Part shown: positions 1-64,000 of the stretch, in pieces
Layout of the letters: every line of letters begins with the position of its first letter
Numbering within the stretch: position 1 is the first letter of the stretch
DNA from: Phycisphaerae bacterium
Lineage (GTDB): Bacteria; Planctomycetota; Phycisphaerae; UBA1845; PWPN01
Assembly (NCBI GenBank): GCA_012719955.1
Contig: JAAXZI010000165.1
Location: 8,611-72,610, forward strand
Length of the DNA: 64,000 nucleotides
Reading direction: 5' to 3'
The notes under the pieces: generated by a model
The model's database searches: none
What the model saw: only the letters and a program-made list of their open reading frames with translations
What the model was told of the DNA's origin: nothing
Position numbers and translations under genes: made by a program

Positions 1-357
1 GGCGATTCGGAGGATGGCGATCTGGCCATCTCCAGCCTGTCCAAACATGTCACGCTGGACTTGAACATCGACCGCTGGTGTCGTCAGTTCGGTTATCAAG
101 GCGAGGAGTGCAAGAAGGCGACCAAACAGCGCAAGCTCGAAGGCACCAAGTTCCCCACCACCATCGTGGACATCTCGGGCACCTACCAGCCGGATTCGAT
201 GATGGGGCAGACCGGCCAGCCCAAGGAAGGCTATCGCATGCTGGCCGCGGAGCTCATTGCCCCGCAGAGGCGCTGGTACGCCAAGCTGGTGGGCCCCGAG
301 AAAACTGTGGCCAAGTGGGAAGAGGCCTTCATCAAATTCGTCAGCGAAGCAAAGTAG
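1..357 (+). CDS. hypothetical protein, C-terminal fragment (ORF open to the left window edge)
   Basis: Frame 1 is open from nt 1 (GDSEDGDLAISS...) to TAG at 355-357. GC-rich third positions. No motif recognised. Confidence 0.5.
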   Translation, partial: GDSEDGDLAISSLSKHVTLDLNIDRWCRQFGYQGEECKKATKQRKLEGTKFPTTIVDISGTYQPDSMMGQTGQPKEGYRMLAAELIAPQRRWYAKLVGPEKTVAKWEEAFIKFVSEAK

Positions 358-608
358 TGCTGAGGATGGCACATGCGAACGCCGCCCCCGGCAACGTCCC
401 ACCTCGCCTGGCCTGGAAAACCGCCTCTTGCCTGGAGGGTGTGAACCGCTCCGTCATCCGCGAGTCCGGCCCAGCCCCCCGCCCTCGCGGCGCTGTCGAG
501 CGCGAACTCATGCAGGTTTCGTTCCGGCCCAAGCGTTCCGGCCAGAGCTTCGCACCGCATGAACGGGTGGCGGTTGCACGGCCTCGCTTTTGCGCATAGG
601 GTTACGGC

Positions 609-2318
609 ATGAGCGAAAACAGTCCAACCCCGACGAACCCCTTGAGACGCGACCTGCCACCGTCGCTGGTGCCACGGCCATGCTGCGTGGTGCTGTTCGG
701 GGCCACGGGAGACCTGACCAAGCGCAAGCTCATTCCCGCGCTGTATAACCTGGCCCGCGAAGGATTTCTGCCGCCGGGATTCACGGTGGTGGGCGTGGCC
801 CGCCGGCCGTTCTCGGATGAGCAGTTCCGGGCGGACTGTCTGGCCGCGACGCAGGAGCACTCCCGGCATCAGCCGGTCTCGATGGAAGTGTGGCGGGATT
901 TTGCCGCCGGGCTGTTCTACCACGCGCTGCAATTTGACGACCACTCGGCGTACGCGGGGTTGCGCAAGCGGCTGGAAGAGCTGGACGCCGTGCGGATGAC
1001 GGGTGGGAACCGCCTCTATTATCTGGCAACGGATCCGACCTTTTTCGCGGTGATCGCCAAGGCGCTCAAGGAGGCGGGCATGGTCCAGCCGGTCAGCGGA
1101 TCGGAGCTCCATACCGCCGCCCCGCAGGCGCTCCCTGAGCCGGTTGAAGCCACAGCAGGCGGGCGCAATACCCCGCCCCCGTTTACACGTCTGGTGGTGG
1201 AGAAGCCCTTCGGGCACGACCTGGCCAGCGCGTGCGAGCTGACCCGGCAGCTCCATGCCGCTTTTGACGAGTCGCAGATCTTCCGTATCGATCACTACCT
1301 CGGCAAGGAAACGGTGCAGAACATCCTGGCCATGCGTTTCGCGAACGCGACCTTCGAGCCGCTATGGAATCGCCGGTACGTGGATCATGTGCAGATTACC
1401 GTGGCCGAGCGGGTGGGTATGGAGGGCCGGCGCGGGCAGTACTACGACACGGCCGGGGCCTCACGCGACATGGTCCAGAATCACATGATGCAGCTCCTGG
1501 CCCTGACGGCCATGGAGCCCCCAGTGGCGATGGACGCACAGTCCATCCGCGACGAAAAGGTGAAGGTCCTCAGGGCACTCGAGGGGCGAGAGACGAGGGG
1601 CGAGGGATGGGGGATGAGAAGACAAGGGGACAAGGAGACAAGGGGACAAGGGGAAAGCCGGATCCGTGGGCTATCCGCAACTCGAATGCCGGCCTATGTG
1701 CGCGGGCAGTATGGGCCGGGCTCGTTTGCGGGGCGGCCCCTGCCGGGCTATCGGCAGGAAGAAGGCGTGGACCCGAATTCCAATACCGAGACTTACCTGG
1801 CCCTGCGGCTGTACATTGACACGTGGCGGTGGTCGGGGGTGCCCTTCTACCTGCGGACCGGCAAGCGGTTGCCCAAGCGTGTGACCGAGATCGCGGTGCA
1901 ATTCAAGTCGCCGCCGATGGCCCTGTTTCGAGACGTGGAACAAATGCCCGAGGGCCGCAACCAGCTTGTGCTGCGCGTCCAGCCGGACGAGGGCATCTCG
2001 CTGTTTTTTGACGCCAAGGTGCCGGGGATGCGGATGCGGCTGGAGCAGGTCAGGATGGACTTCCGCTACGGCAGCAGCTTCGGCGGGGCTTCGCCGGAGG
2101 CCTACGAGCGGCTGCTGCTGGATGCCATGCTGGGCGATTCGACGCTGTTCATCCGGGCGGACGAGGTGGAGTACTCGTGGCGGTTCATAACCCCGTTGCT
2201 GGAGGAGTGGGCCGCCAGGCCGCCCTCGCAGTTCCCGAATTACGAAGCGGGGACCTGGGGGCCGGCGGAGGCGGATACCCTGTTTGAAGGCAGGAACGGC
2301 GGTTGGCGAAGAATTTAA
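609..2318 (+). CDS. zwf: glucose-6-phosphate 1-dehydrogenase carrying an extra ~27-aa internal segment
   Basis: N-terminal [11 protein letters not shown] dinucleotide-binding motif, RIDHYLGKE active-site motif, and [30 protein letters not shown] block typical of Zwf. Confidence 0.95.
1581..1697 (+). repeat. purine-rich repeat block translated in-frame inside zwf ([39 protein letters not shown])
   Basis: 1621-1642 (GACAAGGGGACAAGGAGACAAG) is identical to the reverse complement of 59360-59381. 1592-1605 matches the reverse complement of 59344-59357 at 13/14 positions. Confidence 0.7.
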
Positions 2319-2360
2319 GGGTGTCCCTGCGGGAGCCGTAGAAAGGCAAACGAGATTGAA

Positions 2361-3488
2361 ATGAGCCAGACGACCCCGGACAGCCTGTTCTCCCCGGAAG
2401 GGACGGTGCTCACGGATCCCGCGGAGGTGGAGCGTGCGCTGGCCCGCATGTGGAAACTGGCGGGTGAGAAGGCCGCGGGTGAAACCACCACGAAAACGGC
2501 TTCGCGGGTGAGCGTGGCCAACCTGGTGGTGGTCGCCCCCGCCGCGCAGTGGGATCAGCTCCTGGAGCTGATGGCCGAGTTCTCTCCCATCTATCCCACG
2601 CGCAGCATCGTTCTGCTGATCACCGAGGAAGCGTCCGAGCCGCGCGAGATCACGGTCTCCGTCTCGGCCCTCTGCCATGTGCCGCAGGCTGACGCCCCCC
2701 AGGTATGCTGCGAACAGATCGTGCTGCGCGCCGGGCCGCGGCACGTTGAGACCCTCGACCGAACGCTGCTGCCGTTGCTGGAGTCGGATGTGTCGGTCAT
2801 GTGCTGGTGGCGGTACGCGCCTGACGCCTGGCCCACCCTGTCCACGGCGATCAAGCGGATGGCCCGCCGCTTCATCATCGACCATCCATCCGGCTTCAGA
2901 GGGCTCGAATCCACCGAATGTTGCGCGGTCCGCGCGTTGGGTTGGTATCGCACCGCCGATTTGCGCGAGCTGCTGGCCCAGATGTTCGACGGATCGGCTC
3001 CGGAGGTGCTGGAGTCCATCGAAGAGGTGGAGATTCACACCGGCAGCGGCGCCGAGCGCAGGGACGACGCGTTCTGGCTCATAGCCTTCCTGGCCGGTCA
3101 GCTTGGGTGGACGCCCGCCGGCGTCGAAACCATTACCGATGGAGCAGACGCGGAGCGCCATTTCGCGGCCACTTACCTGTTCCGGCTCGGGCAGCACACG
3201 ATCCGCGTGCATTTTGTGATGAGTCCGGAGACCGACTGTCGCCTGCGGCGCATCCGAATTGTGAGCGGCCCCAGCACGTTCACGCTCGAAAGTCATCCGG
3301 CACGCGAGAGCGAGCTGCGCATGGTTATTTGCAGCCGTGGCATCTGTCAGGCGCCCCGCAGCGTGCAGGCCCCGCCGATACGACCCAGCCAGGCCCTGGC
3401 CGATGCCATGGTCGGGCGGCAGGTGGATGCGGCCTTCGAGCGGGCCGCGCCCATCGCGGCCTGGCTCGTGAAGCCACAGAGTGAGTGA
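2361..3488 (+). CDS. opcA: OpcA-like glucose-6-phosphate dehydrogenase assembly protein
   Basis: Lies directly downstream of zwf. The N-terminal pattern AEVERALARMW...SRVSVANLVVVA resembles the OpcA signature (IE.EL..lW ... tRa..lNLVV). Confidence 0.6.
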   Translation: MSQTTPDSLFSPEGTVLTDPAEVERALARMWKLAGEKAAGETTTKTASRVSVANLVVVAPAAQWDQLLELMAEFSPIYPTRSIVLLITEEASEPREITVSVSALCHVPQADAPQVCCEQIVLRAGPRHVETLDRTLLPLLESDVSVMCWWRYAPDAWPTLSTAIKRMARRFIIDHPSGFRGLESTECCAVRALGWYRTADLRELLAQMFDGSAPEVLESIEEVEIHTGSGAERRDDAFWLIAFLAGQLGWTPAGVETITDGADAERHFAATYLFRLGQHTIRVHFVMSPETDCRLRRIRIVSGPSTFTLESHPARESELRMVICSRGICQAPRSVQAPPIRPSQALADAMVGRQVDAAFERAAPIAAWLVKPQSE

Positions 3489-3529
3489 TAGCCATAGAGG
3501 GCACGGAAGACACAGAGAGTTGGATACGG

Positions 3530-4573
3530 ATGGACACTGACGGACACAGCAGTATCAGTCGGCGCGAGTTCTGTCGGGTTGCGGTGACGGCCGGGGCCGC
3601 CGCGATGGTTGGGGCTGAAGCTTTCGCTGCGTCGGCGCGGGACGAGACGACGCGGCCAGCCGGACCGCTGGATGCCGGCACGATCCGTGAGCGGATGAAG
3701 GCCGCGGGCGGGCCGCGCGGGTGGCGGACAGCGGTGGGGCGCAACGGTTTTATGTCCTCCGAGCAGGTGCACAAGAAGCGCTATCCCATCTGGGAGGTGC
3801 TCGACTTCTGCCAAACAGAAGGGTTCGAGGGGGTGGAGCTGGTTCAGGGCTGGCCGATGGGCGCGTACCCCCCTGCCGCGGACGCCAGACGCGTGGCCGC
3901 CCTGCGCGGGCTTTACGAGCGATACCAGCTCAAGATCCACACCATCCAGTCGGCGCCGACCGGCCGGCCGTTTGCCGAAGAGGCCGGCGAGCGGGCCGAG
4001 TGGCTGCGCACCTTCCGCGAGCAGGTGAAGCTGGCCAAGGCGTTGGACTGCGATTTTGTGGGCACCTGGCCGGGAGGGGCGCTGGGCAAGCAATCGATTG
4101 ACCAGGCCATTGAACACTGTGCGGCCAGCTACCGGGAAGCGGCGCGGATGTGCGCCGATGAGGGGCTGTGGCTCTCGTTTGAGATCGAGCCGCCGTTTGT
4201 CTTCAACACGTTCGATCATCTCAAGCGGATTCTGGCGGCGGCCGACCATCCCGCGTGCAAGACCAATTACGACCCCAGTCATTTCGACCTCATGTCGGAC
4301 AAGTCCGGCCGGCCGGAGGTCATGCTCAAGGCCCTGGGCGTCGAGCACATCGGGCACGTCCACCTGACCGACACGGACGGCACGCTGTTCGGCGGCACCT
4401 CCCGGCACCTCGCGTGCGGGGAGGGCCACTGCGATATTCAGGCGTCGCTGCGGACCCTGTGGGAAGGCGGCTACCGGGGCTGGATCATGATCGACGCCTG
4501 GATGATCGAGGACGTTTACAATGCCTGCCGGAAGGGCAAGGCGGCGATCGAGCGGACGCTGCGGTCTGTTTGA
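3530..4573 (+). CDS. Tat-exported sugar phosphate isomerase/epimerase (xylose-isomerase-like TIM barrel)
   Basis: Twin-arginine signal SRREFCRVAVTAGAAAMVGAEAFA. GFEGVEL and HIGHVHLTDTDG motifs. I prefer the ATG at 3530 over the GTG at 3485 given in the ORF track. Confidence 0.8.
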   Translation: MDTDGHSSISRREFCRVAVTAGAAAMVGAEAFAASARDETTRPAGPLDAGTIRERMKAAGGPRGWRTAVGRNGFMSSEQVHKKRYPIWEVLDFCQTEGFEGVELVQGWPMGAYPPAADARRVAALRGLYERYQLKIHTIQSAPTGRPFAEEAGERAEWLRTFREQVKLAKALDCDFVGTWPGGALGKQSIDQAIEHCAASYREAARMCADEGLWLSFEIEPPFVFNTFDHLKRILAAADHPACKTNYDPSHFDLMSDKSGRPEVMLKALGVEHIGHVHLTDTDGTLFGGTSRHLACGEGHCDIQASLRTLWEGGYRGWIMIDAWMIEDVYNACRKGKAAIERTLRSV

Positions 4574-4592
4574 ATCACGAAAGCACGAGCTG

Positions 4593-5978
4593 ATGGCAGG
4601 ACGCGTTCTGAAACTGGCACTGGTCGGCGGCGGGATGTTCGGGCGGGACGTGGTGCTGCGCTGCCTGGCCGACGTGCAGCGATGTGGCATTGCCCCTTAC
4701 CTGGGCACGGCCGGTCTCGATCACCACGCCCGCGAGTTGGCCCACGTCGAATATGAGGTGGTGGCCATAGGGACACGGACGGCCCGCACCGCCGAGTCGT
4801 TGTCGGCGGAATATGCTCAGTGGGTGCCCGGCGCCCGGCCGGCGGCGTATTACGGGGAGGAGCCGTGGCTAGGCATACTTGAAGAACAACGGCCGGACGT
4901 GCTCTTTGTGGCCACGCCGGACCATCTGCACACCGCCCCCATCCTGGCGGCCATCGAGCGCGGGGTGCACGTGGTGACCGAGAAGCCGCTGACGCTCCGG
5001 CTGGACGAGGCCCGCACGATTGTCGAGCGGGCCAGGGCGGCGGGGGTAGTCGTGGCCCTGGACATGCACAAACGCTACGACTCTTTTCTGCGCAGCACTT
5101 TTCTGGACATAGTGCCGGAGCTGGGCGAGCTGCTGTATGCCCGGGCCGTGCTGGAGGAGCCGCTGGAGGTATCCACGAAGACATTCAAGTGGGCGGCCCG
5201 GAGCAACCCGTTCAGTTATGTGGGCATCCACTGGACGGACCTGTTTGCCCATTACCTGAAGGTCCGGCCGGTGTCACTGTTTGCGGTCGGGCAGAAGAAG
5301 CTGCTGGCGAACTGGCGCGACGAGGCCCACCCGGACGGGATCGACACGTTTGATGCCATGCAGGTGACCGTGCAGTACGACAACGGGATGAGCGTGCAGT
5401 ACGTGAACGCGTGGATCAACCCGGCGGACTTCGAGGGGCCGGTCAACCAGGAAATGGAGATCGTCGGCACGCGCGGGCGGGTGTTCGTGGACCAGCAGGA
5501 CCGCGGGCTGCGACTGACATTGACCGGGGGCGGGACGCGGACGCGGAATCCGCATTTTCAGGCGGAGGTGCCGCGGGCCGGTGTGGCCCCCACTCCTCGT
5601 GATGCGATACCGGGTCCTGTAAGGATGGCGCCAGATCCTGTAGCGGCCGGGCTCCGTACCGGCCGTTCTCCTCAAGGCTTCCCCACGAGTCCGGGAACAC
5701 CAGTGGCATGCAACAGCGCCTGCATTGGGTACTGCAAGGACTCATTGATAGCAGGCTTGGACGCGGCCTCACGCGTAGCGCTGGGCCTGGGTGATGCGGC
5801 CTCGCTGGCCGGGACGTATCCGGACGCGGCGTCACAGTTGAATTGCATCGCGATTCTGGAGGCGGCGGCACACGTGGCGGGGGCCAATCACGCGAGTTTG
5901 GCAGCCGGGCGGGCCGCAGCAACTGTTGCCTGTTTCACCAGAGCCGGCTTTGAGCTCTCCGGGAATGAACTTGAGTAA
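4593..5978 (+). CDS. Gfo/Idh/MocA-family oxidoreductase with a repeat-derived internal insertion
   Basis: N-terminal Rossmann pattern KLALVGGGMFGRDV, followed by VATPDHLHTAPILAAIERGVHVVTEKPL. The ATG at 4593 fits the family N-terminus. REP-A is translated as PVAAGLRTGRSPQ. Confidence 0.8.
   Translation: MAGRVLKLALVGGGMFGRDVVLRCLADVQRCGIAPYLGTAGLDHHARELAHVEYEVVAIGTRTARTAESLSAEYAQWVPGARPAAYYGEEPWLGILEEQRPDVLFVATPDHLHTAPILAAIERGVHVVTEKPLTLRLDEARTIVERARAAGVVVALDMHKRYDSFLRSTFLDIVPELGELLYARAVLEEPLEVSTKTFKWAARSNPFSYVGIHWTDLFAHYLKVRPVSLFAVGQKKLLANWRDEAHPDGIDTFDAMQVTVQYDNGMSVQYVNAWINPADFEGPVNQEMEIVGTRGRVFVDQQDRGLRLTLTGGGTRTRNPHFQAEVPRAGVAPTPRDAIPGPVRMAPDPVAAGLRTGRSPQGFPTSPGTPVACNSACIGYCKDSLIAGLDAASRVALGLGDAASLAGTYPDAASQLNCIAILEAAAHVAGANHASLAAGRAAATVACFTRAGFELSGNELE
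5637..5672 (+). repeat. REP-A copy 1 (CCTGTAGCGGCCGGGCTCCGTACCGGCCGTTCTCCT), intragenic
   Basis: Hairpin with stem CGGCCGG/CCGGCCG and 8-nt loop GCTCCGTA. Differs by one base from 6021-6056. Confidence 0.9.
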
Positions 5979-5980
5979 TC

Positions 5981-6125
5981 TCTCCCCCACTTCTGAAAAG
6001 GCGGGACACCCGGGTCAAATTCTGTAGCGGCCGGGCTCCGTACCGGCCGTTCTCCTCTGGAGTCTCCCTGCTCCCCATCGTCTACAAAGGGTCCCCCCAT
6101 CTCTGAAGAGGTCGGGCACCCGAGC
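5981..6125 (+). repeat. composite intergenic repeat block: ~35-bp imperfect direct repeats flanking REP-A copy 2 (6021-6056)
   Basis: 5981-6016 (TCTCCCCCACTTCTGAAAAGGCGGGACACCCGGGTC) compares with 6091-6125 (GTCCCCCCATCTCTGAAGAGGTCGGGCACCCGAGC). REP-A lies between them. Confidence 0.7.
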
Positions 6126-6194
6126 TTCTCACTTCTGACGAGCTGAGTACCCGAGGCGCGGGAATGCCCCCCTGCTTGGGTATGAATCACCCCG

Positions 6195-7487
6195 TTACTG
6201 GAAGTAATCCGGATACACCCGCGGGTGCGGCTTGCGGGCCTGGTAGGATTTGGCGAGGTCCAGGAAGATCTCAATGTCACGGTCCACGCTGGCGTTGACG
6301 CCGTCGAAGTAGCAGATGCGGATGGGCATGCCGGCGTGGTCCTCGCTGATGGCCGGGTAGACGGCCTCGGCGATGGTGCCGTTCATGCAGGTGAACGGGC
6401 TGATGTCGATCACGCCGTCGGCGCCGTGCTTCTGCATGAAGATGGACTGGCCGGCGCTGAGCACCATCTCGCCTAAGCACCCCTCCGGCGGCAGGTACGG
6501 CCGGGCGGCCTCCAGGACCTCGGTGATATCGTGGGCCTCCTCATAGCCCTTCAGGTCATTGACCAGCGGCGCGCGCAGACCTTCCGAATAGCGGCGCTGG
6601 AAACCGGCCTTGATCTTGAACAGCAGGTAGGCCAGGCTGAAACGTCCATGATCGTTGATGATCTGTCTGCCCTGGCCCCAGTTGCTGTACCAGACCCATT
6701 CGGAGAACTCCGACATCCAGCACTCGCCGCCCAGCCGCTCGATGGTGTTGAGGGTGTTCTGGTTGGCGAAGTCATTCAGCCGGCAGAAGATCTCCCCGAT
6801 GATGCCGATCAGCGGCCGGCCCTTGACGTAATTGGCGGGGATGGCCCGGAAACGGTCGCGCATCTGCTCGACCAGGCCGATCAACTCACAGAAGCGTTTC
6901 CCGACGCTGATGTCCTGGCGCTCGAGGACGGCCTCGAAGTCGTGCACGCACTGGCGGTAGACGGCCTCGGACTGGCCCGGGTTGATCTCGTAGGGCCGGG
7001 TCTTATAGAGAAACTTGGTGACCAGGTCGCCGCAGGTCACGCCCATCCACATGGTCCGCATCAGTTCCCCGGCGTGCTCGCGGATGCCGTCGTAGGAGTC
7101 GTCGGCGGAGGGCGAGAAGATCATCACGTCGCCGTAGCCGAGCTTCCGCAGCTCTTTCTTGAGATACACCGCGTACTGCCCGAACCGGCAGGGCCCGTTG
7201 GAACTGGCCATGAAGAAGGCGGTCTTGGCGGGATCGAAGTCCGGCTGGCGGCAGACCTTCAGGAAGTCGCCCAGGGTGATCTTGTGCGGCAGGCACTCCT
7301 CGCCGCTGGCGTGAAGCCCGCCCAGGACCAGCGTCTCCGGGTCGGAGTCGGGCGTGATGGTGGCGTCAATGCCGATTGAGCGGAATGCCGCGGCGATCAC
7401 CCGCCCGCCGGCATAGGCCATCTGGGGAATATACAATTTTCGGCCCGCAAGGCTCTGGCCGTTCGATAAAGCCTGGGCTTTCGCCAT
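6195..7487 (-). CDS. acyl-CoA dehydratase activase-related protein (DUF2229-like), stand-alone
   Basis: 430-aa ORF with GC-rich third positions. The blocks GEECLPHKITLGDF and SSNGPCRFGQY resemble the C-terminal module of CoA-enzyme activase proteins. Family assignment is from memory. Confidence 0.55.
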   Translation of the reverse strand: MAKAQALSNGQSLAGRKLYIPQMAYAGGRVIAAAFRSIGIDATITPDSDPETLVLGGLHASGEECLPHKITLGDFLKVCRQPDFDPAKTAFFMASSNGPCRFGQYAVYLKKELRKLGYGDVMIFSPSADDSYDGIREHAGELMRTMWMGVTCGDLVTKFLYKTRPYEINPGQSEAVYRQCVHDFEAVLERQDISVGKRFCELIGLVEQMRDRFRAIPANYVKGRPLIGIIGEIFCRLNDFANQNTLNTIERLGGECWMSEFSEWVWYSNWGQGRQIINDHGRFSLAYLLFKIKAGFQRRYSEGLRAPLVNDLKGYEEAHDITEVLEAARPYLPPEGCLGEMVLSAGQSIFMQKHGADGVIDISPFTCMNGTIAEAVYPAISEDHAGMPIRICYFDGVNASVDRDIEIFLDLAKSYQARKPHPRVYPDYFQ

Positions 7488-7643
7488 AATGACAATTCAA
7501 TCCTGGAGTTACGGCCCGCGTCTGCAGCTCCGCGGACGACTGATAAACACCATACCATGCCCGTACACTTTCGTTCAAGCGCTGCAATTTGCCGGCCAAG
7601 ACGGAAAAAGTCGCCTTCCGGACTAGCTTATTCGAAAACACCG

Positions 7644-7652
7644 TGGTATATT
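7644..7652 (+). promoter_or_regulatory. candidate extended -10 element TGGTATATT
   Basis: TGnTATAWT-type motif 85 nt upstream of the 7737 ATG. No convincing -35 element. Confidence 0.3.
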
Positions 7653-7736
7653 GTTTGCAACTTCACATCAAACCGTGCGGACGCGGACCACTCCTCTCAG
7701 TCTTGTCCGCTCCGACCCGAGAACGGAGAGCAGGTA

Positions 7737-7982
7737 ATGAGAATCAAATCGATTGGAGACCTGCCGGCGTTTCCGATGCCCGCACATCCGGGCGACCATA
7801 TCGATGAAATCATGGTGCGATCCGAGGACGGGATGAGCTACCGCCAATGGCTGGTCGCCCATCTGGCCAGCGGGCTGGCGGCCAACCCCCAGATAAACGC
7901 CACCCGCCTCGTGGACCTGGCCTTCCAACTCACCGACGAGATCATCGACCGATTGGAGATGTGCGAACATCCCGATAATTAG
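7737..7982 (+). CDS. small hypothetical protein (81 aa)
   Basis: ATG preceded by GGAGAG 7 nt upstream. GC-rich third positions. No recognisable domain. The longer 7557 start lacks an RBS. Confidence 0.5.
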   Translation: MRIKSIGDLPAFPMPAHPGDHIDEIMVRSEDGMSYRQWLVAHLASGLAANPQINATRLVDLAFQLTDEIIDRLEMCEHPDN

Positions 7983-8123
7983 TGCCGTTTCCAGTTGACT
8001 GCCACCCAGGGGTGGCCCCGCCAGGCCCGCTTCGGCAGAAGGCGGGCCGGCCGTCGGTTGTTTGCCAGGACGACGGGCCTCGTCGCGGCTCCCGGCCGGA
8101 GAAATGCCCTCACGGCCGAATAC

Positions 8124-8132
8124 TGGTATAAT
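8124..8132 (+). promoter_or_regulatory. candidate extended -10 element TGGTATAAT upstream of nagB
   Basis: Perfect TATAAT with a TG extension, 109 nt upstream of the nagB ATG. The -35 element is weak. Confidence 0.35.
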
Positions 8133-8240
8133 TGCCCCTCCGAAATGCAGGGTGCCCAAAGGACACAATGTGTTGTTTAGCGTAATGTGGTGATTCGAGG
8201 CGCGTGCATTTCTTTTCCCAGGATCCCTCGGAGAAGTTCC

Positions 8241-9041
8241 ATGGAAGTCATCATTGCCCAGAATGCGCAGGAAATAGCTGTCATCGCCGCCGACCTGATC
8301 GAGCGCCAGTTGCTGCATAAGCCCAACTCGGTGCTGGGGCTGGCCACCGGTTCGACGCCGGTGGGCACCTATCGGGAGTTGATCCGACGGCACAAGGAGA
8401 AGGGGCTCGACTTTTCCAAGGTGACCACCTTCAACCTGGACGAATACGTCGGTCTGCCCCCCACGCACAGTCAGAGCTACCGCTACTTCATGGAGGAGAA
8501 CCTGTTCAAGCATATCAACGTGCCCCCGGCCAACATCCACGTGCCGTATGGGCACGCTGATTCTGTGCTGGATTTTTGCGCCTGGTACGAGGAGGAGATC
8601 AAACGCGCCGGCGGCATCGACCTGCAGATCCTCGGCATCGGCCGCGACGGGCACATCGCCTTCAATGAACCGGGCTCGTCGCTGGGTTCGCGCACCCGGC
8701 TCAAGACCCTGACCGAGGAAACCATCAAGGACAACGCTCGCTTCTTCCAGAGTATGGATGAGGTGCCCCGCTTCGCCATCACCATGGGCGTGGGCACCAT
8801 TCTTGAAGCCCGCAAGATCCTCCTGCTGGCCAGCGGCGAGCAAAAAGCCCAGATCATCGCGGAAGCGATTGAAGGGCCGATCACCTCCCAGGTGACGGCC
8901 AGCGCCCTCCAACTGCACCGCGACGTGGTGGTCATCGTTGATGAGGCGGCCGGCGCCCGGCTCAAGCGAGCCGATTACTATCGTTGGGTTTACAATCAGA
9001 AGCGCCGGCTGATTCCGACGCTCCTGGGACAATCGAACTAA
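8241..9041 (+). CDS. nagB: glucosamine-6-phosphate deaminase
   Basis: The blocks VLGLATGSTPVGTY, FNLDEYVGLP and LGIGRDGHIAFNEPGSS are classic NagB motifs. ATG at 8241 with a GGAGAAG RBS. Confidence 0.93.
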   Translation: MEVIIAQNAQEIAVIAADLIERQLLHKPNSVLGLATGSTPVGTYRELIRRHKEKGLDFSKVTTFNLDEYVGLPPTHSQSYRYFMEENLFKHINVPPANIHVPYGHADSVLDFCAWYEEEIKRAGGIDLQILGIGRDGHIAFNEPGSSLGSRTRLKTLTEETIKDNARFFQSMDEVPRFAITMGVGTILEARKILLLASGEQKAQIIAEAIEGPITSQVTASALQLHRDVVVIVDEAAGARLKRADYYRWVYNQKRRLIPTLLGQSN

Positions 9042-9131
9042 TGCCGGTTCCGGTCCGGAAGTTTCGTGCTTCGGCTCATGAGGCGGGCAGAATACCCGCT
9101 CCCCCGGCAGCAGCAGGCGGCTGTTCCGGCG

Positions 9132-9150
9132 GGCGGGCGTCCTGCCCGCC
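9132..9150. repeat. REP-C copy (GGCGGGCGTCCTGCCCGCC); a degenerate copy lies at 9082-9101
   Basis: Palindrome GGCGGGC/GCCCGCC. The same core occurs at 39671-39689 and 55144-55162. Confidence 0.75.
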
Positions 9151-9275
9151 TGATTCGGCGCGAAACGGGTGGACTGGAAACGGCGTCAGCGGATGCCCGA
9201 TAGAGAATCAAGAGAAGTACCCGGGATGAAAAGCGCGTCGAGCGGCGCAGGCGTCACCGGGGACTGTTTTTTCCC

Positions 9276-11261
9276 ATGACCGTTCAGTTTCGACTCACAA
9301 TCCGCTTCATCAGCGTCATCCTGCTGGCTGGGGTGGCCCTGTCGGCATTCACCGCCTACCACATTGCCAGGGTCCTGCTCGAGGAGGTCCAGGAACAGGT
9401 GAGTCGCGATCTGAACGCGGCCCGCGCGGTGTACGACAGCCAGACCGAGCAGATCGAGTTGTTTCTGAATACGGCGGCCCTGGATGCGACCCTGCCTGCC
9501 CTGCTGAACAATCCCCAGCAGGCCGAGGATCTGCTGAAGGCCCTGAGCGAGACCGGCCAGTTGGATCGGTTGTGTCTGCTGGACCTCGAGGGACGGGTGG
9601 TCGCCTGCGCGGCCAACGTGCGCATGGCCGGTCATGACCTGTCGAATGATCCGGTGGTCCGTCATACCTTCCGGCGGGGCAGGTCCGTGGCGGGCACGGT
9701 GCTGGTGCCCCGGCTCGAATCCGAGACCTCGCCCGAAGTGGACAGCGATCCGGAAGCGGACGTGCCCATCGCCCCCGACGGCATGTTTATCGCCCTGGCG
9801 GCCGCCACGCCCATCCGCGACGCGACCGGTGAAACGGTCGGCCTGATGTACGGGGCCCACATCCTCAACAATCGCAACAACCTGGTCGACGCTATCCGCG
9901 CGGAAGTCTTCCGCTACCGATCCTGGAAGGGCATCCACATAGGGACGGCTACGATTTTCCAGGGCCCCATACGCGTGGCCACCAACCTGCGCAACGATGA
10001 CGGAAGCCGGGCCATCGGCACGACCCTGGACGACGACGAAGTCTACCGCGCGGTGCTGATCAAAGGCGATCGCTTTGATGGCATCGCCTACGTGGTCAAC
10101 GACTGGTATTTCACCTCGTACGAACCTCTGCGCGATCCCGACGACCGTATCATCGGAGCCCTCTACGTGGGCGTATTACGAGCGCCCTTCATGGAAACAC
10201 GGAATACGGCCATCGGCGTTTTCCTGGCCATTGTCACCGGCGTGGTGGTCCTGATCCTGGTGCTGCTGATCGCCGCCACCCGGCAGGTGCTGCACCCCAT
10301 TGAGCGGATCGTGGAAATGACCGGGCGGGTGGCCGGCGGCGATCTCACCGCCCGGGTGGGTATCCGGCCGTCCGGGGAAATGGGCCGGCTGTGCCGGGCG
10401 GTCGACGCCATGGCCGACGCGGTGGCCGAGCGCGAGGAACAGCTTGAACTGGCCACCCGCCGGCAGATTACGCAAAGCGAGAAACTGGCCTCCATCGGGC
10501 GGTTGGCGGCCGGCATCGCCCATGAAATCAATAACCCGCTGACCGGCGTGCTCACCTTCACCAGCCTGCTGCGCAGCAAGCCCAATCTCGACGAACAGGA
10601 TCGTGCCGACCTGGACCTGGTCATCCGCGAGACCACCCGGGTCCGCAACATCGTCCGCGGCCTGCTGGATTTCGCCCGCGAATCACACAGCCGGAAAGAG
10701 GCGCTCAACATCAATGAGGTGGTCCACCAAGCCACCTGGCTGCTGCACAACCAGAAGGAGTTCTGCGAGATCTCCATGCACGAGCAGTTGGCCGAAGACC
10801 TCCCGTTGGTGTACGGCGACCGCAACCAGCTCCAACAGGTGGTGCTGAACCTGGCGTTGAACGCATGCGAGGCCATGCCTGACGGCGGCACGCTGACCAT
10901 TATCAGCCGGGCGGAGGGAGAAGAAGTCGTACTCAGCATCCAGGATACCGGGCACGGCATCCCGCGCGAGGATCTCGAAAAGATCTTCGAGCCCTTCTAT
11001 ACCACCAAGCCGGTGGGCAAGGGCACCGGCTTGGGCCTGAGTGTGACCTACGGGATTCTCCAGCAGCACGGCGCCACCCTGGGGGTCAAGAGCGAGATCG
11101 GCAAAGGGTCCACGTTCACGGTCCGCCTGCCGATCGCTGCGCCCGCCGGCCCGGCCTCCCCGGCTTCGGCGGACACGCCGGCTTCCGCGACTCCGGCGGA
11201 CACGCCGCCCCCCGCTGCTTCGTCGGATGCGCCGCCCCCCGGATCCGCGGGAGCGACCTGA
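9276..11261 (+). CDS. sensor histidine kinase (periplasmic Cache-like domain, HAMP, HisKA, HATPase) with a Pro/Ala-rich tail
   Basis: Two transmembrane segments flank a ~300-aa sensor domain. H-box GIAHEINNPLTGV, N-box NLALNACEAM, G-boxes DTGHGIP and GTGLGLSV. Confidence 0.9.
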   Translation: MTVQFRLTIRFISVILLAGVALSAFTAYHIARVLLEEVQEQVSRDLNAARAVYDSQTEQIELFLNTAALDATLPALLNNPQQAEDLLKALSETGQLDRLCLLDLEGRVVACAANVRMAGHDLSNDPVVRHTFRRGRSVAGTVLVPRLESETSPEVDSDPEADVPIAPDGMFIALAAATPIRDATGETVGLMYGAHILNNRNNLVDAIRAEVFRYRSWKGIHIGTATIFQGPIRVATNLRNDDGSRAIGTTLDDDEVYRAVLIKGDRFDGIAYVVNDWYFTSYEPLRDPDDRIIGALYVGVLRAPFMETRNTAIGVFLAIVTGVVVLILVLLIAATRQVLHPIERIVEMTGRVAGGDLTARVGIRPSGEMGRLCRAVDAMADAVAEREEQLELATRRQITQSEKLASIGRLAAGIAHEINNPLTGVLTFTSLLRSKPNLDEQDRADLDLVIRETTRVRNIVRGLLDFARESHSRKEALNINEVVHQATWLLHNQKEFCEISMHEQLAEDLPLVYGDRNQLQQVVLNLALNACEAMPDGGTLTIISRAEGEEVVLSIQDTGHGIPREDLEKIFEPFYTTKPVGKGTGLGLSVTYGILQQHGATLGVKSEIGKGSTFTVRLPIAAPAGPASPASADTPASATPADTPPPAASSDAPPPGSAGAT

Positions 11262-11418
11262 CATGAAGGGAGCGGGCAGGCGCTGATGAACGGCCAGGGC
11301 CTCTTCCGGCTTGACAGTTCCGCGATCCACCGCGAAAACGACCGGAACCCGCCCGACCAGCACAGAAGAACGAAACTTTCCCACGGGAAAGGCACTAAAC
11401 TTAATAGAGGCTCATACC

Positions 11419-11808
11419 ATGAAACCTGAGACAGCACCCAAGAAAATCCTTGTTGTGGACGATGAGGCCGTTGTCTGTGAAAGCTGCCGGCGCATCCTGA
11501 TCCGCGAGGGATACGTCGTCGATACGTGTTCTGACTCGCGAACGGGGCTGCGTCTGGCCGAACTGAATCACTATGACGCCATCCTGCTGGATCTGCGTAT
11601 GCCGATCGTGGACGGCGTGCGCTTCCTGGAGCGGCTGCGGGAGGTGCGGCCCAACGCGTCGGTGGTCATCATCACCGGCCACGCTTCGGCCGAGTCGAAC
11701 CGGGCCTTTGAGCGGCTGGGCATCTGCGAATTAATCGCCAAGCCCTTTACCCCCGAGGAAGTGGCCGGCGCGGTGCAACGGGCACTGAAGGCCAAGGACG
11801 AGTCGTAA
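11419..11808 (+). CDS. single-domain response regulator (CheY-like receiver)
   Basis: KILVVDDE ... DAILLDLRMP ... ITGH ... KPF receiver signature. The ATG at 11419 fits the family N-terminus. Confidence 0.88.
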   Translation: MKPETAPKKILVVDDEAVVCESCRRILIREGYVVDTCSDSRTGLRLAELNHYDAILLDLRMPIVDGVRFLERLREVRPNASVVIITGHASAESNRAFERLGICELIAKPFTPEEVAGAVQRALKAKDES

Positions 11809-11833
11809 GCGATCAAAAGGAGTTGAAAACGTC

Positions 11834-13180
11834 GTGCGCAATCCGCTGTTTGCAACCGTGACCATTGCCGCCCTGTTCCCCGCCCTCGCGTGGGGTCAGG
11901 CGCCGTCCGCTGGCGCCCCCGAGACACAACCGGCCGCCCGCACCCCGGGGAACAAACCCGAACGCATCGCCTGGTTTCAGACGCTCGGCCTGGGCATGTT
12001 TATCCACTGGAGCCTGGATTCGCAGCTCGGCGTCGTCATCAGTCACTCGATGGCCGCGGCCTCGCCTGATTATCTTGAACGCTTCATCACCGAACTGCCC
12101 CGCTCCTTCAATCCGCGGCGCTTCGAGCCGGACCGCTGGGCGGAACTGGCCCGGCTGGCCGGCATGAAGTACGTCGTGTTTACGGCCAAGCACCACAGCG
12201 GCTTCTGCATGTTCGACACGAAAACCACCGATTTCTCGGTCATGCACACCCCCTACGGGCAGGACATCACCCGGCAGGTGCTGGAGGCCTTTCGTCGCCA
12301 AGGGCTGGCCATCGGGTTGTATTTTTCGCCGGATGATTTCTGGCTGCTCTACCGGCAGGGCCACGAGATCACCCGTCGCCGTCCGGAGGCCTACCCGGTC
12401 AACAATCCGCAACTCATGGCCCACGACAAGGCCCAGCTTCGCGAACTGCTCACCAATTACGGGCCAATTGACTTGCTGTTCATTGACGGCCCGGCCGAGG
12501 AGCTGCGCGAGCTCTGCTGGGAGCTGCAGCCGGACATCGTGGTTACGCGGGGGGCCATGGAGACGCCGGAGCAGGAGCTGCCCGGTGAGCCGCTGCGCGG
12601 CCCGTGGGAGGCCTGCTGGACCATGGGCGAGGCCTGGCAGTACCAGCCCACCAACGAGCGCTACAAGAGCGGCACCTCCCTGATCAACACGTTCATCGAG
12701 ACCCGGGCCCGGGGCGGCAACCTGCTGCTCAACGTCGGCCCCCACCCGGACGGGTTCATCCCTCCCGAACAGGAAGGCCGGCTCCGCGAACTGGCCATGT
12801 GGAATTTCATCAACCGTGACGCGGTATTCGGCATCCGGCCCTGGCATGTGACCAACGAGGGCCCGATCTGGTTCACCCGCGCCGCAGACGCCGACACGGT
12901 GTACGCGATCGTCACCGGTCAGCCCTGGCCACACGGCCAGTGGCAGACGGTTACGCTCAAGAGCGTCCGGGCCACGCCGGCCAGCGAGATCGAGATTCTC
13001 GGTCAGTCCGGCAAGGTCATGGAGTACAAGCCGGACGTGGTGCCCAAGGCTACCTGGACCCAGGACGACGCCGGCCTGCACATCAAGGCCATGCGGGCGC
13101 AGCGCATCTATGACGACTACAAGTGGCCCAATCCGATCGTGATCCGGATCACGCACGCCCGCGGGGTGAACGACGAATAA
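11834..13180 (+). CDS. alpha-L-fucosidase (GH29), secreted
   Basis: Signal peptide TVTIAALFPALAWGQA. GH29 blocks GMFIHWSL and KYVVFTAKHHSGFCMFDT. GTG start. Confidence 0.88.
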   Translation: MRNPLFATVTIAALFPALAWGQAPSAGAPETQPAARTPGNKPERIAWFQTLGLGMFIHWSLDSQLGVVISHSMAAASPDYLERFITELPRSFNPRRFEPDRWAELARLAGMKYVVFTAKHHSGFCMFDTKTTDFSVMHTPYGQDITRQVLEAFRRQGLAIGLYFSPDDFWLLYRQGHEITRRRPEAYPVNNPQLMAHDKAQLRELLTNYGPIDLLFIDGPAEELRELCWELQPDIVVTRGAMETPEQELPGEPLRGPWEACWTMGEAWQYQPTNERYKSGTSLINTFIETRARGGNLLLNVGPHPDGFIPPEQEGRLRELAMWNFINRDAVFGIRPWHVTNEGPIWFTRAADADTVYAIVTGQPWPHGQWQTVTLKSVRATPASEIEILGQSGKVMEYKPDVVPKATWTQDDAGLHIKAMRAQRIYDDYKWPNPIVIRITHARGVNDE

Positions 13181-13239
13181 CGAAATCCGAAAGTCAGGCA
13201 ACCACGGGCGGTCCGTTGCCTGTCATCCCGGATGGCTCA

Positions 13240-14640
13240 TTACTCATGCTCTGCGCTGGCAACAGGGAAAGCCTGGGCGGAAGGATAGGCCCTGGGCTCC
13301 CCGGCATCCTGATTCAGATCTCCTTCCCAGAGGTATTTGCGGGTTTCGGCCACGACCACCCCGCTCAGCAGCAGCAGTGAGATCAGGTTGGGAACGGCCA
13401 TGAGCGCATTGGCGATGTCGGCGAAGTCCCAGACGGCCTGGAGTTTGGACACCGAGCCGACCATGATGGCAGAGACCCACAAGATGCGGTAGGGAAGGAC
13501 GGAATAAGTGCCGAAGAGATACTCACAGGCCTTCTCGCCGTAGTATGACCAGCCCAGGATGGTGGAGAACACAAAGGTCAGCAGGCCGACGCTCAGGATC
13601 GCCGGTCCGACCCCCTTGAAGGCGGAGAAGGCCGCGTAGGTCAGCTCCGCCCCCTTGAGCCCCTCCTCCCACTTGCCCGAGTTGACCACCACCAGTCCGG
13701 TCATCAGGCAGATCACCACCGTGTCCCAGAAGGTGCCGGACGAGGAGACCAGGGCCTGCCGGACGGGGTTCTTGGTCTGGGCGGCGGCGGCGACGATCGG
13801 TGCGCTGCCCAGGCCCGACTCATTGGAGAAGAGCCCGCGGGCCATGCCATAACGAATGGCCTCCTTCATGCCCGCCCCCAGGAAGCCTCCTGCCGCCGCC
13901 TGGCCGGTGAATGCCGTCCGCAGGATCAGGGCGATCGTATCGTCCAGCGTCGAGTAGTGCATGATCAGCAGGACCAGGCAGCCAAACACGTAAAAGAGGG
14001 CCATGAACGGAACCAGCAACTCGCACACCCGGGCAATCCAGCGGACCCCGCCCAGGATGACGAAGGCGGTTAACGCGCTCAGGCATAGCCCGCTCACCCA
14101 GGGCCGGAGGTTGACGCTTTCGTTCAGCATCGAGGAGATCGAATTGGCCTGGACCATGTTGCCGATGCCGAACGCGGCAATAGCCGTCAGGGCGGCAAAG
14201 ATCACGCCCAGCCACTTCAATCCGAGCCCGCGTTCCAAGGCGCACATGGGACCACCGGCCACCTGGCCATCCGGGCGGACCACGCGATACTTGACGGCCA
14301 GTACCGCCTCTGCGTATTTCGTGGAGATGCCGAATACGCCCGTAAGCCACATCCACAGCACGGCTCCCGGGCCGCCGAAGCCCACCGCCGTGGCCACCCC
14401 CACCAGGTTGCCCGTCCCCACGGTGGCGGCCAGCGCGGTCATCAGCGCCCCGAACTGGCTGATCTCGCCGGCGCCCTCGCGTTTACGCTGGAAAGACAGC
14501 CGGATGGCCTTGAGCGTGTAGCGCTGGATGAGCCGCAGACGGATGGTCAGGAACATGTGGGTGCCGAACAGCAGCACCAGCATCCACGGACCCCAGACCC
14601 AACCGGCGGCGTCAGAGAGAAATTGTTCGATGACTTTCAC
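13240..14640 (-). CDS. alanine/glycine:cation symporter (AGCS family)
   Basis: GEISQFGALMTALAATVGTGNLVGVATAV signature and a multi-TM profile typical of sodium:alanine symporters. Confidence 0.9.
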   Translation of the reverse strand: MKVIEQFLSDAAGWVWGPWMLVLLFGTHMFLTIRLRLIQRYTLKAIRLSFQRKREGAGEISQFGALMTALAATVGTGNLVGVATAVGFGGPGAVLWMWLTGVFGISTKYAEAVLAVKYRVVRPDGQVAGGPMCALERGLGLKWLGVIFAALTAIAAFGIGNMVQANSISSMLNESVNLRPWVSGLCLSALTAFVILGGVRWIARVCELLVPFMALFYVFGCLVLLIMHYSTLDDTIALILRTAFTGQAAAGGFLGAGMKEAIRYGMARGLFSNESGLGSAPIVAAAAQTKNPVRQALVSSSGTFWDTVVICLMTGLVVVNSGKWEEGLKGAELTYAAFSAFKGVGPAILSVGLLTFVFSTILGWSYYGEKACEYLFGTYSVLPYRILWVSAIMVGSVSKLQAVWDFADIANALMAVPNLISLLLLSGVVVAETRKYLWEGDLNQDAGEPRAYPSAQAFPVASAEHE

Positions 14641-14845
14641 GAGACGGGAGCTCCTGATCGACGTAACGGCCCTCCGCCGCCGGCGCGGCGGGTATCGACG
14701 GCGGAAAGCTTAACACAAGAGAACCCTGGAGGCGAGGGGCGGGACGGCCCGGTTGCGCAGCCCCGCCGATACCCGGGGTCATAGCAGTCCATGGGACCGT
14801 GAAGACCGCGTTCAACCACTTCGTCATGGGCCCTTCGGGCTCGAT

Positions 14846-17527
14846 CTAGGGCAACCGTCGCAGACGGATGTTCCGCAGCTCCCCCGTCGTCTCCCAGGTC
14901 GAGAACCCGAACGGCCGGCACGGCTCCTGCTCATACCAGACGGAGAATTTGCGCTGGCCCCGTTCAAGATTGACGTAAGGCTGGTCGTCAATCCAGACCT
15001 CGATCTTCTCCGGCACTACCCGCAGGCGGATGGAGTACCACTGTCCGTTTTCGAAGCGCTTGCCCTGGGTGGTTTCGTTCTCGACTGCGCTGTTGCCATC
15101 CACGTTGGAGAGGCCCACCACGCTGCCGCCCCACCCGCCGAGGATCAGCGTGCAGAATTCGTCGGCCACCGGGAAGGTCATCCCGCAGAAAAAGTCATCG
15201 CCCTCGACCCGCCGGGCTTCGAACAAGACCTCGTAGTTGTCCTTCGGAAACCGGCCGGCATAAACCACGCCGGTCTGCTGGTGGCCCCTGGAGAGCACTA
15301 GCGCGCCGTCCCGCACCATGACCGGGCCGTGATCGGCGTACACCCCCTCGGTCAACATCTTCCAGCCGTCCAGCGACTTGCCGTCGAACAGGCGCGTCTC
15401 ACCGGCAGCGGCCTGCTCGTTGCGGGCCGGTCGCCCGCCCTCCCGGGCCTGGCCGGCGCTGCGCGTGATCTCCTCGACGAGCGGCCCGGCGTCGTAGATC
15501 TTGTCCAGCGCCTCCAGGATGGCCCGCGCATCCACCGCGACGGCCCGGGCCGGGTCGTCGTCATAAGCAAAATCCAGCACCAGCGAATGGATGTTCCCGT
15601 CAAAGATCACACCGGAGAGCTTGCCCTCCCGATTGACCACCGGCGAGCCGGAATTCCCGCCGATGATGTCCGCGGTGAGCACGAAGTTGAGCGGGGTATC
15701 GAGGTTGAGCCGCTCGCGACGCTCCAGCCAGCGCTGGGGCAGTTCGAAGGGCTCCACGCCGCCGCGCTCGGCGGAACGCTTGTATATCCCCTCGATGGTG
15801 GTAAACGGCGGGATACGCCGGCCGTCCTCCTCGTAGCCCCGGATCGGGCCGAACGCCAGGCGAAGGGTGCCGGTCGCGTCGGGATAGGTGCTCTCTCCGA
15901 ACAGGTCGAAACGCAGGGCGGCGATCCGGGCGTACGCCTGCCGCTCCACGCCTTCCACCTCATCCTCGAAGCGTCGGCGCAGTGACCGGGCCTCCGGGTC
16001 CAACTGGATCGCCAGCCGGATCATGGGATCGTTCGAGGCCGCGATGGCCTCCCGGCCGCCGGCCGCGATCTTTTTGCGGGTTTCGATGTCCTTGAGCGTG
16101 CAGCCGCGGACCAGCTCCACAGCCAGCTTTTGCGGGTCCTTGCCGGCGAAGACCTCCTTGACCAGCGGATCGTCGGCCCCCAGCGCTTCGGCCAGCACCG
16201 AGAGACTGCTCTGCATCCGCTCGATTTCGAACTCCTCGTAAATGGGCGCGTTGGAGTACAACTGCAGGTACACGGAATCGAGCTCCGAATCGCGATACTC
16301 ACGCAGCCGTTCCGGGGAGGGCTTGGGCAGCTCATCGGCCAGACGCACCAGCGTCCGGGCGATCCGGAACAGCTCCGAGCCGAACGGCCAGCCCTCGCGC
16401 AACACCCGATAGCGCGGGTAGAAGGTGCGGAAATTCCGGTAGGCCGCGGCGATCTGGGACCAGGGATCCGCCTGCTCGCCCTCGCCGGCCGGACGGGTGG
16501 CGGCATATTGGCGCAACTGGGCCTCCATCTTTCGCTTGGCCTGCATGATCTCCGGATCCAGCAGACCCGCATAGCCACCGGTGCGGGCCTTCCGCGAATT
16601 CTGCACGCTGAAGTATTCCGTCTGGGCCATTCGGCGCTGCTCGGGGCCCTCGTTGCAGAAGTTGGCCAGCTTCACCTCGTCGCGCCACAGGTAGTGCAAC
16701 AGGGAAGGGAAGGCCACGTCGCGCAAGAATTCGAGATGTTCCACGGTGAACAGCCGGCTCGTCCGTCCGGGGTGGCCCACGACGAACATCAGCTCGTTGT
16801 CCCGGCCTCCTTCCAGGTTCCAGCGGAGGTAGTGCTCGTTCTGAAGCGGGCGGCCGTTCTCGTAGATGCGGAAGAAACAGAAATCGAAGTCGTAACGGGG
16901 ATACTCGAAGTTATCGATGTCGCCGCCGAAAAAGGCGACCGCCTTCTCCGGGGCCATTACCAGGCGGACGTCGTCGTAGCGTTGGTAACGGTACAGGTGA
17001 TAGCGGGCCCCGTGATAGAGCGTGACCACTTCACTATCCAGGCCGGTGGCCTTTTTCGACTCGCTCTCCAGCCGAGCCATTTCCTGCCGGCGGGCCTCAT
17101 AGGCCTGGGCCGGCGTCTGGCCGGGCTTGACCGCAGCATTGACCCGCGCGGTCACATCCTCGATGGACCAGAGGATCTGCACCTCAAGGTCCGGGCACTT
17201 GAGCTCCTCTTCGCGCGTGCGGGCGTAAAAGCCCGTGGTCAGCAGGTCGCGCTCCGGCGTGCTGAGCTTCTGGAGCTGGTCCACGCCCACGTGGTGGTTG
17301 GTCAGGATGAGCCCTTCCGGCGAGACCAGTGAGCCGGAGGCGCGAATGCGTACGGCCGACTTCTGCAGATGCTCCAGCCACTCGGGCGAAGGCTCAAACC
17401 CGTATTTCTGCCGCAGCAACTCCCGTGGCGGGTTGTTGAGCAGCCACATGCCCTCATCGGCACGACAGGGCTGGCAGGCGACCACAACGACCCACAGGCC
17501 GATCACCGATGGCAAGCTGATGCGCAT
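14846..17527 (-). CDS. S46-family dipeptidyl-peptidase fused to a C-terminal DUF1080 (3-keto-disaccharide-hydrolase-like) domain
   Basis: ADEGMW after the signal peptide, GSLVSPEGLILTNHHV (His) and IIGGNSGSPVVN (Ser) define S46. The last ~200 aa (RLFDGKSLDGWK...GELRNIRLRRL) match the DUF1080 pattern. ATG at 17527 gives a signal peptide. Confidence 0.85.
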   Translation of the reverse strand: MRISLPSVIGLWVVVVACQPCRADEGMWLLNNPPRELLRQKYGFEPSPEWLEHLQKSAVRIRASGSLVSPEGLILTNHHVGVDQLQKLSTPERDLLTTGFYARTREEELKCPDLEVQILWSIEDVTARVNAAVKPGQTPAQAYEARRQEMARLESESKKATGLDSEVVTLYHGARYHLYRYQRYDDVRLVMAPEKAVAFFGGDIDNFEYPRYDFDFCFFRIYENGRPLQNEHYLRWNLEGGRDNELMFVVGHPGRTSRLFTVEHLEFLRDVAFPSLLHYLWRDEVKLANFCNEGPEQRRMAQTEYFSVQNSRKARTGGYAGLLDPEIMQAKRKMEAQLRQYAATRPAGEGEQADPWSQIAAAYRNFRTFYPRYRVLREGWPFGSELFRIARTLVRLADELPKPSPERLREYRDSELDSVYLQLYSNAPIYEEFEIERMQSSLSVLAEALGADDPLVKEVFAGKDPQKLAVELVRGCTLKDIETRKKIAAGGREAIAASNDPMIRLAIQLDPEARSLRRRFEDEVEGVERQAYARIAALRFDLFGESTYPDATGTLRLAFGPIRGYEEDGRRIPPFTTIEGIYKRSAERGGVEPFELPQRWLERRERLNLDTPLNFVLTADIIGGNSGSPVVNREGKLSGVIFDGNIHSLVLDFAYDDDPARAVAVDARAILEALDKIYDAGPLVEEITRSAGQAREGGRPARNEQAAAGETRLFDGKSLDGWKMLTEGVYADHGPVMVRDGALVLSRGHQQTGVVYAGRFPKDNYEVLFEARRVEGDDFFCGMTFPVADEFCTLILGGWGGSVVGLSNVDGNSAVENETTQGKRFENGQWYSIRLRVVPEKIEVWIDDQPYVNLERGQRKFSVWYEQEPCRPFGFSTWETTGELRNIRLRRLP

Positions 17528-17846
17528 GAGAATTCTCCATGAACCTGAAAAGGCCACATTATGTTGGCAGGCGCGAGGATTGAAAAGCGCGGCCCCCATA
17601 CTCTGAAAGACGGCGGCGGGAACAGGTTCTCCTCACGCTTGATGACGTTTGATCCTCTAATCCGGCAATGGCGACAGAGGGCCGGGGGAACGCCTGCTCA
17701 TCCATTCCCGCCCGCGTCCCAGGCTCAGCGAATCCGTCGCAGAGCGATCACGAACGCAAAAAACGCCGCCCACTTAATTGGACAATGATATCCCCAGGAT
17801 GTAACAATCCATATGGGGATGCGCCACCTGGCGGGAGGCGCCGGCC

Positions 17847-18530
17847 ATGAAAACCCGGAACACTCTGCTCATCAGCTATGGCTATCTACTGCTTACGGCC
17901 TCCAGCGTGGGGCTCATGGGAGTGACCTGCGCCGAGTTGATCGCCGAGGGCCTCGTCAACAGCGCCATGCTGGGCAGCCAACGGCTTGACGGCGGCACTG
18001 TGGGCATCAGTTCGGTCGGCGGCGGCACGCTGGGCGCCAGCACGCTGGGCCCAGGCGTTCGCGGCGGCCTCATCAGTTCGGGCGTGGCAGGACCGAGCAC
18101 CCTGGGTACCGGTACGCTGGGTGTCGGTGTTCTGGATAGCAGCATCCTGGACCCCACGATTACCGGCCTGAACACAACATCGCTCACCAACACGTCGGGC
18201 CTGTCCGGCTCTGTGCTGACGCCAACCTCGGTGCTGACGCCAACCAGCGGGCTGGTACCGGGCAACGGATTCACCACCACCCCATTGACTACTACCAGCA
18301 GTGTTACAGGGGGTACCGGCGGCTTTACCACCTCCGGCGGCGGACTGAGCACGGCAGCGCTGAACTCTCTGTTTCCGCTCGGCATCGGCGCATCCAACGC
18401 CTTTGGCGGAAGCACCCTCGGTTCCACCAGCGGAAGCGTCGTAAATACCGGACTCACCGGTGTTGGCACCCTGGGCCTCAACTCAACGCTGAGATCGCCG
18501 GCCAGCCTGTCTCCCACAGTCCCCTTCTAA
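17847..18530 (+). CDS. secreted low-complexity Gly/Thr/Ser/Leu-rich protein (hypothetical)
   Basis: GGGAGG lies 12 nt upstream of the ATG. N-terminal hydrophobic signal-like segment. GC-rich third positions in this frame. Reiterated TLG/GxG units. Almost no charged residues after residue ~50. Confidence 0.55.
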   Translation: MKTRNTLLISYGYLLLTASSVGLMGVTCAELIAEGLVNSAMLGSQRLDGGTVGISSVGGGTLGASTLGPGVRGGLISSGVAGPSTLGTGTLGVGVLDSSILDPTITGLNTTSLTNTSGLSGSVLTPTSVLTPTSGLVPGNGFTTTPLTTTSSVTGGTGGFTTSGGGLSTAALNSLFPLGIGASNAFGGSTLGSTSGSVVNTGLTGVGTLGLNSTLRSPASLSPTVPF

Positions 18531-18590
18531 GCATCCGCCCTGCCTAAGCGTCCGCCTCATGAGCCGGCAACGAATCGCCCTCAAACCCTC

Positions 18591-18650
18591 TGTGTGCCAC
18601 GGCTCTTGAGCCGTGCAGGACGACCATCGGTGTGCCACGGCTTTGCGGGC
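18591..18650. repeat. REP-B copies 1 and 2 (TGTGCCACGGCTCTTGAGCCGTG; TGTGCCACGGCTTTGCGGGC)
   Basis: Hairpin CACGGCTC-TTGA-GCCGTG. The same motif occurs at 25901-25976. Confidence 0.75.
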
Positions 18651-20686
18651 TACGTCAGACTGCCGTTTCCGGGCGAACCGGCGCGCAGCGTCGCCTCTTC
18701 CCCGGGCTCGCCGGCGGGTTCGCCCCCGAGTGCCCCCTCACAGGGTGGACGGCCTTTTCGCGCGCTCGAGTGAATCAGCAATTCGAATGCCTGCCGGTCT
18801 AGCGTCTCCCGGCGAAGCAGTTCGTCGGTCACGCATTCCAATTCGTCACGGTGCTCGATCAATATCGCCCTGGCCCGCGCGTACGCCTCCTGAAGCAGCC
18901 GTTTGACTTCCGCATCGATCAGTTCGGCCATGCGCTCGCTGCAATCCCGTTGCACGGGGCTGGTCTCCGGCGCGGTCAGAAAGAGGTTCTCGCGCTGCCC
19001 GCAGTGAACCAGCCCGATCTTGTCGCTCATGCCGTACAGGCACACCATCTGGCGGGCCTGGGCAGTGGCCCGTTCCAGATCGTTCTCCGCCCCGGTGCTG
19101 ATCTCGCCCAGCATGATCTCTTCGGCGGCCCGTCCGCCCAGCAGGCCGGTCAACCGATCCATCAACTCAGAGCGGGTCATCAGGAACTGATCTTCGGTCG
19201 GCAACTGCATGGTATAGCCCAGGGCCGCCCGACCGCGGGGCACGATGCTGATCTTGTGCACCGGGTCGGCCTGAGGGCAATACGCCGCGACCAGGGCATG
19301 GCCCACCTCGTGGCAGGCCACCCGCTTTTTCTCATCCTCCTTGAGCCGCCGGCTCTTGCGTTCCGGCCCGGCCACCACCTTCTCCACCGCATCCTCGAGG
19401 TCCTGTTGCGTGATTTCGTGGGCGTGTCGCCGGGCGGCCAGCAGCGCGGCTTCGTTCATGGCATTGGCCAGATCGGCCCCCGAGAAGCCCGGCGTCGCCT
19501 GAGCAATGCGGCGCAGGTCGATGTCGGGCGCGAGCCGCTTGCCCCGCGAGTGCACCTCGAGAATGGCCAGCCGCCCGTTCATATCCGGCGCATCCACCAG
19601 CACTTGTCGATCAAACCGGCCGGGACGCAACAGGGCACGGTCCAGCACCTCCGGACGGTTGGTCGCCGCCAGCAGGATCACCCCCGCGTTCGGCTCAAAC
19701 CCGTCCATCTCCACCAGCAACTGGTTGAGCGTCTGTTCGCGTTCATCGTTGACCGGGCCGACGTGCACCCCGCGCTGCCGGCCGATCGCATCCAGTTCGT
19801 CGATGAACACAATGCACGGGGCCTGGGCCTTGGCCTGCTGGAACAGGTCGCGCACACGGGCCGCACCCACGCCGACGAACATCTCGACAAAATCGCTGCC
19901 GGCCAGCAGGAAGAAGGGCACGCCGGCCTCACCGGCTACCGCCCGGGCCAGCAGCGTCTTACCTGTGCCCGGAGGCCCCACCAGGAGCACGCCCTTGGGG
20001 ATACGCGCGCCCAGGGCGTTGTACCGGTCCGGCTCCTTGAGAAAGTCCACCACCTCCTGCAACTCCGCCTTGGCTTCATCGCAGCCGGCCACATCCTTGA
20101 AACTGACGTTGGTATCCTTCTCCCCCACCAGTTTGGCACGGCTCCGCCCCACACTGAGCAGCGATTGGGCCGCGCCACCCATCCGCCGGGACAAGAACCA
20201 CCAGAACAGCAGGATAAGCCCCAGCGGCGCAATCCAGGCCCACAGCAACTGGGCCAGAAAGTTCGGCCGGACGCCCACGAATTTCACTCCCGCCGCCTGA
20301 AGCTCTTCCACCAGTTTCGGATCTTCGACCCGCACGGTACGAAAGAGAAAGGGCTCTCCCGGGACCTGGGCTGGCGGCGTGTCCGCTTCCGCCGGTTGCG
20401 TGGCCGGCCGGGCGCGCGGCACGATTTTGCCTTGAATGTCGGTTTCCCCGATGGTGGCTTCCGTCACCTCCCCGGCCGCCAGGCGTGCTTTGAATTCGCT
20501 GTACGGAATCGTCCGCACGCGAAACCCGCTGAGCGCATCCTGCCAGGCCCACAGCATCAGCAAAGCCATCACCGCGTACAGAATCAGCGTGGGCCGCGGC
20601 CGCGTCGGGGGAGACGAGGACTGGAACGGCTCTGAGGGCGGCTCCTTCCGCTCATTCCCCCCCGACCAGAGCTTGAAGCGCATCAT
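18650..20686 (-). CDS. ftsH: ATP-dependent zinc metalloprotease FtsH
   Basis: Walker [22 protein letters not shown] region, HEVGHAL zinc motif. ATG at 20686 is preceded by AGGAGA. Confidence 0.95.
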
Positions 20687-20768
20687 CAGCCATTCTCCTG
20701 AAGAGCTGCCACATCGCGTAGCTAACATCCGCAGAATTCTAGACCTGGGGAATATACCCGATGGAGAG

Positions 20769-20853
20769 AAAAAAAGGGCCGAAGGCCACCTTAGATGCCT
20801 GGCTTCTTAACCCTCCCGAAGGGGTTGAGACATCTAAGGTGGCACTTCGGCCC
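20769..20853 (-). terminator. long hairpin plus U-tract (intrinsic-terminator-like) on the minus strand, upstream of ftsH
   Basis: The arms at 20776-20797 and 20831-20853 pair over ~22 bp with one bulge. An inner AACCC/GGGTT hairpin is present. Seven A on the plus strand at 20769-20775 give seven U after the stem on the minus strand. Confidence 0.55.
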
Positions 20854-21121
20854 GAGGGTAACTTAACCGATTCGGAGGCCGCTTGCAACCCCCAGCTTAA
20901 CAGCTTTACGCATGGCTGCGTCAGGTTAGGCAAGATGGCCATAAATATCTAAGTTGAAAGCAGTTAACCTTGATTGCTTCCGAGAGATTTTCCCCAAAAA
21001 ACCTGCGGGCATGAGTTTTTTTCCCTAGAGATTTTTCTATCGGTGGGGCCTATAATCTGCCGAGAAAAATAAAATCATTTATCGAGGGGGCATATTTGAC
21101 TACCGGCTTCTTTCCCCTCCG

Positions 21122-21164
21122 GAAAGCACCAAGGCGCCTTGAGGCTCTTGGTGCTTTCTTTTTT
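21122..21164 (+). terminator. rho-independent terminator
   Basis: GAAAGCACCAAG (21122-21133) pairs with CTTGGTGCTTTC (21147-21158), followed by TTTTTT. Confidence 0.7.
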
Positions 21165-21413
21165 GGATGAACCTCCCGCATGAACCTTTCCCCCGGGGGG
21201 GATTCCTCGCAGGCCGATTCGGAACCCCTGCCTTGACAACTCCAATTGGAACCACAAAGAATCAATACGGGTTCCAGGTCCTTCGGAATACCGGGTGTCT
21301 CTTCACTGGACGTGACGACCACGCCACAACCGATCAGGCAGTCGCTTCTGCTGTTCGCCTTTGATTATGCAGACCAAAGAGGACAACAGTTGGCCTTCAC
21401 GCGCCCCATACAC

Positions 21414-22652
21414 ATGTTCTCTCGCAGCGCTTCCGAGCTCTGTGGCTCGGTGGCCGATCAATCGACGATGCGGGTGAATTGCCATTCGCAGCCCGCCGGC
21501 CTGGCCCCTTCGGACGTCCTCGATATCGAAAACCTGGCCCAATCGCTGGGGGGCGGCACCATCTACTCCAGCCCCATGTGGCTGCGCTGCTGGTGGAAGC
21601 ATTTTGCCCCGCGGGGCACGGAGTTGATCGTGCACCGGCTCTATGCCGGAGGGCAGCTTGCCGGCGTGGTCCCGCTCATGGAGCACGGCGGATGGCTGCG
21701 CCAGTGGACGGCGCCGCGTAACGCGCAAAGCCTGATCGTGGACATCATGTTCGACCCGGGCAGCCTGCACGCCTGGCACGGGCTGCTGGAGACGTTCGCC
21801 CGGTCGGCCCATCTGCTGGAGATCGGCCCCTTGCCGGCCTCGTCTCCCGCTTCGCTGGGCCTGACCCGTGCCGCCGAACAACAACGCCTGAAACACGCGG
21901 TCAGCCGGACGACCCCGCTGGCCCTGCTGGACCTGACCATCGGCTGGAAGACGTACCGCTCCAACCTGTCCCGCAATCTGCTGGGCAACACGGAGCGCGT
22001 TCAGCGGCGACTGGCGGCGCTGGGCTCGGTCGATTTCCAGGAGTACACCGGCGGCCCGGAGCTTCCCGCCCTGCTGACCGAGTGTTTTGAGCTGGAGGCG
22101 CGTACCTGGAAAGGGGCGGAACATAGCGCCATTCTCTCGGATGCCGCCACCCTGGGCTTCTACACCGACTTGAGCCTGGAGGCGGCCGCAGTCGGCGCGT
22201 TGTCCCTCTACACGCTCCGCCTGAACGGGCGGCTGATCGCCTTCGACCTGTGCCTGCGCCGGGGCCAGTGGATACACGATCTCAAATTCAGCTATGAGCC
22301 GGACATGGCCCGCTATGCGCCCTGCAACGTGCTGCGCTATCTGTTCCTCAAACGCGAGATGGAGGCCCCCCGGGCGCGCTGGTACGAGCTGGGTATGCAG
22401 TGCGATTGGAAGGCCCGTTGGACCACCTCGGCGCCGCTGGAAACCATCCGCGTTTACTCCAACCGGCTCCCTGCACAGGTCGCCTGGCTGAGCGGCCCGG
22501 CGCTGCGCCGCCAGTTGAAACGGATACCGGTCCTCCGCCGAACGGTAGAGACCGTGCGTCAATTCCGCACGCGGACGCGCCTTCTGCGCCGCGCCGCCCT
22601 CAAACACAGCCTCAATGCGGATCACACGGAAAAAACGATGTCGGCCCCCTGA
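21414..22652 (+). CDS. CelD/BioF2-like GNAT acetyltransferase (Acetyltransf_6-type); start uncertain
   Basis: SPMWLRCWWKHF near the N-terminus and TWKGAEHSAI...LNGRLIAFDLC...KFSYEPDMARYAPCNVL resemble CelD-like acetyltransferases. Candidate starts at 21414 and 21468. Confidence 0.6.
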   Translation: MFSRSASELCGSVADQSTMRVNCHSQPAGLAPSDVLDIENLAQSLGGGTIYSSPMWLRCWWKHFAPRGTELIVHRLYAGGQLAGVVPLMEHGGWLRQWTAPRNAQSLIVDIMFDPGSLHAWHGLLETFARSAHLLEIGPLPASSPASLGLTRAAEQQRLKHAVSRTTPLALLDLTIGWKTYRSNLSRNLLGNTERVQRRLAALGSVDFQEYTGGPELPALLTECFELEARTWKGAEHSAILSDAATLGFYTDLSLEAAAVGALSLYTLRLNGRLIAFDLCLRRGQWIHDLKFSYEPDMARYAPCNVLRYLFLKREMEAPRARWYELGMQCDWKARWTTSAPLETIRVYSNRLPAQVAWLSGPALRRQLKRIPVLRRTVETVRQFRTRTRLLRRAALKHSLNADHTEKTMSAP

Positions 22653-22679
22653 CGTGCTTCGAGCCCAACGCGGGCGCCT

Positions 22680-24101
22680 TCACTTGACCAGAAACGGCTT
22701 GGTGCCGGGCGCCTGGTTGCGCCCGTCATACTGGATGTGGATGAACCCGTTGCCGCCGACTTCGACGGTGTCGGCAATCAACTGGGTGCCAGTGTTCCCA
22801 CCAGCCCCCCCGATGTTGACCTTGTTTTGCGGAAAATAGAGCGTGCCCTGGATGGTGTTCAGCTCGTTGTTCCCGACAATCTTGGCCGTGTACTTCGGGT
22901 CCAGGTTGTAGGTGGCCCGAGACTGGAAGATGGCCATGCCCTCGTAGCTGGAATCGATTCCCGGCGGATAGGTCACACTGGGATCGTCCAGATCGATGGC
23001 GGTGATCACGATCCGGCCATTTCCCGACAGATCGACGTGACTGAAAGGCTGTTTGCCGTCGGGCGTGCTGTCCATGATGTAAAACATGACGCCATGGGCG
23101 ATCAGATCGCCGCCGTTGACGTTGAGACCCACGCCATCCAGGATGTAGATTCCCGGGGTGCAGGTCAGTGTGCCGCCCGTCATTGAGATTCCACCCGCAT
23201 AGTAGCCGGGATCGATGGTACGCACGTCCCCCTGGCTAAGTTCCACAATGGGCAGCGGGGTCAGGCCCGCCGGACTCGGCTCGGGAATTCCCGCGAGCGG
23301 ATCCTGAACGACGCCGGCGCCGGGGTTGACCGTTCCTGCGTAGTTGGCGTTCTTAAGGCAGTCGCCGCCGTGCACGTTGATCTCGCCGGCTTCAATGTGA
23401 ACGTTCCCATCCGAGCAGACCGCGCAGGAGTGGCTAGAGTTGACCTGAATGGCCCCCGGCACTCCCAGTTGCAGATCTTCGACGCTGAGGGTGAGGTTGC
23501 CGTGGACGTACAGGGCGCACTCGGCATCCGGATTCAACGTGATCAGGCCGGCGCCGGTTCCTCCACCCACCATGGCGATGGCCGTGGCTGAAAGGTCGAC
23601 CGTATCCACGCCGAAGAGCGGACCGAACACCAGGGAAACAGGACCATCAGAAACCGCGCCCGTGCGCCGCGCGACGACCTTCACGGCATTGACCGCGGTG
23701 GTCTGAGGAGTGAACTCGCCGGTGTCCTCACGATACCGGCCGAGAACGATATCGCCTTCCGCGGCGTTGGCATCATTCCGATCCAGTCTCACCTGTGTTC
23801 CCAGCACCTTGTTGGCCAGCCCGATGGTGACGGCATTCGTGCGCGCCTCATCAGTGTCGAGCTTGACCTTGGCGGCACCGGCCAGCGCCGCTGCGTCAGC
23901 GGCGTTCTGGAGTTGCTGCCGCGAAAGGACCACGACGCCGGCGTCCAGGGCCAGCCCGACCATTCCGATCAGGATGAGTCCCAGGATTGCCACCCAGACC
24001 AGCGCAACGGCGCGCCGGCGCGTTGAATTTCGCAACGGATCACGTTGACGGCAGGTCGAGGAGGCGAACAGGCTGGTGAACACGGCACCCTCCTGGGGCA
24101 T
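22680..24101 (-). CDS. tadG: TadG-like pilus assembly protein
   Basis: N-terminal TadG/Tad_N pattern RRRAVALVWVAILGLILIGMVGLALDAG...LQNAADAAALAGA. Beta-rich C-terminal region ending in GTLYFPQNKVNIGG. Confidence 0.8.
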   Translation of the reverse strand: MPQEGAVFTSLFASSTCRQRDPLRNSTRRRAVALVWVAILGLILIGMVGLALDAGVVVLSRQQLQNAADAAALAGAAKVKLDTDEARTNAVTIGLANKVLGTQVRLDRNDANAAEGDIVLGRYREDTGEFTPQTTAVNAVKVVARRTGAVSDGPVSLVFGPLFGVDTVDLSATAIAMVGGGTGAGLITLNPDAECALYVHGNLTLSVEDLQLGVPGAIQVNSSHSCAVCSDGNVHIEAGEINVHGGDCLKNANYAGTVNPGAGVVQDPLAGIPEPSPAGLTPLPIVELSQGDVRTIDPGYYAGGISMTGGTLTCTPGIYILDGVGLNVNGGDLIAHGVMFYIMDSTPDGKQPFSHVDLSGNGRIVITAIDLDDPSVTYPPGIDSSYEGMAIFQSRATYNLDPKYTAKIVGNNELNTIQGTLYFPQNKVNIGGAGGNTGTQLIADTVEVGGNGFIHIQYDGRNQAPGTKPFLVK

Positions 24102-24437
24102 TTCCCTGATCTTTAATTATCGAACCACAATAACAATACTGACGCAAATATAACAAAATAGCCCCAAAGAAACCCATGCAAAAGAAATTTTATTCATCTG
24201 CCTATTGACAGACACTGAAGTTTCGTTCACAACGCACTCAGTGGGAATAAAGGCCCGTCTTTGGATTGGACGGGGATGCAACAAGCCCGGAAGGATCCTG
24301 GTTTCATCATCGGCGCAGGTACAGGGAGTCTTGGCGCAATCGGAAGCTCCTCCCCGCGTACCGTTGGGCGCGGCTCTGTTGGGTTTGGATCACCGATCGC
24401 CAGTCGGGGGGCGGTGACGCGGGAGGGTTTGCGCTGA

Positions 24438-24482
24438 CTTTTTGTGGGATTGTGACGGGACTTTTTGTGAGATTGTGACGGC
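24438..24482 (+). promoter_or_regulatory. tandem 22-bp direct repeat CTTTTTGTG(G/A)GATTGTGACGG x2 in the flp upstream region
   Basis: 24438-24459 and 24461-24482 differ at 2 positions. They lie ~210 nt upstream of the flp ATG. Confidence 0.45.
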
Positions 24483-24693
24483 TTCTCAGCAAGAGGTAGC
24501 GGCAGCTTCCGCAGCCTTCCAGCGCAGGGGGCCTCACGTCCAGTTTCGCGTGGACCATATGTCTATCTGCAGCCCTTCATAGAGCGAAGCAGCACTCAGC
24601 CCGACCGGACACGCCGTCAGGATGTTTTCGTCGTGCGAAGGTCGCGCCGTCCTGAATGGCGAGGGGATATCTGTTTTGCGAAAGGAGCAAGCG

Positions 24694-24873
24694 ATGCTCG
24701 CACTGGTCAAGAAGTTCTGGAACGATGAGAGTGGATTGGAGACGGTGGAGTGGGCCGTTCTGGCCGCACTGATTCTGACCGGCACCATTGCCGCGATCGG
24801 TCTTCTCGGCGAGAACGTCCAGGCCGCATTCGAAAGACTGCAAGCGGCTACGTCGGATGGGGCCGCGGGCTAA
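24694..24873 (+). CDS. flp: Flp-family type IVb/c pilin
   Basis: 59 aa. Flp processing motif G/LETVEW followed by the hydrophobic stretch AVLAALILTGTIAAIGLLG. AAGGAG RBS 7 nt upstream. Confidence 0.88.
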   Translation: MLALVKKFWNDESGLETVEWAVLAALILTGTIAAIGLLGENVQAAFERLQAATSDGAAG

Positions 24874-24887
24874 TAGGCGGAACCGCC

Positions 24888-25454
24888 ATGTGGATGGTAC
24901 TCGGAGACCCGGGCGCTCCCCTGCTCAAGTGGGGTGTGGTGCTGGGCGTCTCACTGGCAGCGGCGATCAACGATGTGGGCACGCGGCGGATTCCGAACTG
25001 GTTGACGATGCCGGTCCTGCTGGCCGCCCTGGTGTGGGCGGCCTGGACGGCCGGCTGGGACGGAATCGCGGACGCCGTCGCGGCCTGCATGTTGTTCGCC
25101 CTGCCATTCGTGGTCCTGTTCGTTCTGGGCGCCGGCGGGGCCGGTGATGCCAAGCTGATGGGGGCCATCGGCGCATGGCTGGGCACAGGACACGTTCTGG
25201 TGACTTTGGCCTGCGTGCTGCTGGCGGGCGGTGTGCTGGGAATCTTCTATGCACTCGCGAAGGGCAAGGGGATGGCCGTGGCCCGCAACCTCTGGAACAT
25301 GGGCTTGGGCCTGTTCCTGTCCGTGATCCATCGGCGACGGTGGAGCGAGGTCTCGATTCCAAGCCCCCGCGAGATGCAGACCATGCCCTACGGCGTGGCT
25401 ATTTTCGCGGGCACGCTCGCGGCGGCACTGGGAGAGTGGCTATGGCACGGCTGA
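24888..25454 (+). CDS. cpaA: A24-family prepilin peptidase CpaA/TadV
   Basis: Multi-TM protein with INDVGTRRIPN and GAGDAKLMGAIG aspartate motifs. Confidence 0.85.
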   Translation: MWMVLGDPGAPLLKWGVVLGVSLAAAINDVGTRRIPNWLTMPVLLAALVWAAWTAGWDGIADAVAACMLFALPFVVLFVLGAGGAGDAKLMGAIGAWLGTGHVLVTLACVLLAGGVLGIFYALAKGKGMAVARNLWNMGLGLFLSVIHRRRWSEVSIPSPREMQTMPYGVAIFAGTLAAALGEWLWHG

Positions 25455-25861
25455 CCGCAAAGTCCATGTCCCGCGGTCTGGCGCTCGTCGAGGCGGCCAT
25501 CGTGCTCCCGCTGCTGTTGCTGCTGGTTTTCGGCGTACTGGAATACGGTTGGATGTTTTACAAGGCCAGCGAGGTCACCAACGCCGCCCGGGACGGGGCC
25601 CGCACGGCGGCCCTGCACGGCGGCACGGATGCACGGGCCCGTGCCAAGATTATTGCGGCCATGTCCGCGGCAGGCATGACCATCGGCGACGGCAACATCA
25701 CCATTTCGCCCTCGGCGGACCCGCCGACCACCCCGGGCACAACCGTCACCGTCACCGTGTCGGTCGCATACAAAGGCAACGTGGAACTGATGCGTTTCCC
25801 GCTGCTGCCGGTACCGGAAAAGCTAAGTGCATCCGTCAGCATGGCCAAGGAAGGGCCCTGA
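25442..25861 (+). CDS. tadE: TadE-like pseudopilin
   Basis: RGLALVEAAIVLPLLLLLVFGVLEYG TadE N-terminal motif. Overlaps the cpaA end by 13 nt. Confidence 0.85.
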   Translation: MARLTAKSMSRGLALVEAAIVLPLLLLLVFGVLEYGWMFYKASEVTNAARDGARTAALHGGTDARARAKIIAAMSAAGMTIGDGNITISPSADPPTTPGTTVTVTVSVAYKGNVELMRFPLLPVPEKLSASVSMAKEGP

Positions 25862-25900
25862 ATGACCGTAGGCAGGAATAAGCCGCCTGAGGGCACGGTT

Positions 25901-25976
25901 TGTGCGCCACGGCTAACGGCCGTGCCCAATGTTGGCGCCATCGCGACACGACTGTGTGCCACGGCTCTTGAGCCGT
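25901..25976. repeat. REP-B copies 3 and 4 (TGTGCGCCACGGCTAACGGCCGTGCC; TGTGTGCCACGGCTCTTGAGCCGT)
   Basis: 25953-25976 is identical to 18591-18614 (copy 1). Confidence 0.75.
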
Positions 25977-26150
25977 ACCCAACGTGGGAGCTGTCTCGCC
26001 GCGTCTCCAAGAGCCATGACACACACGGTGGGCTGGCGCGTTCCAAGGCGTGTGGCGGCCTCGTGCACGGTCCTATCGCGGTGGATCCGGCACGGCCGCA
26101 CACTCCACCGGCGGCAGGGGCATGTCGGCCCTGGCGATGAGAGACAGTCA

Positions 26151-26174
26151 CACGGCCCGTCCTGACGGGCCGTG
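26151..26174 (+). repeat. perfect 10-bp-stem hairpin CACGGCCCGT-CCTG-ACGGGCCGTG abutting the cpaB Shine-Dalgarno sequence (REP-B-related)
   Basis: Stem arms at 26151-26160 and 26165-26174. The GGGGAGG RBS starts at 26174 and the ATG is at 26190. Confidence 0.65.
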
Positions 26175-26189
26175 GGGAGGATTTCGAAC

Positions 26190-27017
26190 ATGAAATGGCC
26201 ATTCCTGGCGATCGTGCTGCTGGGCCTTGTGGCGGCGATTTGCGTGGCCGGGCTCATGACTTTCCTGCCTGCCTATCTGCGGGGGCCCACGCCCACTCTC
26301 AAGGCCAACGAGATGCAGGTCGTGGTGGCCAAACGGGACATCCCCGCCATGCAGATCGTGGACGGCGAATCGATCGCCACCAAATCCGTCCCGCGCAAAG
26401 AGGCCCCCCTCGATTGCTTCACTGATTCCGTGCAGGTACTGGGCAAAGTTCTGGCTTTGCCCATGGTCGCGGGCCAGGCCTTCACCAAGACCTGCTTTGC
26501 CGAAGGCTCGGGCGCCCATCTGGCCGCCGCCATGCCCAAGGGCATGCGCGCCGTCGGCATCGCCCTCAGTGAGCATTCGGGCCTGTTCGGCGTGCTCTAT
26601 CCCGGCAGCCGGGTGGACATCCTGGTCTCCTACAAGGCCCAGGCCGGCGAGGCCAACTCCAGGATCCTCCTGCAAAACGTCCAGGTCCTGGGCGTTGAGG
26701 GCCACACCATTGTTTCGCCGGATAACGACAAGTCGGGCCGGTCGGACTCCGGCCGTAAGCGCATGGTGACGGTAATGGTGGATCCAGACCAGGCCAGAAT
26801 CCTCGAAGCGGCCATGGAACAGGGCACCCTCTCGCTGGCCATGCGCAACCCATTGGACACGACGCTGGCGAAAGTCGCGCCCGAGCCATCGGCGCGACCG
26901 GGGCCCGGGCTGACCACTACGGCCCCCGCCCAGCAGACCTGGGAGATAACCATTCTGCGGGATCGGGCGCCCGAGGTCCGGAAGTTTGCCTATGTCGCCC
27001 CCCTGCAGGCGCGTTAG
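26190..27017 (+). CDS. cpaB: Flp pilus assembly protein CpaB/RcpC
   Basis: N-terminal TM anchor, SAF-like VVVAKRDIPAMQIVDGESI, and position between tadE and the secretin. Confidence 0.85.
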   Translation: MKWPFLAIVLLGLVAAICVAGLMTFLPAYLRGPTPTLKANEMQVVVAKRDIPAMQIVDGESIATKSVPRKEAPLDCFTDSVQVLGKVLALPMVAGQAFTKTCFAEGSGAHLAAAMPKGMRAVGIALSEHSGLFGVLYPGSRVDILVSYKAQAGEANSRILLQNVQVLGVEGHTIVSPDNDKSGRSDSGRKRMVTVMVDPDQARILEAAMEQGTLSLAMRNPLDTTLAKVAPEPSARPGPGLTTTAPAQQTWEITILRDRAPEVRKFAYVAPLQAR

Positions 27018-27192
27018 TGCATTTTCCGGTCGGGGAGTCTCGCGCGGCCCTGGGCCGCGCGGGCATCCGGCCTGAGTCCGCTGGGCCGATCGTTTCCGCT
27101 CCCGGCGCCCGCAACGGATTCACCGGAAGCGGCACGCGAGCCTGCGAGTGGGAATGCTCGGTGGATGGCTCACTGTAAAGGAAGGACACGAC

Positions 27193-29160
27193 GTGGGGAG
27201 AACGAAACCGCAGTTCAACATTCGGACGATCCGCATTTGCTCGGCGGGAGTGGTGATTCTCCTGGCCGGCCCGGCCGTGCTGCGCGCCCAGGCCGTCCAG
27301 AGGGCCGATCCGCCGCCCATCGTGGTGGCCGCCGGCCAGTCCAGCGTGCTGGACGCTCCCTGGCCGGTGCAGCGTTTGTCGATCACCAACCCGCAGGTGG
27401 CGGACGTGGAAGCCATCTCGCCCACCCAGGTACTGCTGTTGGGCAGGAAGGTGGGCACCACCGACCTGGTCTTGTGGAGCGCCGGCGGCGAGGTGTGGCA
27501 GCGACGGATCGACGTGCACATCGATCCTGCGCGTCTTCGCAAAGAACTGACCGACCTGTTTCCCGGGTCCGATCTGGACGTGACCCAGTCGCAGGACGTC
27601 GTGATCATCACCGGCGCCCTGCCGACCCGCGTGCACGGCGAGCGACTGCGGACCTTTCTGGAGGCGGCCGAGAAAGCCACCGGCCTCAAATATGTGGACA
27701 TGGTCAGCGTGGCCGGCGTCCGCTCAACCTCCGAACCACGGCCCGGTTCCATCTATACCGACGCCGAACGCCTCAAGCAGGATTTGCTCTGGATGTTTCC
27801 GGATTCGACCCTGGACGTCAGGCAATCCGGCGACGTGATGGTCATTTCCGGGACGCTGCGCCGGACCGAGCAGGCCCAGCAACTGCGCAAATATCTGGAG
27901 GCGCTCCAGGAATTGGTTGAGCAGCGTCGAACCCGGCGGGGCCCGAGTCACACGCGCCCGGCGGGCACTTTCGAAGAGGAGACCTCCGAACCCGAACCCG
28001 TGCCGGCGGCCGATTTCCGCTTTATCGACATGACCAGCGTGGCCGGCGTGCAACAGGTGCAGCTCAAGGTTCGGATCGCCGAGGTGAGTCGGACGGCATT
28101 GCGGAACCTGGGGGTCAACATTCTCCAGACCGGCCACCATGACAACACCTTCTTCGGCGCATCCACCATCGGGCCATCCGTGGGCGGCTCGCTGGTGCCC
28201 ATGACCATCGGTCCCCCCCGGGGAGCCATCGCGGGCAACGAAGGCGTGCCCTTCACGTTCAACGCCGATGTGAACGTTCCCCCGTCGGTGTCGCTGTTCT
28301 TCGGGTTTCCGCGGGCCGAGTTGGAGTTCTTCCTGGAGGCCCTGGCCGAGAACACCTACCTGCGACTGCTCTCCGAGCCGACCCTGGTGGCCCTCAGCGG
28401 CGAAGAGGCCAGCTTCCTGGCCGGCGGAGAGTTTCCTATCCCGGTGGTGCAAAGCGGCGTCGGGGGCGGAGCCCTGTCAATCACGATTGAGTACAAGGAA
28501 TTCGGCGTGCGTCTGCGCTTTCGGCCCACGGTACTGGGCGACGGGACCATCCGCCTGCACCTGGCCCCGGAGGTGAGCGACTTATCCAATGTGGGCGCGG
28601 TGATCATCCAGGGATTCCAGGTGCCCTCCCTGGTGACCCGGCGGGCGGAAACGACACTGGAACTCAAGAGCGGGCAGTCGTTTGCCATGGCCGGCCTGCT
28701 GAGCAATCGAAACGAAGCCCGCAATTCCCGGACTCCGGGGCTGGGCGACGTCCCCGTGCTCGGATCGCTCTTCCGGTCGGTCCGGTACGTCAAGGGTGAG
28801 ACGGATCTGGTCGTGCTGGTGACCGCGTCGCTGGTGGAGCCGCTTTCGCTGGCCGAGGCCCCCCCGCTGCCGGGGGTATGCGACACCGTGCCCAACGACT
28901 GGGAGTTTTACGGGCTGGGCATGATCGAAGGCGGATCGGCGCCCACGCTGTCGCCCGCCGAAGCCGTCTGGCTGGAAAGCCTGAACCTTGACGAGCTGAA
29001 GGGGCCGGGGGCCTGGGAGCGGTACGAACAAGGCATGGCCCGCAGCCAGGCCGAGCCGATCAGGCCGCCGGCCAGGGCGGCCGAGGCCGAGCCGGCGCCG
29101 GCTGCCGCTCCGATCGAGGAGGCCGGCGGCGCCGCCGGTCCTGGAGCAATGAAACACTGA
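27193..29160 (+). CDS. cpaC: CpaC/RcpA secretin
   Basis: C-terminal secretin block FLAGGEFPIPV...VPVLGSLFRS...ETDLVVLVTASLVEP. Two N-domain repeats (DLDVTQSQDVVIITG and TLDVRQSGDVMVISG). GTG at 27193 is preceded by AAGGAAGGA (alternatives at 27148 and 27154). Confidence 0.88.
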   Translation: MGRTKPQFNIRTIRICSAGVVILLAGPAVLRAQAVQRADPPPIVVAAGQSSVLDAPWPVQRLSITNPQVADVEAISPTQVLLLGRKVGTTDLVLWSAGGEVWQRRIDVHIDPARLRKELTDLFPGSDLDVTQSQDVVIITGALPTRVHGERLRTFLEAAEKATGLKYVDMVSVAGVRSTSEPRPGSIYTDAERLKQDLLWMFPDSTLDVRQSGDVMVISGTLRRTEQAQQLRKYLEALQELVEQRRTRRGPSHTRPAGTFEEETSEPEPVPAADFRFIDMTSVAGVQQVQLKVRIAEVSRTALRNLGVNILQTGHHDNTFFGASTIGPSVGGSLVPMTIGPPRGAIAGNEGVPFTFNADVNVPPSVSLFFGFPRAELEFFLEALAENTYLRLLSEPTLVALSGEEASFLAGGEFPIPVVQSGVGGGALSITIEYKEFGVRLRFRPTVLGDGTIRLHLAPEVSDLSNVGAVIIQGFQVPSLVTRRAETTLELKSGQSFAMAGLLSNRNEARNSRTPGLGDVPVLGSLFRSVRYVKGETDLVVLVTASLVEPLSLAEAPPLPGVCDTVPNDWEFYGLGMIEGGSAPTLSPAEAVWLESLNLDELKGPGAWERYEQGMARSQAEPIRPPARAAEAEPAPAAAPIEEAGGAAGPGAMKH

Positions 29161-29189
29161 CTCGTTGGCCACCCCAGGGGGAGCCCTAC

Positions 29190-30353
29190 GTGGACTTGCG
29201 ACGCCATATCATCCTCCTCACCAGCGATCCTCAGCTCGCGCCCCGGGTGGGCGCGACGCTGGGCATGACCAACGCGCTGATGAGTGAAACAACCTGCCGG
29301 AGTCTCGCCGAGCTGGGCGCACGGATCGAGAAAAACCCCACGTCCGTGGTGTTGATGGACATCGATTCTCACCCCGCTCAGATGCTGGCCAGTCTGGACC
29401 AGATGACACGGCGGTTCAGCGAGGCCCGCTTCATCGTTCTTTCCGACAACATGAAGGGCGAACTGGTCCTGGACGCCATGCGCGCCGGGGCCCGCCAGTT
29501 CGTGCTCAAGACCGCCATTGCCACCGACCTGGCCCCTGCCCTGGAGCGGATCGCCCCGCCGGATGCGGCCCGGGCCGGCGCGCGCGGAACCGTGATCACC
29601 GTGCTGTCGGCGAGCGGAGGCTGCGGCGCCACCACCCTGGCGGTCAACCTGGCCCATGAGCTGCACCTGGTCACGTCCCAGCGCAGCCTGCTCGTGGACA
29701 TGGACATCGACTACGGCGCCGTGGGCGCCTACCTGGGCCTGCAAAGCCAGTATGGGCTGGCCGATATCCTGACCCACCGCAGCCACATCGATCCCGAGCT
29801 GGTCCGTTCCACCGCGCTGTCCTACTCGGACGGGTTGCACGTTCTGCTCAGTCCGGCCGCCGCCGGGCTGTCCCAGTGGGAATTGCCGGTGGATGACCGC
29901 ATCGGACAGACCATCGAAGCCGTGCGGCAGGCTTACGCCTACACCGTGGTGGACGCCCCGCGGATCTCGCTGGACCTGGCCGTCCGCCTGGCCCATTCCA
30001 GCCTCTTCGTCCTGATCGTCTTTCAGCTCGGGGTGAAGGACATCCACATCGCGCGGGCCATGCACTCGGCCCTCAGCGCGAGCGGAGTGCCCTCGGGGCA
30101 ACTGGTGCTGGTGGCCAACCGCTATCGCAGCAGGCACGCCATGGTCGATATCGACGACGCGCGCCGTGCCTTCGGCGGGTTCTCACCGGTCTGTGTTCAG
30201 AACGATTTCAAGAACGTGATCTGGAGCATCAACTACGGCAAGCCGCTTTCTGAGATTGCGCGCCGGTCGGCCGCGCGCCAGGACATTGCCATGATCGCTC
30301 AGAAGATTGTCAAAGCAGGCGCAGGCGAAACCCTCGCCACAGCGTCAGGGTGA
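29190..30353 (+). CDS. cpaE: CpaE/TadZ ParA/MinD-like ATPase with an N-terminal receiver-like domain
   Basis: Deviant Walker A VLSASGGCGATTLAVNLA. Position upstream of cpaF. Confidence 0.85.
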   Translation: MDLRRHIILLTSDPQLAPRVGATLGMTNALMSETTCRSLAELGARIEKNPTSVVLMDIDSHPAQMLASLDQMTRRFSEARFIVLSDNMKGELVLDAMRAGARQFVLKTAIATDLAPALERIAPPDAARAGARGTVITVLSASGGCGATTLAVNLAHELHLVTSQRSLLVDMDIDYGAVGAYLGLQSQYGLADILTHRSHIDPELVRSTALSYSDGLHVLLSPAAAGLSQWELPVDDRIGQTIEAVRQAYAYTVVDAPRISLDLAVRLAHSSLFVLIVFQLGVKDIHIARAMHSALSASGVPSGQLVLVANRYRSRHAMVDIDDARRAFGGFSPVCVQNDFKNVIWSINYGKPLSEIARRSAARQDIAMIAQKIVKAGAGETLATASG

Positions 30354-30357
30354 ATGC

Positions 30358-31698
30358 ATGAACCACGCGTATTCCGATCCTTTCAAGATGCCAGAGCCCG
30401 CGATGGACCAGGCGGCGATGCAGCGGCTCAAGCTCGAAGTGCACCGCCGATTGCTGGACACCATGGACCTCATCGAAGCCCAGCGGATGCCCATCGACGA
30501 GCTGCATCGCGAGTGCTCCCGGCGGGCGGACCTGCTGCTCAGCGAGCAGCGTTATCCTCTCTCCGCGCCGGAGCGGCAGAGGATCCTCCGCGAAGTGATG
30601 GACGAGATCTTCGGCCTGGGCCCGATCGAGGAGCTGCTCAGTGATCGAAGCATCAGTGACATCCTGGTGAACAATCCGCGGCAGGTGTACATCGAGCGCG
30701 AGGGCCGCCTGGAGCGCACGAACATCTGTTTCCGGGACAACGATCATCTGTTGCAGGTCATTCAGCGCATCGCCAATCGCGTCGGGCGGCGCATTGACGA
30801 AAGCTCGCCCATGCTGGATGCCAGGCTCATCGACGGATCGCGCGTCAACGCAATCATTCCGCCCCTGGCCCTGCGCGGGCCGGCCTTGAGCATCCGACGT
30901 TTCGGCACGATTCCCCTCGACGTGGACCGGTTGATCGAGCTGGGTACCATGACCCAGGAAATGGTTCTATTCCTGGAGGCCTGCGTCCGGGCCCGGATGA
31001 ACATTCTCATCTCCGGCGGCACGGGCAGCGGAAAGACCACCCTGCTCAACGTGCTGTCGGCCTGGATTCCCGACTCCGAGCGGGTCATCACCATCGAGGA
31101 TGCCGCCGAGCTCCAGCTCCAGCGCGAGCACGTCGTGCAGCTCGAGACCCGCCCGCCCAATATCGAGGGCAAGGGCGAAGTCACCCAGCGCGAACTGCTG
31201 CGCAATTGCCTGCGCATGCGGCCGGACCGCATCATCATCGGCGAAGTGCGCGGCGCGGAGGCCCTGGACATGCTCCAGGCCATGAACACCGGCCACGAAG
31301 GCTCCATGACCACGCTGCACGCCAACAATCCGCGCGACGCGATCCGCCGGCTGGAAAACATGACCTGCATGGCCGGCCTGAACTTTCCCGTCCACGTGAT
31401 CCGCGAACAAATCGCCTCGGCCCTGAACCTGGTGATTCACCTGGATCGGGTCACCGGCGGGCGGAGAAAGATCATTTCCATCACCGAATTGACCGGCACC
31501 GAAGGAGATGCCATCTGCATGCAGGACATCTTCATCTACAGGCAACTCAACGTCGATGCCCAGGGCCACGCGGTGGGCCAGTTCGAGGCCACCGGTGTCC
31601 GGCCGCAGCTCCTGCCGCACATCCTGGCCGAGGGCATCGATGTGCCGGACAACCTGTTTCATCGTCGCGTGCTGCCGGCAGGGCCGGCCGCGAAGTAA
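30358..31698 (+). CDS. cpaF: CpaF/TadA secretion ATPase
   Basis: Walker A ISGGTGSGKTTLLN, Asp/His boxes and IIGEVRGAEA, typical of VirB11/TadA ATPases. Confidence 0.93.
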   Translation: MNHAYSDPFKMPEPAMDQAAMQRLKLEVHRRLLDTMDLIEAQRMPIDELHRECSRRADLLLSEQRYPLSAPERQRILREVMDEIFGLGPIEELLSDRSISDILVNNPRQVYIEREGRLERTNICFRDNDHLLQVIQRIANRVGRRIDESSPMLDARLIDGSRVNAIIPPLALRGPALSIRRFGTIPLDVDRLIELGTMTQEMVLFLEACVRARMNILISGGTGSGKTTLLNVLSAWIPDSERVITIEDAAELQLQREHVVQLETRPPNIEGKGEVTQRELLRNCLRMRPDRIIIGEVRGAEALDMLQAMNTGHEGSMTTLHANNPRDAIRRLENMTCMAGLNFPVHVIREQIASALNLVIHLDRVTGGRRKIISITELTGTEGDAICMQDIFIYRQLNVDAQGHAVGQFEATGVRPQLLPHILAEGIDVPDNLFHRRVLPAGPAAK

Positions 31699-31710
31699 GG
31701 AGCACCAACG

Positions 31711-32697
31711 ATGCCAACCAGCGGGCACAACCTGTTAGACCTGGTGGTCACGACCCTGGCTTTCGGGTTGGTATTCACCCTTTGGCTGTTGGGAGCATTC
31801 GTGTGGATGGCCCAGCGGTCGGCCCGAAAACGCACCATCGAGATGCGGCTGGGGCTCCGCGAAGAGGAGGTGACCGGAACCAGAACGCTGCGGCTGTGGC
31901 GCGAGGGGCGGGAGGCAACCACGGTCGTGCCCCATCTGTCGGTCCGCGGGTCGTGGCGTCAACGGCTTCATCGGCTGCGCCAGCAGGCAGGATGGCAGGT
32001 GCCGGTCCACACCCTGGTGTTCGGCACAGCGGGCGGGCTGACCCTCCTGTTCGTGCTCGCCTTTTCACTGACCGGCAGCGGCCTCGCCGGTCTGGGCGCA
32101 ATTGTGGGCGGGTTCGCCATCTTCTGGACCTGGCTCAAGCAGCGCATCGCCAAGTGCAACGCCCGCTTCGAACGACAGCTCGCTGACGCCCTCGATCTGG
32201 CCGCCCGGTCGCTGCGGGCCGGGCATCCGCTGATCGGCTCGTTCCAGGTGATCGCCGAGGAGATTGCCGATCCGGTCGGCACCCTGTTCGCGGAGATCTG
32301 CCAGCAGCAGTCTCTCGGCGTGCCACTGGAGGTGGCCCTCCGCAGAGCCGCTGGCAACGTGGCCAACGAGGATATGAAGTTGTTCGCCACCTCGGTGGCC
32401 ATCCAGCTTCGCACCGGCGGCGATCTCGCCGACATGATGGACCGCGTCGCGGCGGTGATTCGCGATCGCATTCGGCTCGCCGGCCGGGTGCGTTCCCTGA
32501 CCGCTCAGACGCAACTCAGCAAGCGCATTCTGATCAGCCTGCCCTTCATCATGTTCGCCGTGCTGAGCTGTGCCAGCCCGCAGTACCTGGAAATCCTGTA
32601 TACCACCAGCAGCGGGAGGCTGCTGCTGGCAGTGGGAGGCGTAATGCTGCTGACCGGAGCCTGGCTGATGAATCGTATGGCCATCCTGCGGTATTGA
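31711..32697 (+). CDS. tadB: TadB (type II secretion system F-family membrane protein)
   Basis: T2SSF-like profile, AAGGAG RBS, position after cpaF. Confidence 0.85.
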   Translation: MPTSGHNLLDLVVTTLAFGLVFTLWLLGAFVWMAQRSARKRTIEMRLGLREEEVTGTRTLRLWREGREATTVVPHLSVRGSWRQRLHRLRQQAGWQVPVHTLVFGTAGGLTLLFVLAFSLTGSGLAGLGAIVGGFAIFWTWLKQRIAKCNARFERQLADALDLAARSLRAGHPLIGSFQVIAEEIADPVGTLFAEICQQQSLGVPLEVALRRAAGNVANEDMKLFATSVAIQLRTGGDLADMMDRVAAVIRDRIRLAGRVRSLTAQTQLSKRILISLPFIMFAVLSCASPQYLEILYTTSSGRLLLAVGGVMLLTGAWLMNRMAILRY

Positions 32698-32715
32698 CGC
32701 GGACGGGAGGAACCC

Positions 32716-33624
32716 ATGTACGAAATCCTGCTTCCATTCCTCGCTTTCCTGTCAGTGACCGCCCTGGGCGGCGCGGTGCTGACGGCCCGGGCCGCGCGGC
32801 GAACCGCGATCGAGCAGCGCCTTCACGCCGCCGACGCTTGGGCCGGCCCGAACCATCTCGGTGCCCGCGGACAGCACCTGGTCACGGCGGTCAGCCGCAT
32901 CGGCGAGAGACTGTCCGCCCGGGGCCCCTCGCAGGGCCTGAAAGCGGAGCTGTCCAAGGCCGGCTATCACGGCTCCGCCGCGGCCACGGTGTATCTTGGC
33001 GCCAAGATGCTGCTGTTGCTGCTGGGCGCAGGCGGGCTGGCCCTGCTGCTCATCCCGACCGCGCTGCCCCCCAGCCTCAAAGCCATCGGGACCGTTGGCG
33101 GCGCCTGCATCCTGTTCTTCGTTCCGAACATGGTCGTCAGCGCGAAACGCCGACAGCGGCGCCTGGAGATCCAGCAGCGCCTGCCGGACGCCTTCGACCT
33201 GCTTGAGATCTGCGTGTCCGCCGGGATGGGGCTGGACATGGCCTGGAACTGTGTCACCGACGAGGTTCGCCGCGTCAGCCCCGTGCTGGCGGACGAAATG
33301 GCTTTAGCCAACCTGGAAATGCACCTGGGGGCGAGCCGGGCGACGGCCATGCGGCACATGGCGGAGCGCACGGGCGCCGACGAGATCGGATCCCTGGTCG
33401 CGGTGCTGGTTCAATCCGAGCGATTCGGAACCAGTATCGGCGAAACGCTGCGCATCTTCGCCGAGTCCATGCGTCAGTTGCGCAGCCAACGCGCCGAAGA
33501 AGCAGCCGAAAAAATGGCCGTCAAACTGCTGTTCCCCATGGTTCTGTTTATTTTCCCGGCCCTGTTTGTGGTGCTGGTTGGCCCCGCCGGACTTCGCCTG
33601 GTGGAGTTTCTGGGCGGGAATTGA
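32716..33624 (+). CDS. tadC: TadC (type II secretion system F-family membrane protein)
   Basis: The block LPDAFDLLEICVSAGMGLDMAW is typical of TadC/T2SSF. Position after tadB. Confidence 0.85.
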   Translation: MYEILLPFLAFLSVTALGGAVLTARAARRTAIEQRLHAADAWAGPNHLGARGQHLVTAVSRIGERLSARGPSQGLKAELSKAGYHGSAAATVYLGAKMLLLLLGAGGLALLLIPTALPPSLKAIGTVGGACILFFVPNMVVSAKRRQRRLEIQQRLPDAFDLLEICVSAGMGLDMAWNCVTDEVRRVSPVLADEMALANLEMHLGASRATAMRHMAERTGADEIGSLVAVLVQSERFGTSIGETLRIFAESMRQLRSQRAEEAAEKMAVKLLFPMVLFIFPALFVVLVGPAGLRLVEFLGGN

Positions 33625-33664
33625 GGGCTCGAAACGCTTTCCAGAAAGCAAGGAGCAAATAACC

Positions 33665-34201
33665 ATGAAACGCCTGATCTGTCTCGCCGCGTGTGCGCCT
33701 ATCCTGGTAATCGCCGGATGCCAGAGGGGGGCCGCCTCGCACGCGACCAACGTGCGCATCGTGCGGTCCATTAACGACCGGGCTATCCAGAACGCTGTCG
33801 TGACCCAGCAGACCCTCTACTCCTACCACTTCGTGACCAACAGTGCGGCCTTGAACGAACTGGGCGAATGCGAACTGGCCGTCCTGGCTGGGCATTACCG
33901 GGAGCATCCCGGCACCCTGAAGCTCCGTCGGGGCAACACCCCGGAGGAGCTGTACGAGGCGCGCATTCAGACGGTGATGGACGCGCTGGCCCGGGCCGGC
34001 GTGGACACCGGGCGCATTCAGATTGAAGAAGGCATGCCCGGCGGCGACGGGATGCCCTCCGAGCAGGTGCTCGCCATTACCACCGGCCGGAATTCCCCCT
34101 CCCGGCCTCTCTACTACGGAGGTGGCGGAGGCGGCGGTTCGATCAACAGCGGCATGAACGGTCAGACCGGAGTGGGCTTCTCCGGAGGGCAGACCCAATG
34201 A
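33665..34201 (+). CDS. lipoprotein of the tad locus (possible CpaD/pilotin analogue) with a Gly-rich tail
   Basis: Lipobox LVIAGC, AAGGAG RBS, ATGA overlap with tadD, C-terminal YYGGGGGGGSINSGMNGQTGVGFSGGQ. Confidence 0.7.
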   Translation: MKRLICLAACAPILVIAGCQRGAASHATNVRIVRSINDRAIQNAVVTQQTLYSYHFVTNSAALNELGECELAVLAGHYREHPGTLKLRRGNTPEELYEARIQTVMDALARAGVDTGRIQIEEGMPGGDGMPSEQVLAITTGRNSPSRPLYYGGGGGGGSINSGMNGQTGVGFSGGQTQ

Positions 34202-34908
34202 CGCCGCGTGAACAGGGCCTCAGCGTCGCCCGCGGCCGGCTCGCCCTGCTACTGTTGTGCATCGGGCTCTGCTTAACCGGCTGCCAGACGGAGACGATCT
34301 TCAGGCCGGAGCGAATCGCCTCGGAACAGGACGCACAAGGCGAATTCGACGCCGGGGCCGGCCGCGCCCCCACGCCGCGGACCCTCTACGCAACCGCGCG
34401 TCTGCTGGCCGCCCAGCGGCGGGACAATCAGTGCGAGGCCCTGCTGACGCGCATCATTCGCGAGCATCCCACCTTCATGCCGGCCTACTGCGATCTCGCG
34501 GAACTGCGCGTGCGGCAACGAAGGATCGATGAGGCCATCGCCACGCTCCAGGCCGCCGCGAAGCAATCGCCCGAGGACCCGGTCATCCTCAACAACCTGG
34601 GCATGTGCGCGATGCTCTCGGGCGACCACCAGGAGGCGCTGGATCTGTTCACCCGGGCCAGTGCCATCGCTCCTGACAATGCCCGCTATCGGGCCAACAT
34701 GGCGGCCGCGTTGGGCATGATGGGCCGATACGAAGAGGCCCTCGCCCTTTATCGCCAGGCCATCCCCGAGCGCGACGCCCAGCACAATATCGGCGTGCTG
34801 CACCGGGCCCGGGCCAACTACCTGGCCGGAAACCAGCCGCGGCAGGACGCGACCTTCAACCAGCCCCCGGCGGGACTGCTTCCCCAGACGCAACCCGCCG
34901 TCCGGTAG
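34198..34908 (+). CDS. tadD: TadD-like TPR lipoprotein
   Basis: Lipobox LCLTGC. TPR-like repeats (AELRVRQRRIDEAIATLQAA, NLGMCAMLSGDHQEALDLFTRA, NMAAALGMMGRYEEALALYRQA). Confidence 0.8.
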   Translation: MTPREQGLSVARGRLALLLLCIGLCLTGCQTETIFRPERIASEQDAQGEFDAGAGRAPTPRTLYATARLLAAQRRDNQCEALLTRIIREHPTFMPAYCDLAELRVRQRRIDEAIATLQAAAKQSPEDPVILNNLGMCAMLSGDHQEALDLFTRASAIAPDNARYRANMAAALGMMGRYEEALALYRQAIPERDAQHNIGVLHRARANYLAGNQPRQDATFNQPPAGLLPQTQPAVR

Positions 34909-35180
34909 GCAGGCCGGCGTCCTGCAATTGGCGCCGCCGGACTACGGCCACACGGTGCGGACAGCCTTTCTCAAGGATCTCGCGCCGATTCCTGCTCTCC
35001 GGGCCGGGTCGCCCGCCCCGAACCCTGCACCCCTGGATTCCGGGCAAAGCCCGCCTTGCGCGTTTTCACCCTTTGCCTTGGGCGGCTTTCACGAGCACCG
35101 CCCCGAGGAAGCCTTATCGACAACTGCTGGGTACAGGATTACATTGGAGCAGTACACCTCTGGTAACTGGAGATGAACCT

Positions 35181-38100
35181 ATGCGCACGCTTTGCGGGCG
35201 GGCCCGAATCACAGCGATTCTTGGTCTTCTGTTTGGCTTGAACTCGGCGGCAGCCGGCGAGGCCGCTTTTGACACGCTGGAAAAGCAGTTCCGCAAGCTC
35301 CCCCCGGATGCTCGACGGCTGACCGGCCCGCTGTTCTGGCTGCACGGCGACGAAAGCAAGGAACGGCTGGAGGAATACGTCGCCAAGGTGGCCGAGGGCG
35401 GCAACGGCTGCCTCACCACCGAGTCACGCCCCCACAAGGACTGGCTCGGCGAAGGCTGGTTCCGGGACTTGGCCATCTGCCTGGAGGCCGCCAGGAAGCA
35501 CAACCTGCAAATGTGGATCTTCGATGAGAAGTGGTGGCCGAGCGGCGAGGTCGGCGGCACCGTACCCGCCCAGTACGGCAGCAAGCGCCTCTCGGCCGAG
35601 GCCCGGGACGTGGAAGGCCCCGCCGCGTTCACCCTGGACGACTGCGGAGGACCGAATATCGTCGCCGTGCTGGCCGGAAAGATCACCGGCGATGGCATCG
35701 ACCCTGACAGCCTGGTGGACCTGGCCGGTTCCGTCCGCGACGGCAAGTTGACCTGGGAAGCGCCGGCAGGAAAGTGGAAGGTGATGAAGTTCACTTGGGC
35801 GGCCGTGCCGGTGGGCAACCGATATCTGGTGGACGGAGCCAGCCAGGAGGCCGTGGACTGGTACCTCAAGACGGTCTACCAGCCACACTACGACCGCTTC
35901 AAGGACGACTTCGGCAAGCACATCGTGGGCTTCTTCTACGACGAGCCGGAGACGCACGGCGACTGGGGCACCGAGGTCATGAAGGTGCTCGCCGAACGCG
36001 GCGTGGATTTCAAGCAGGCCCTGGTAGCCTTCAAATTCAAACTGGCCGGTGAGAGCCAGGTCGCCGCCCGCTACCAGTACCTCGACGCCTTCGCGGAGGC
36101 CTGGGGGCGGACCATGTACGGCGGGATCACGCGCTGGTGCCGCGAGCGCAACGTCAAGTCCATCGGCCACTGGCTCGAACACGCCAATGTCTATGTGCAC
36201 CCCAACCTGTGCGCGGGGAATATGTTCCAGCTTCAGAAGTACAGCGACATGGGCGGCATCGACGCAGTCTTTGATCAGTTCAAGATCGGCCAGCGCGTGG
36301 CCAGGGACGCGCCCTGCTGGCAGACGCCCAAGCTGGGCAGTTCCATTACCCATGCCTACGGAAAACCCGACGATATCACCATGGTCGAGATCTTCGGCGC
36401 CCGCGGCCAGGACCTCACCTACCCGGAGATGAAGTGGTGGACCGACCACATGCACGTCTCCGGAGTGAACTTCATGATTCCGCATTCGTTCAACCCGCGG
36501 GCCCCGCGCGATACCGACTGCCCCCCCTACTTCTACAACGGCGGCTTTGAGCCGCGCTGGCCGCTGTATCGCGTCTACGCCGATTACACCAGCCGGCTGA
36601 GTCTCCTGCTCACCGGGGGGCGGCATGTGTGCCCGGTCGCCCTGCTGTACCCCGGCCACAGCGTGCATGTGGGCAAACACATCCTGCCGGACGTGATGAG
36701 CGAAGTCCTGCAGGACGCGCTCTACGACTGCGACTGGCTTCCCTACGATGTCTTCGAGAACGACGTCCGGCTGGGCGGCAAGGAACTGAAGTTGCGCGAG
36801 GAATCGTACCGCGTCCTGATTCTCCCGGCCGTGGAGGTGATTCCCTACGCCACGCTGGCTAAGGCCAAGGAATTCTTCGATCGCGGCGGCGTGGTGCTCG
36901 CCTACGGCATCCTGCCGGAAAAGTCTGCCACGCTGGGCAAGAGTTCCGCCGACATCGCCACGCTGCGCGAGGCCCTCTGGGGCCAGGCTCAACCCGGCAC
37001 CAGCGTCTGCAAGACCAGCCCCGCCGGCGGACGATCTTACTTTCTGCCTGAAAAACCCATCGTCGAGCAGATCCAGGCGGTGCTGGCCGCCGATGCCGGC
37101 ATTCGCCCGACGCTGGAGGTGCTGGAAGGCCGCACCGACAACTGGCTGCACGTGCTGCACCGCGTTAAGGCCGGCCGGGACGTGTTCTTCATCACCAACC
37201 AGAACCACACCGGCGAGGCCCGCAAATTCCGCTTCCGCATCACCGCCCAGGGTGAGCCGGAGTGCTGGGATGCCATGCGCAACGAAATCACCGCTGTGCC
37301 CTACCAGCGCCAGGGCGATCAGGTCGAGCTGACGCTGACGATGGAGCCTTCCGAGAGCCTGCTGCTGGTGTTCGCGCCCAAGAAACGCCCGCTGCCGACG
37401 CGGCTGGAGCCGGGCGGCGCGGTGCCCGCGACGACCATCACCCTCCAGCGCGAGGCGACGCCGCCGCCCGCCGAGCCGGAGTTGGATGCCGATCTGAGGT
37501 CCGTCAGGGGCCTGGAAAGCTGCTCCTGGGTGTGGTATCCGGAAGGCAACCCCGCTGCCAACGCTCCGGCGGGCAAGTGCTATTTCCGCAAGCGAATCAC
37601 CATTCCCGCTGACCGCCGCATCACGAGCGCCGCCTTCACCGGCACGGCCGACAACAGCTTCGTGTTGTTCGTGAACGGCAGGGAGGCCGGCCGTAGCGAT
37701 GACAGCCCTGAAGGCTGGCGCCGGCCGGTCCACCTGCGAATTCAGGAACTGCTGCAGTCCGGCGAGAACCAGCTCGCCATCATGGCCACGAACGCGGCGG
37801 CCAACATGGCGGCGAACCCCGCCGGGCTCATCGGCCAGCTCACCGTCAACTTCGAAACGGGCGACCCGCTGACGGTACGGGTGGACAAGACCTGGAAAGT
37901 CTCCCGCGACGCAGCGGAACAATGGATGAACGCGCAGTTCGACGATGCCGACTGGGTCGCGGCCGGAGAGTTTGCTCGCTTCGGCGACGCCCCCTGGGGG
38001 CGCCTGAGGCCGGGAATCACGCTCAGCCCGGTCAAGGCCGACCCCTTCATCGGCCACTGCGAAATACCGGCCAGCGCGGATCTTGGCGGCTCGCGCGTCT

Positions 38101-39644
38101 ACCTGGAGATGGATCCTCTCACGCCGGAGGAGGCCGCCCGCGTGACCGTCAATGGCCGCGACGCCGGCGGGTTCATCGGCAGGCCGCTACGGCTGGAGAT
38201 CACTTCGCATCTCAAGCCGGGGGCCAACATCATCCGCATCGAGCCCTTCGCTCCGGCCGGCGCCCGGCTGGCCTTCTATCCGCGCGAAGATCTCTACACC
38301 GAGACCTACCGTCCGCAATTCCACTTCACGGCCCGGGAAAACTGGCTCAACGATCCCAACGGGCTGGTCTACTACAAGGGCGAGTATCACCTGTTCTTCC
38401 AGCATAATCCCACCGGCATCAACTGGGGTAACATGACCTGGGGCCATGCCGTCAGCACGGATCTGCTCCGCTGGAAGCAACTGCCCAACGCGATCGAACC
38501 GGACGACCGGGGCACCATCTTCTCCGGCTCGGCGGTGGTTGATTGGGAAAACACCAGCGGCTTCCGCAGTGGCGCGGAGAAGCCGCTGGTGGCCATCTAC
38601 ACGGCCGCGGGCGGAACATCCCCCGAGTCCAGGGGCCAACCCTTCACCCAATGCATCGCCTACAGCAATGACCGCGGGCGCACCTGGACAAAGTTTCCCG
38701 GTAACCCCGTGCTGGAGCATATTGTCAAGGAGAACCGCGACCCCAAGGTGATCTGGCACGAGCCGACCCGCAAGTGGATCATGGCCCTCTATAAAGATGG
38801 AGACGTCTTCGCCCTCTTCAATTCACCCGACCTGAAGACTTGGACGCACCTGCACGATCTCTCCATGCCCGGCTGCAACGAGTGCCCCGACTTCTTCGAG
38901 ATGCCGGTGGACAAGGATCGAATGCGGACCAAGTGGGTCTTCACGGCCGCCAACGGCCATTACCTGGTGGGCACCTTCGACGGGCTCAAGTTCACACCCG
39001 AGAGCGGCCCCCACCCGTCCGACTACGGCCGGAATTTCTACGCCGTGCAGACCTTCAGCGATATCCCCGGCTCCGACGGGCGGCGCATCCAGATCGCGTG
39101 GATGCGCGGCGGCCAGTATCCGGGTATGCCGTTCAACCAGCAAATGAGCATTCCCTGTGAATTGCAGCTTCGCACCTTCCCCGAGGGCCTCCGCCTGATC
39201 CGCCGACCGGTCAAGGAGCTGAAACGGCTGCGCGTCAAAGAGCATGTCCGGCCGGACCAGATGCTTGCCCCCGGCCAGAACCCGCTGGCCGGCCTCACCG
39301 GCGATCTGCTGGAAATCGTGGCTGAAATCGAGCCGCGCGAGGCCAGGGAAGTCGGATTCCGCATTCGCGGCGAGGCGGTCGCATACAAAGTGAAGGAGCA
39401 CAAGCTCACCTGCCTGGGCGCCGAGGCCCCCCTGGAGCCGAAGGATGGCCGGATTACGCTCCAGATTCTGGTGGACCGGACCAGCATTGAGGTCTTCGGC
39501 AACGATGGCCGGGTGTCGATGACTTCATGCTTCCTCCCGCCGGAGGACAACCGGGAACTGGAGCTGTACGCAATCGGCTCCGCGGCCCGAGTGGTTTCGC
39601 TGAAGGTATACGAGTTGGGATCTGTGTGGCAGGCGGCGAACTGA
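35181..39644 (+). CDS. secreted multidomain glycoside hydrolase: ~1040-aa N-terminal glycosidase-like region fused to a C-terminal GH32 beta-fructofuranosidase module
   Basis: Signal peptide. From ~38307 the GH32 motifs appear: WLNDPNG (nucleophile), FSGSAV, RDPKV and ECPDFF. The N-terminal region (ESRPHKDWL, WIFDEKWWPSG) resembles uncharacterised GH106-like glycosidases; this is a weak call from memory. Confidence 0.85.
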   Translation: MRTLCGRARITAILGLLFGLNSAAAGEAAFDTLEKQFRKLPPDARRLTGPLFWLHGDESKERLEEYVAKVAEGGNGCLTTESRPHKDWLGEGWFRDLAICLEAARKHNLQMWIFDEKWWPSGEVGGTVPAQYGSKRLSAEARDVEGPAAFTLDDCGGPNIVAVLAGKITGDGIDPDSLVDLAGSVRDGKLTWEAPAGKWKVMKFTWAAVPVGNRYLVDGASQEAVDWYLKTVYQPHYDRFKDDFGKHIVGFFYDEPETHGDWGTEVMKVLAERGVDFKQALVAFKFKLAGESQVAARYQYLDAFAEAWGRTMYGGITRWCRERNVKSIGHWLEHANVYVHPNLCAGNMFQLQKYSDMGGIDAVFDQFKIGQRVARDAPCWQTPKLGSSITHAYGKPDDITMVEIFGARGQDLTYPEMKWWTDHMHVSGVNFMIPHSFNPRAPRDTDCPPYFYNGGFEPRWPLYRVYADYTSRLSLLLTGGRHVCPVALLYPGHSVHVGKHILPDVMSEVLQDALYDCDWLPYDVFENDVRLGGKELKLREESYRVLILPAVEVIPYATLAKAKEFFDRGGVVLAYGILPEKSATLGKSSADIATLREALWGQAQPGTSVCKTSPAGGRSYFLPEKPIVEQIQAVLAADAGIRPTLEVLEGRTDNWLHVLHRVKAGRDVFFITNQNHTGEARKFRFRITAQGEPECWDAMRNEITAVPYQRQGDQVELTLTMEPSESLLLVFAPKKRPLPTRLEPGGAVPATTITLQREATPPPAEPELDADLRSVRGLESCSWVWYPEGNPAANAPAGKCYFRKRITIPADRRITSAAFTGTADNSFVLFVNGREAGRSDDSPEGWRRPVHLRIQELLQSGENQLAIMATNAAANMAANPAGLIGQLTVNFETGDPLTVRVDKTWKVSRDAAEQWMNAQFDDADWVAAGEFARFGDAPWGRLRPGITLSPVKADPFIGHCEIPASADLGGSRVYLEMDPLTPEEAARVTVNGRDAGGFIGRPLRLEITSHLKPGANIIRIEPFAPAGARLAFYPREDLYTETYRPQFHFTARENWLNDPNGLVYYKGEYHLFFQHNPTGINWGNMTWGHAVSTDLLRWKQLPNAIEPDDRGTIFSGSAVVDWENTSGFRSGAEKPLVAIYTAAGGTSPESRGQPFTQCIAYSNDRGRTWTKFPGNPVLEHIVKENRDPKVIWHEPTRKWIMALYKDGDVFALFNSPDLKTWTHLHDLSMPGCNECPDFFEMPVDKDRMRTKWVFTAANGHYLVGTFDGLKFTPESGPHPSDYGRNFYAVQTFSDIPGSDGRRIQIAWMRGGQYPGMPFNQQMSIPCELQLRTFPEGLRLIRRPVKELKRLRVKEHVRPDQMLAPGQNPLAGLTGDLLEIVAEIEPREAREVGFRIRGEAVAYKVKEHKLTCLGAEAPLEPKDGRITLQILVDRTSIEVFGNDGRVSMTSCFLPPEDNRELELYAIGSAARVVSLKVYELGSVWQAAN

Positions 39645-39670
39645 TGGAGGTAATGGCGGCGGTTCCGGAG

Positions 39671-39689
39671 GGCGGGCATCCTGCCCGCC
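39671..39689. repeat. REP-C copy (GGCGGGCATCCTGCCCGCC)
   Basis: Palindrome located 27 nt after the glycosidase stop. The extended match TCCGG.GGGCGGGC.TCCTGCCCGCCTGA is shared with 9125-9153. Confidence 0.75.
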
Positions 39690-39882
39690 TGACCCGCCGA
39701 GAAGCTCGGTGTACTTGTGACGGCACCAGCGACGGGAGGTCAGGAACCAAGGGCAGGAAAGAGGGGATAGCAGTTGGAGAAAGAGGAGGAATCTGTCAGA
39801 TTCAGTCGTGAGTTCAGCACCACGAGGCGATTCCGGTTTTTGACAACGAATTCCGGCAGGTGCAGCAGCGGGGTTTGACAGG

Positions 39883-40767
39883 TCAAGTGGACAGCCGTCT
39901 GGCCATTTCGGAAACGACTTGGAAGGCGCGATCCAAGTCAAACGCTTCGAAGTCCACCTGGCGCAGCACAGGTTTCAGCCGAGCGTCCAATTGCCCGCGC
40001 AACTGCGCCAACCGATCCGGCCCCAGGTTGACCGCATCGTTGCCGGGCACCGCCAGCTTATCCCTGATCAGCCCGATCAGTTCCGCGTCCTGCGGCCGAA
40101 TCCCTAACTTCCTGGCGGCATAATCGATATCGTAGAAGTCGCGGATCGCAACTTCGCGGCGCGTCAGCGCCGCCCGGTACTTCTCTGCGAATGCTTCCAT
40201 CCTGGCCATACATGGAACCGCAATCGGAGCAACCATGCGCTGGCCGGACACCGGGTCCAACAACATCGTCTGCATAGGCGCTTCGACTGCGGGCGCCAGG
40301 AGCGGCTCACGGAGGCTGATTTCGACGGCAATCGCTTCGTCCTGTCGGGTAATCAGGGAGGAGTAGCTGACCGTACAGATGTATTGCGCTGAGTCGTTGG
40401 CACCGAGTAATGGCCCCGTCACCTGAAAGCATGGGCAAGTTCCGGCCAGCCTGGCAATGGCGTTCTTCAGGGCCGCCACTTTCCTGCTTCGTTGCGATCT
40501 TGACGCCGTCACCGGCATGGGGAGGGAGAAGTCTAAATCCTCGCTGAGCCGGTAGAATTCGCCGTGCACTTTGGCCAGGCACGTGCCACCCTTGAATACC
40601 GGCTGTGGGTCGCTCGAGGCGAGATACGCCAGGAGCACTGTGCAGAAGTAGTCTTTCTCAATTAATCTCGCGGCAAAGGAGGTCTGGGCCGCTGTGAAAC
40701 TCAGCGCTTCCCGGAAGAGGTCGGGGTCTTCATGCACGCGGACGGCAGGTTGTTCAGTATCAGGCAT
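39883..40767 (-). CDS. abiEii: AbiEii/AbiGii-family nucleotidyltransferase toxin (type IV TA)
   Basis: FKGGTCLAKVHGEFYRLSEDLDF matches the DUF1814 nucleotidyltransferase signature. 8-nt overlap with the upstream antitoxin gene. Confidence 0.85.
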   Translation of the reverse strand: MPDTEQPAVRVHEDPDLFREALSFTAAQTSFAARLIEKDYFCTVLLAYLASSDPQPVFKGGTCLAKVHGEFYRLSEDLDFSLPMPVTASRSQRSRKVAALKNAIARLAGTCPCFQVTGPLLGANDSAQYICTVSYSSLITRQDEAIAVEISLREPLLAPAVEAPMQTMLLDPVSGQRMVAPIAVPCMARMEAFAEKYRAALTRREVAIRDFYDIDYAARKLGIRPQDAELIGLIRDKLAVPGNDAVNLGPDRLAQLRGQLDARLKPVLRQVDFEAFDLDRAFQVVSEMARRLST

Positions 40768-41560
40768 TGAGCACGACCCCCCACCGCTGGTCTGCCCTGC
40801 CCCGCTTCGGCCGGGTAGGAACCCACTGGATTAGACTCTTGGACGGCTTCAGGGCCCGCTGCAGTCTGGTCAGCAGATAGCCAGGTACGCCCTCGCGTTC
40901 CAGGAGGGCACCGATTCGTCGTATGGTCCCCTGGTTACCATAGCGGATCGTCACGCTGACCAGTTCGGCCGGGTCAACACGGCCAGCGGCAAGCTCCTGG
41001 CGGATCCACTCGTAGGCGCGCGGCAGGCTGTCAAATCGCGACCAGTCATAGACCGCATCAACGAGCGTGCGCACACGCGATGAGTACACCGCCGTCAACC
41101 CCTCCTGCGTCTGGAACTCCTCGGTGCTGCCGAGCCGTTTGTCGCCTACCTTAATCAGCGTCAGCTCCACCGCGCCAATCTTGCGATCACCCGACAACCG
41201 GTTGTTGTAAGCGTAGACCCGCGTCGGAACCTGATTATCAAAGCCGTAGCGATTGAACGCATTCGGTCCGCAGATCTGGTAACTGCCTTGCCGGTCCTGT
41301 ATCAACGTGTTGAGGGCGAGGATTTCGTCCGGGCTCCAGCTTCCCCCCAATGGCAGCCGCGGGGGTAGCAGGTACAAGCCGCGTCGTACGCGCGCGACCA
41401 TCCCCGCACGGGTCAGCCGGCTCAAGAGCTTGAGCTCCTGTCGCGCCGAGAGTCGTAGCGGTTCAGCCAACTCACCGAGGCGCACCGTCTGCAGGCGGCG
41501 CATCTGGGCATACGCGAGCAACCGCGTCTCAAGTGGCCCCAGCCTGGTCTTCATGGGCAT
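40760..41560 (-). CDS. abiEi: AbiEi-family antitoxin / transcriptional regulator
   Basis: N-terminal winged-helix pattern ...LSARQELKLLSRLTRAGMVARVRRGLYLLPP, typical of the AbiEi_4 N-domain. Genetically coupled to abiEii. Confidence 0.8.
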   Translation of the reverse strand: MPMKTRLGPLETRLLAYAQMRRLQTVRLGELAEPLRLSARQELKLLSRLTRAGMVARVRRGLYLLPPRLPLGGSWSPDEILALNTLIQDRQGSYQICGPNAFNRYGFDNQVPTRVYAYNNRLSGDRKIGAVELTLIKVGDKRLGSTEEFQTQEGLTAVYSSRVRTLVDAVYDWSRFDSLPRAYEWIRQELAAGRVDPAELVSVTIRYGNQGTIRRIGALLEREGVPGYLLTRLQRALKPSKSLIQWVPTRPKRGRADQRWGVVLNA

Positions 41561-41575
41561 ATCTTATTTTTCGTA

Positions 41576-41594
41576 AATACCATGTCAAGGTATT
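41576..41594 (-). promoter_or_regulatory. inverted repeat AATACC-N7-GGTATT with an embedded TTGACA, immediately upstream of abiEi (candidate autoregulatory operator/promoter)
   Basis: The minus strand reads AATACCTTGACATGGTATT, then 16 nt, then TAAGAT directly abutting the annotated ATG. Confidence 0.4.
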
Positions 41595-41991
41595 AACCAG
41601 AAATAGAATACAGACTCCGACCGGAGTTTGGCACCATCGGCGTACAGGGCTCGCCCAGATTGCCATCACGCGCAATATCCTGGAAACCAAGGGGTTAGAA
41701 AATCAAGGAGAGGCGTCTGTTGGCCGCGGAAAGCCATAGATGGGAACGTCAGGCATCACAATGCGATTCACACGGGGCCAAGCGGCGGGTATCGAAATAA
41801 TAAGTGGCTGTCCCGGTGGTCAGGGCACCGGCTGAAGCTTCATCCCCTTGTGATGGTACCCGTGAGGACCGAATCGATCAGCCGCCCATAGCCGTATGAG
41901 CTGAGCAGATCGCGCCGCGACTTCGCCCACCCCTTGCGGCATCCGTCACGCCGGCCACTCCATCCATGATCTATCCTCTCTTCAGCCTGGT

Positions 41992-44226
41992 TTATTTCGC
42001 CGCAGGCTGCGTGGCCGGGGGCCAGGGGCCGCCTTTGTTCACCGCCATCAGTTGCTGGACGGCCGGGAGGTGGACGGCGATTTTCGAGTTGGCGGTCAGG
42101 TCCCACAGCGTCGTGTTCAGGGCCCGCAGGCCCATGGTGGCGGCGCCCCAGGCCTGGCCCCAGCCGGCTTCCAGGCTCCAGGCGCCCCAGCCGGCGTCGC
42201 CGGAGCTGGCCCAGTACTCCCAGCGCTTCACGTCGAAGGCGCGGAACCAGCCGCCGTTAAGGGCCGGCTGGTCATCGGCGCGGATCTGGATGCGGCACAA
42301 GTACGCGGCCAGCTTGTCCTCCGCGGCCTTAAGCTCAGGATCGTTCAACACGGCCGCCGCCTCGCGCAGGACCAGCAGCGAAAAGCCGGTGACGTAGAGC
42401 TGGTCGCTGGCTCGGTCGGTGTTGTCCTGGATGATGGGCATCTCGCGCGTGCCGTACTCCTCATTGCTGGTGGGCGGGAGGAAGTGGGCCTGGCCGGTGG
42501 TGCCGATCACTTCCGTGATCGCCCCCGTGTCAGGGTCCTGACAGGCCAGCAGATCGCCGCACATGCGTTTAAGCCAGCCGCGGTGCTCCGGGGTGTCCTC
42601 GACGCGCACCAGCCACGCCAGGCAGTGGATCATCCGCACCCGTTCGAGGTTGTTGCGCCAGAGCCAGCGGTCGGGATAGGCCTCCATGGTTTTGCGGATG
42701 GCGATTTTGCTCTTTTCCAGGAACGGGGCGTACCGCGTGTGCCGGTAGGCCCACAGGTAGCAGGTCCACATGGACGCCTCGTAATGGGGGGAGAAAAAGA
42801 CCGTCCCGGCCTCCTGGAAATGCTTCCAGCCGTGTTGCTCAAGCGGCCGGATGTCAATCCGCTCACCCCGGAACCCGAACTTGCCGGTGGTGCGCAGGTT
42901 GGCCAACAGGGCCCGCAGCATGGGTTCGTCCCAGCGGTCCGACTCAAGACAGGCGGCGGCCAAAATGGTGGCCTGGATCACACGGCCGTTGTCGTCGCCG
43001 TAGTTGGCGATCCACCAGGCCGGCGCGACCACGCCCCAGGCCACGTGCCCGAACGCGGGATGCTCGGGGTTGCCGCGCGGCCCGCGCATGGCGTCGGAGG
43101 TGAAGCAGACGTAGTCGAGCAGGTTCTCGGCAATCCTGCGGCTCTGTTCGTTGTGATTCACCACCCAGTCGAGGGCCATGCACGCGGCGGTCTCGGCGTG
43201 GCAGTCGGAGCGAAGCGCCCGAATCTGCCGCTGGCTGCCGTCGTGGGCGATGGCGGAATCAAAACCCTCCAGCAGACCATGCCGGCCATTTCCCACCGGC
43301 CCGCCGAGGGCTGGCCCAAACGACTGGCCAGCGCGCATCAGCTTGTGCAGTTCCGCCTCTTTGGAGGCATGAACGAGGAGCCCGGCGTCCACGACCCAGC
43401 GGGTCAGGGCTGCGAGGCTGCGTTTTTCGGCATCCGGGGGGAGCGGTTCGTCCGGGCCGTAGGCCGGGCGCACGGTGGGCATGACCTTGAGCTTGACGGG
43501 CGCACCGCCGGTCAGCCGGCCGAGCATCCGTTCCCAGAAGACCTGCCAGTCTTTCGTCGGCGCATAGCGGCCGGTGACGAAGCTGCTGAGCCGGGTAGTG
43601 GCAATTACCAGGCGCCGATCAGGGATCTCGAAGAGAATGGGATAGTGTTCCTTGGGTAGGCCGAACACTGCCCGATCAAACCCGGCCACCCGCCCCACCA
43701 CCAGGAGCGGATCGGCCGCTTCCGTGGGCGTGAAATGGCAGCCGTGCACCATCAGGATCCGCAGGCGCGGCAGCGCGGGGTCGAAAGCGTCGGTCGAGAC
43801 CACCACGCGCTCCCACTGGGTCTTGCGCGGCGGATCGATACGGAGGCCGGGAACATTGGCCGGATATTCGATATAAAGCTGAATGCCGGCCTTGGCTGCC
43901 TGTTCAAAGAGATCGGCGTCGATCCCGGTCGGCGTCAGCGGATACCCCTCGGCCAGGATCAAGACCGCGGCGCCCGCGGGGGCCTCTTTGACGGCCATAC
44001 CGGGCGTATCGTAGCGCGGACAGGTAACCCCGGAGGCCGCCAGCGCGCGGTACAGGTCATTGTTCGCACCACAGGCAAAGACCAGATCGGTTCTGACCGT
44101 CTCCGCTCGACAGGAAGCGGGCCCCGTGGCCTTCCAGGGCTCAGGCGTCAACAGGGTTACAACAGCTACGCAGACCGGTGCATGCCAGGTTCGAAAGTGG
44201 TATCTCATACCCGGCCATCGCACCAC
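41992..44226 (-). CDS. hypothetical protein, possibly an (alpha/alpha)-toroid glycosidase-like fold
   Basis: 744-aa ORF with GC-rich third positions and an N-terminal hydrophobic segment. Trp-rich helical C-terminal half. No catalytic motif recognised. Start is GTG 44226/44223 or ATG 44208. Confidence 0.7.
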   Translation of the reverse strand: MVRWPGMRYHFRTWHAPVCVAVVTLLTPEPWKATGPASCRAETVRTDLVFACGANNDLYRALAASGVTCPRYDTPGMAVKEAPAGAAVLILAEGYPLTPTGIDADLFEQAAKAGIQLYIEYPANVPGLRIDPPRKTQWERVVVSTDAFDPALPRLRILMVHGCHFTPTEAADPLLVVGRVAGFDRAVFGLPKEHYPILFEIPDRRLVIATTRLSSFVTGRYAPTKDWQVFWERMLGRLTGGAPVKLKVMPTVRPAYGPDEPLPPDAEKRSLAALTRWVVDAGLLVHASKEAELHKLMRAGQSFGPALGGPVGNGRHGLLEGFDSAIAHDGSQRQIRALRSDCHAETAACMALDWVVNHNEQSRRIAENLLDYVCFTSDAMRGPRGNPEHPAFGHVAWGVVAPAWWIANYGDDNGRVIQATILAAACLESDRWDEPMLRALLANLRTTGKFGFRGERIDIRPLEQHGWKHFQEAGTVFFSPHYEASMWTCYLWAYRHTRYAPFLEKSKIAIRKTMEAYPDRWLWRNNLERVRMIHCLAWLVRVEDTPEHRGWLKRMCGDLLACQDPDTGAITEVIGTTGQAHFLPPTSNEEYGTREMPIIQDNTDRASDQLYVTGFSLLVLREAAAVLNDPELKAAEDKLAAYLCRIQIRADDQPALNGGWFRAFDVKRWEYWASSGDAGWGAWSLEAGWGQAWGAATMGLRALNTTLWDLTANSKIAVHLPAVQQLMAVNKGGPWPPATQPAAK

Positions 44227-44276
44227 AACTCCGGATGAAAGTCAACGCGCAGGGGCGGCTTCAGGGGCCCCGTCGA

Positions 44277-46883
44277 TCAAGGCAGCCGGCCCAATCGCTT
44301 TTCGCTGCCCAGCGGCACAACCGTCCAGGTGAGCACCGCTCCGCCGGCCGGGGCGGCCTGAAGTTGGGCCGTGGTCCAGGTCAACCCGTCGGAGTCCGAC
44401 CCGAACACGCCGGCGCCTTGATACCAGAGCCCCCGCCGCTGGTCATCCAGCAGTCCATGCACCACCAGGCCGACGTCGCCCTGGTCAGCCAGTTGCAGCA
44501 TGGTGGCCATCGTCTGAAGCGCATCGGGATCGGCCGTGCGGGAAGCATCCACAGTTATCTGCCAGCCCACCCCGGCATGTGTGTCGACGCCCAGCGACTT
44601 CATGAACGCGATCACGTCCTGCACGCGCTGGGCGCCCTCCGCGCCCGGCCCGAAATCGAACACGTCCGCCCCGAAGAACTCTTCGAGCGTCGCAATGGCC
44701 CCGTCGTGCGAGAAGCCGTAGCCGTGACGGTTCTCGAACGATGACCGGTCAAAGCCGATCTTCTCGTACATGTGTCGCAACTGGGGCACCTTCATCGACT
44801 GCGGAAGGGTCAGGTTGATGGCCGAGGTGATTCGCCGGTTGGTTCCGGTAGGAAGCTGGTGGCAGCGGTTGCAGGTCAGGATGGGGCCGATCTCCTCCAG
44901 TCGTTCGCGCAGAAATTCCGGCAGGCCGTGGAGGTTCTGGGGGCTGGTGCGGTCGATGGGTTCGTGCAGAAAGATGAACTCGCCGTGTTGGGGATTCCCT
45001 CCATCCAGTTCTGACTTGAGGGAGTTGTCACGGTTCCGGTTGGGATTGGGAGGAAAGCTGATACTGGCCAGGAATCCTTCCAAGGCAGCCATCTCCTCGG
45101 GGGTCAGCTCGCTCGCACGCCCGTTGAGACCTACGAACGCGTGGTTGAACGCGGACAGGTTCACGCGGTCGCCGCGCCAGTGGAACGGCTCGGTTCCGAT
45201 GATACCCTGGAGCGTCTGGGTCATCATCGGCCCCTTTATGGGATGGAAATCCTCGCAGGGCGCCGAGGCAACCTTCCCGTTGCCCAGATCATCGCAGACC
45301 TGGTCGAAAGGTTTGACCAGGCCGTCAGGGATCCCTAAGTCCCAGGCGAGTTGATCCGTGCGCCCGTCCACGTGGCAGGCCGCACAGGCGGTCACTCCCA
45401 GCCCGCTGGTCAACCGGGCGTCATAAAGGAACGGCCGGCCCCGGCGAATGGCTTCCGGCGTGGGATCATACAACCTGAGCTGCTGGCGCAGGGTGAGCGT
45501 CTCAACCTCGTAAGACGAGATGCTCGCGTCGAACCGGTTCAGCACGTACAGCCGGCCATGCGTCTCATCCAGGGCCAGCCCCGTAGGCCCCTGGCTGACA
45601 TCGAAAGTCGCCACGCGGACGCCGTCGGGGGTGATGACCGCGACGTTGTTGCTGCCCATGCCGGCAATGTAGCCGCGCTGGCCGTCGGCGGACCATACGA
45701 TGGCCCGAGGGTCGGCGATGGAGAGGGCCCGCTGCGCCGGCGATATGGTGCTCTGTCCGGAGGCATAGGCATCCAGCAGGTGAGGATTGAGTTCCAGGAT
45801 TTGCGGCGCGTCCGGCGCGGCCGGCGAGACCAAGGCCAACCGGCCACGGACAAAGTGTCCGGTCAGCCGGGGCTCGAACCGGACCGCGTTGAACGCCTCG
45901 GTACCCACCACCGTAAGGGTACCGTCGGGGTGGACGGCCAGGCTCATATTGAGGTTCATCAGGTCCCGGATGTAATCGACGGTCAGCGTCCGGGTATCAA
46001 TGATCGCCACGTCATGCCCGTGCAGGCCCCAGCTCACGAACGCGCTCCAATTCGCGCCCTGCTCATCCAGCCAGCGGCCGGTGGCCGGATCGCGCTGCAC
46101 GATCAGCGCCGCAGGCGGAGCGGGCGACGCATTGGTTGGTGGGGACGGGCTGATGCCGGCAGGGGTATTGGGCGGCGGGTTGGTCCCGCCGTAGGGACCG
46201 GTTGGATCGGACACGGCATCGTGAGCGAGCACCGTCGTGCCATTGCCCGAATCAAAAATAGCCACATATAGCTTCCCACCGTCCGGGCTCAGCGCTGCGG
46301 CCCGCGGATGCAAGCCATCGATGGTCAACGTCTGAGGCGGCGCGGCCAGATCATGCAGGTTGAAGACATCCACACGGCTGCCCTGGCGACACACCACGAA
46401 GGCGCGATCCTGGGCGAACGCGATGTCGGTGGGCTCGGCCCCGGTCTCGAGCGTCCGGGTCACGAGGCCGCGTTCAACGTCCACCACGCTGACCGAGGCG
46501 GAGACGAAGTTGGCGACCCAGGCTTCGTCCCGGCTCCGCGCTCGCACCGTCACCGGATCCAGGCCCACGGGAATGGTCCGGACATGGCTGATTCCGCCCT
46601 CATCGACATCAAATACTTCCAGGCGCGCCGCCGGCGTGTTCACCGCGAGCAACCGGCCTCCGTCCGGCGTCAGGGCCAGCGGCGAGACGTGAGGCGATTC
46701 CCAATTGACGAAACTCCGGGCCGTGTAGACGGGTGGGCCGGGGTCCGTGCCGAACTGGTCGATGCCGGCCAGGTTGCTCTGAATGATCGCATCCAGAACC
46801 CCCCCGCACGCCGGGATGAACAACAGGGCGGAGAACAGGAGCCATGGCCTCTCCAGGCCCCAAAAGTATCGCCTGGCTGGCAT
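44277..46883 (-). CDS. beta-propeller (YVTN-like) domain fused to a di-haem cytochrome c peroxidase/MauG-family domain
   Basis: Two CxxCH motifs (CAACH, CNRCH) with PFHWRGD and FSHDGAIATLEEFF blocks typical of bacterial CCPs. The N-terminal half has repeated PxGxA.SPDG..LYV units. ATG at 46883 is preceded by GGAAGGAG. Confidence 0.8.
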   Translation of the reverse strand: MPARRYFWGLERPWLLFSALLFIPACGGVLDAIIQSNLAGIDQFGTDPGPPVYTARSFVNWESPHVSPLALTPDGGRLLAVNTPAARLEVFDVDEGGISHVRTIPVGLDPVTVRARSRDEAWVANFVSASVSVVDVERGLVTRTLETGAEPTDIAFAQDRAFVVCRQGSRVDVFNLHDLAAPPQTLTIDGLHPRAAALSPDGGKLYVAIFDSGNGTTVLAHDAVSDPTGPYGGTNPPPNTPAGISPSPPTNASPAPPAALIVQRDPATGRWLDEQGANWSAFVSWGLHGHDVAIIDTRTLTVDYIRDLMNLNMSLAVHPDGTLTVVGTEAFNAVRFEPRLTGHFVRGRLALVSPAAPDAPQILELNPHLLDAYASGQSTISPAQRALSIADPRAIVWSADGQRGYIAGMGSNNVAVITPDGVRVATFDVSQGPTGLALDETHGRLYVLNRFDASISSYEVETLTLRQQLRLYDPTPEAIRRGRPFLYDARLTSGLGVTACAACHVDGRTDQLAWDLGIPDGLVKPFDQVCDDLGNGKVASAPCEDFHPIKGPMMTQTLQGIIGTEPFHWRGDRVNLSAFNHAFVGLNGRASELTPEEMAALEGFLASISFPPNPNRNRDNSLKSELDGGNPQHGEFIFLHEPIDRTSPQNLHGLPEFLRERLEEIGPILTCNRCHQLPTGTNRRITSAINLTLPQSMKVPQLRHMYEKIGFDRSSFENRHGYGFSHDGAIATLEEFFGADVFDFGPGAEGAQRVQDVIAFMKSLGVDTHAGVGWQITVDASRTADPDALQTMATMLQLADQGDVGLVVHGLLDDQRRGLWYQGAGVFGSDSDGLTWTTAQLQAAPAGGAVLTWTVVPLGSEKRLGRLP

Positions 46884-47106
46884 GAGAGAATTCTCCTTCC
46901 GGCCGGCCGGCCGGCTTGAATACCTCATCTGATCGGAGGACGAACGGATGACTTTCGACAACCCCTATGCGCAATAGTATTCCGCCCACTGCTGCGGCAT
47001 CGGAGGTTTTTACACGGATTGCAACCTCAATTCACAACGGAATGGCTGCGTTCTGGACAGATCCATGGATTTTTATCCGATGAGGCGGGGCGGAAGAGCT
47101 CCGCGG

Positions 47107-47135
47107 TTGACGCCCGCGCGACCCCGTCGATAATA
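47107..47135 (+). promoter_or_regulatory. candidate sigma70-type promoter (TTGACG - 17 nt - ATAATA)
   Basis: Hexamers at 47107-47112 and 47130-47135, 108 nt upstream of the 47243 ATG. Confidence 0.4.
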
Positions 47136-47242
47136 GCACCCGCTGGCTCGCGTTCGTTGCCCTCCGCCGCCGGCGCGTCGCGGGCAGAATGTGCAGGGCA
47201 ACGATTCATTGATGCGTCCAAATCATGCTCAGGAGGATCTCC

Positions 47243-48514
47243 ATGCAGCGCAAAGCCCACGTGTCTCGCAGAGACTTCGTCAAGACGGCCGCCGCCACGG
47301 TAGCCGCCACCGGCGCCTTTCCGTATTTCGCGCGCGGCCAGGCCGCCGACAGACCGCTCAAGATCGGCATCGTCGGCTGCGGCGGGCGCGGCACCGGAGC
47401 CGGCCACGATGCCATGAATGCCGATCCCAACGTCAAGGTGGTTGCGCTCGCGGATGTCTTCAAAGACCGCGTCGAGGGCTGTCGCAAGAGCCTGACCGAT
47501 AAGGGCCGGACCGAAATCAAGAACGAAAACTGCTTCGTCGGCTTCGACGCCTACCAGAAGCTGCTCCAAACCGACGTGGACTATGTGATTCTGGCCACAC
47601 CGCCGTACTACCGGCCGGAGCATTTCGAGGCCTGCGTCAAGGCCGGCAAGCACGTCTTCACCGAGAAGCCCGTGGCGGTGGACCCGGTGGGCATCCGCCG
47701 CTTCATGGCCGCCGGCAAACTGGCCGACGAGAAGGGGCTCTCCGTGGTGGCCGGTACGCAGCGCCGACACCAGAAGGGTTATATCGAGACCATCAACCGC
47801 ATCCGCGACGGGGCCATCGGCGATATCGTCGCCGGCCGCTGCTACTGGAACATGGGCCAGCTCTGGTATCGTCCGCGCCAGAACGGCTGGGACGACATGG
47901 AGTGGATGATCCGCGACTGGGTCAACTGGACCTGGCTCTCCGGCGACCACGTCGTCGAGCAGCACGTGCACAACACCGACGTCATCAACTGGGTCCTGGG
48001 CCGGCATGTGACCAAGGTCGTGGCTATGGGCGCCCGGCATCGCCGGGTCACCGGCGACCAGTACGACATGTTCGCCGCCGACCTGTACTATCCCGTCGAC
48101 GAAAAGGACAAGGACGGCAAGATCCACGTGCTCAGCATGTGCCGTCAGATCAACGGCTGCGCGAACGATGTCTCCGAGCACGTCACCGGGACCAAGGGCT
48201 TCTCCAACTGCAACGGCTGGATCAGCACCATCGGCGTGCTGGACGTCAAGGGTGAAAACCCCTACGTCCAGGAGCACAAGGATCTGATCGCGGCCATCCG
48301 TGCCGATAAGCCGATCAATGAGGCCCAGAACGTGGCCGAGTCCACCCTGACCAACATCATGATCCGCATGTCGGCCTACACCGGCCAGGCCGTGACCTGG
48401 GACGAGGCCATAAAGTCCGACCTCGACCTGGAACCGCCGGAGTTCGAACTGAGCGAAGAGAATATCAAGGCCGGCATACTCAAGGCCCACATCCGCAAGC
48501 CCGGGCGTGCGTAA
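47243..48514 (+). CDS. Tat-exported Gfo/Idh/MocA-family oxidoreductase
   Basis: Tat signal SRRDFVKTAAATVAATGAF. KIGIVGCGGRGTGA Rossmann motif. ATPPYYRPEHFEACVKAGKHVFTEKP. AGGAGGA RBS. Confidence 0.9.
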   Translation: MQRKAHVSRRDFVKTAAATVAATGAFPYFARGQAADRPLKIGIVGCGGRGTGAGHDAMNADPNVKVVALADVFKDRVEGCRKSLTDKGRTEIKNENCFVGFDAYQKLLQTDVDYVILATPPYYRPEHFEACVKAGKHVFTEKPVAVDPVGIRRFMAAGKLADEKGLSVVAGTQRRHQKGYIETINRIRDGAIGDIVAGRCYWNMGQLWYRPRQNGWDDMEWMIRDWVNWTWLSGDHVVEQHVHNTDVINWVLGRHVTKVVAMGARHRRVTGDQYDMFAADLYYPVDEKDKDGKIHVLSMCRQINGCANDVSEHVTGTKGFSNCNGWISTIGVLDVKGENPYVQEHKDLIAAIRADKPINEAQNVAESTLTNIMIRMSAYTGQAVTWDEAIKSDLDLEPPEFELSEENIKAGILKAHIRKPGRA

Positions 48515-48557
48515 AAGCGGCGCGTCCACCACGCTTTAGCGATCGAAGCCGATCAAA

Positions 48558-48586
48558 GAACCGCGGGCCACGGTCCGCGGTTTTTC
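48558..48586 (+). terminator. rho-independent terminator
   Basis: AACCGCGG (48559-48566) pairs with CCGCGGTT (48575-48582) around an 8-nt loop, followed by a T-run. It lies 44 nt after the oxidoreductase stop. Confidence 0.6.
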
Positions 48587-48698
48587 TATGCGCCCTTCCC
48601 GATCATCCCTCGTCCGGTCCGGCAGTCGATCGCCGTGGGAGCCCCGCCCGCCCCACGGCGTCGGGGCGCAGGCCCCCACCGGCCGTGGCGGAGGAAAA

Positions 48699-48720
48699 AA
48701 GTGTGGAAAAATCCACACTT
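48699..48720. promoter_or_regulatory. perfect dyad AAGTGTGGA-AAAA-TCCACACTT, candidate BlaI-family operator
   Basis: 9-bp arms. A third half-site AAGTGTGG at 48741-48748 overlaps the predicted promoter spacer and extended -10. Confidence 0.55.
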
Positions 48721-48725
48721 CGTCC

Positions 48726-48754
48726 TTGGCAGCCCTTCCGAAGTGTGGTATTTT
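48726..48754 (+). promoter_or_regulatory. candidate promoter TTGGCA - 17 nt - TG.TATTTT for the blaI-like operon
   Basis: -35 at 48726-48731 and -10 at 48749-48754 with TG at 48746-48747. It lies 46 nt upstream of the ATG at 48800. Confidence 0.5.
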
Positions 48755-48799
48755 CTTCATGTCAACGCGAGTCCCCCAACGCTCAGGAGAAGCCAGCTT

Positions 48800-49192
48800 A
48801 TGGCCCGTCTCACCCCCGGCGAACTGGAAGTCATGCAGGTGCTTTGGAAGGAGAGCCCCCTCAAACCCGCCGAGATTGAAGCGCGTTTACCCCGTCCCAT
48901 CGGCAATGCCGCCTTGCGATCCGTACTGAGAGTGCTGCTCAACAAGGGACATGTGAAACGGGCCAAACAGGGCAAAGCCTACTTTTATCGCCCCACCCAG
49001 CCGGCGCACTCTTCCTTTCGGCAGATGGCGCAGAAACTGGCGGATGTCTTCTTCGGAGGATCTTCGCTCGATCTGATCGCCGGCCTTATCAAGAGCGAAA
49101 AACTGTCCGACGAAGACATCCGCAAACTCCAGGATATCGTCCGCACTCGGAATGATCCGGCAGAAGCGCATCCCCCAGGAGAGAAGTCATGA
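48800..49192 (+). CDS. BlaI/MecI/CopY-family transcriptional repressor
   Basis: LTPGELEVMQVLW...PLKPAEIEARL...SVLRVLLNKGHVKR winged-helix pattern of the Penicillinase_R family. ATGA overlap with the downstream M56 gene. Confidence 0.85.
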   Translation: MARLTPGELEVMQVLWKESPLKPAEIEARLPRPIGNAALRSVLRVLLNKGHVKRAKQGKAYFYRPTQPAHSSFRQMAQKLADVFFGGSSLDLIAGLIKSEKLSDEDIRKLQDIVRTRNDPAEAHPPGEKS

Positions 49193-52134
49193 TCCATCAA
49201 TGGCTCCGCGCCTGCATCGAACTGCCCCCCGCCTGCGAACTCCTGTTCAAGATCACCATCCTGTTGACCATGGCATGGGCGCTGCATCTGGTCCTGCGGC
49301 GCGGCAACCCTTATTGGCGCGTGCTGCTCTGGCGCGGATTCGGCACGGCCATCCTCGCCACCCCCCTGCTGATCCTGGTGACACCGGAGATTCCGGTTGC
49401 CGTCCCGGCGGCGTCGCCCATGGCCGCGGGCCCGGCGATGGAGCAGGACTGGCCGCTCCTCTCCTATCAACCAGAACCGCTCACGGTAGCGGCACCCCAG
49501 GACACAGCGGCAGGAATCCCCGCGGCACCCATCGCCGCGCAACCGCCGTGGACCACGCGGGCCGCCAGGTGGATCACCGGCCACGGGCCTGCGCTGCTGG
49601 CAGCACTCTGGGCCACGGGCAGCGCGTTGCTCCTTGGGCAATGGATCCTTGCGTGGCTGCGGCTGCGGCGGATCATTGCGCTCTCGACCGCGGCGGGCGA
49701 GCACTACTGGGAACCGCTGCGCCGTGCCCAAACGGCGGTCGGATGCCATGCGAGGGTGCGGTTGCGTTTGGCCCGCGGATTGTCCAGCCCCCTGCTGGCC
49801 AGCGTTCGCACGCCGACCATTCTGATCCCCGAACATCTGGCCACCCGCACCAGCCCGGCGGAACTGCAGGCCATCCTGGCCCACGAGCTGTGCCATTTGA
49901 ACAACCGCGACTTGCTGTGGATGGCGATACTGCGCGGCCTGACCATTCTGCTCTGGTGGCACCCTCTCGCCTGGCGGCTGTGCCAGGCTCATGGCGAGGC
50001 ATGTGAAGAAGCATGTGACGCCGCCGCGGCCACCATTGTGGGCGATCCGGCCGCCTATTCCCGCACCCTGGCCCGCCTGGCGCTCGCCGCGTTGGCCCCG
50101 GCGCCCGCGCTGGCCGGCATTCCCATGGCCCGGCCCGCGCAGATAGTACGGCGCCTGTCGCGCCTGGCCATGCGCATGAATGCGTCACGGCCCGGACTGC
50201 GCCACGTGCTTCCGGCGGGTCTTCTGGCCGCCGCCGTCAGCCTGGGGCTGAGCGGCCTGCAACTGGTCGGCACGACGATGGCCGCACCGGAGACCCGGCC
50301 GGCAGACGCCGCCGCACGGGTGCTGCATTTCCCAACGGACCGGTCGCTGGGCACGCTCTTCGTCCAGGACGCCCATTCTCGGGGGGAGACAACCACCTCT
50401 TACCACTGGATGGAAGACGAGACCAGCAACCAGTGGGACGAACTCGGCCCTGCCCGCGGAGATGTGACCATCCCGGCCGGCAAGCGCGTACACCTGAGGG
50501 TCGAACGGGAAGGCTGGAAAGACCTCTCCCCGCTGGCCAGCCTCGCGCCTGACGATCTCGAGGCCTTATCCTTCAGTGGCTCAGGCCTGACCGCGGAGGA
50601 AAGCGAGGACTGGGGCATCCTGCGCGCCGAAAGCGCCGACGATGCCGTGATGCCGCACGTGGCCCGGCTCACCGGTTTGAAGAGCCTGCACCTCAATCTC
50701 ACCTGCGTGACCGGCAAGGCGCTTCGACATCTTGAAGGGTTCCAATCCCTGGAATCCCTCTCACTGCCCTGCCGGATGGATGACGAGGGCATGCCCTACG
50801 TGGCCAGACTCACCGGCCTCAAGCGGTTGTATTTCACCCGGAACACCGTCACCAATCGAGGTCTGGCCGCGCTGAAAAGCCTCCGCAACCTGGAGGAGTT
50901 GGAACTCGGCGGCAAGGCCATGAGCGACGGGGGCCTTGTGCATCTCAAATCGCTTCCTCGACTGAATCACCTGACGCTCTGGGGGACGACTTTCACGGAT
51001 GCGGGCATGGCCCACGTGGCTCAGGTTTCTTCGCTCAAGATCTTCCATCCTTTCCGCATGAACACGATTGGAGACCAGGGGCTCGCCCACCTGGCCAAGC
51101 TGCCGAACCTGCAACGGCTTGCCTTGCACTACAACGAGAAAATCACCGACGCCGGCATGGCCCACGTGGCCCGTATGCGGGCGTTGCGACAGCTCAACCT
51201 CAGTCACACGAAGATCGGCGACGCCGGCGCCAAACATCTCCAGAAGCTTCCCCACCTGGAATTGCTGAACCTGCCCAGCGGCCTCAGTTCGGACGCCCTG
51301 GTCGCCCTGCTGGCCAACCAGCCCCGGCTGCGCAGCCTGGAGTGCGGCACCACCTCCAACAGTCCATACGGGAACGAGTTGTGCGAGCAGATTGGCAAAA
51401 TGGCTGACTTGGAGGAAGTGACCATCACCGGAAGGCGGATCACCGATGCCGGGATGACTCACCTGACCAACTGCCGCAAACTCAGAAAGCTCATGCTGTT
51501 CTACTGTCCCATCACCAACAAAGGCCTTGCCGAGCTTGGCCGGATCAAATCGCTCACGAACCTGGACATCACCGGCGCAAGATTGACGACTTCCGGCCTC
51601 AAGCAGCTCAATGGCCTCACCCATCTCACTTATCTCAGACTCTCACAGGTCGAGCCCGACGAGGAATACGCGGATCTCTCCGGCCTCACCAACCTGCGGA
51701 AATTCACCTGGGGCGACAGCTCCAACGGCGAACCCTTGCGCGACGCCGACCTGGCCTCGCTGGCCAAACTGAAGAACCTCGAATGGTTTCAGATGTCCTT
51801 TGGCCGGGGAATCACCGACGCCGGCCTGGCCCACCTGGCCGGCCTGACGCAAATGAAACGGCTGTCGATTGGAGACGAACTGACCGATGCGGGATTGGCC
51901 CACCTGGCAAACATGAAGCAGCTCAATTCCCTGACCATCGCCGGCAATTTCACCGAGAAGGGCCTGCTGACGCTCGGACGCCATTCATCGCTGGCCTACC
52001 TGTGGGTGGCTACGCCCAGGCGGCTCAGCAACGACATCGCCGACCAGATGGCCGCCCGGCTGCCCAACCTGTCCTTGTTCCACTACGGCCCGGACTCTCA
52101 ACACATGCGACCACTCCAACTGAGCCGCCCCTGA
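49189..52134 (+). CDS. BlaR1-like M56 membrane metalloprotease fused to a ~600-aa leucine-rich-repeat domain
   Basis: Transmembrane N-terminus with HELCHLNNRD (HExxH) of M56. The C-terminus holds more than 15 repeats of ~24-25 aa of the type L..L.L....ITDAGLAHLA.L..L. Confidence 0.85.
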   Translation: MIHQWLRACIELPPACELLFKITILLTMAWALHLVLRRGNPYWRVLLWRGFGTAILATPLLILVTPEIPVAVPAASPMAAGPAMEQDWPLLSYQPEPLTVAAPQDTAAGIPAAPIAAQPPWTTRAARWITGHGPALLAALWATGSALLLGQWILAWLRLRRIIALSTAAGEHYWEPLRRAQTAVGCHARVRLRLARGLSSPLLASVRTPTILIPEHLATRTSPAELQAILAHELCHLNNRDLLWMAILRGLTILLWWHPLAWRLCQAHGEACEEACDAAAATIVGDPAAYSRTLARLALAALAPAPALAGIPMARPAQIVRRLSRLAMRMNASRPGLRHVLPAGLLAAAVSLGLSGLQLVGTTMAAPETRPADAAARVLHFPTDRSLGTLFVQDAHSRGETTTSYHWMEDETSNQWDELGPARGDVTIPAGKRVHLRVEREGWKDLSPLASLAPDDLEALSFSGSGLTAEESEDWGILRAESADDAVMPHVARLTGLKSLHLNLTCVTGKALRHLEGFQSLESLSLPCRMDDEGMPYVARLTGLKRLYFTRNTVTNRGLAALKSLRNLEELELGGKAMSDGGLVHLKSLPRLNHLTLWGTTFTDAGMAHVAQVSSLKIFHPFRMNTIGDQGLAHLAKLPNLQRLALHYNEKITDAGMAHVARMRALRQLNLSHTKIGDAGAKHLQKLPHLELLNLPSGLSSDALVALLANQPRLRSLECGTTSNSPYGNELCEQIGKMADLEEVTITGRRITDAGMTHLTNCRKLRKLMLFYCPITNKGLAELGRIKSLTNLDITGARLTTSGLKQLNGLTHLTYLRLSQVEPDEEYADLSGLTNLRKFTWGDSSNGEPLRDADLASLAKLKNLEWFQMSFGRGITDAGLAHLAGLTQMKRLSIGDELTDAGLAHLANMKQLNSLTIAGNFTEKGLLTLGRHSSLAYLWVATPRRLSNDIADQMAARLPNLSLFHYGPDSQHMRPLQLSRP

Positions 52135-52361
52135 TCCGCGGCTATATGACCGGGCGCGATCCTGCGATACGTGTGGGGACACGCCCCACGCCCAGCGCGC
52201 GCTCGGCCGGCTCAACCATCGCGCATAGCCACTTTGAGGAATTCCCTCCGCTTGCCGATAAGGGATCAGCTATAAGTCTGTACATCTCACGCCTTTTGTG
52301 CAGAATGGCAGCCGCCCGGAACTGTATTGGCGTCCGAAGCCTGAACTGGAAAGGAAGGACC

Positions 52362-55031
52362 GTGACCGACGCGCGCCAAAGAATCACGATCGCACCATTA
52401 CTGACACTAATTCTGTTCGTACCCGCCTGCTCGCTGGCGCCCAAGGCTCCTCTCTGGGAGCCGTCCCCGGCCAGCCGGGCGGCCGAAAAGTTCGATTATT
52501 TCCAGAACTCCTGGAGCGTCATCGGCCTGAAGGACTACAAGGACGGCACGCGGATCACACCGAGCAACGAGCTGGTGCTGGCCGGCGGGCGGAAGGTGCG
52601 CATCCGGTTCGGGCGGGAGCTGACCGCTCTGAGCCGCGAGCAGGTCAAGACCAACCTGGAAGGCTGGATGCCCATCATCCAACTGCGGGCCGTGGACGGC
52701 CAGGTCCAATACGATTTCACGTTCTGGGCCACGCCCTTAACGTCGGTGCCCGATTGGAAGGCGGCGTTCAACTGGCCGGTGGCTGGGGAGGATTACCTCA
52801 ACTGGGTGAGTGTGGCGGTCACCAACACCGGCGCGACGGCTGCCCCGGCCAAGATTCGCATCGAGCTGGTCGAGGGTGACAATGTTCGTGGGAACACGCA
52901 GGAATGGACGGTTCAGCCGGGGGTAGACCATGCGGTTGTCGGCATCGCGCATCGCTTCCCGTTCCATGCCGCCGCCGAGGAGTCGAAAGTCTCCGGCGAA
53001 GAGGCCCGGCTCTGGCTTGAGCGCACCAGGGAATGGTGGCGGGACACGTTGGCTTCGGCGGCCCGGATCGTCGTGCCGGAGGTCAAAGCCACCCAGGCCC
53101 TGCTGGCCGCTCACGTCTGCCAGTTGATCGCCCTCGATCACGGCGAGATCCACGGCGGCGAGGGCTTCTATGACCGGTTCTACGCGCGCGACGGGGCCTA
53201 CCAGATCATGGAGCTGGAAGAGGCCGGCCTGATGGACATTGCCCGCAAGGCCATTGCCGTATACCTGAAGTATCAGCGGCCGGACGGACGATTCGAGAGC
53301 CAGAAGGGTCAGCTCGACGCCAACGGCCAGTCCCTCTGGGCGCTCTGGCAGTTCTACCAGATCACCGGCGACAAGGCCTGGCTGGCCGAAGTGTATCCGC
53401 AGATGCGCCGGGCCGCGGAATGGACTATCAAGGCCCGGCGGGAAGCGCCGGCTGATTCGCCCTTTGCCGGCCTGCTGCCGAACGCCCTGGCTGACGGCGA
53501 GTATCTCTGGGACGGCCAGTATCACATCGTGGGGTACGATTTCTGGAACCTGCGCGGCTTGCTCTGCACCGCCGAAGCAGCCCGGGCCCTGGGCCGGGTC
53601 GAAGAGGCGGACGAACTGGCGCGCGAGGCGGACGACTATCGCGCGGCGATCGACGCCGCCTGGAAGCGCACCGGGTTGCCCCACTTTCCGCCAAGCTGGG
53701 AAAAGGTGGGCACCCACTGGGGCAATACGGAGACCCTGTGGCCGACCCCTTTGTTCACACCGGATGATCCGCGCGTGTCCGCCCTGATCCGCGAGGTCCG
53801 CGAGCGCCACGGAGGCGGATTCTGCGAAGGAACCATCCGCTGGACGGGCTTCCCCGGCGCCATTCATCCCTACATGTCGGCGTACACCACCATGGCCGCC
53901 CTGGAGCGCGGCGAGAGTGAGCAGGTCATCGAGGATTTCTACTGGTACCTGCTGCATTCGACGGCCACCCACGCCTTCCCCGAGGGCGTCTTCTACAAAC
54001 GGCGGTTCGCCTGGAGTGACACCATCCCCCACGCCACGGGGGCCAGCAACTACGCCATCCTGCTGCGGCACATGCTCATCCATGAACGTGGCGATGAGCT
54101 GCACCTGCTGCCGGCCGTGCCGGAATGGTGGTTCGGTCCGGGTGAGCGGATCGAAATCGAAAACGCTCCCACCCACTTTGGGCTGGTCAGCCTGCGTGTC
54201 GTCGGACGAGGGGGTGGCCTGGAGGTCGATCTCAAACTGCCGACCGAGCGGCCGGCCAGCCGGGTGGTTCTGCATCTGCCCGCCTCCCGGCGACTGCTCA
54301 CGCCGCTCCAGGGCGTGGAGGTGGTGACTGCCCCACCACAGAAGAAACGCTGGACCTTCGCGACGGTGGTGGAGCTTTACAACCGGACCGCTCCTCCGCT
54401 GGGCGGGAAGATTGAGGGTTTGGTCCATCTGCCCGCCGACCCGCCCCTGTCGCCGGGTGCCGTGAAGATGCTCAATCTGAGCGCCGCCGCCAACACCGAC
54501 CCCTTCAAGGCCCCCTTCGGAAAGGAAAACCCCGGCAAGTACCTGTTCACCGGCCTGCCCACGGGAACGCAGGTGTGCGCAGGCGTGCCCTTCACCATTC
54601 TGGATCCCTCCAAGAATGAGGGCCGGGGCCTGGTCGTCCTGCACTCACCCCAGGCCCCGCAGGACCGCACCTGGCCGAAGGAAGTCGTCATTCCCGTCGG
54701 CGAAGCCGGCAAGCGGCTGTATTTCCTGGGCAATGTGCACGGATGGGCGCCCGATGACCCCGGCGAGGGCGAATGGGGCGCGGTGGCTGAGTACATCATC
54801 CGCTATGCGGACGGCGAGTCGCAGACGGTGCCGCTCATCACCGGGCGGACGACCGAGGAATGGACCGCGTCGCCGTCGGCGAGCGACGTGTTCTGCGCAT
54901 TGCGGGGCGACCCCTGGCATCTCAACGTGCTGGGCGTGGAGCTGCGTCCGGTGAAGGTCGAGAGCATCGTGTTCCACGATCGCGGAACGCCGGCGGCACC
55001 GGTACTGGTGGCGGTCACGCTGGAGCGATGA
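52362..55031 (+). CDS. lipoprotein, six-hairpin (alpha/alpha)6 glycosidase-like protein with a C-terminal beta-rich domain
   Basis: GTG at 52362 after AAGGAAGGA gives the lipobox LFVPAC. GFYDRFYARDGAYQ...DANGQSLWALWQFYQITGD resembles GH15/GH63-type toroid folds. The 51783 start overlaps the LRR gene and is rejected. Confidence 0.75.
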   Translation: MTDARQRITIAPLLTLILFVPACSLAPKAPLWEPSPASRAAEKFDYFQNSWSVIGLKDYKDGTRITPSNELVLAGGRKVRIRFGRELTALSREQVKTNLEGWMPIIQLRAVDGQVQYDFTFWATPLTSVPDWKAAFNWPVAGEDYLNWVSVAVTNTGATAAPAKIRIELVEGDNVRGNTQEWTVQPGVDHAVVGIAHRFPFHAAAEESKVSGEEARLWLERTREWWRDTLASAARIVVPEVKATQALLAAHVCQLIALDHGEIHGGEGFYDRFYARDGAYQIMELEEAGLMDIARKAIAVYLKYQRPDGRFESQKGQLDANGQSLWALWQFYQITGDKAWLAEVYPQMRRAAEWTIKARREAPADSPFAGLLPNALADGEYLWDGQYHIVGYDFWNLRGLLCTAEAARALGRVEEADELAREADDYRAAIDAAWKRTGLPHFPPSWEKVGTHWGNTETLWPTPLFTPDDPRVSALIREVRERHGGGFCEGTIRWTGFPGAIHPYMSAYTTMAALERGESEQVIEDFYWYLLHSTATHAFPEGVFYKRRFAWSDTIPHATGASNYAILLRHMLIHERGDELHLLPAVPEWWFGPGERIEIENAPTHFGLVSLRVVGRGGGLEVDLKLPTERPASRVVLHLPASRRLLTPLQGVEVVTAPPQKKRWTFATVVELYNRTAPPLGGKIEGLVHLPADPPLSPGAVKMLNLSAAANTDPFKAPFGKENPGKYLFTGLPTGTQVCAGVPFTILDPSKNEGRGLVVLHSPQAPQDRTWPKEVVIPVGEAGKRLYFLGNVHGWAPDDPGEGEWGAVAEYIIRYADGESQTVPLITGRTTEEWTASPSASDVFCALRGDPWHLNVLGVELRPVKVESIVFHDRGTPAAPVLVAVTLER

Positions 55032-55062
55032 AAAGGCGGAAATAAATCCTCCGCCGCAAAAT

Positions 55063-55094
55063 TGTAGCGGCCGGGCTCCGTACCGGCCGCTACA
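55063..55094. repeat. REP-A copy 3, full palindrome TGTAGCGGCCGG-GCTCCGTA-CCGGCCGCTACA
   Basis: 12-bp perfect stem between convergent genes (stops at 55031 and 55209). It could act as a bidirectional terminator or RNA stabiliser. Confidence 0.85.
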
Positions 55095-55143
55095 GGTCCT
55101 TGGACGATGCACTGCACGCGGAAGGATAACCCGCTCTCCAGAA

Positions 55144-55162
55144 GGCGGGCAGGATGCCCGCC
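55144..55162. repeat. REP-C copy (GGCGGGCAGGATGCCCGCC)
   Basis: Same palindrome as 39671-39689, in the opposite orientation. Confidence 0.75.
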
Positions 55163-55208
55163 CCCCGATGGCGATGTCCGGCCCCTTCCGAGGAGCCAGC
55201 CCAGAAGC

Positions 55209-56468
55209 TCAGGCAAGCCGCCGACGGCCGCCCGGACCGGTGCCGATGGTCCGGCCAAGTGATCGGATACGGCTCTTGAGGCAGCCGCGACAGTGCTGGG
55301 CCGTCTCCGTGATGCACGCTTTCGCCGGGTAGATCTCGTACATGGCCCGGTACTGAACGGGGGTGAGGTTGGGCATCACCACGTTGGCCCCCCGGCACAG
55401 GGCCAGCTCGCGTCCGCTCTCCTGGTTGAGGGTGGCGATGGCGGTCGTGCCGGGAATGTTGGCCTGGGGGCACATCAGTCGGGTCAGGGCCACCATTTTG
55501 TACGCCATCTTCTCCGTATTGGGCACCTGGTCCGCCGAGGGGTGAGGCTCCGGCCGGGTTGCCAAGCGCTCCCCCAGCGGCGTGTCCGGATGCGGGATGT
55601 ACGGCCCCACGCCGATCATGTCGAGGTCCAACTCGCGGAACAACAGCAGATCGCGCGCGAGCGTCTCGTAGGTCTGCCCGGGAATGCCCACCATCACACC
55701 GCTGCCAATCTCATAGCCCAACCCGCGGAGCGTCCTCAGCAGTTCCACGCGGTCGGAAGGGCGCGAACCCAACGGCGGATGAATGCGGGCGTAGAGCTCA
55801 CGGTCGGACGTCTCGAAGCGAAGCAGGTAGCGGTCCGCCCCCGCTTCGCGCCAGGCGGCAAGGTCCTCGACCGGCCGTTCGCCCAGGCTCAGCGTGACCG
55901 CGAGGGGCGTCTCGGCCTTGATCTGGCGGATCAGCCGGGCGAGCCAGCTCCGGCCGATGCCGTAGTCCTCGCCGGCCTGCATGACCACCGTGCCGTAACC
56001 GAACTCGACCGCCTGGCGGGCACAGGCGAGGACCTCGTCGGCCGACAGACGATAGCGCACCAGCTTGGTGTGCCCGGCGCGCAGGCCGCAGTAGGCGCAC
56101 TGCCGCACGCAGTGGTTGGAGATCTCGACCAGCCCGCGCAGATGCACGGCATCGCCCACCATTTCATGCCGCACACGGTCCGCGGCTGCGTACAGCGTTT
56201 CCAGCCGGGAGTCGTCCTCTTCGCGCAGCCAGTGGAGAAGGTCGGTTTCGGTCAGTGGGCTTTCCAGGTGCGATGCGCCGTCAGCAGCGGACGCGGAACG
56301 GCCGGTACGGAGCCCGGCCGCTACAGAGTTGGCATGGAGGCCGGGCGGTACGGGGTTGGTACGAGGCCCGGGCGCGACAGAGCCGGCGGAAACATGGGCC
56401 GGCCCTGCCGGTGTTGCGCCTTCCGGCGAGCTAGAACAGTGGTTCAGAATGGGTAAAGAGCTCAGCAC
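55209..56468 (-). CDS. hydE: [FeFe]-hydrogenase maturase HydE (radical SAM) with a repeat-derived N-terminal extension
   Basis: EISNHCVRQCAYCG radical-SAM motif. HydE-like blocks VMQAGED and LRFETSD. GTG start overlaps the hydF stop by 7 nt. Confidence 0.9.
   Translation of the reverse strand: MLSSLPILNHCSSSPEGATPAGPAHVSAGSVAPGPRTNPVPPGLHANSVAAGLRTGRSASAADGASHLESPLTETDLLHWLREEDDSRLETLYAAADRVRHEMVGDAVHLRGLVEISNHCVRQCAYCGLRAGHTKLVRYRLSADEVLACARQAVEFGYGTVVMQAGEDYGIGRSWLARLIRQIKAETPLAVTLSLGERPVEDLAAWREAGADRYLLRFETSDRELYARIHPPLGSRPSDRVELLRTLRGLGYEIGSGVMVGIPGQTYETLARDLLLFRELDLDMIGVGPYIPHPDTPLGERLATRPEPHPSADQVPNTEKMAYKMVALTRLMCPQANIPGTTAIATLNQESGRELALCRGANVVMPNLTPVQYRAMYEIYPAKACITETAQHCRGCLKSRIRSLGRTIGTGPGGRRRLA
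56299..56327 (-). repeat. REP-A copy 4, inside the hydE 5' coding region (translated SVAAGLRTGRS); degenerate copies up to ~56390
   Basis: The plus strand reads CGGCCGGTACGGAGCCCGGCCGCTACAGA. The adjacent 56331-56390 is a decayed tandem copy. Confidence 0.85.
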
Positions 56469-57739
56469 GCCATCTTCTCCTGTTCGAAACCCCTGCCTGC
56501 CCGTCTGGCAGTCCAGGCCCGCTGATAGACTTCCATGGCCGCGGGGAACGGTTGTAGGGCCCGTTCAAACAAGCCCAGACTGTAGGAGATCACCAGCCCG
56601 TAATTCGTGATGGGCACGCCCGCCTGCCGGCAGCGCAGGATGCGCGTGAGCACTTCGCGTCGGTTGGTCATACACGCTCCGCAATGGATGACCAGCTTGT
56701 AGGGGGACAGGTCCTCCGGAAAATCGTGGCCCTGCACGTGCTCGAATTTCAGCTCGCCGCCCACGTACTGCGTGAGCCAGCGTGGGATCTTGACCCGGCC
56801 GATGTCCTCGGCAATGGGATGATGGGAGCAGGCCTCGGCCACCAGAACGCGGTCGCCGGCCCGCAGCACATCCACCGCCAGCGTGCCCTCCACCTGCGCG
56901 GCCAAGTCGCCTTTGAAGCGGGCAAAGAGAATGGAGAAGCTGGTCATGGGGATTTCCGGCGGCGTGTCGGCAGCCACCTTGAGGAAGGCTTGAGAGTCAG
57001 TTACCACCAGGGCGGGCGGCTCGGAGAGCATCTCCAGCGCCCGGGGCAGTTCGCGCTCCTTGACCACCATGCAGAACGCGTCGTGATCGAGCAGATCGCG
57101 GATGGTCTGAACCTGAGGCAAAATCAGCCGGCCCCGCGGGGCCTCCTTGTCGATGGGCACGACCAGGACAGCCGCCCGGCCCGGCGGTACCAGGTCGGCC
57201 AGAATGGTCGGGTTGTTCACGAAATCGGCCGGGGCCACATCCAGCAGGGCCTGGCGGAAATCAAGCATGCCCTCGCCCCGGCTGGCCGCGGTCCGCACCA
57301 GCCTCACGTTCAGCCCGGTCAGCTTTTGCACCAGCTCCGGGTCGGGCGCCGCCAAGTCGATCTTGTTGAACACGACCACCACCGGCACGTTCCGCTTGCG
57401 CAGCTCCGCGAGCACCTGATCCTCAAATGCCCCCCACGCGCCGGCTTCGGCCACGATGACCCCCAGATCGGTACGATCCAGCACCTGGCAGGTCTTACGC
57501 ACGCGCAAAGCGCCAAGCGCGCCCTCATCGTCCACGCCGGCGGTATCGATGAAGAGCACCGGCCCCAGCGGCAGCAGCTCCATGGGCTTCTCAACGGGGT
57601 CGGTCGTGGTGCCCGCGAACTCGGACACGATCGACACCTGCTGGCGCGTGACGGCGTTGAGCAGGCTCGACTTGCCGACGTTGCGACGGCCAAAGAGGCC
57701 GATGTGCAAACGCAGGCTCCGGGGAGTTGAGCGATTCAT
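56462..57739 (-). CDS. hydF: [FeFe]-hydrogenase maturation GTPase HydF
   Basis: GRRNVGKSSLLNA P-loop, DTAG, NKID. C-terminal EACSHH...HCGACM cluster-binding motifs. AAGGAGA RBS. Confidence 0.92.
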   Translation of the reverse strand: MNRSTPRSLRLHIGLFGRRNVGKSSLLNAVTRQQVSIVSEFAGTTTDPVEKPMELLPLGPVLFIDTAGVDDEGALGALRVRKTCQVLDRTDLGVIVAEAGAWGAFEDQVLAELRKRNVPVVVVFNKIDLAAPDPELVQKLTGLNVRLVRTAASRGEGMLDFRQALLDVAPADFVNNPTILADLVPPGRAAVLVVPIDKEAPRGRLILPQVQTIRDLLDHDAFCMVVKERELPRALEMLSEPPALVVTDSQAFLKVAADTPPEIPMTSFSILFARFKGDLAAQVEGTLAVDVLRAGDRVLVAEACSHHPIAEDIGRVKIPRWLTQYVGGELKFEHVQGHDFPEDLSPYKLVIHCGACMTNRREVLTRILRCRQAGVPITNYGLVISYSLGLFERALQPFPAAMEVYQRAWTARRAGRGFEQEKMAC

Positions 57740-57818
57740 CGCGTCTCCTTCTCGATGGGAAACAGGCGCTGATGGAACACAGTCAACCTCATGACAACAC
57801 GCCTTCGGTCACCTGCTT

Positions 57819-59231
57819 TCACACGAACACGTCCCGGCCGCCGATCCTCACCTTCGTTACCAGCTTCTCGGCGATTTGCCGGCCGCGGGGGTCCATCTCC
57901 CCCATCGCGGCCTGGATGCGCGCCTCGCCGGCCTGGCGCGTGGGCCCGGAGGCGTAGTCGCACAGGTATTCCTGGAACGTGGAGAGAGCGTTGGGATCGC
58001 AGTGATGTTTGATCTCCCCCGGCTTGGCCAGATCCATGAAGTCCTGACCGGTCCGGCCCAGGCGATAGCACGCGGTGCAGAAGGAGGGAATGTAGCCCAG
58101 TTCCGCGACATCGCGCACGACCTCGTCCAGCGGACGGTGATCGCCCAGGGCGAATTGCTCGGTGGCCTCGCCTTCACCTTCCTCATAACCGCCGGGGTTG
58201 GTCCGGCTGCCGGCGGAGATCTGAGAGACGCCCAGGGCGAAGGTCTCCCGGCGAATGGCGGGCGACTCGCGCGTGGACATGATGATGCCGGTGTACGGAA
58301 CGGAGATCCGCAGAATAGCGACGATCTTGAGAAAGTCGATATCGCTGACCGACTGCGGCGGGCGCCCGGCCAGTGGCGCGCCCAGGGCCGGCTCGATCCG
58401 CGGGACGCTGATGGTATGCGGGCCGACGCCGAACTTCTCTTCCAGGTGGCGGATATGCTGCATCAGGGCCAGGATCTCGAAGCGCCAGTCGGCCAGTCCG
58501 AACAGCACGCCCATGCCCACGTCATCGATGCCCGCTTCCATGGCCCGGTCGAAGGCCGAGATCCGCCAATCGTAATCGCGCTTCCTGCCGGCCACGTGCA
58601 CCCGTGAATACACCTCCCGGTGGTAGGTCTCCTGGAAGAGCTGATAGGTGCCGATGCCGGCGGCTTTGAGTTGCCTGAACTGATCCAGGGTCAGCGGGGC
58701 GACGTTGGCGTTCACGCGGCGGACCTCGCCGGGACCGACTTTGGTGTCATAAATGGTCGCGATGGCCTTGAGTATGTAATCGAAGCCTTCCTCCGCGGGG
58801 TAAGCTTCGCCGGCCACCAGCAGGATGCGCTTGTGGCCCTGGCGGATGATGAGCTCGGTTTCGCGGGCGATCTCGGCCTGGGTGAGAGCCCGCCGTCGAA
58901 GGGCCTTGTTCCCGGCCCGGAAGGCGCAATACAGGCACTCGTTGCCGCACAGGTTGGAGATGTAGAGCGGGGCAAACAGCACCAGCCGCTTGCCGTAGAT
59001 TTCCTCCTTGACCCGCCGGGCGGTGGCGAACAGCTCATTCAACAGGCCCGGGTCGCTGAGGTTCATCAATACGGCCATCTCTTCAGGTTCGAGCCCCTTG
59101 AGGGCCAGGGCCTTGGTCAATATCTCGCGCACCTGCGACGCGTCACACCGGCGGCTTTGCGCCAGCGTGTGCTCGATCTTCTCGTAATTGATCGGTACTG
59201 TCTCGACGTTGCGCGTTACCACTGCGTTCAT
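57819..59231 (-). CDS. hydG: [FeFe]-hydrogenase maturase HydG (radical SAM tyrosine lyase)
   Basis: NLCGNECLYCAF radical-SAM motif and the C-terminal CTACYR...HHCDPN auxiliary cluster motif. Confidence 0.92.
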   Translation of the reverse strand: MNAVVTRNVETVPINYEKIEHTLAQSRRCDASQVREILTKALALKGLEPEEMAVLMNLSDPGLLNELFATARRVKEEIYGKRLVLFAPLYISNLCGNECLYCAFRAGNKALRRRALTQAEIARETELIIRQGHKRILLVAGEAYPAEEGFDYILKAIATIYDTKVGPGEVRRVNANVAPLTLDQFRQLKAAGIGTYQLFQETYHREVYSRVHVAGRKRDYDWRISAFDRAMEAGIDDVGMGVLFGLADWRFEILALMQHIRHLEEKFGVGPHTISVPRIEPALGAPLAGRPPQSVSDIDFLKIVAILRISVPYTGIIMSTRESPAIRRETFALGVSQISAGSRTNPGGYEEGEGEATEQFALGDHRPLDEVVRDVAELGYIPSFCTACYRLGRTGQDFMDLAKPGEIKHHCDPNALSTFQEYLCDYASGPTRQAGEARIQAAMGEMDPRGRQIAEKLVTKVRIGGRDVFV

Positions 59232-59337
59232 CTTTGAAATCCTTCCTGTCTATTCGCGGGAAAAGATTCCCGCTTCATGCGGGGTGCGAAAAACAACTCT
59301 CGCAACCACCGCCTGGGAGTCTCGCATCAGCCCGGAG

Positions 59338-59479
59338 CCTTCTCCTTGCCCCTCGTCCTCTTGTCTCCTTGTCCCCTTGTCGGCGTATCGCCTGAACGGC
59401 CGGTACGGAGCCCGGCCGCTACAGGGGTGGGACGGAGCCCGGCTGCTACCTCTTACAAGTAGCTGCTACCACCTACAGG
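59338..59479. repeat. composite repeat block: pyrimidine-rich copy of the zwf repeat (59338-59381), REP-A copy 5 (59397-59425), and two degenerate REP-A units (59426-59479)
   Basis: Exact 22-mer shared with 1621-1642 (reverse complement). CGGCCGGTACGGAGCCCGGCCGCTACAGG. The following GGTGGGACGGAGCCCGGCTGCTACC and CTACAGG units decay progressively. Confidence 0.8.
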
Positions 59480-60636
59480 TACTCAACGGTCACCAGCTTT
59501 CCGGCACGGCGCAGCTTCTCCGCCAGCAGGGGCACGATGTTTTCACGGTGCAGGATGCCCCGCTGTCGGAAGGCAATGTTGTCGTGATCGGCGTTCCGCT
59601 TTCTGCCGACGAGGAACAGCACGCGATCGGCCTCCCGGAGCAGCTCGCACAAGCGGCTCACGCCGGTGGCCTTCTCGTACTTGCCGGGATCTTCGTCGAT
59701 GATGTTGTACGCCTGGTTGAGCGTCACCGCTCCTTCAGTGGCCAGGTCCACGTCCTTGAGCACGTAATCGGGCGGAGCAATCAGGCTGCTGGCCTCCTGG
59801 CGCACGGCCACACTGGTGTGCGTGTGGCGGGCAACGATTTTGGCGGTCGTGCCCCCGCATACCACCTTCCGCCCTTCCAGACTCATGAACCGCCGCACCA
59901 CCGCACCGTCGTCCTCCTCGTCGGCGGGCGGGCCGGTCAATACGTTGACGATGCGGCCCTGGCGGCAGCGAGCCAGCAGCACCGTACAGTCGTCTCCCTG
60001 GGCCAGCCGTCCGGGTTCTTCCGAAAGGTTCTGGGCCTGGAAATGCACCGAGGCGGACAGCTTATCCAGGGGCAGGCCGGTGCTGAGTTTCCCATTGATG
60101 TAACGGCATGCGCCCTCGATGCCCCAGCCCTCCGCATAACCGGCGCCCAGCCCCGCCTGGGTGACGCCGTCGCTGACCAGCATCAGGGCCTCACCAGGCT
60201 CGACGTAACAGTCGGACTCATGCACCAGCGCATTGTCCAGCAGCAGCGTCCGGTGCGGCAGGACGGTGGCGAACTTCTTGGCGCTGATCACGATGGCCGG
60301 CGGCATCTCGTACGAGAGCACCGTGGTCTCACCGTCGTTGGCGATCCGGGCGATGGTAAAGCAGGCGTAGGGCAGGTCGCTGCCCCGGATCCCGGCCATG
60401 GTGCCGGCCACGCCGGCCATGGCTTCGCGCAGCGAGTAGTCGCGGCGCAGCAGCTCGTGAAGCCGCGAGACGGTCATGGTCGCCGCCACGTTGGCCCTGA
60501 TGCCGGAGCCGATCCCGTCACAGCAGATGATGGTTGTGCCGCGAACCGTGCGTTCCCAGGACACCACGTCGCCGCACAAGCCACCAACCCGCCGGGGGCT
60601 CTGGCATGCGTCTATTTCGACGTGTACATATCCCAT
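59473..60636 (-). CDS. SpoIIE/PP2C-like serine phosphatase with an uncharacterised C-terminal domain (HfsC-like)
   Basis: GDVV...CCDGIGSG...CFTIARI...GEALMLVSDGV follows the SpoIIE/PPM pattern. Overlaps the hydS end by 25 nt. Confidence 0.75.
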   Translation of the reverse strand: MGYVHVEIDACQSPRRVGGLCGDVVSWERTVRGTTIICCDGIGSGIRANVAATMTVSRLHELLRRDYSLREAMAGVAGTMAGIRGSDLPYACFTIARIANDGETTVLSYEMPPAIVISAKKFATVLPHRTLLLDNALVHESDCYVEPGEALMLVSDGVTQAGLGAGYAEGWGIEGACRYINGKLSTGLPLDKLSASVHFQAQNLSEEPGRLAQGDDCTVLLARCRQGRIVNVLTGPPADEEDDGAVVRRFMSLEGRKVVCGGTTAKIVARHTHTSVAVRQEASSLIAPPDYVLKDVDLATEGAVTLNQAYNIIDEDPGKYEKATGVSRLCELLREADRVLFLVGRKRNADHDNIAFRQRGILHRENIVPLLAEKLRRAGKLVTVEYL

Positions 60637-62372
60637 ATCATGGGCCTTCCCTGAGGGGTCCGCGGATCGTTGGCATACTGGAGCAGGTTGCGGACCAGTT
60701 CCTCGCCGCGGGCCGTGCTCTCGCCGAGCAGCTTGGCGATCTGCTGGGCCATGGTGATCTGGTGCTCGAGCAGCTCGCGCGCCTGCCGGGCGGTCTGCGA
60801 TTGAAGCTGTTGCAGTTTCTCTTCGTTGGCCTGGCTGTGGGTGACGTTCACGAAGATACCGACGTACTGGCCTTCAGCCTCCAGCCGGTAGAGGATCTGG
60901 TGGCACAGCAGCTTGTACTTCTGATGGTGGACCGTGATGGAGACCGGCTCATGGCCATTTACGGCGAGCTGTTCAAAGGGCTCAGGGTCCATCAGGTACG
61001 AGATCTTTCGCCCGCACACCGCGTCTGAGCAGCAGAACATCTTCCGGAACGCCGCGTTCATGTGAATGATCTCGAACCGGTCGTTGAGAATCACGATGCC
61101 GTTGGGGCTGGTGTCGATGATGCGGTCGGTGCGCTGCTCGGCCAGCAGCCGCATGCGCGGAATGCACATCTCCGGCTCGGCCAGGCCGCGCAGGACGGCG
61201 ATGGCTTTCTCCCGGCAGCTCGAATAGCCGCAGGACCCGCAATTAAGCTGGTCCTCCACGCGGGCCTTGCCGGTCTTTTCGAGCACGGCCCGAATCTGTT
61301 CCTCGGTGAACTCCTCGCCGCCGGCGGTCGCGTCGGGAGCGAAGTTCTGGTTCAGCTCGACGCCCTCGACGAGCGACTCGGAACGGGCCGTCGGGGTGGA
61401 CTGGGCATAATCCAGCACGGCAGCGCGTTTGCCATAGAGATTGCCCCCGGCCGGCATGCCGGGCCCGTTCACACAGCCCTGGGCGCAGAACAGCGGTTCG
61501 ATCATCCGCGGGAAAGCGTCGTGACGAATGCCGTCCAGGGCCTCGGACACCTCTTCGAAGCCGCTGGGAGCGATGCACTCTTCGGCGAGCAGGTCGGTGT
61601 GCAGGGCGGCAGTTTTAGCCAGCCCGCCGGGCAGAGGGAAGAAGCGGGCGTGCCCGGCGGGGCTGGCGTCAAACCGACTCTCCTCGAGTTCCGCGAGCAC
61701 GATGTCTTCGCGCTCGAACCATTCCATCAATTCCTTGAAGGTCAGCACGCAGTGGACCAGCCGGCTGTGGCCGGGCCACTGGGCTTCCGCCTTCTTGGCT
61801 ACGCACGGGCCGATGAACACCACTTTGGTCCGCGGCCCCAGCGCGGCGCGGATCAGGCGGGCATGGGCAATCATGGGCGAGACCACCGGCACCAGGGCGT
61901 CAATCAGCTCCGGCCGGTACTTCTCCACGTAGCTCACCACCGCGGGGCAGGCGGTGCACACGTGCGGGCGCTCGGGTTCGGCGGCCACCACGCGGGCGGT
62001 CTGGGCGGCCACGTGAAACGCGCCCCTGGCGGTTTCGGCCACGTAGGAAAAACCCAGCTTCCGCAACGCGGAGGGCAATCGTTTCCACTCCCATTCGCTC
62101 CACAGGGCGGCAAAGGAGGGAGCCACACTGGCCGCCACCGGATCGCCCCCGGCCAGCAACCGCGCCGCCCGTTCGAGGTCGTTGCGGTAGGCCTTGGCCC
62201 CCTGCGGGCACTGGCGAATGCAGGTCCCGCAGGCGATGCACCGGCCCTCGTCAACGAACGCCTGTCCGTCGCGCACCCCGATGGCCTTCACCGGGCAGGC
62301 CCGCACGCACCGGTAGCAGTCCCGGCAGCGGGCCTTGTCCGTGAAGACGATCTGGGTGGTAGTGGGTTGCAT
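60612..62372 (-). CDS. hydS: sensory [FeFe]-hydrogenase-like protein (HydS/HfsB type): 2x[4Fe-4S] ferredoxin, H-cluster-like domain, Cys motif and PAS
   Basis: CRDCYRCVRACP and CIACGTCIRQCP. H-domain variants VCTACPAVV, GPCVAKKAEA, FCAQGCVNGPG. CGSCGYSSC. The C-terminal PAS region includes SPNGIVILNDRFEIIHMNAAFRKMF. I prefer the ATG at 62372 over the TTG at 62387. Confidence 0.85.
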   Translation of the reverse strand: MQPTTTQIVFTDKARCRDCYRCVRACPVKAIGVRDGQAFVDEGRCIACGTCIRQCPQGAKAYRNDLERAARLLAGGDPVAASVAPSFAALWSEWEWKRLPSALRKLGFSYVAETARGAFHVAAQTARVVAAEPERPHVCTACPAVVSYVEKYRPELIDALVPVVSPMIAHARLIRAALGPRTKVVFIGPCVAKKAEAQWPGHSRLVHCVLTFKELMEWFEREDIVLAELEESRFDASPAGHARFFPLPGGLAKTAALHTDLLAEECIAPSGFEEVSEALDGIRHDAFPRMIEPLFCAQGCVNGPGMPAGGNLYGKRAAVLDYAQSTPTARSESLVEGVELNQNFAPDATAGGEEFTEEQIRAVLEKTGKARVEDQLNCGSCGYSSCREKAIAVLRGLAEPEMCIPRMRLLAEQRTDRIIDTSPNGIVILNDRFEIIHMNAAFRKMFCCSDAVCGRKISYLMDPEPFEQLAVNGHEPVSITVHHQKYKLLCHQILYRLEAEGQYVGIFVNVTHSQANEEKLQQLQSQTARQARELLEHQITMAQQIAKLLGESTARGEELVRNLLQYANDPRTPQGRPMIWDMYTSK

Positions 62373-62378
62373 GGTAGA

Positions 62379-62526
62379 TTTCAGCAATCAGCTTTCAGCG
62401 ATCAGCGATCAGCTTTCAGCTTTGTAGCGGCCGGGCTCTGTACCGGCCGTTGTTCTGTAGCGGCCGGGCTCCGTACCGGCCGTTGTGTTCACGATGCCCA
62501 TGGCCGGTACGGAGTCCGGCCGTTAC
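62379..62526. repeat. intercistronic repeat cluster: simple TTTCAGC/RATCAGC tandem (62379-62422) followed by REP-A copies 6, 7 (direct) and 8 (inverted)
   Basis: 62423-62450 and 62456-62484 are tandem copies. 62502-62526 is the reverse complement, so copies 7 and 8 can pair over ~21 bp. Confidence 0.85.
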
Positions 62527-62542
62527 GTGTCGGCGACGACAC

Positions 62543-64000
62543 CTACTTCGGCTCCACGGCCACGGCTTCATCCAAAGCCTGGCAGGCGGCCTGGAAGGTG
62601 CACTTGTGTATGAGCTTGTCGCCCACCACCACGGTGGGGCCTTTGTCGCACTGCTCGAAGCAGAACGAAGCCTTCACGTCAACCACGTCCTGCAGGCCAC
62701 GTTCCTCAACGTGGCGGATCAGATTGTGCAGCAGCGTCTGGGCCCCGCGGACCATACAGTTGGTGCCCACACACACGCTGATATTCAGCTTGCTCCGATC
62801 ACCATCCACCAGCGAGAGGCTGGTGTCGGCGATGCGCCGCCGGCTGTGATAATGGGTGTGCAACAGCTCGTGGGCCCGCTCGCCGCCGATTTCACCCAGC
62901 TCCTCCCGGTAGAGTTCGCTGATGAAGTGGTTCTCCTGCGGCTTGTGCAGCTCGAGCATCTTGTCGGCCTCGTAGAGGCCCTCGGTGCGAAGCCGGCGGG
63001 GCTGGCGGTCGCGGTAGACCGGCTGGCCGGCGCCGCCGATGCAGCCGCCGGGGCAGGCCATCACCTCGATCAGGTCGTACGGGCTCTGCCCGGCCTTGAC
63101 CTGCTCGGCCACCTTGCGGGCGTTGGCCAGGCCGTGAACGACGGCCAGCCGCAGTTTCTGGCCGCCCACTTCCAATGTGGCCTCCCGAAGGCCCTCTTCG
63201 CCGCGAACAGCTTCGAAGTCCACCGAGTCAAGAGTCACGCCGGTCAGTTTCTCGACGGCGTAGCGCAACACGGCCTCGGTCACGCCGCCGGAGTTGCCGA
63301 AGATCACGCCGGCCCCGGTCTTGAAGCCGAAGGGCATGTCCAGCGATTCCGGCCGGAGCGTGTTGAACTTCAACCCGGCCTCTTCGATCATTCGGGCCAG
63401 TTCCTGCGTCGTCAGCACGTAATCCACGTCGCGGACACCGTCCTTCTGGAAGCGCGGGAGCTGAGCCTCGAACTTCTTGGCCGTGCACGGCATGATGGAC
63501 ACAATCACGAGGTCCTTCCGGTCCACGTTCAGCTTCGCCGGCAGCAGGTCCTTGGCCAGGGCGCCGAACATCTGCTGAGGACTCTTGCAGCTCGACAGAT
63601 GCGGCAGCAGGTCCGGGAAATACTGCTCCGCGAATTTCACCCAGCCGGGGCAGCAGGAGGTGAACTGCGGGATGTTCTTGGCCGCCTGTTTACGGGCGAT
63701 GAACTCGTTGGCCTCCTCGATGACGGTCAGGTCGGCGGTAAAGGAGGTGTCGTAGACGTAGTTGAAGCCCATGGCCTTGAGAGCGGCCACGATCTTGCCG
63801 GTCACCACCGTGCCGGGTTCGAGCCCGAAGGCTTCGCCCAGGCCCACGCGCACGGCCGGGGCAATCTGGGCCACGACCACTTTCCTGGGATTATCAAGCT
63901 CCTTCCAGACCTGCTCGACTTCAGACCTGGGCGTCAGCGCTCCGGTCGGGCAGACATTGGCACACTGTCCGCAGTAGACGCACTCGACGTCCTTGAGGTC
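62543..64000 (-). CDS. hydA: [FeFe]-hydrogenase catalytic subunit with a C-terminal thioredoxin-like [2Fe-2S] domain; 5' end beyond the window
   Basis: H-cluster motifs FTSCCPGW, MPCTAKKFEA and MACPGGCIGGAGQP. The frame stays open to nt 64000 (…ECVYCGQCANVCPTGAL…). The C-terminal CVGTNC…CFEQC is a NuoE-like pattern. Confidence 0.93.
   Translation of the reverse strand, partial: DLKDVECVYCGQCANVCPTGALTPRSEVEQVWKELDNPRKVVVAQIAPAVRVGLGEAFGLEPGTVVTGKIVAALKAMGFNYVYDTSFTADLTVIEEANEFIARKQAAKNIPQFTSCCPGWVKFAEQYFPDLLPHLSSCKSPQQMFGALAKDLLPAKLNVDRKDLVIVSIMPCTAKKFEAQLPRFQKDGVRDVDYVLTTQELARMIEEAGLKFNTLRPESLDMPFGFKTGAGVIFGNSGGVTEAVLRYAVEKLTGVTLDSVDFEAVRGEEGLREATLEVGGQKLRLAVVHGLANARKVAEQVKAGQSPYDLIEVMACPGGCIGGAGQPVYRDRQPRRLRTEGLYEADKMLELHKPQENHFISELYREELGEIGGERAHELLHTHYHSRRRIADTSLSLVDGDRSKLNISVCVGTNCMVRGAQTLLHNLIRHVEERGLQDVVDVKASFCFEQCDKGPTVVVGDKLIHKCTFQAACQALDEAVAVEPK

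Follow-up and report, generated by a model that had tools for sequence, protein, structure and literature searches.

Where does translation of hydE begin when a palindromic repeat separates its conserved core from the only conventional start codon? This question arose at the hydF-hydE junction of an uncultured Phycisphaerae bacterium, within a contiguous stretch of 64 kb that was analysed as a whole (the window). The original prediction, made from this DNA, held that HydE is obliged to translate a repetitive extragenic palindrome (REP) array as an N-terminal extension. On the sequence evidence given below, we consider it probable that the coupled GTG at 56468 is the start and yields a REP-decorated HydE.

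The hydE gene and its junction with hydF

In the ORF listing of the window, hydE spans 55209–56468 on the minus strand and encodes 419 aa from a GTG start (Table 1). Its product scored 317.8 bits against the NCBIfam profile TIGR03956 (cut-off 254.6), matched the HydE structures in the PDB with an E-value of 1.6e-86, and carries the radical-SAM motif CX3CX2C as C120, C124 and C127 (56088–56111), all three of which are invariant in the alignment. With this score, this motif and the adjacent hydG and hydF, the product belongs to the HydE radical-SAM maturases. The upstream hydF scored 552 bits against TIGR03918 (cut-off 325), and intact hydG, hydF and two [FeFe]-hydrogenase genes accompany hydE. 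The HydE core has a coding log-odds of +0.53, a GC3 of 0.86 and an AlphaFold2 pLDDT above 90. Position 8 of the TIGR03956 profile pairs with HydE residue 69, leaving about 60–70 surplus N-terminal residues and bearing out the earlier estimate of ∼65. Compared with native chains, the HydE constructs in the PDB carry 10 additional N-terminal residues (chain offsets of 37 versus 27).

The GTG overlaps the hydF stop by 7 nt (GTGCTGA, 56462–56468) and follows a GGAG motif by 8 nt. GGAG or GAGG precedes about one third of the ORF starts in the window versus 10% of the background, and hydF and hydG are themselves preceded by GGAG and GGAAGG, respectively. Four relatives (loci L002, L004, L006 and L007, with HydE proteins 68–75% identical to that of the window) share the arrangement GGAG-N7/8-ATG/GTG at or over the hydF stop, and the layout is kept in all five loci despite differing HydF C-terminal residues. 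Among the 38 loci with hydF directly upstream, hydE starts within −19 to +6 nt of the hydF stop in about 30. The overlap, the GGAG-N8 spacing and their retention in relatives agree with the translational coupling that had been proposed.

The extension is not an assembly artefact, because the exact 419-aa HydE was found on 42 independently assembled contigs (NCBI, ENA and JGI) and at this locus GCA_035402185.1 does not differ from the window; the repeat truly lies between hydF and hydE. Since all available copies of the locus are identical, polymorphism with which selection on the frame could be tested is absent, and no HydE relative of between 75% and 100% identity was found in 5.8 billion proteins. 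On identical DNA, NCBI holds one record of 419 aa from the GTG and four records of 348 aa from a CTG (HOB74622.1, HOJ53577.1, HOL25266.1 and HPP20519.1), and the JGI gene call P0123 (317 aa) opens at M103.

Table 1. Features of the hydF-hydE junction and REP copies elsewhere in the window
Feature	Position	Strand	Basis or remark
REP copy in the Gfo/Idh/MocA oxidoreductase ORF 4521–5978	5640..5664	+	Same frame, VAAGLRTGRS
REP copy, convergent gap downstream of the oxidoreductase	6024..6048	+	25-mer copies
REP copy with a perfect 11-bp stem, convergent gap downstream of hydE	55064..55088	+	25-mer copies; inverted-repeat pair I6
HydE core, residues 73–419 and stop	55209..56252	-	TIGR03956, PDB matches, coding composition, pLDDT
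CTG (L72), rival non-canonical start, 8 codons before W80	56253..56255	-	Commonest start position of the family
N-terminal extension, ORF codons 2–71	56256..56465	-	Composition, predicted disorder
CTG (L68), second in-frame CTG	56265..56267	-	Sequence
Intact GTAG-tagged REP unit CTGTAGCGGCCGGGCTCCGTACCGGCCGTT, read (S)VAAGLRTGR(S)	56297..56326	-	Hairpin of -18.6 kcal/mol
Two diverged 27-nt REP-like units, encoding VAPGPRTNP and VPPGLHANS	56327..56382	-	TRF; repeat family D4
Unique GC-rich hairpin, 13-bp stem, -25.3 kcal/mol, outside the repeat family	56375..56410	-	Folding, copy search
hydF, 425 aa, upstream cistron; TGA stop at 56462–56464	56462..57739	-	TIGR03918, ORF listing
GTG, sole canonical in-frame start upstream of the HydE core	56466..56468	-	79 codons before W80
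GGAG, Shine-Dalgarno-like motif in the hydF 3' end	56477..56480	-	Sequence; 8 nt upstream of the GTG
REP doublet (intact and diverged unit, 27-nt period) between a SpoIIE-like gene and hydG	59398..59449	-	Families D4 and D5
Three REP copies (62424+, 62457+, 62502-), gap upstream of a sensory [FeFe]-hydrogenase-like gene	62424..62526	both	Last two form an inverted pair

A REP array in the N-terminal extension

The extension differs from coding sequence in composition. Its GC content by codon position was 0.70/0.69/0.65 versus about 0.69/0.45/0.85 in real genes, and codons 11–71 had a log-odds of −0.54, about 6 sd below coding windows, a value as low as which was found in 0 of 2278 true coding windows. 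Codons 11–71 have not evolved as coding DNA. Residues 1–60 of HydE had an AlphaFold2 pLDDT of 31–39 and are predicted to be disordered, and by appearance the extension looks like freshly inserted DNA rather than an evolved domain.

Within the extension, a GTAG-tagged REP is repeated at a 27-nt period, and one of the units is intact. TRF reported 2.8 units with a period of 27 at 56309–56382 (72% matching), which read VAPGPRTNP / VPPGLHANS / VAAGLRTGRS. The extension had been described as one decayed and one intact REP unit; the intact unit is present as described, and beside it stand two diverged units and a unique hairpin. Neither this hairpin nor the two diverged units have further copies in the window or in the 204 loci searched. 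RNA folding of the whole spacer was no more stable than that of shuffles (z = −0.96), and nothing suggests an intrinsic terminator in the spacer, because its hairpins lack a following U-tract.

Two further origins of the extension were considered and rejected. In one, an ancestral N-terminus would have been split into an early part (ILNH) and a late part (ETDLLHWL; compare MTLNHETLVQWL in L006) with a putative target duplication CTGAAC/CTGACC, but this idea was dropped because the late segment SPLTETDLLHWL aligns fully with relatives and the early match extends over just 9 nt. The other was a bigger composite mobile unit; the non-REP parts of the extension have no second copy in the window or the 204 loci. 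The flanks of the five best REP copies likewise gave no alignment outside the 30-nt core, except for the hydE and hydG doublets, the latter being 86% identical to the former.

The REP family and its reading frame in other proteins

The 25-mer GTAGCGGCCGGGCTCCGTACCGGCC occurs exactly at 56300–56324 on the minus strand, and 8 copies with up to 2 mismatches were found in the 64-kb window versus 0 in 100 shuffles. The invariant 30-nt core is CTGTAGCGGCCGGGCTCCGTACCGGCCGTT, a palindrome within the 20–40 nt size range of REPs with a stem of 7–11 bp, a loop of 8 nt and a folding energy of −18.6 kcal/mol, and GTAG or GTAA opens every copy in the window, as in GTAG-tagged REPs (PMC3733652). More than 116 metagenome stretches contain an exact match, and a count over 117 loci gave 161 distinct sites. 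Of the 8 window copies, six lie outside genes: two separate convergent genes and four separate co-directional ones. In the metagenome loci, only about 6–8 of 138 assessable sites were intragenic and in frame, by a strict classifier that left most sites unclassified and of which only the in-frame class was used; the family is mostly extragenic. Dimers and clusters were found as an inverted pair in the window (62457(+)/62502(−)), as +/− pairs 15–20 nt apart in about 10 metagenome loci, and as tandem arrays. A crude motif search (HUH motif and Y..NP) covering the window and 0.89 Mb of loci that carry the REP found no RAYT, and an Rfam scan of the whole window matched no family.

The remaining window copies lie in hydE and in an oxidoreductase ORF, where the repeat is read as ...PDPVAAGLRTGRSPQ... 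in the same frame as in hydE. This shared VAAGLRTGRS frame, which the original prediction had also pointed out, was recovered at 5640. The oxidoreductase insert is ∼37 aa long, lies between HFQAEVPR and GYxKDS, and is missing from the homologues P0126, P0128 and P0129; because about 95 conserved residues follow in the same frame, this copy is, as far as sequence can tell, proof that the REP is translated. In related metagenome contigs, in-frame copies were found in MutL, an RND adaptor, GltB, HypF, MetH, GatB and DnaE. Conserved sequence on both sides of the repeat and homologues without it were found for the oxidoreductase, MutL, GltB, HypF, MetH, GatB and DnaE; in HydE, the only conserved flank of the REP is the C-terminal one. 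The frame VAAGLRTGR is shared by all six in-frame copies that were found in sense orientation (hydE, oxidoreductase, MutL, RND adaptor, MetH and GatB).

Start codons available to HydE

There is no in-frame ATG, GTG or TTG between codon 1 and V99, and, of the canonical in-frame starts, the GTG at 56468 alone retains W80, L81, E83, L89, L92 and A96, which are invariant among 22 homologues. The claim that it is the only plausible start holds to this extent; that HydE is 'obliged' to use it goes beyond the sequence evidence, as the CTG at 56255 occupies the commonest start position of the family. In about 70–80 HydE loci of other species, aligned as had been proposed, a canonical start lies 8–40 codons before the conserved Trp (8–24 in nearly all relatives, with a maximum of 29–40), compared with 79 in the window.

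The nearest relatives differ in detail. L004, L006 and L007 have the coupled start 10–29 codons from the core and offer a clear ancestral state for comparison; no other start is available in L007, whose 22-codon tail has the score of coding sequence. L002 carries a TTG at the position of the CTG at 56255 and its spacer is similarly non-coding-like. Long hydF-hydE spacers also occur in L009, L017, L021 and L025, all of which have their own ATG near the core.

The candidate starts predict distinguishable proteins. The long form from the GTG would begin (M)LSSLPILNH..., a start at one of the CTGs would give (M)TETDLLHWLR or (M)ESPLTETDLLHWLR, and the tryptic peptides SASAADGASHLESPLTETDLLHWLR and TNPVPPGLHANSVAAGLR are specific to initiation upstream of L68.

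Weighing the explanations

In the explanation that we favour, a GTAG-tagged REP, now a small 27-nt-period array with some unique flanking DNA, occupies part of the early hydE codons and separates the ancestral start codon, at the overlap with the hydF stop, from the conserved core. Ribosomes could be brought to the GTG by the GGAG that lies 8 nt before it or could reinitiate there after terminating on hydF, and since the added DNA is in frame and stop-free, those starting there would read through the hairpins into full HydE. The product would carry a disordered, Pro/Gly/Ala/Ser-rich N-terminal tail of about 60–70 residues, presumably a tolerated passenger sequence without a functional domain. 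We infer that the GTG is really used and that the tail stays on the mature protein, and the frame and its openness may have been kept by selection against hydE knock-outs. Four observations count against this explanation: the non-coding character of codons 11–71, the chance of an open in-frame spacer, the position of the CTG and the CTG calls by NCBI. A frame that stays open across 70 codons is not rare in such GC-rich DNA (0.25–0.31), and the chance that the spacer is both in frame and stop-free is roughly 1/3 × 0.3, or about 1 in 10.

A rival view is that the array is an untranslated hydF-hydE spacer, with HydE of a normal 348–352 aa made from the CTG at 56255–56253 (or 56267–56265), the hairpins acting on RNA, where they would shield the 3' end of hydF or reduce the output of hydE, and the open frame an accident or relic. 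We hold this to be unlikely, but by no means negligible. The CTG at L72, 8 codons before W80, is where about 70 relatives most commonly start and where L002 has its TTG; NCBI chose it in four records of identical DNA; the 70 codons upstream look non-coding, as does the spacer of L002; and the extragenic window copies include those in two co-directional gaps of the same hydrogenase cluster. In other species, Di Nocera et al. deemed the REPs found at ORF 5' ends to be mostly extragenic (PMC3733652). Against it, the GGAG-N8-GTG is intact, in frame and open, and ribosomes starting there would give the long form regardless. In the bacteria that have been studied, CTG initiates translation very weakly, and both CTGs here lack an upstream GGAG or GAGG. 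The four loci with long spacers all keep an ATG near the core, and loss of the canonical start would have to be combined with the 1-in-10 coincidence of frame and openness. A stronger version of read-through from the GTG, which strikes us as improbable, would have hydE, lacking a conventional start near its core, depend on reading through the REP, and the single-frame bias might then reflect a phase preference of insertion or a benign linker cassette; alternatively, the array might serve as a spacer with a regulatory role, imposing rare CTG initiation to hold HydE at a very low level. Were the linker-cassette or phase-preference reading true, REP spread would systematically remodel protein termini and linkers in this Phycisphaerae lineage.

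Loss of proper hydE expression, the repeat having parted the gene from its start and left an incipient pseudogene or dispensable gene, could explain the missing canonical start near the core and the two strong 5' hairpins (−18.6 and −25.3 kcal/mol), but we give it very little credence: the core keeps its full coding signature, the protein retains the CX3CX2C motif and every invariant residue and scores above the HydE cut-off, the frame is unbroken across 419 codons, and hydE has intact hydG, hydF and two [FeFe]-hydrogenase genes as neighbours. Translation of an N-terminally truncated HydE from the GTG at V99 or the ATG at M103 is scarcely credible, even though these are the first canonical starts past the repeat and the JGI call opens at M103. 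The first downstream GTG had been placed ∼16 codons before the radical-SAM cysteines; V99 (56172–56174) is in fact 21 codons before C120, and it is M103 (56160–56162) that lies 17 codons before it. Either start would remove the model helices H74–82 and H86–103 and the six invariant residues, which upholds the earlier argument that a start downstream of the repeat deletes the conserved N-terminal helices, and neither is used by any relative or preceded by GGAG or GAGG.

Comparison with known systems

The GTG-started hydE resembles the common ATGA/GTGA-type coupling of hydF and hydE in placing its start over the upstream stop and its Shine-Dalgarno motif within the upstream gene; it departs from it in the 7-nt overlap GTGCTGA and in a start 79 codons from the core versus 8–29. 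In Escherichia coli, intercistronic REPs such as that of malE-malF form a hairpin between co-transcribed cistrons of an operon and can set the expression ratio of the upstream and downstream genes, and there translation of the downstream gene relies on a ribosome-binding site and start that it has retained, and the REP is untranslated. The REP here likewise lies between two cistrons of one operon, but hydE has no canonical start after it.

GTAG-tagged REPs inside genes and at ORF N-termini were described by Di Nocera, De Gregorio and Rocco (2013, BMC Genomics 14:522; PMC3733652), who reported the family in Planctomycetes and found it abundant in the Verrucomicrobium Opitutus terrae of the same PVC group. 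A minority of those REPs are in frame in housekeeping genes (DnaE-type polymerases and repair genes), encoding 20–80 residues, and the authors discussed, with the same start-site ambiguity, whether REPs at ORF N-termini are translated, judging most to be extragenic because a downstream start existed. The repeat described here shares the short GC-rich palindrome, the GTAG end, the dispersal mostly between co-directional or convergent genes, and the dimers and clusters; with its uncultured Phycisphaerae host, 7–11-bp stem, 8-nt loop and 27-nt tandem period, it is likened to them at the level of class. In contrast to those N-terminal REPs, hydE has no canonical downstream start and its upstream start is conserved and coupled; the crude motif test of the window and REP-bearing loci found no associated RAYT here.

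In Rickettsia, palindromic repeats termed RPEs are found in frame in unrelated genes and are kept as an extra peptide, in the account given in PMC10969869 (Ogata et al. 2000 Science 290:347), and proteins with N-terminal RPEs are mentioned as expressed in PMC3733652. As far as these accounts describe RPEs, the likeness drawn here is one of behaviour, a palindromic repeat being read in frame as an added peptide segment in unrelated proteins; RPEs are there about 100–150 bp long with a conserved encoded peptide in reduced intracellular genomes, compared with a mostly extragenic unit of 27–30 nt here.

For annotation, identical DNA has given rise to two public HydE proteins of 419 and 348 aa, neither of which fits the usual rules without special pleading, and the case shows that REP spread in GC-rich genomes can rob a gene of its conventional start. 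For biology, HydE would illustrate cleanly that an essential maturase can tolerate about 70 repeat-derived residues. It opens no new question, as in-frame REP and RPE insertions and N-terminal ambiguity are already in the literature: intragenic and N-terminal REPs, including their uncertain start sites, have been known since 2013 (PMC3733652), and RPEs are known from Rickettsia.

REP copies and neighbouring features

The element GTAGCGGCCGGGCTCCGTACCGGCC has eight copies in the window at two mismatches or fewer, compared with none in 100 shuffles. Its invariant core of 30 nt, CTGTAGCGGCCGGGCTCCGTACCGGCCGTT, folds into a GC stem of 7–11 bp with an 8-nt loop (-18.6 kcal/mol), and the GTAG at its start is the tag of one of two large superfamilies of repetitive extragenic palindromes (REPs; Di Nocera et al., PMC3733652). 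Six window copies are extragenic. In hydE, two diverged units are followed by an intact unit (56297-56326, minus strand) with a period of 27 nt and 2.8 copies, read as VAPGPRTNP / VPPGLHANS / VAAGLRTGRS. The doublets in hydE and upstream of hydG share 86% identity. The hairpin upstream of the array had no second copy in the window or in the 204 loci searched.

REP copies were found in three of the five junctions of the six-gene hydrogenase cluster and in the gap directly 3' of hydE. The gene order of this cluster (59473-63880 with the maturases) is identical in L004, one of the four related loci. The flanks of two GGGCGGGCATCCTGCCCGCC copies (9116-9164 and 39655-39703) share 86% identity over 49 nt. 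ORFs 49189-52134 and 51783-55031 overlap by ~350 nt; the former contains repeated 31-41-nt units (50775-51909) resembling leucine-rich-repeat coding, and the latter (1082 aa) is probably over-extended, since the NCBI gene call in L001, a locus from another assembly, is 889 aa.

Features of the window and in-frame REPs of metagenome contigs
Feature	Position	Strand	Remark
hydE ORF, 419 codons, GTG start	55209-56468	-	NCBIfam equivalog model, above curated cut-off
hydF	56462-57739	-	NCBIfam equivalog model, above curated cut-off
hydG	57819-59231	-	NCBIfam equivalog model, above curated cut-off
SpoIIE/PP2C phosphatase	59473-60636		Upstream part of maturase cluster
PAS-containing [FeFe]-hydrogenase-like gene (sensory)	60612-62387		Upstream part of maturase cluster
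Catalytic-type [FeFe] hydrogenase, thioredoxin-like 2Fe-2S domain	62543-63880		Upstream part of cluster
REP	6024		Convergent gap
REP	55064		Convergent gap
REP doublet	59398		SpoIIE-like gene/hydG gap
Three REPs	62424, 62457, 62502		Upstream of sensory hydrogenase gene
Unique hairpin, 13-bp stem	56375-56410		Upstream of hydE array
Second palindromic family, GGGCGGGCATCCTGCCCGCC	9131-9150, 39670-39689, 55144-55163		Last copy just 3' of hydE stop, beside REP 55064
Tandem CCTTGTCC, x4.9	59344-59381		Adjoins REP doublet upstream of hydG
Tandem GACAAGGG, x4.2	1621-1654		
TTTCAGC, x6.4	62379-62423		Abuts REP pair at 62424
Unrelated 27-nt tandem CCGGCCTCCCCGGCTTCGGCGGACACG, 3.5 copies	11151-11242		Near 3' end of ORF 9276-11261
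REP in MutL			Interdomain linker; metagenome contig
REP in RND efflux adaptor			Metagenome contig
REPs in GltB			Three antisense units; metagenome contig
REP in HypF			Metagenome contig
REP in MetH			Metagenome contig
REP in GatB			Metagenome contig
REPs in DnaE-type polymerase			Two copies; L193

Start codons available to hydE

The original prediction placed ~65 extra residues before the HydE core, and alignment agrees with it: the HydE profile begins at ORF residue 69 and PDB HydE chains at residue 84, so that ~60-70 N-terminal codons are extra. The start-codon problem of hydE is genuine. No in-frame ATG, GTG or TTG was found between GTG 56468 and V99. As predicted, the next canonical start after the repeat is a GTG, but the distance from it to the first radical-SAM cysteine is 21 codons rather than ~16 (17 codons from the ATG at M103). 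A start at V99 or M103 would remove six residues invariant in 22 homologues and two model helices, which bears out the predicted loss of conserved N-terminal helices.

We surveyed 80 HydE loci of other species by counting codons from the start to the conserved Trp. In nearly all of them a canonical start falls 8-24 codons upstream of this residue, and the largest unambiguous distance is 29 codons (L007, with a coding-like 22-codon tail), compared with 79 codons in the window. L002 (5001-5121), whose HydE is ~70% identical, is a smaller-scale case of the same ambiguity: its ATG, preceded by AGGAG, shares bases with the hydF stop 40 codons before the Trp and is followed by a 32-codon non-coding-like spacer, while other candidate starts lie 15 and 8 codons before the Trp.

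The window stems from an uncultured Phycisphaerae bacterium. Its hydE locus agrees at every base with that of the MAG GCA_035402185.1, and 42 contigs of NCBI, ENA and JGI assemblies carry the exact 419-aa product; the repeat is therefore no assembly artefact, and its presence between hydF and hydE, on which the prediction depended, is upheld.

Composition of the extension

GC by codon position is about 0.69 / 0.45 / 0.85 in the real genes of the window and 0.70 / 0.69 / 0.65 in the extension. Codon log-odds per codon average +0.57 (sd 0.17) in real genes; hydE codons 1-10 score +0.28, codons 72-101 +0.57 and codons 11-71 -0.54, a level reached by none of 2278 true coding windows and typical for stop-free out-of-frame windows. 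AlphaFold2 gave residues 1-60 a pLDDT of 31-39 without secondary structure, with the core above 90. Judged by composition, the extension appears to be repeat-derived DNA of recent acquisition rather than evolved coding sequence; composition is silent on its translation. Given that 70 codons are stop-free with a probability of 0.25-0.31 in this DNA, frame and openness would coincide by chance in about 1 in 10 cases.

Choice of the HydE start

GTG 56468 and the hydF stop overlap by 7 nt, as had been claimed, with GGAG 8 nt upstream of the GTG, and this layout recurs in relatives: GGAG-N7/8-ATG/GTG stands at the hydF stop in all four related loci (HydE 68-75% identical), where it is kept even though the HydF C-terminal residues vary. 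Of 38 loci in which hydF is the immediate upstream gene, about 30 have the hydE start between -19 and +6 nt relative to the hydF stop, often as ATGA or GTGA, and four loci with long spacers (L009, L017, L021 and L025) have their own ATG adjoining the core. The window is a hybrid layout, with the coupled start kept, yet 200 nt from the core. GGAG or GAGG precedes about one-third of window ORF starts (10% background), and hydF and hydG have GGAG and GGAAGG, respectively.

Initiation at CTG 56255-56253 (L72) would leave the REP untranslated. This codon occupies the commonest start position of the family, 8 codons before the Trp, where L002 has a TTG, and NCBI adopted it in HOB74622.1, HOJ53577.1, HOL25266.1 and HPP20519.1 (348 aa, MTETDLL...). 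On identical DNA, MGB4258416.1 and JGI called 419 aa from GTG and one JGI call was 317 aa from M103. However, neither in-frame CTG after the repeat is preceded by GGAG or GAGG, so initiation at L72 would proceed without a Shine-Dalgarno motif and from a codon that is generally very inefficient in studied bacteria, while the conserved GGAG-GTG is still intact and in frame upstream. We consider a CTG start unlikely and lean towards the view that HydE is made mainly as the long form from GTG; both forms might be produced.

Annotations conflict at 56253-56468 in the window and at 3001-4047 in L001. An exact 14-nt minus-strand repeat, GGAGAAGATGGCGT, which may be a chance occurrence, spans the GGAG/GTG start region at the hydF 3' end (56467-56480; ...QEKMAC*) and recurs within hydE (55502-55515; ...NTEKMAYK...).

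REPs read in frame in other genes

In ORF 4521-5978, an oxidoreductase, the REP at 5640 lies in the frame used by hydE, as predicted. Relative to homologues (47-71% identity) this ORF carries a ~37-residue insert between two conserved blocks, and REP translation is unavoidable here because ~95 conserved residues follow C-terminal to the insert in the same frame. A scan of metagenome contigs with the exact REP 25-mer recovered more than 116 stretches and 161 distinct sites, including in-frame REPs in L129, L137, L151, L154, L161, L168 and L193. All six sense-oriented in-frame copies, the window's two included, use the VAAGLRTGR frame; the element is likewise open in one further sense frame. The DnaE ORF of L193 reads a GACAAGGG-type repeat as GQGDK....

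Comparison with known REPs

Most of this picture is already in Di Nocera et al. 2013 (PMC3733652), who described GTAG REPs in Planctomycetes, abundant ones in Opitutus terrae, and intragenic REPs, notably in replication and repair genes, as singles, dimers or clusters that encode 20-82 residues. A substantial group lies at ORF N-termini and was mostly judged extragenic on account of shorter homologues. Rickettsia proteins with N-terminal RPEs are expressed, according to the same paper, and RPEs are the classic in-frame palindromic insertions (PMC10969869). The hydE case is an annotation caveat and a tidy example that would not surprise a specialist. Unlike most ORFs with N-terminal REPs in Di Nocera et al., hydE here is without any canonical downstream start that would keep the conserved residues; the other point particular to this case is that its upstream start is conserved and translationally coupled.
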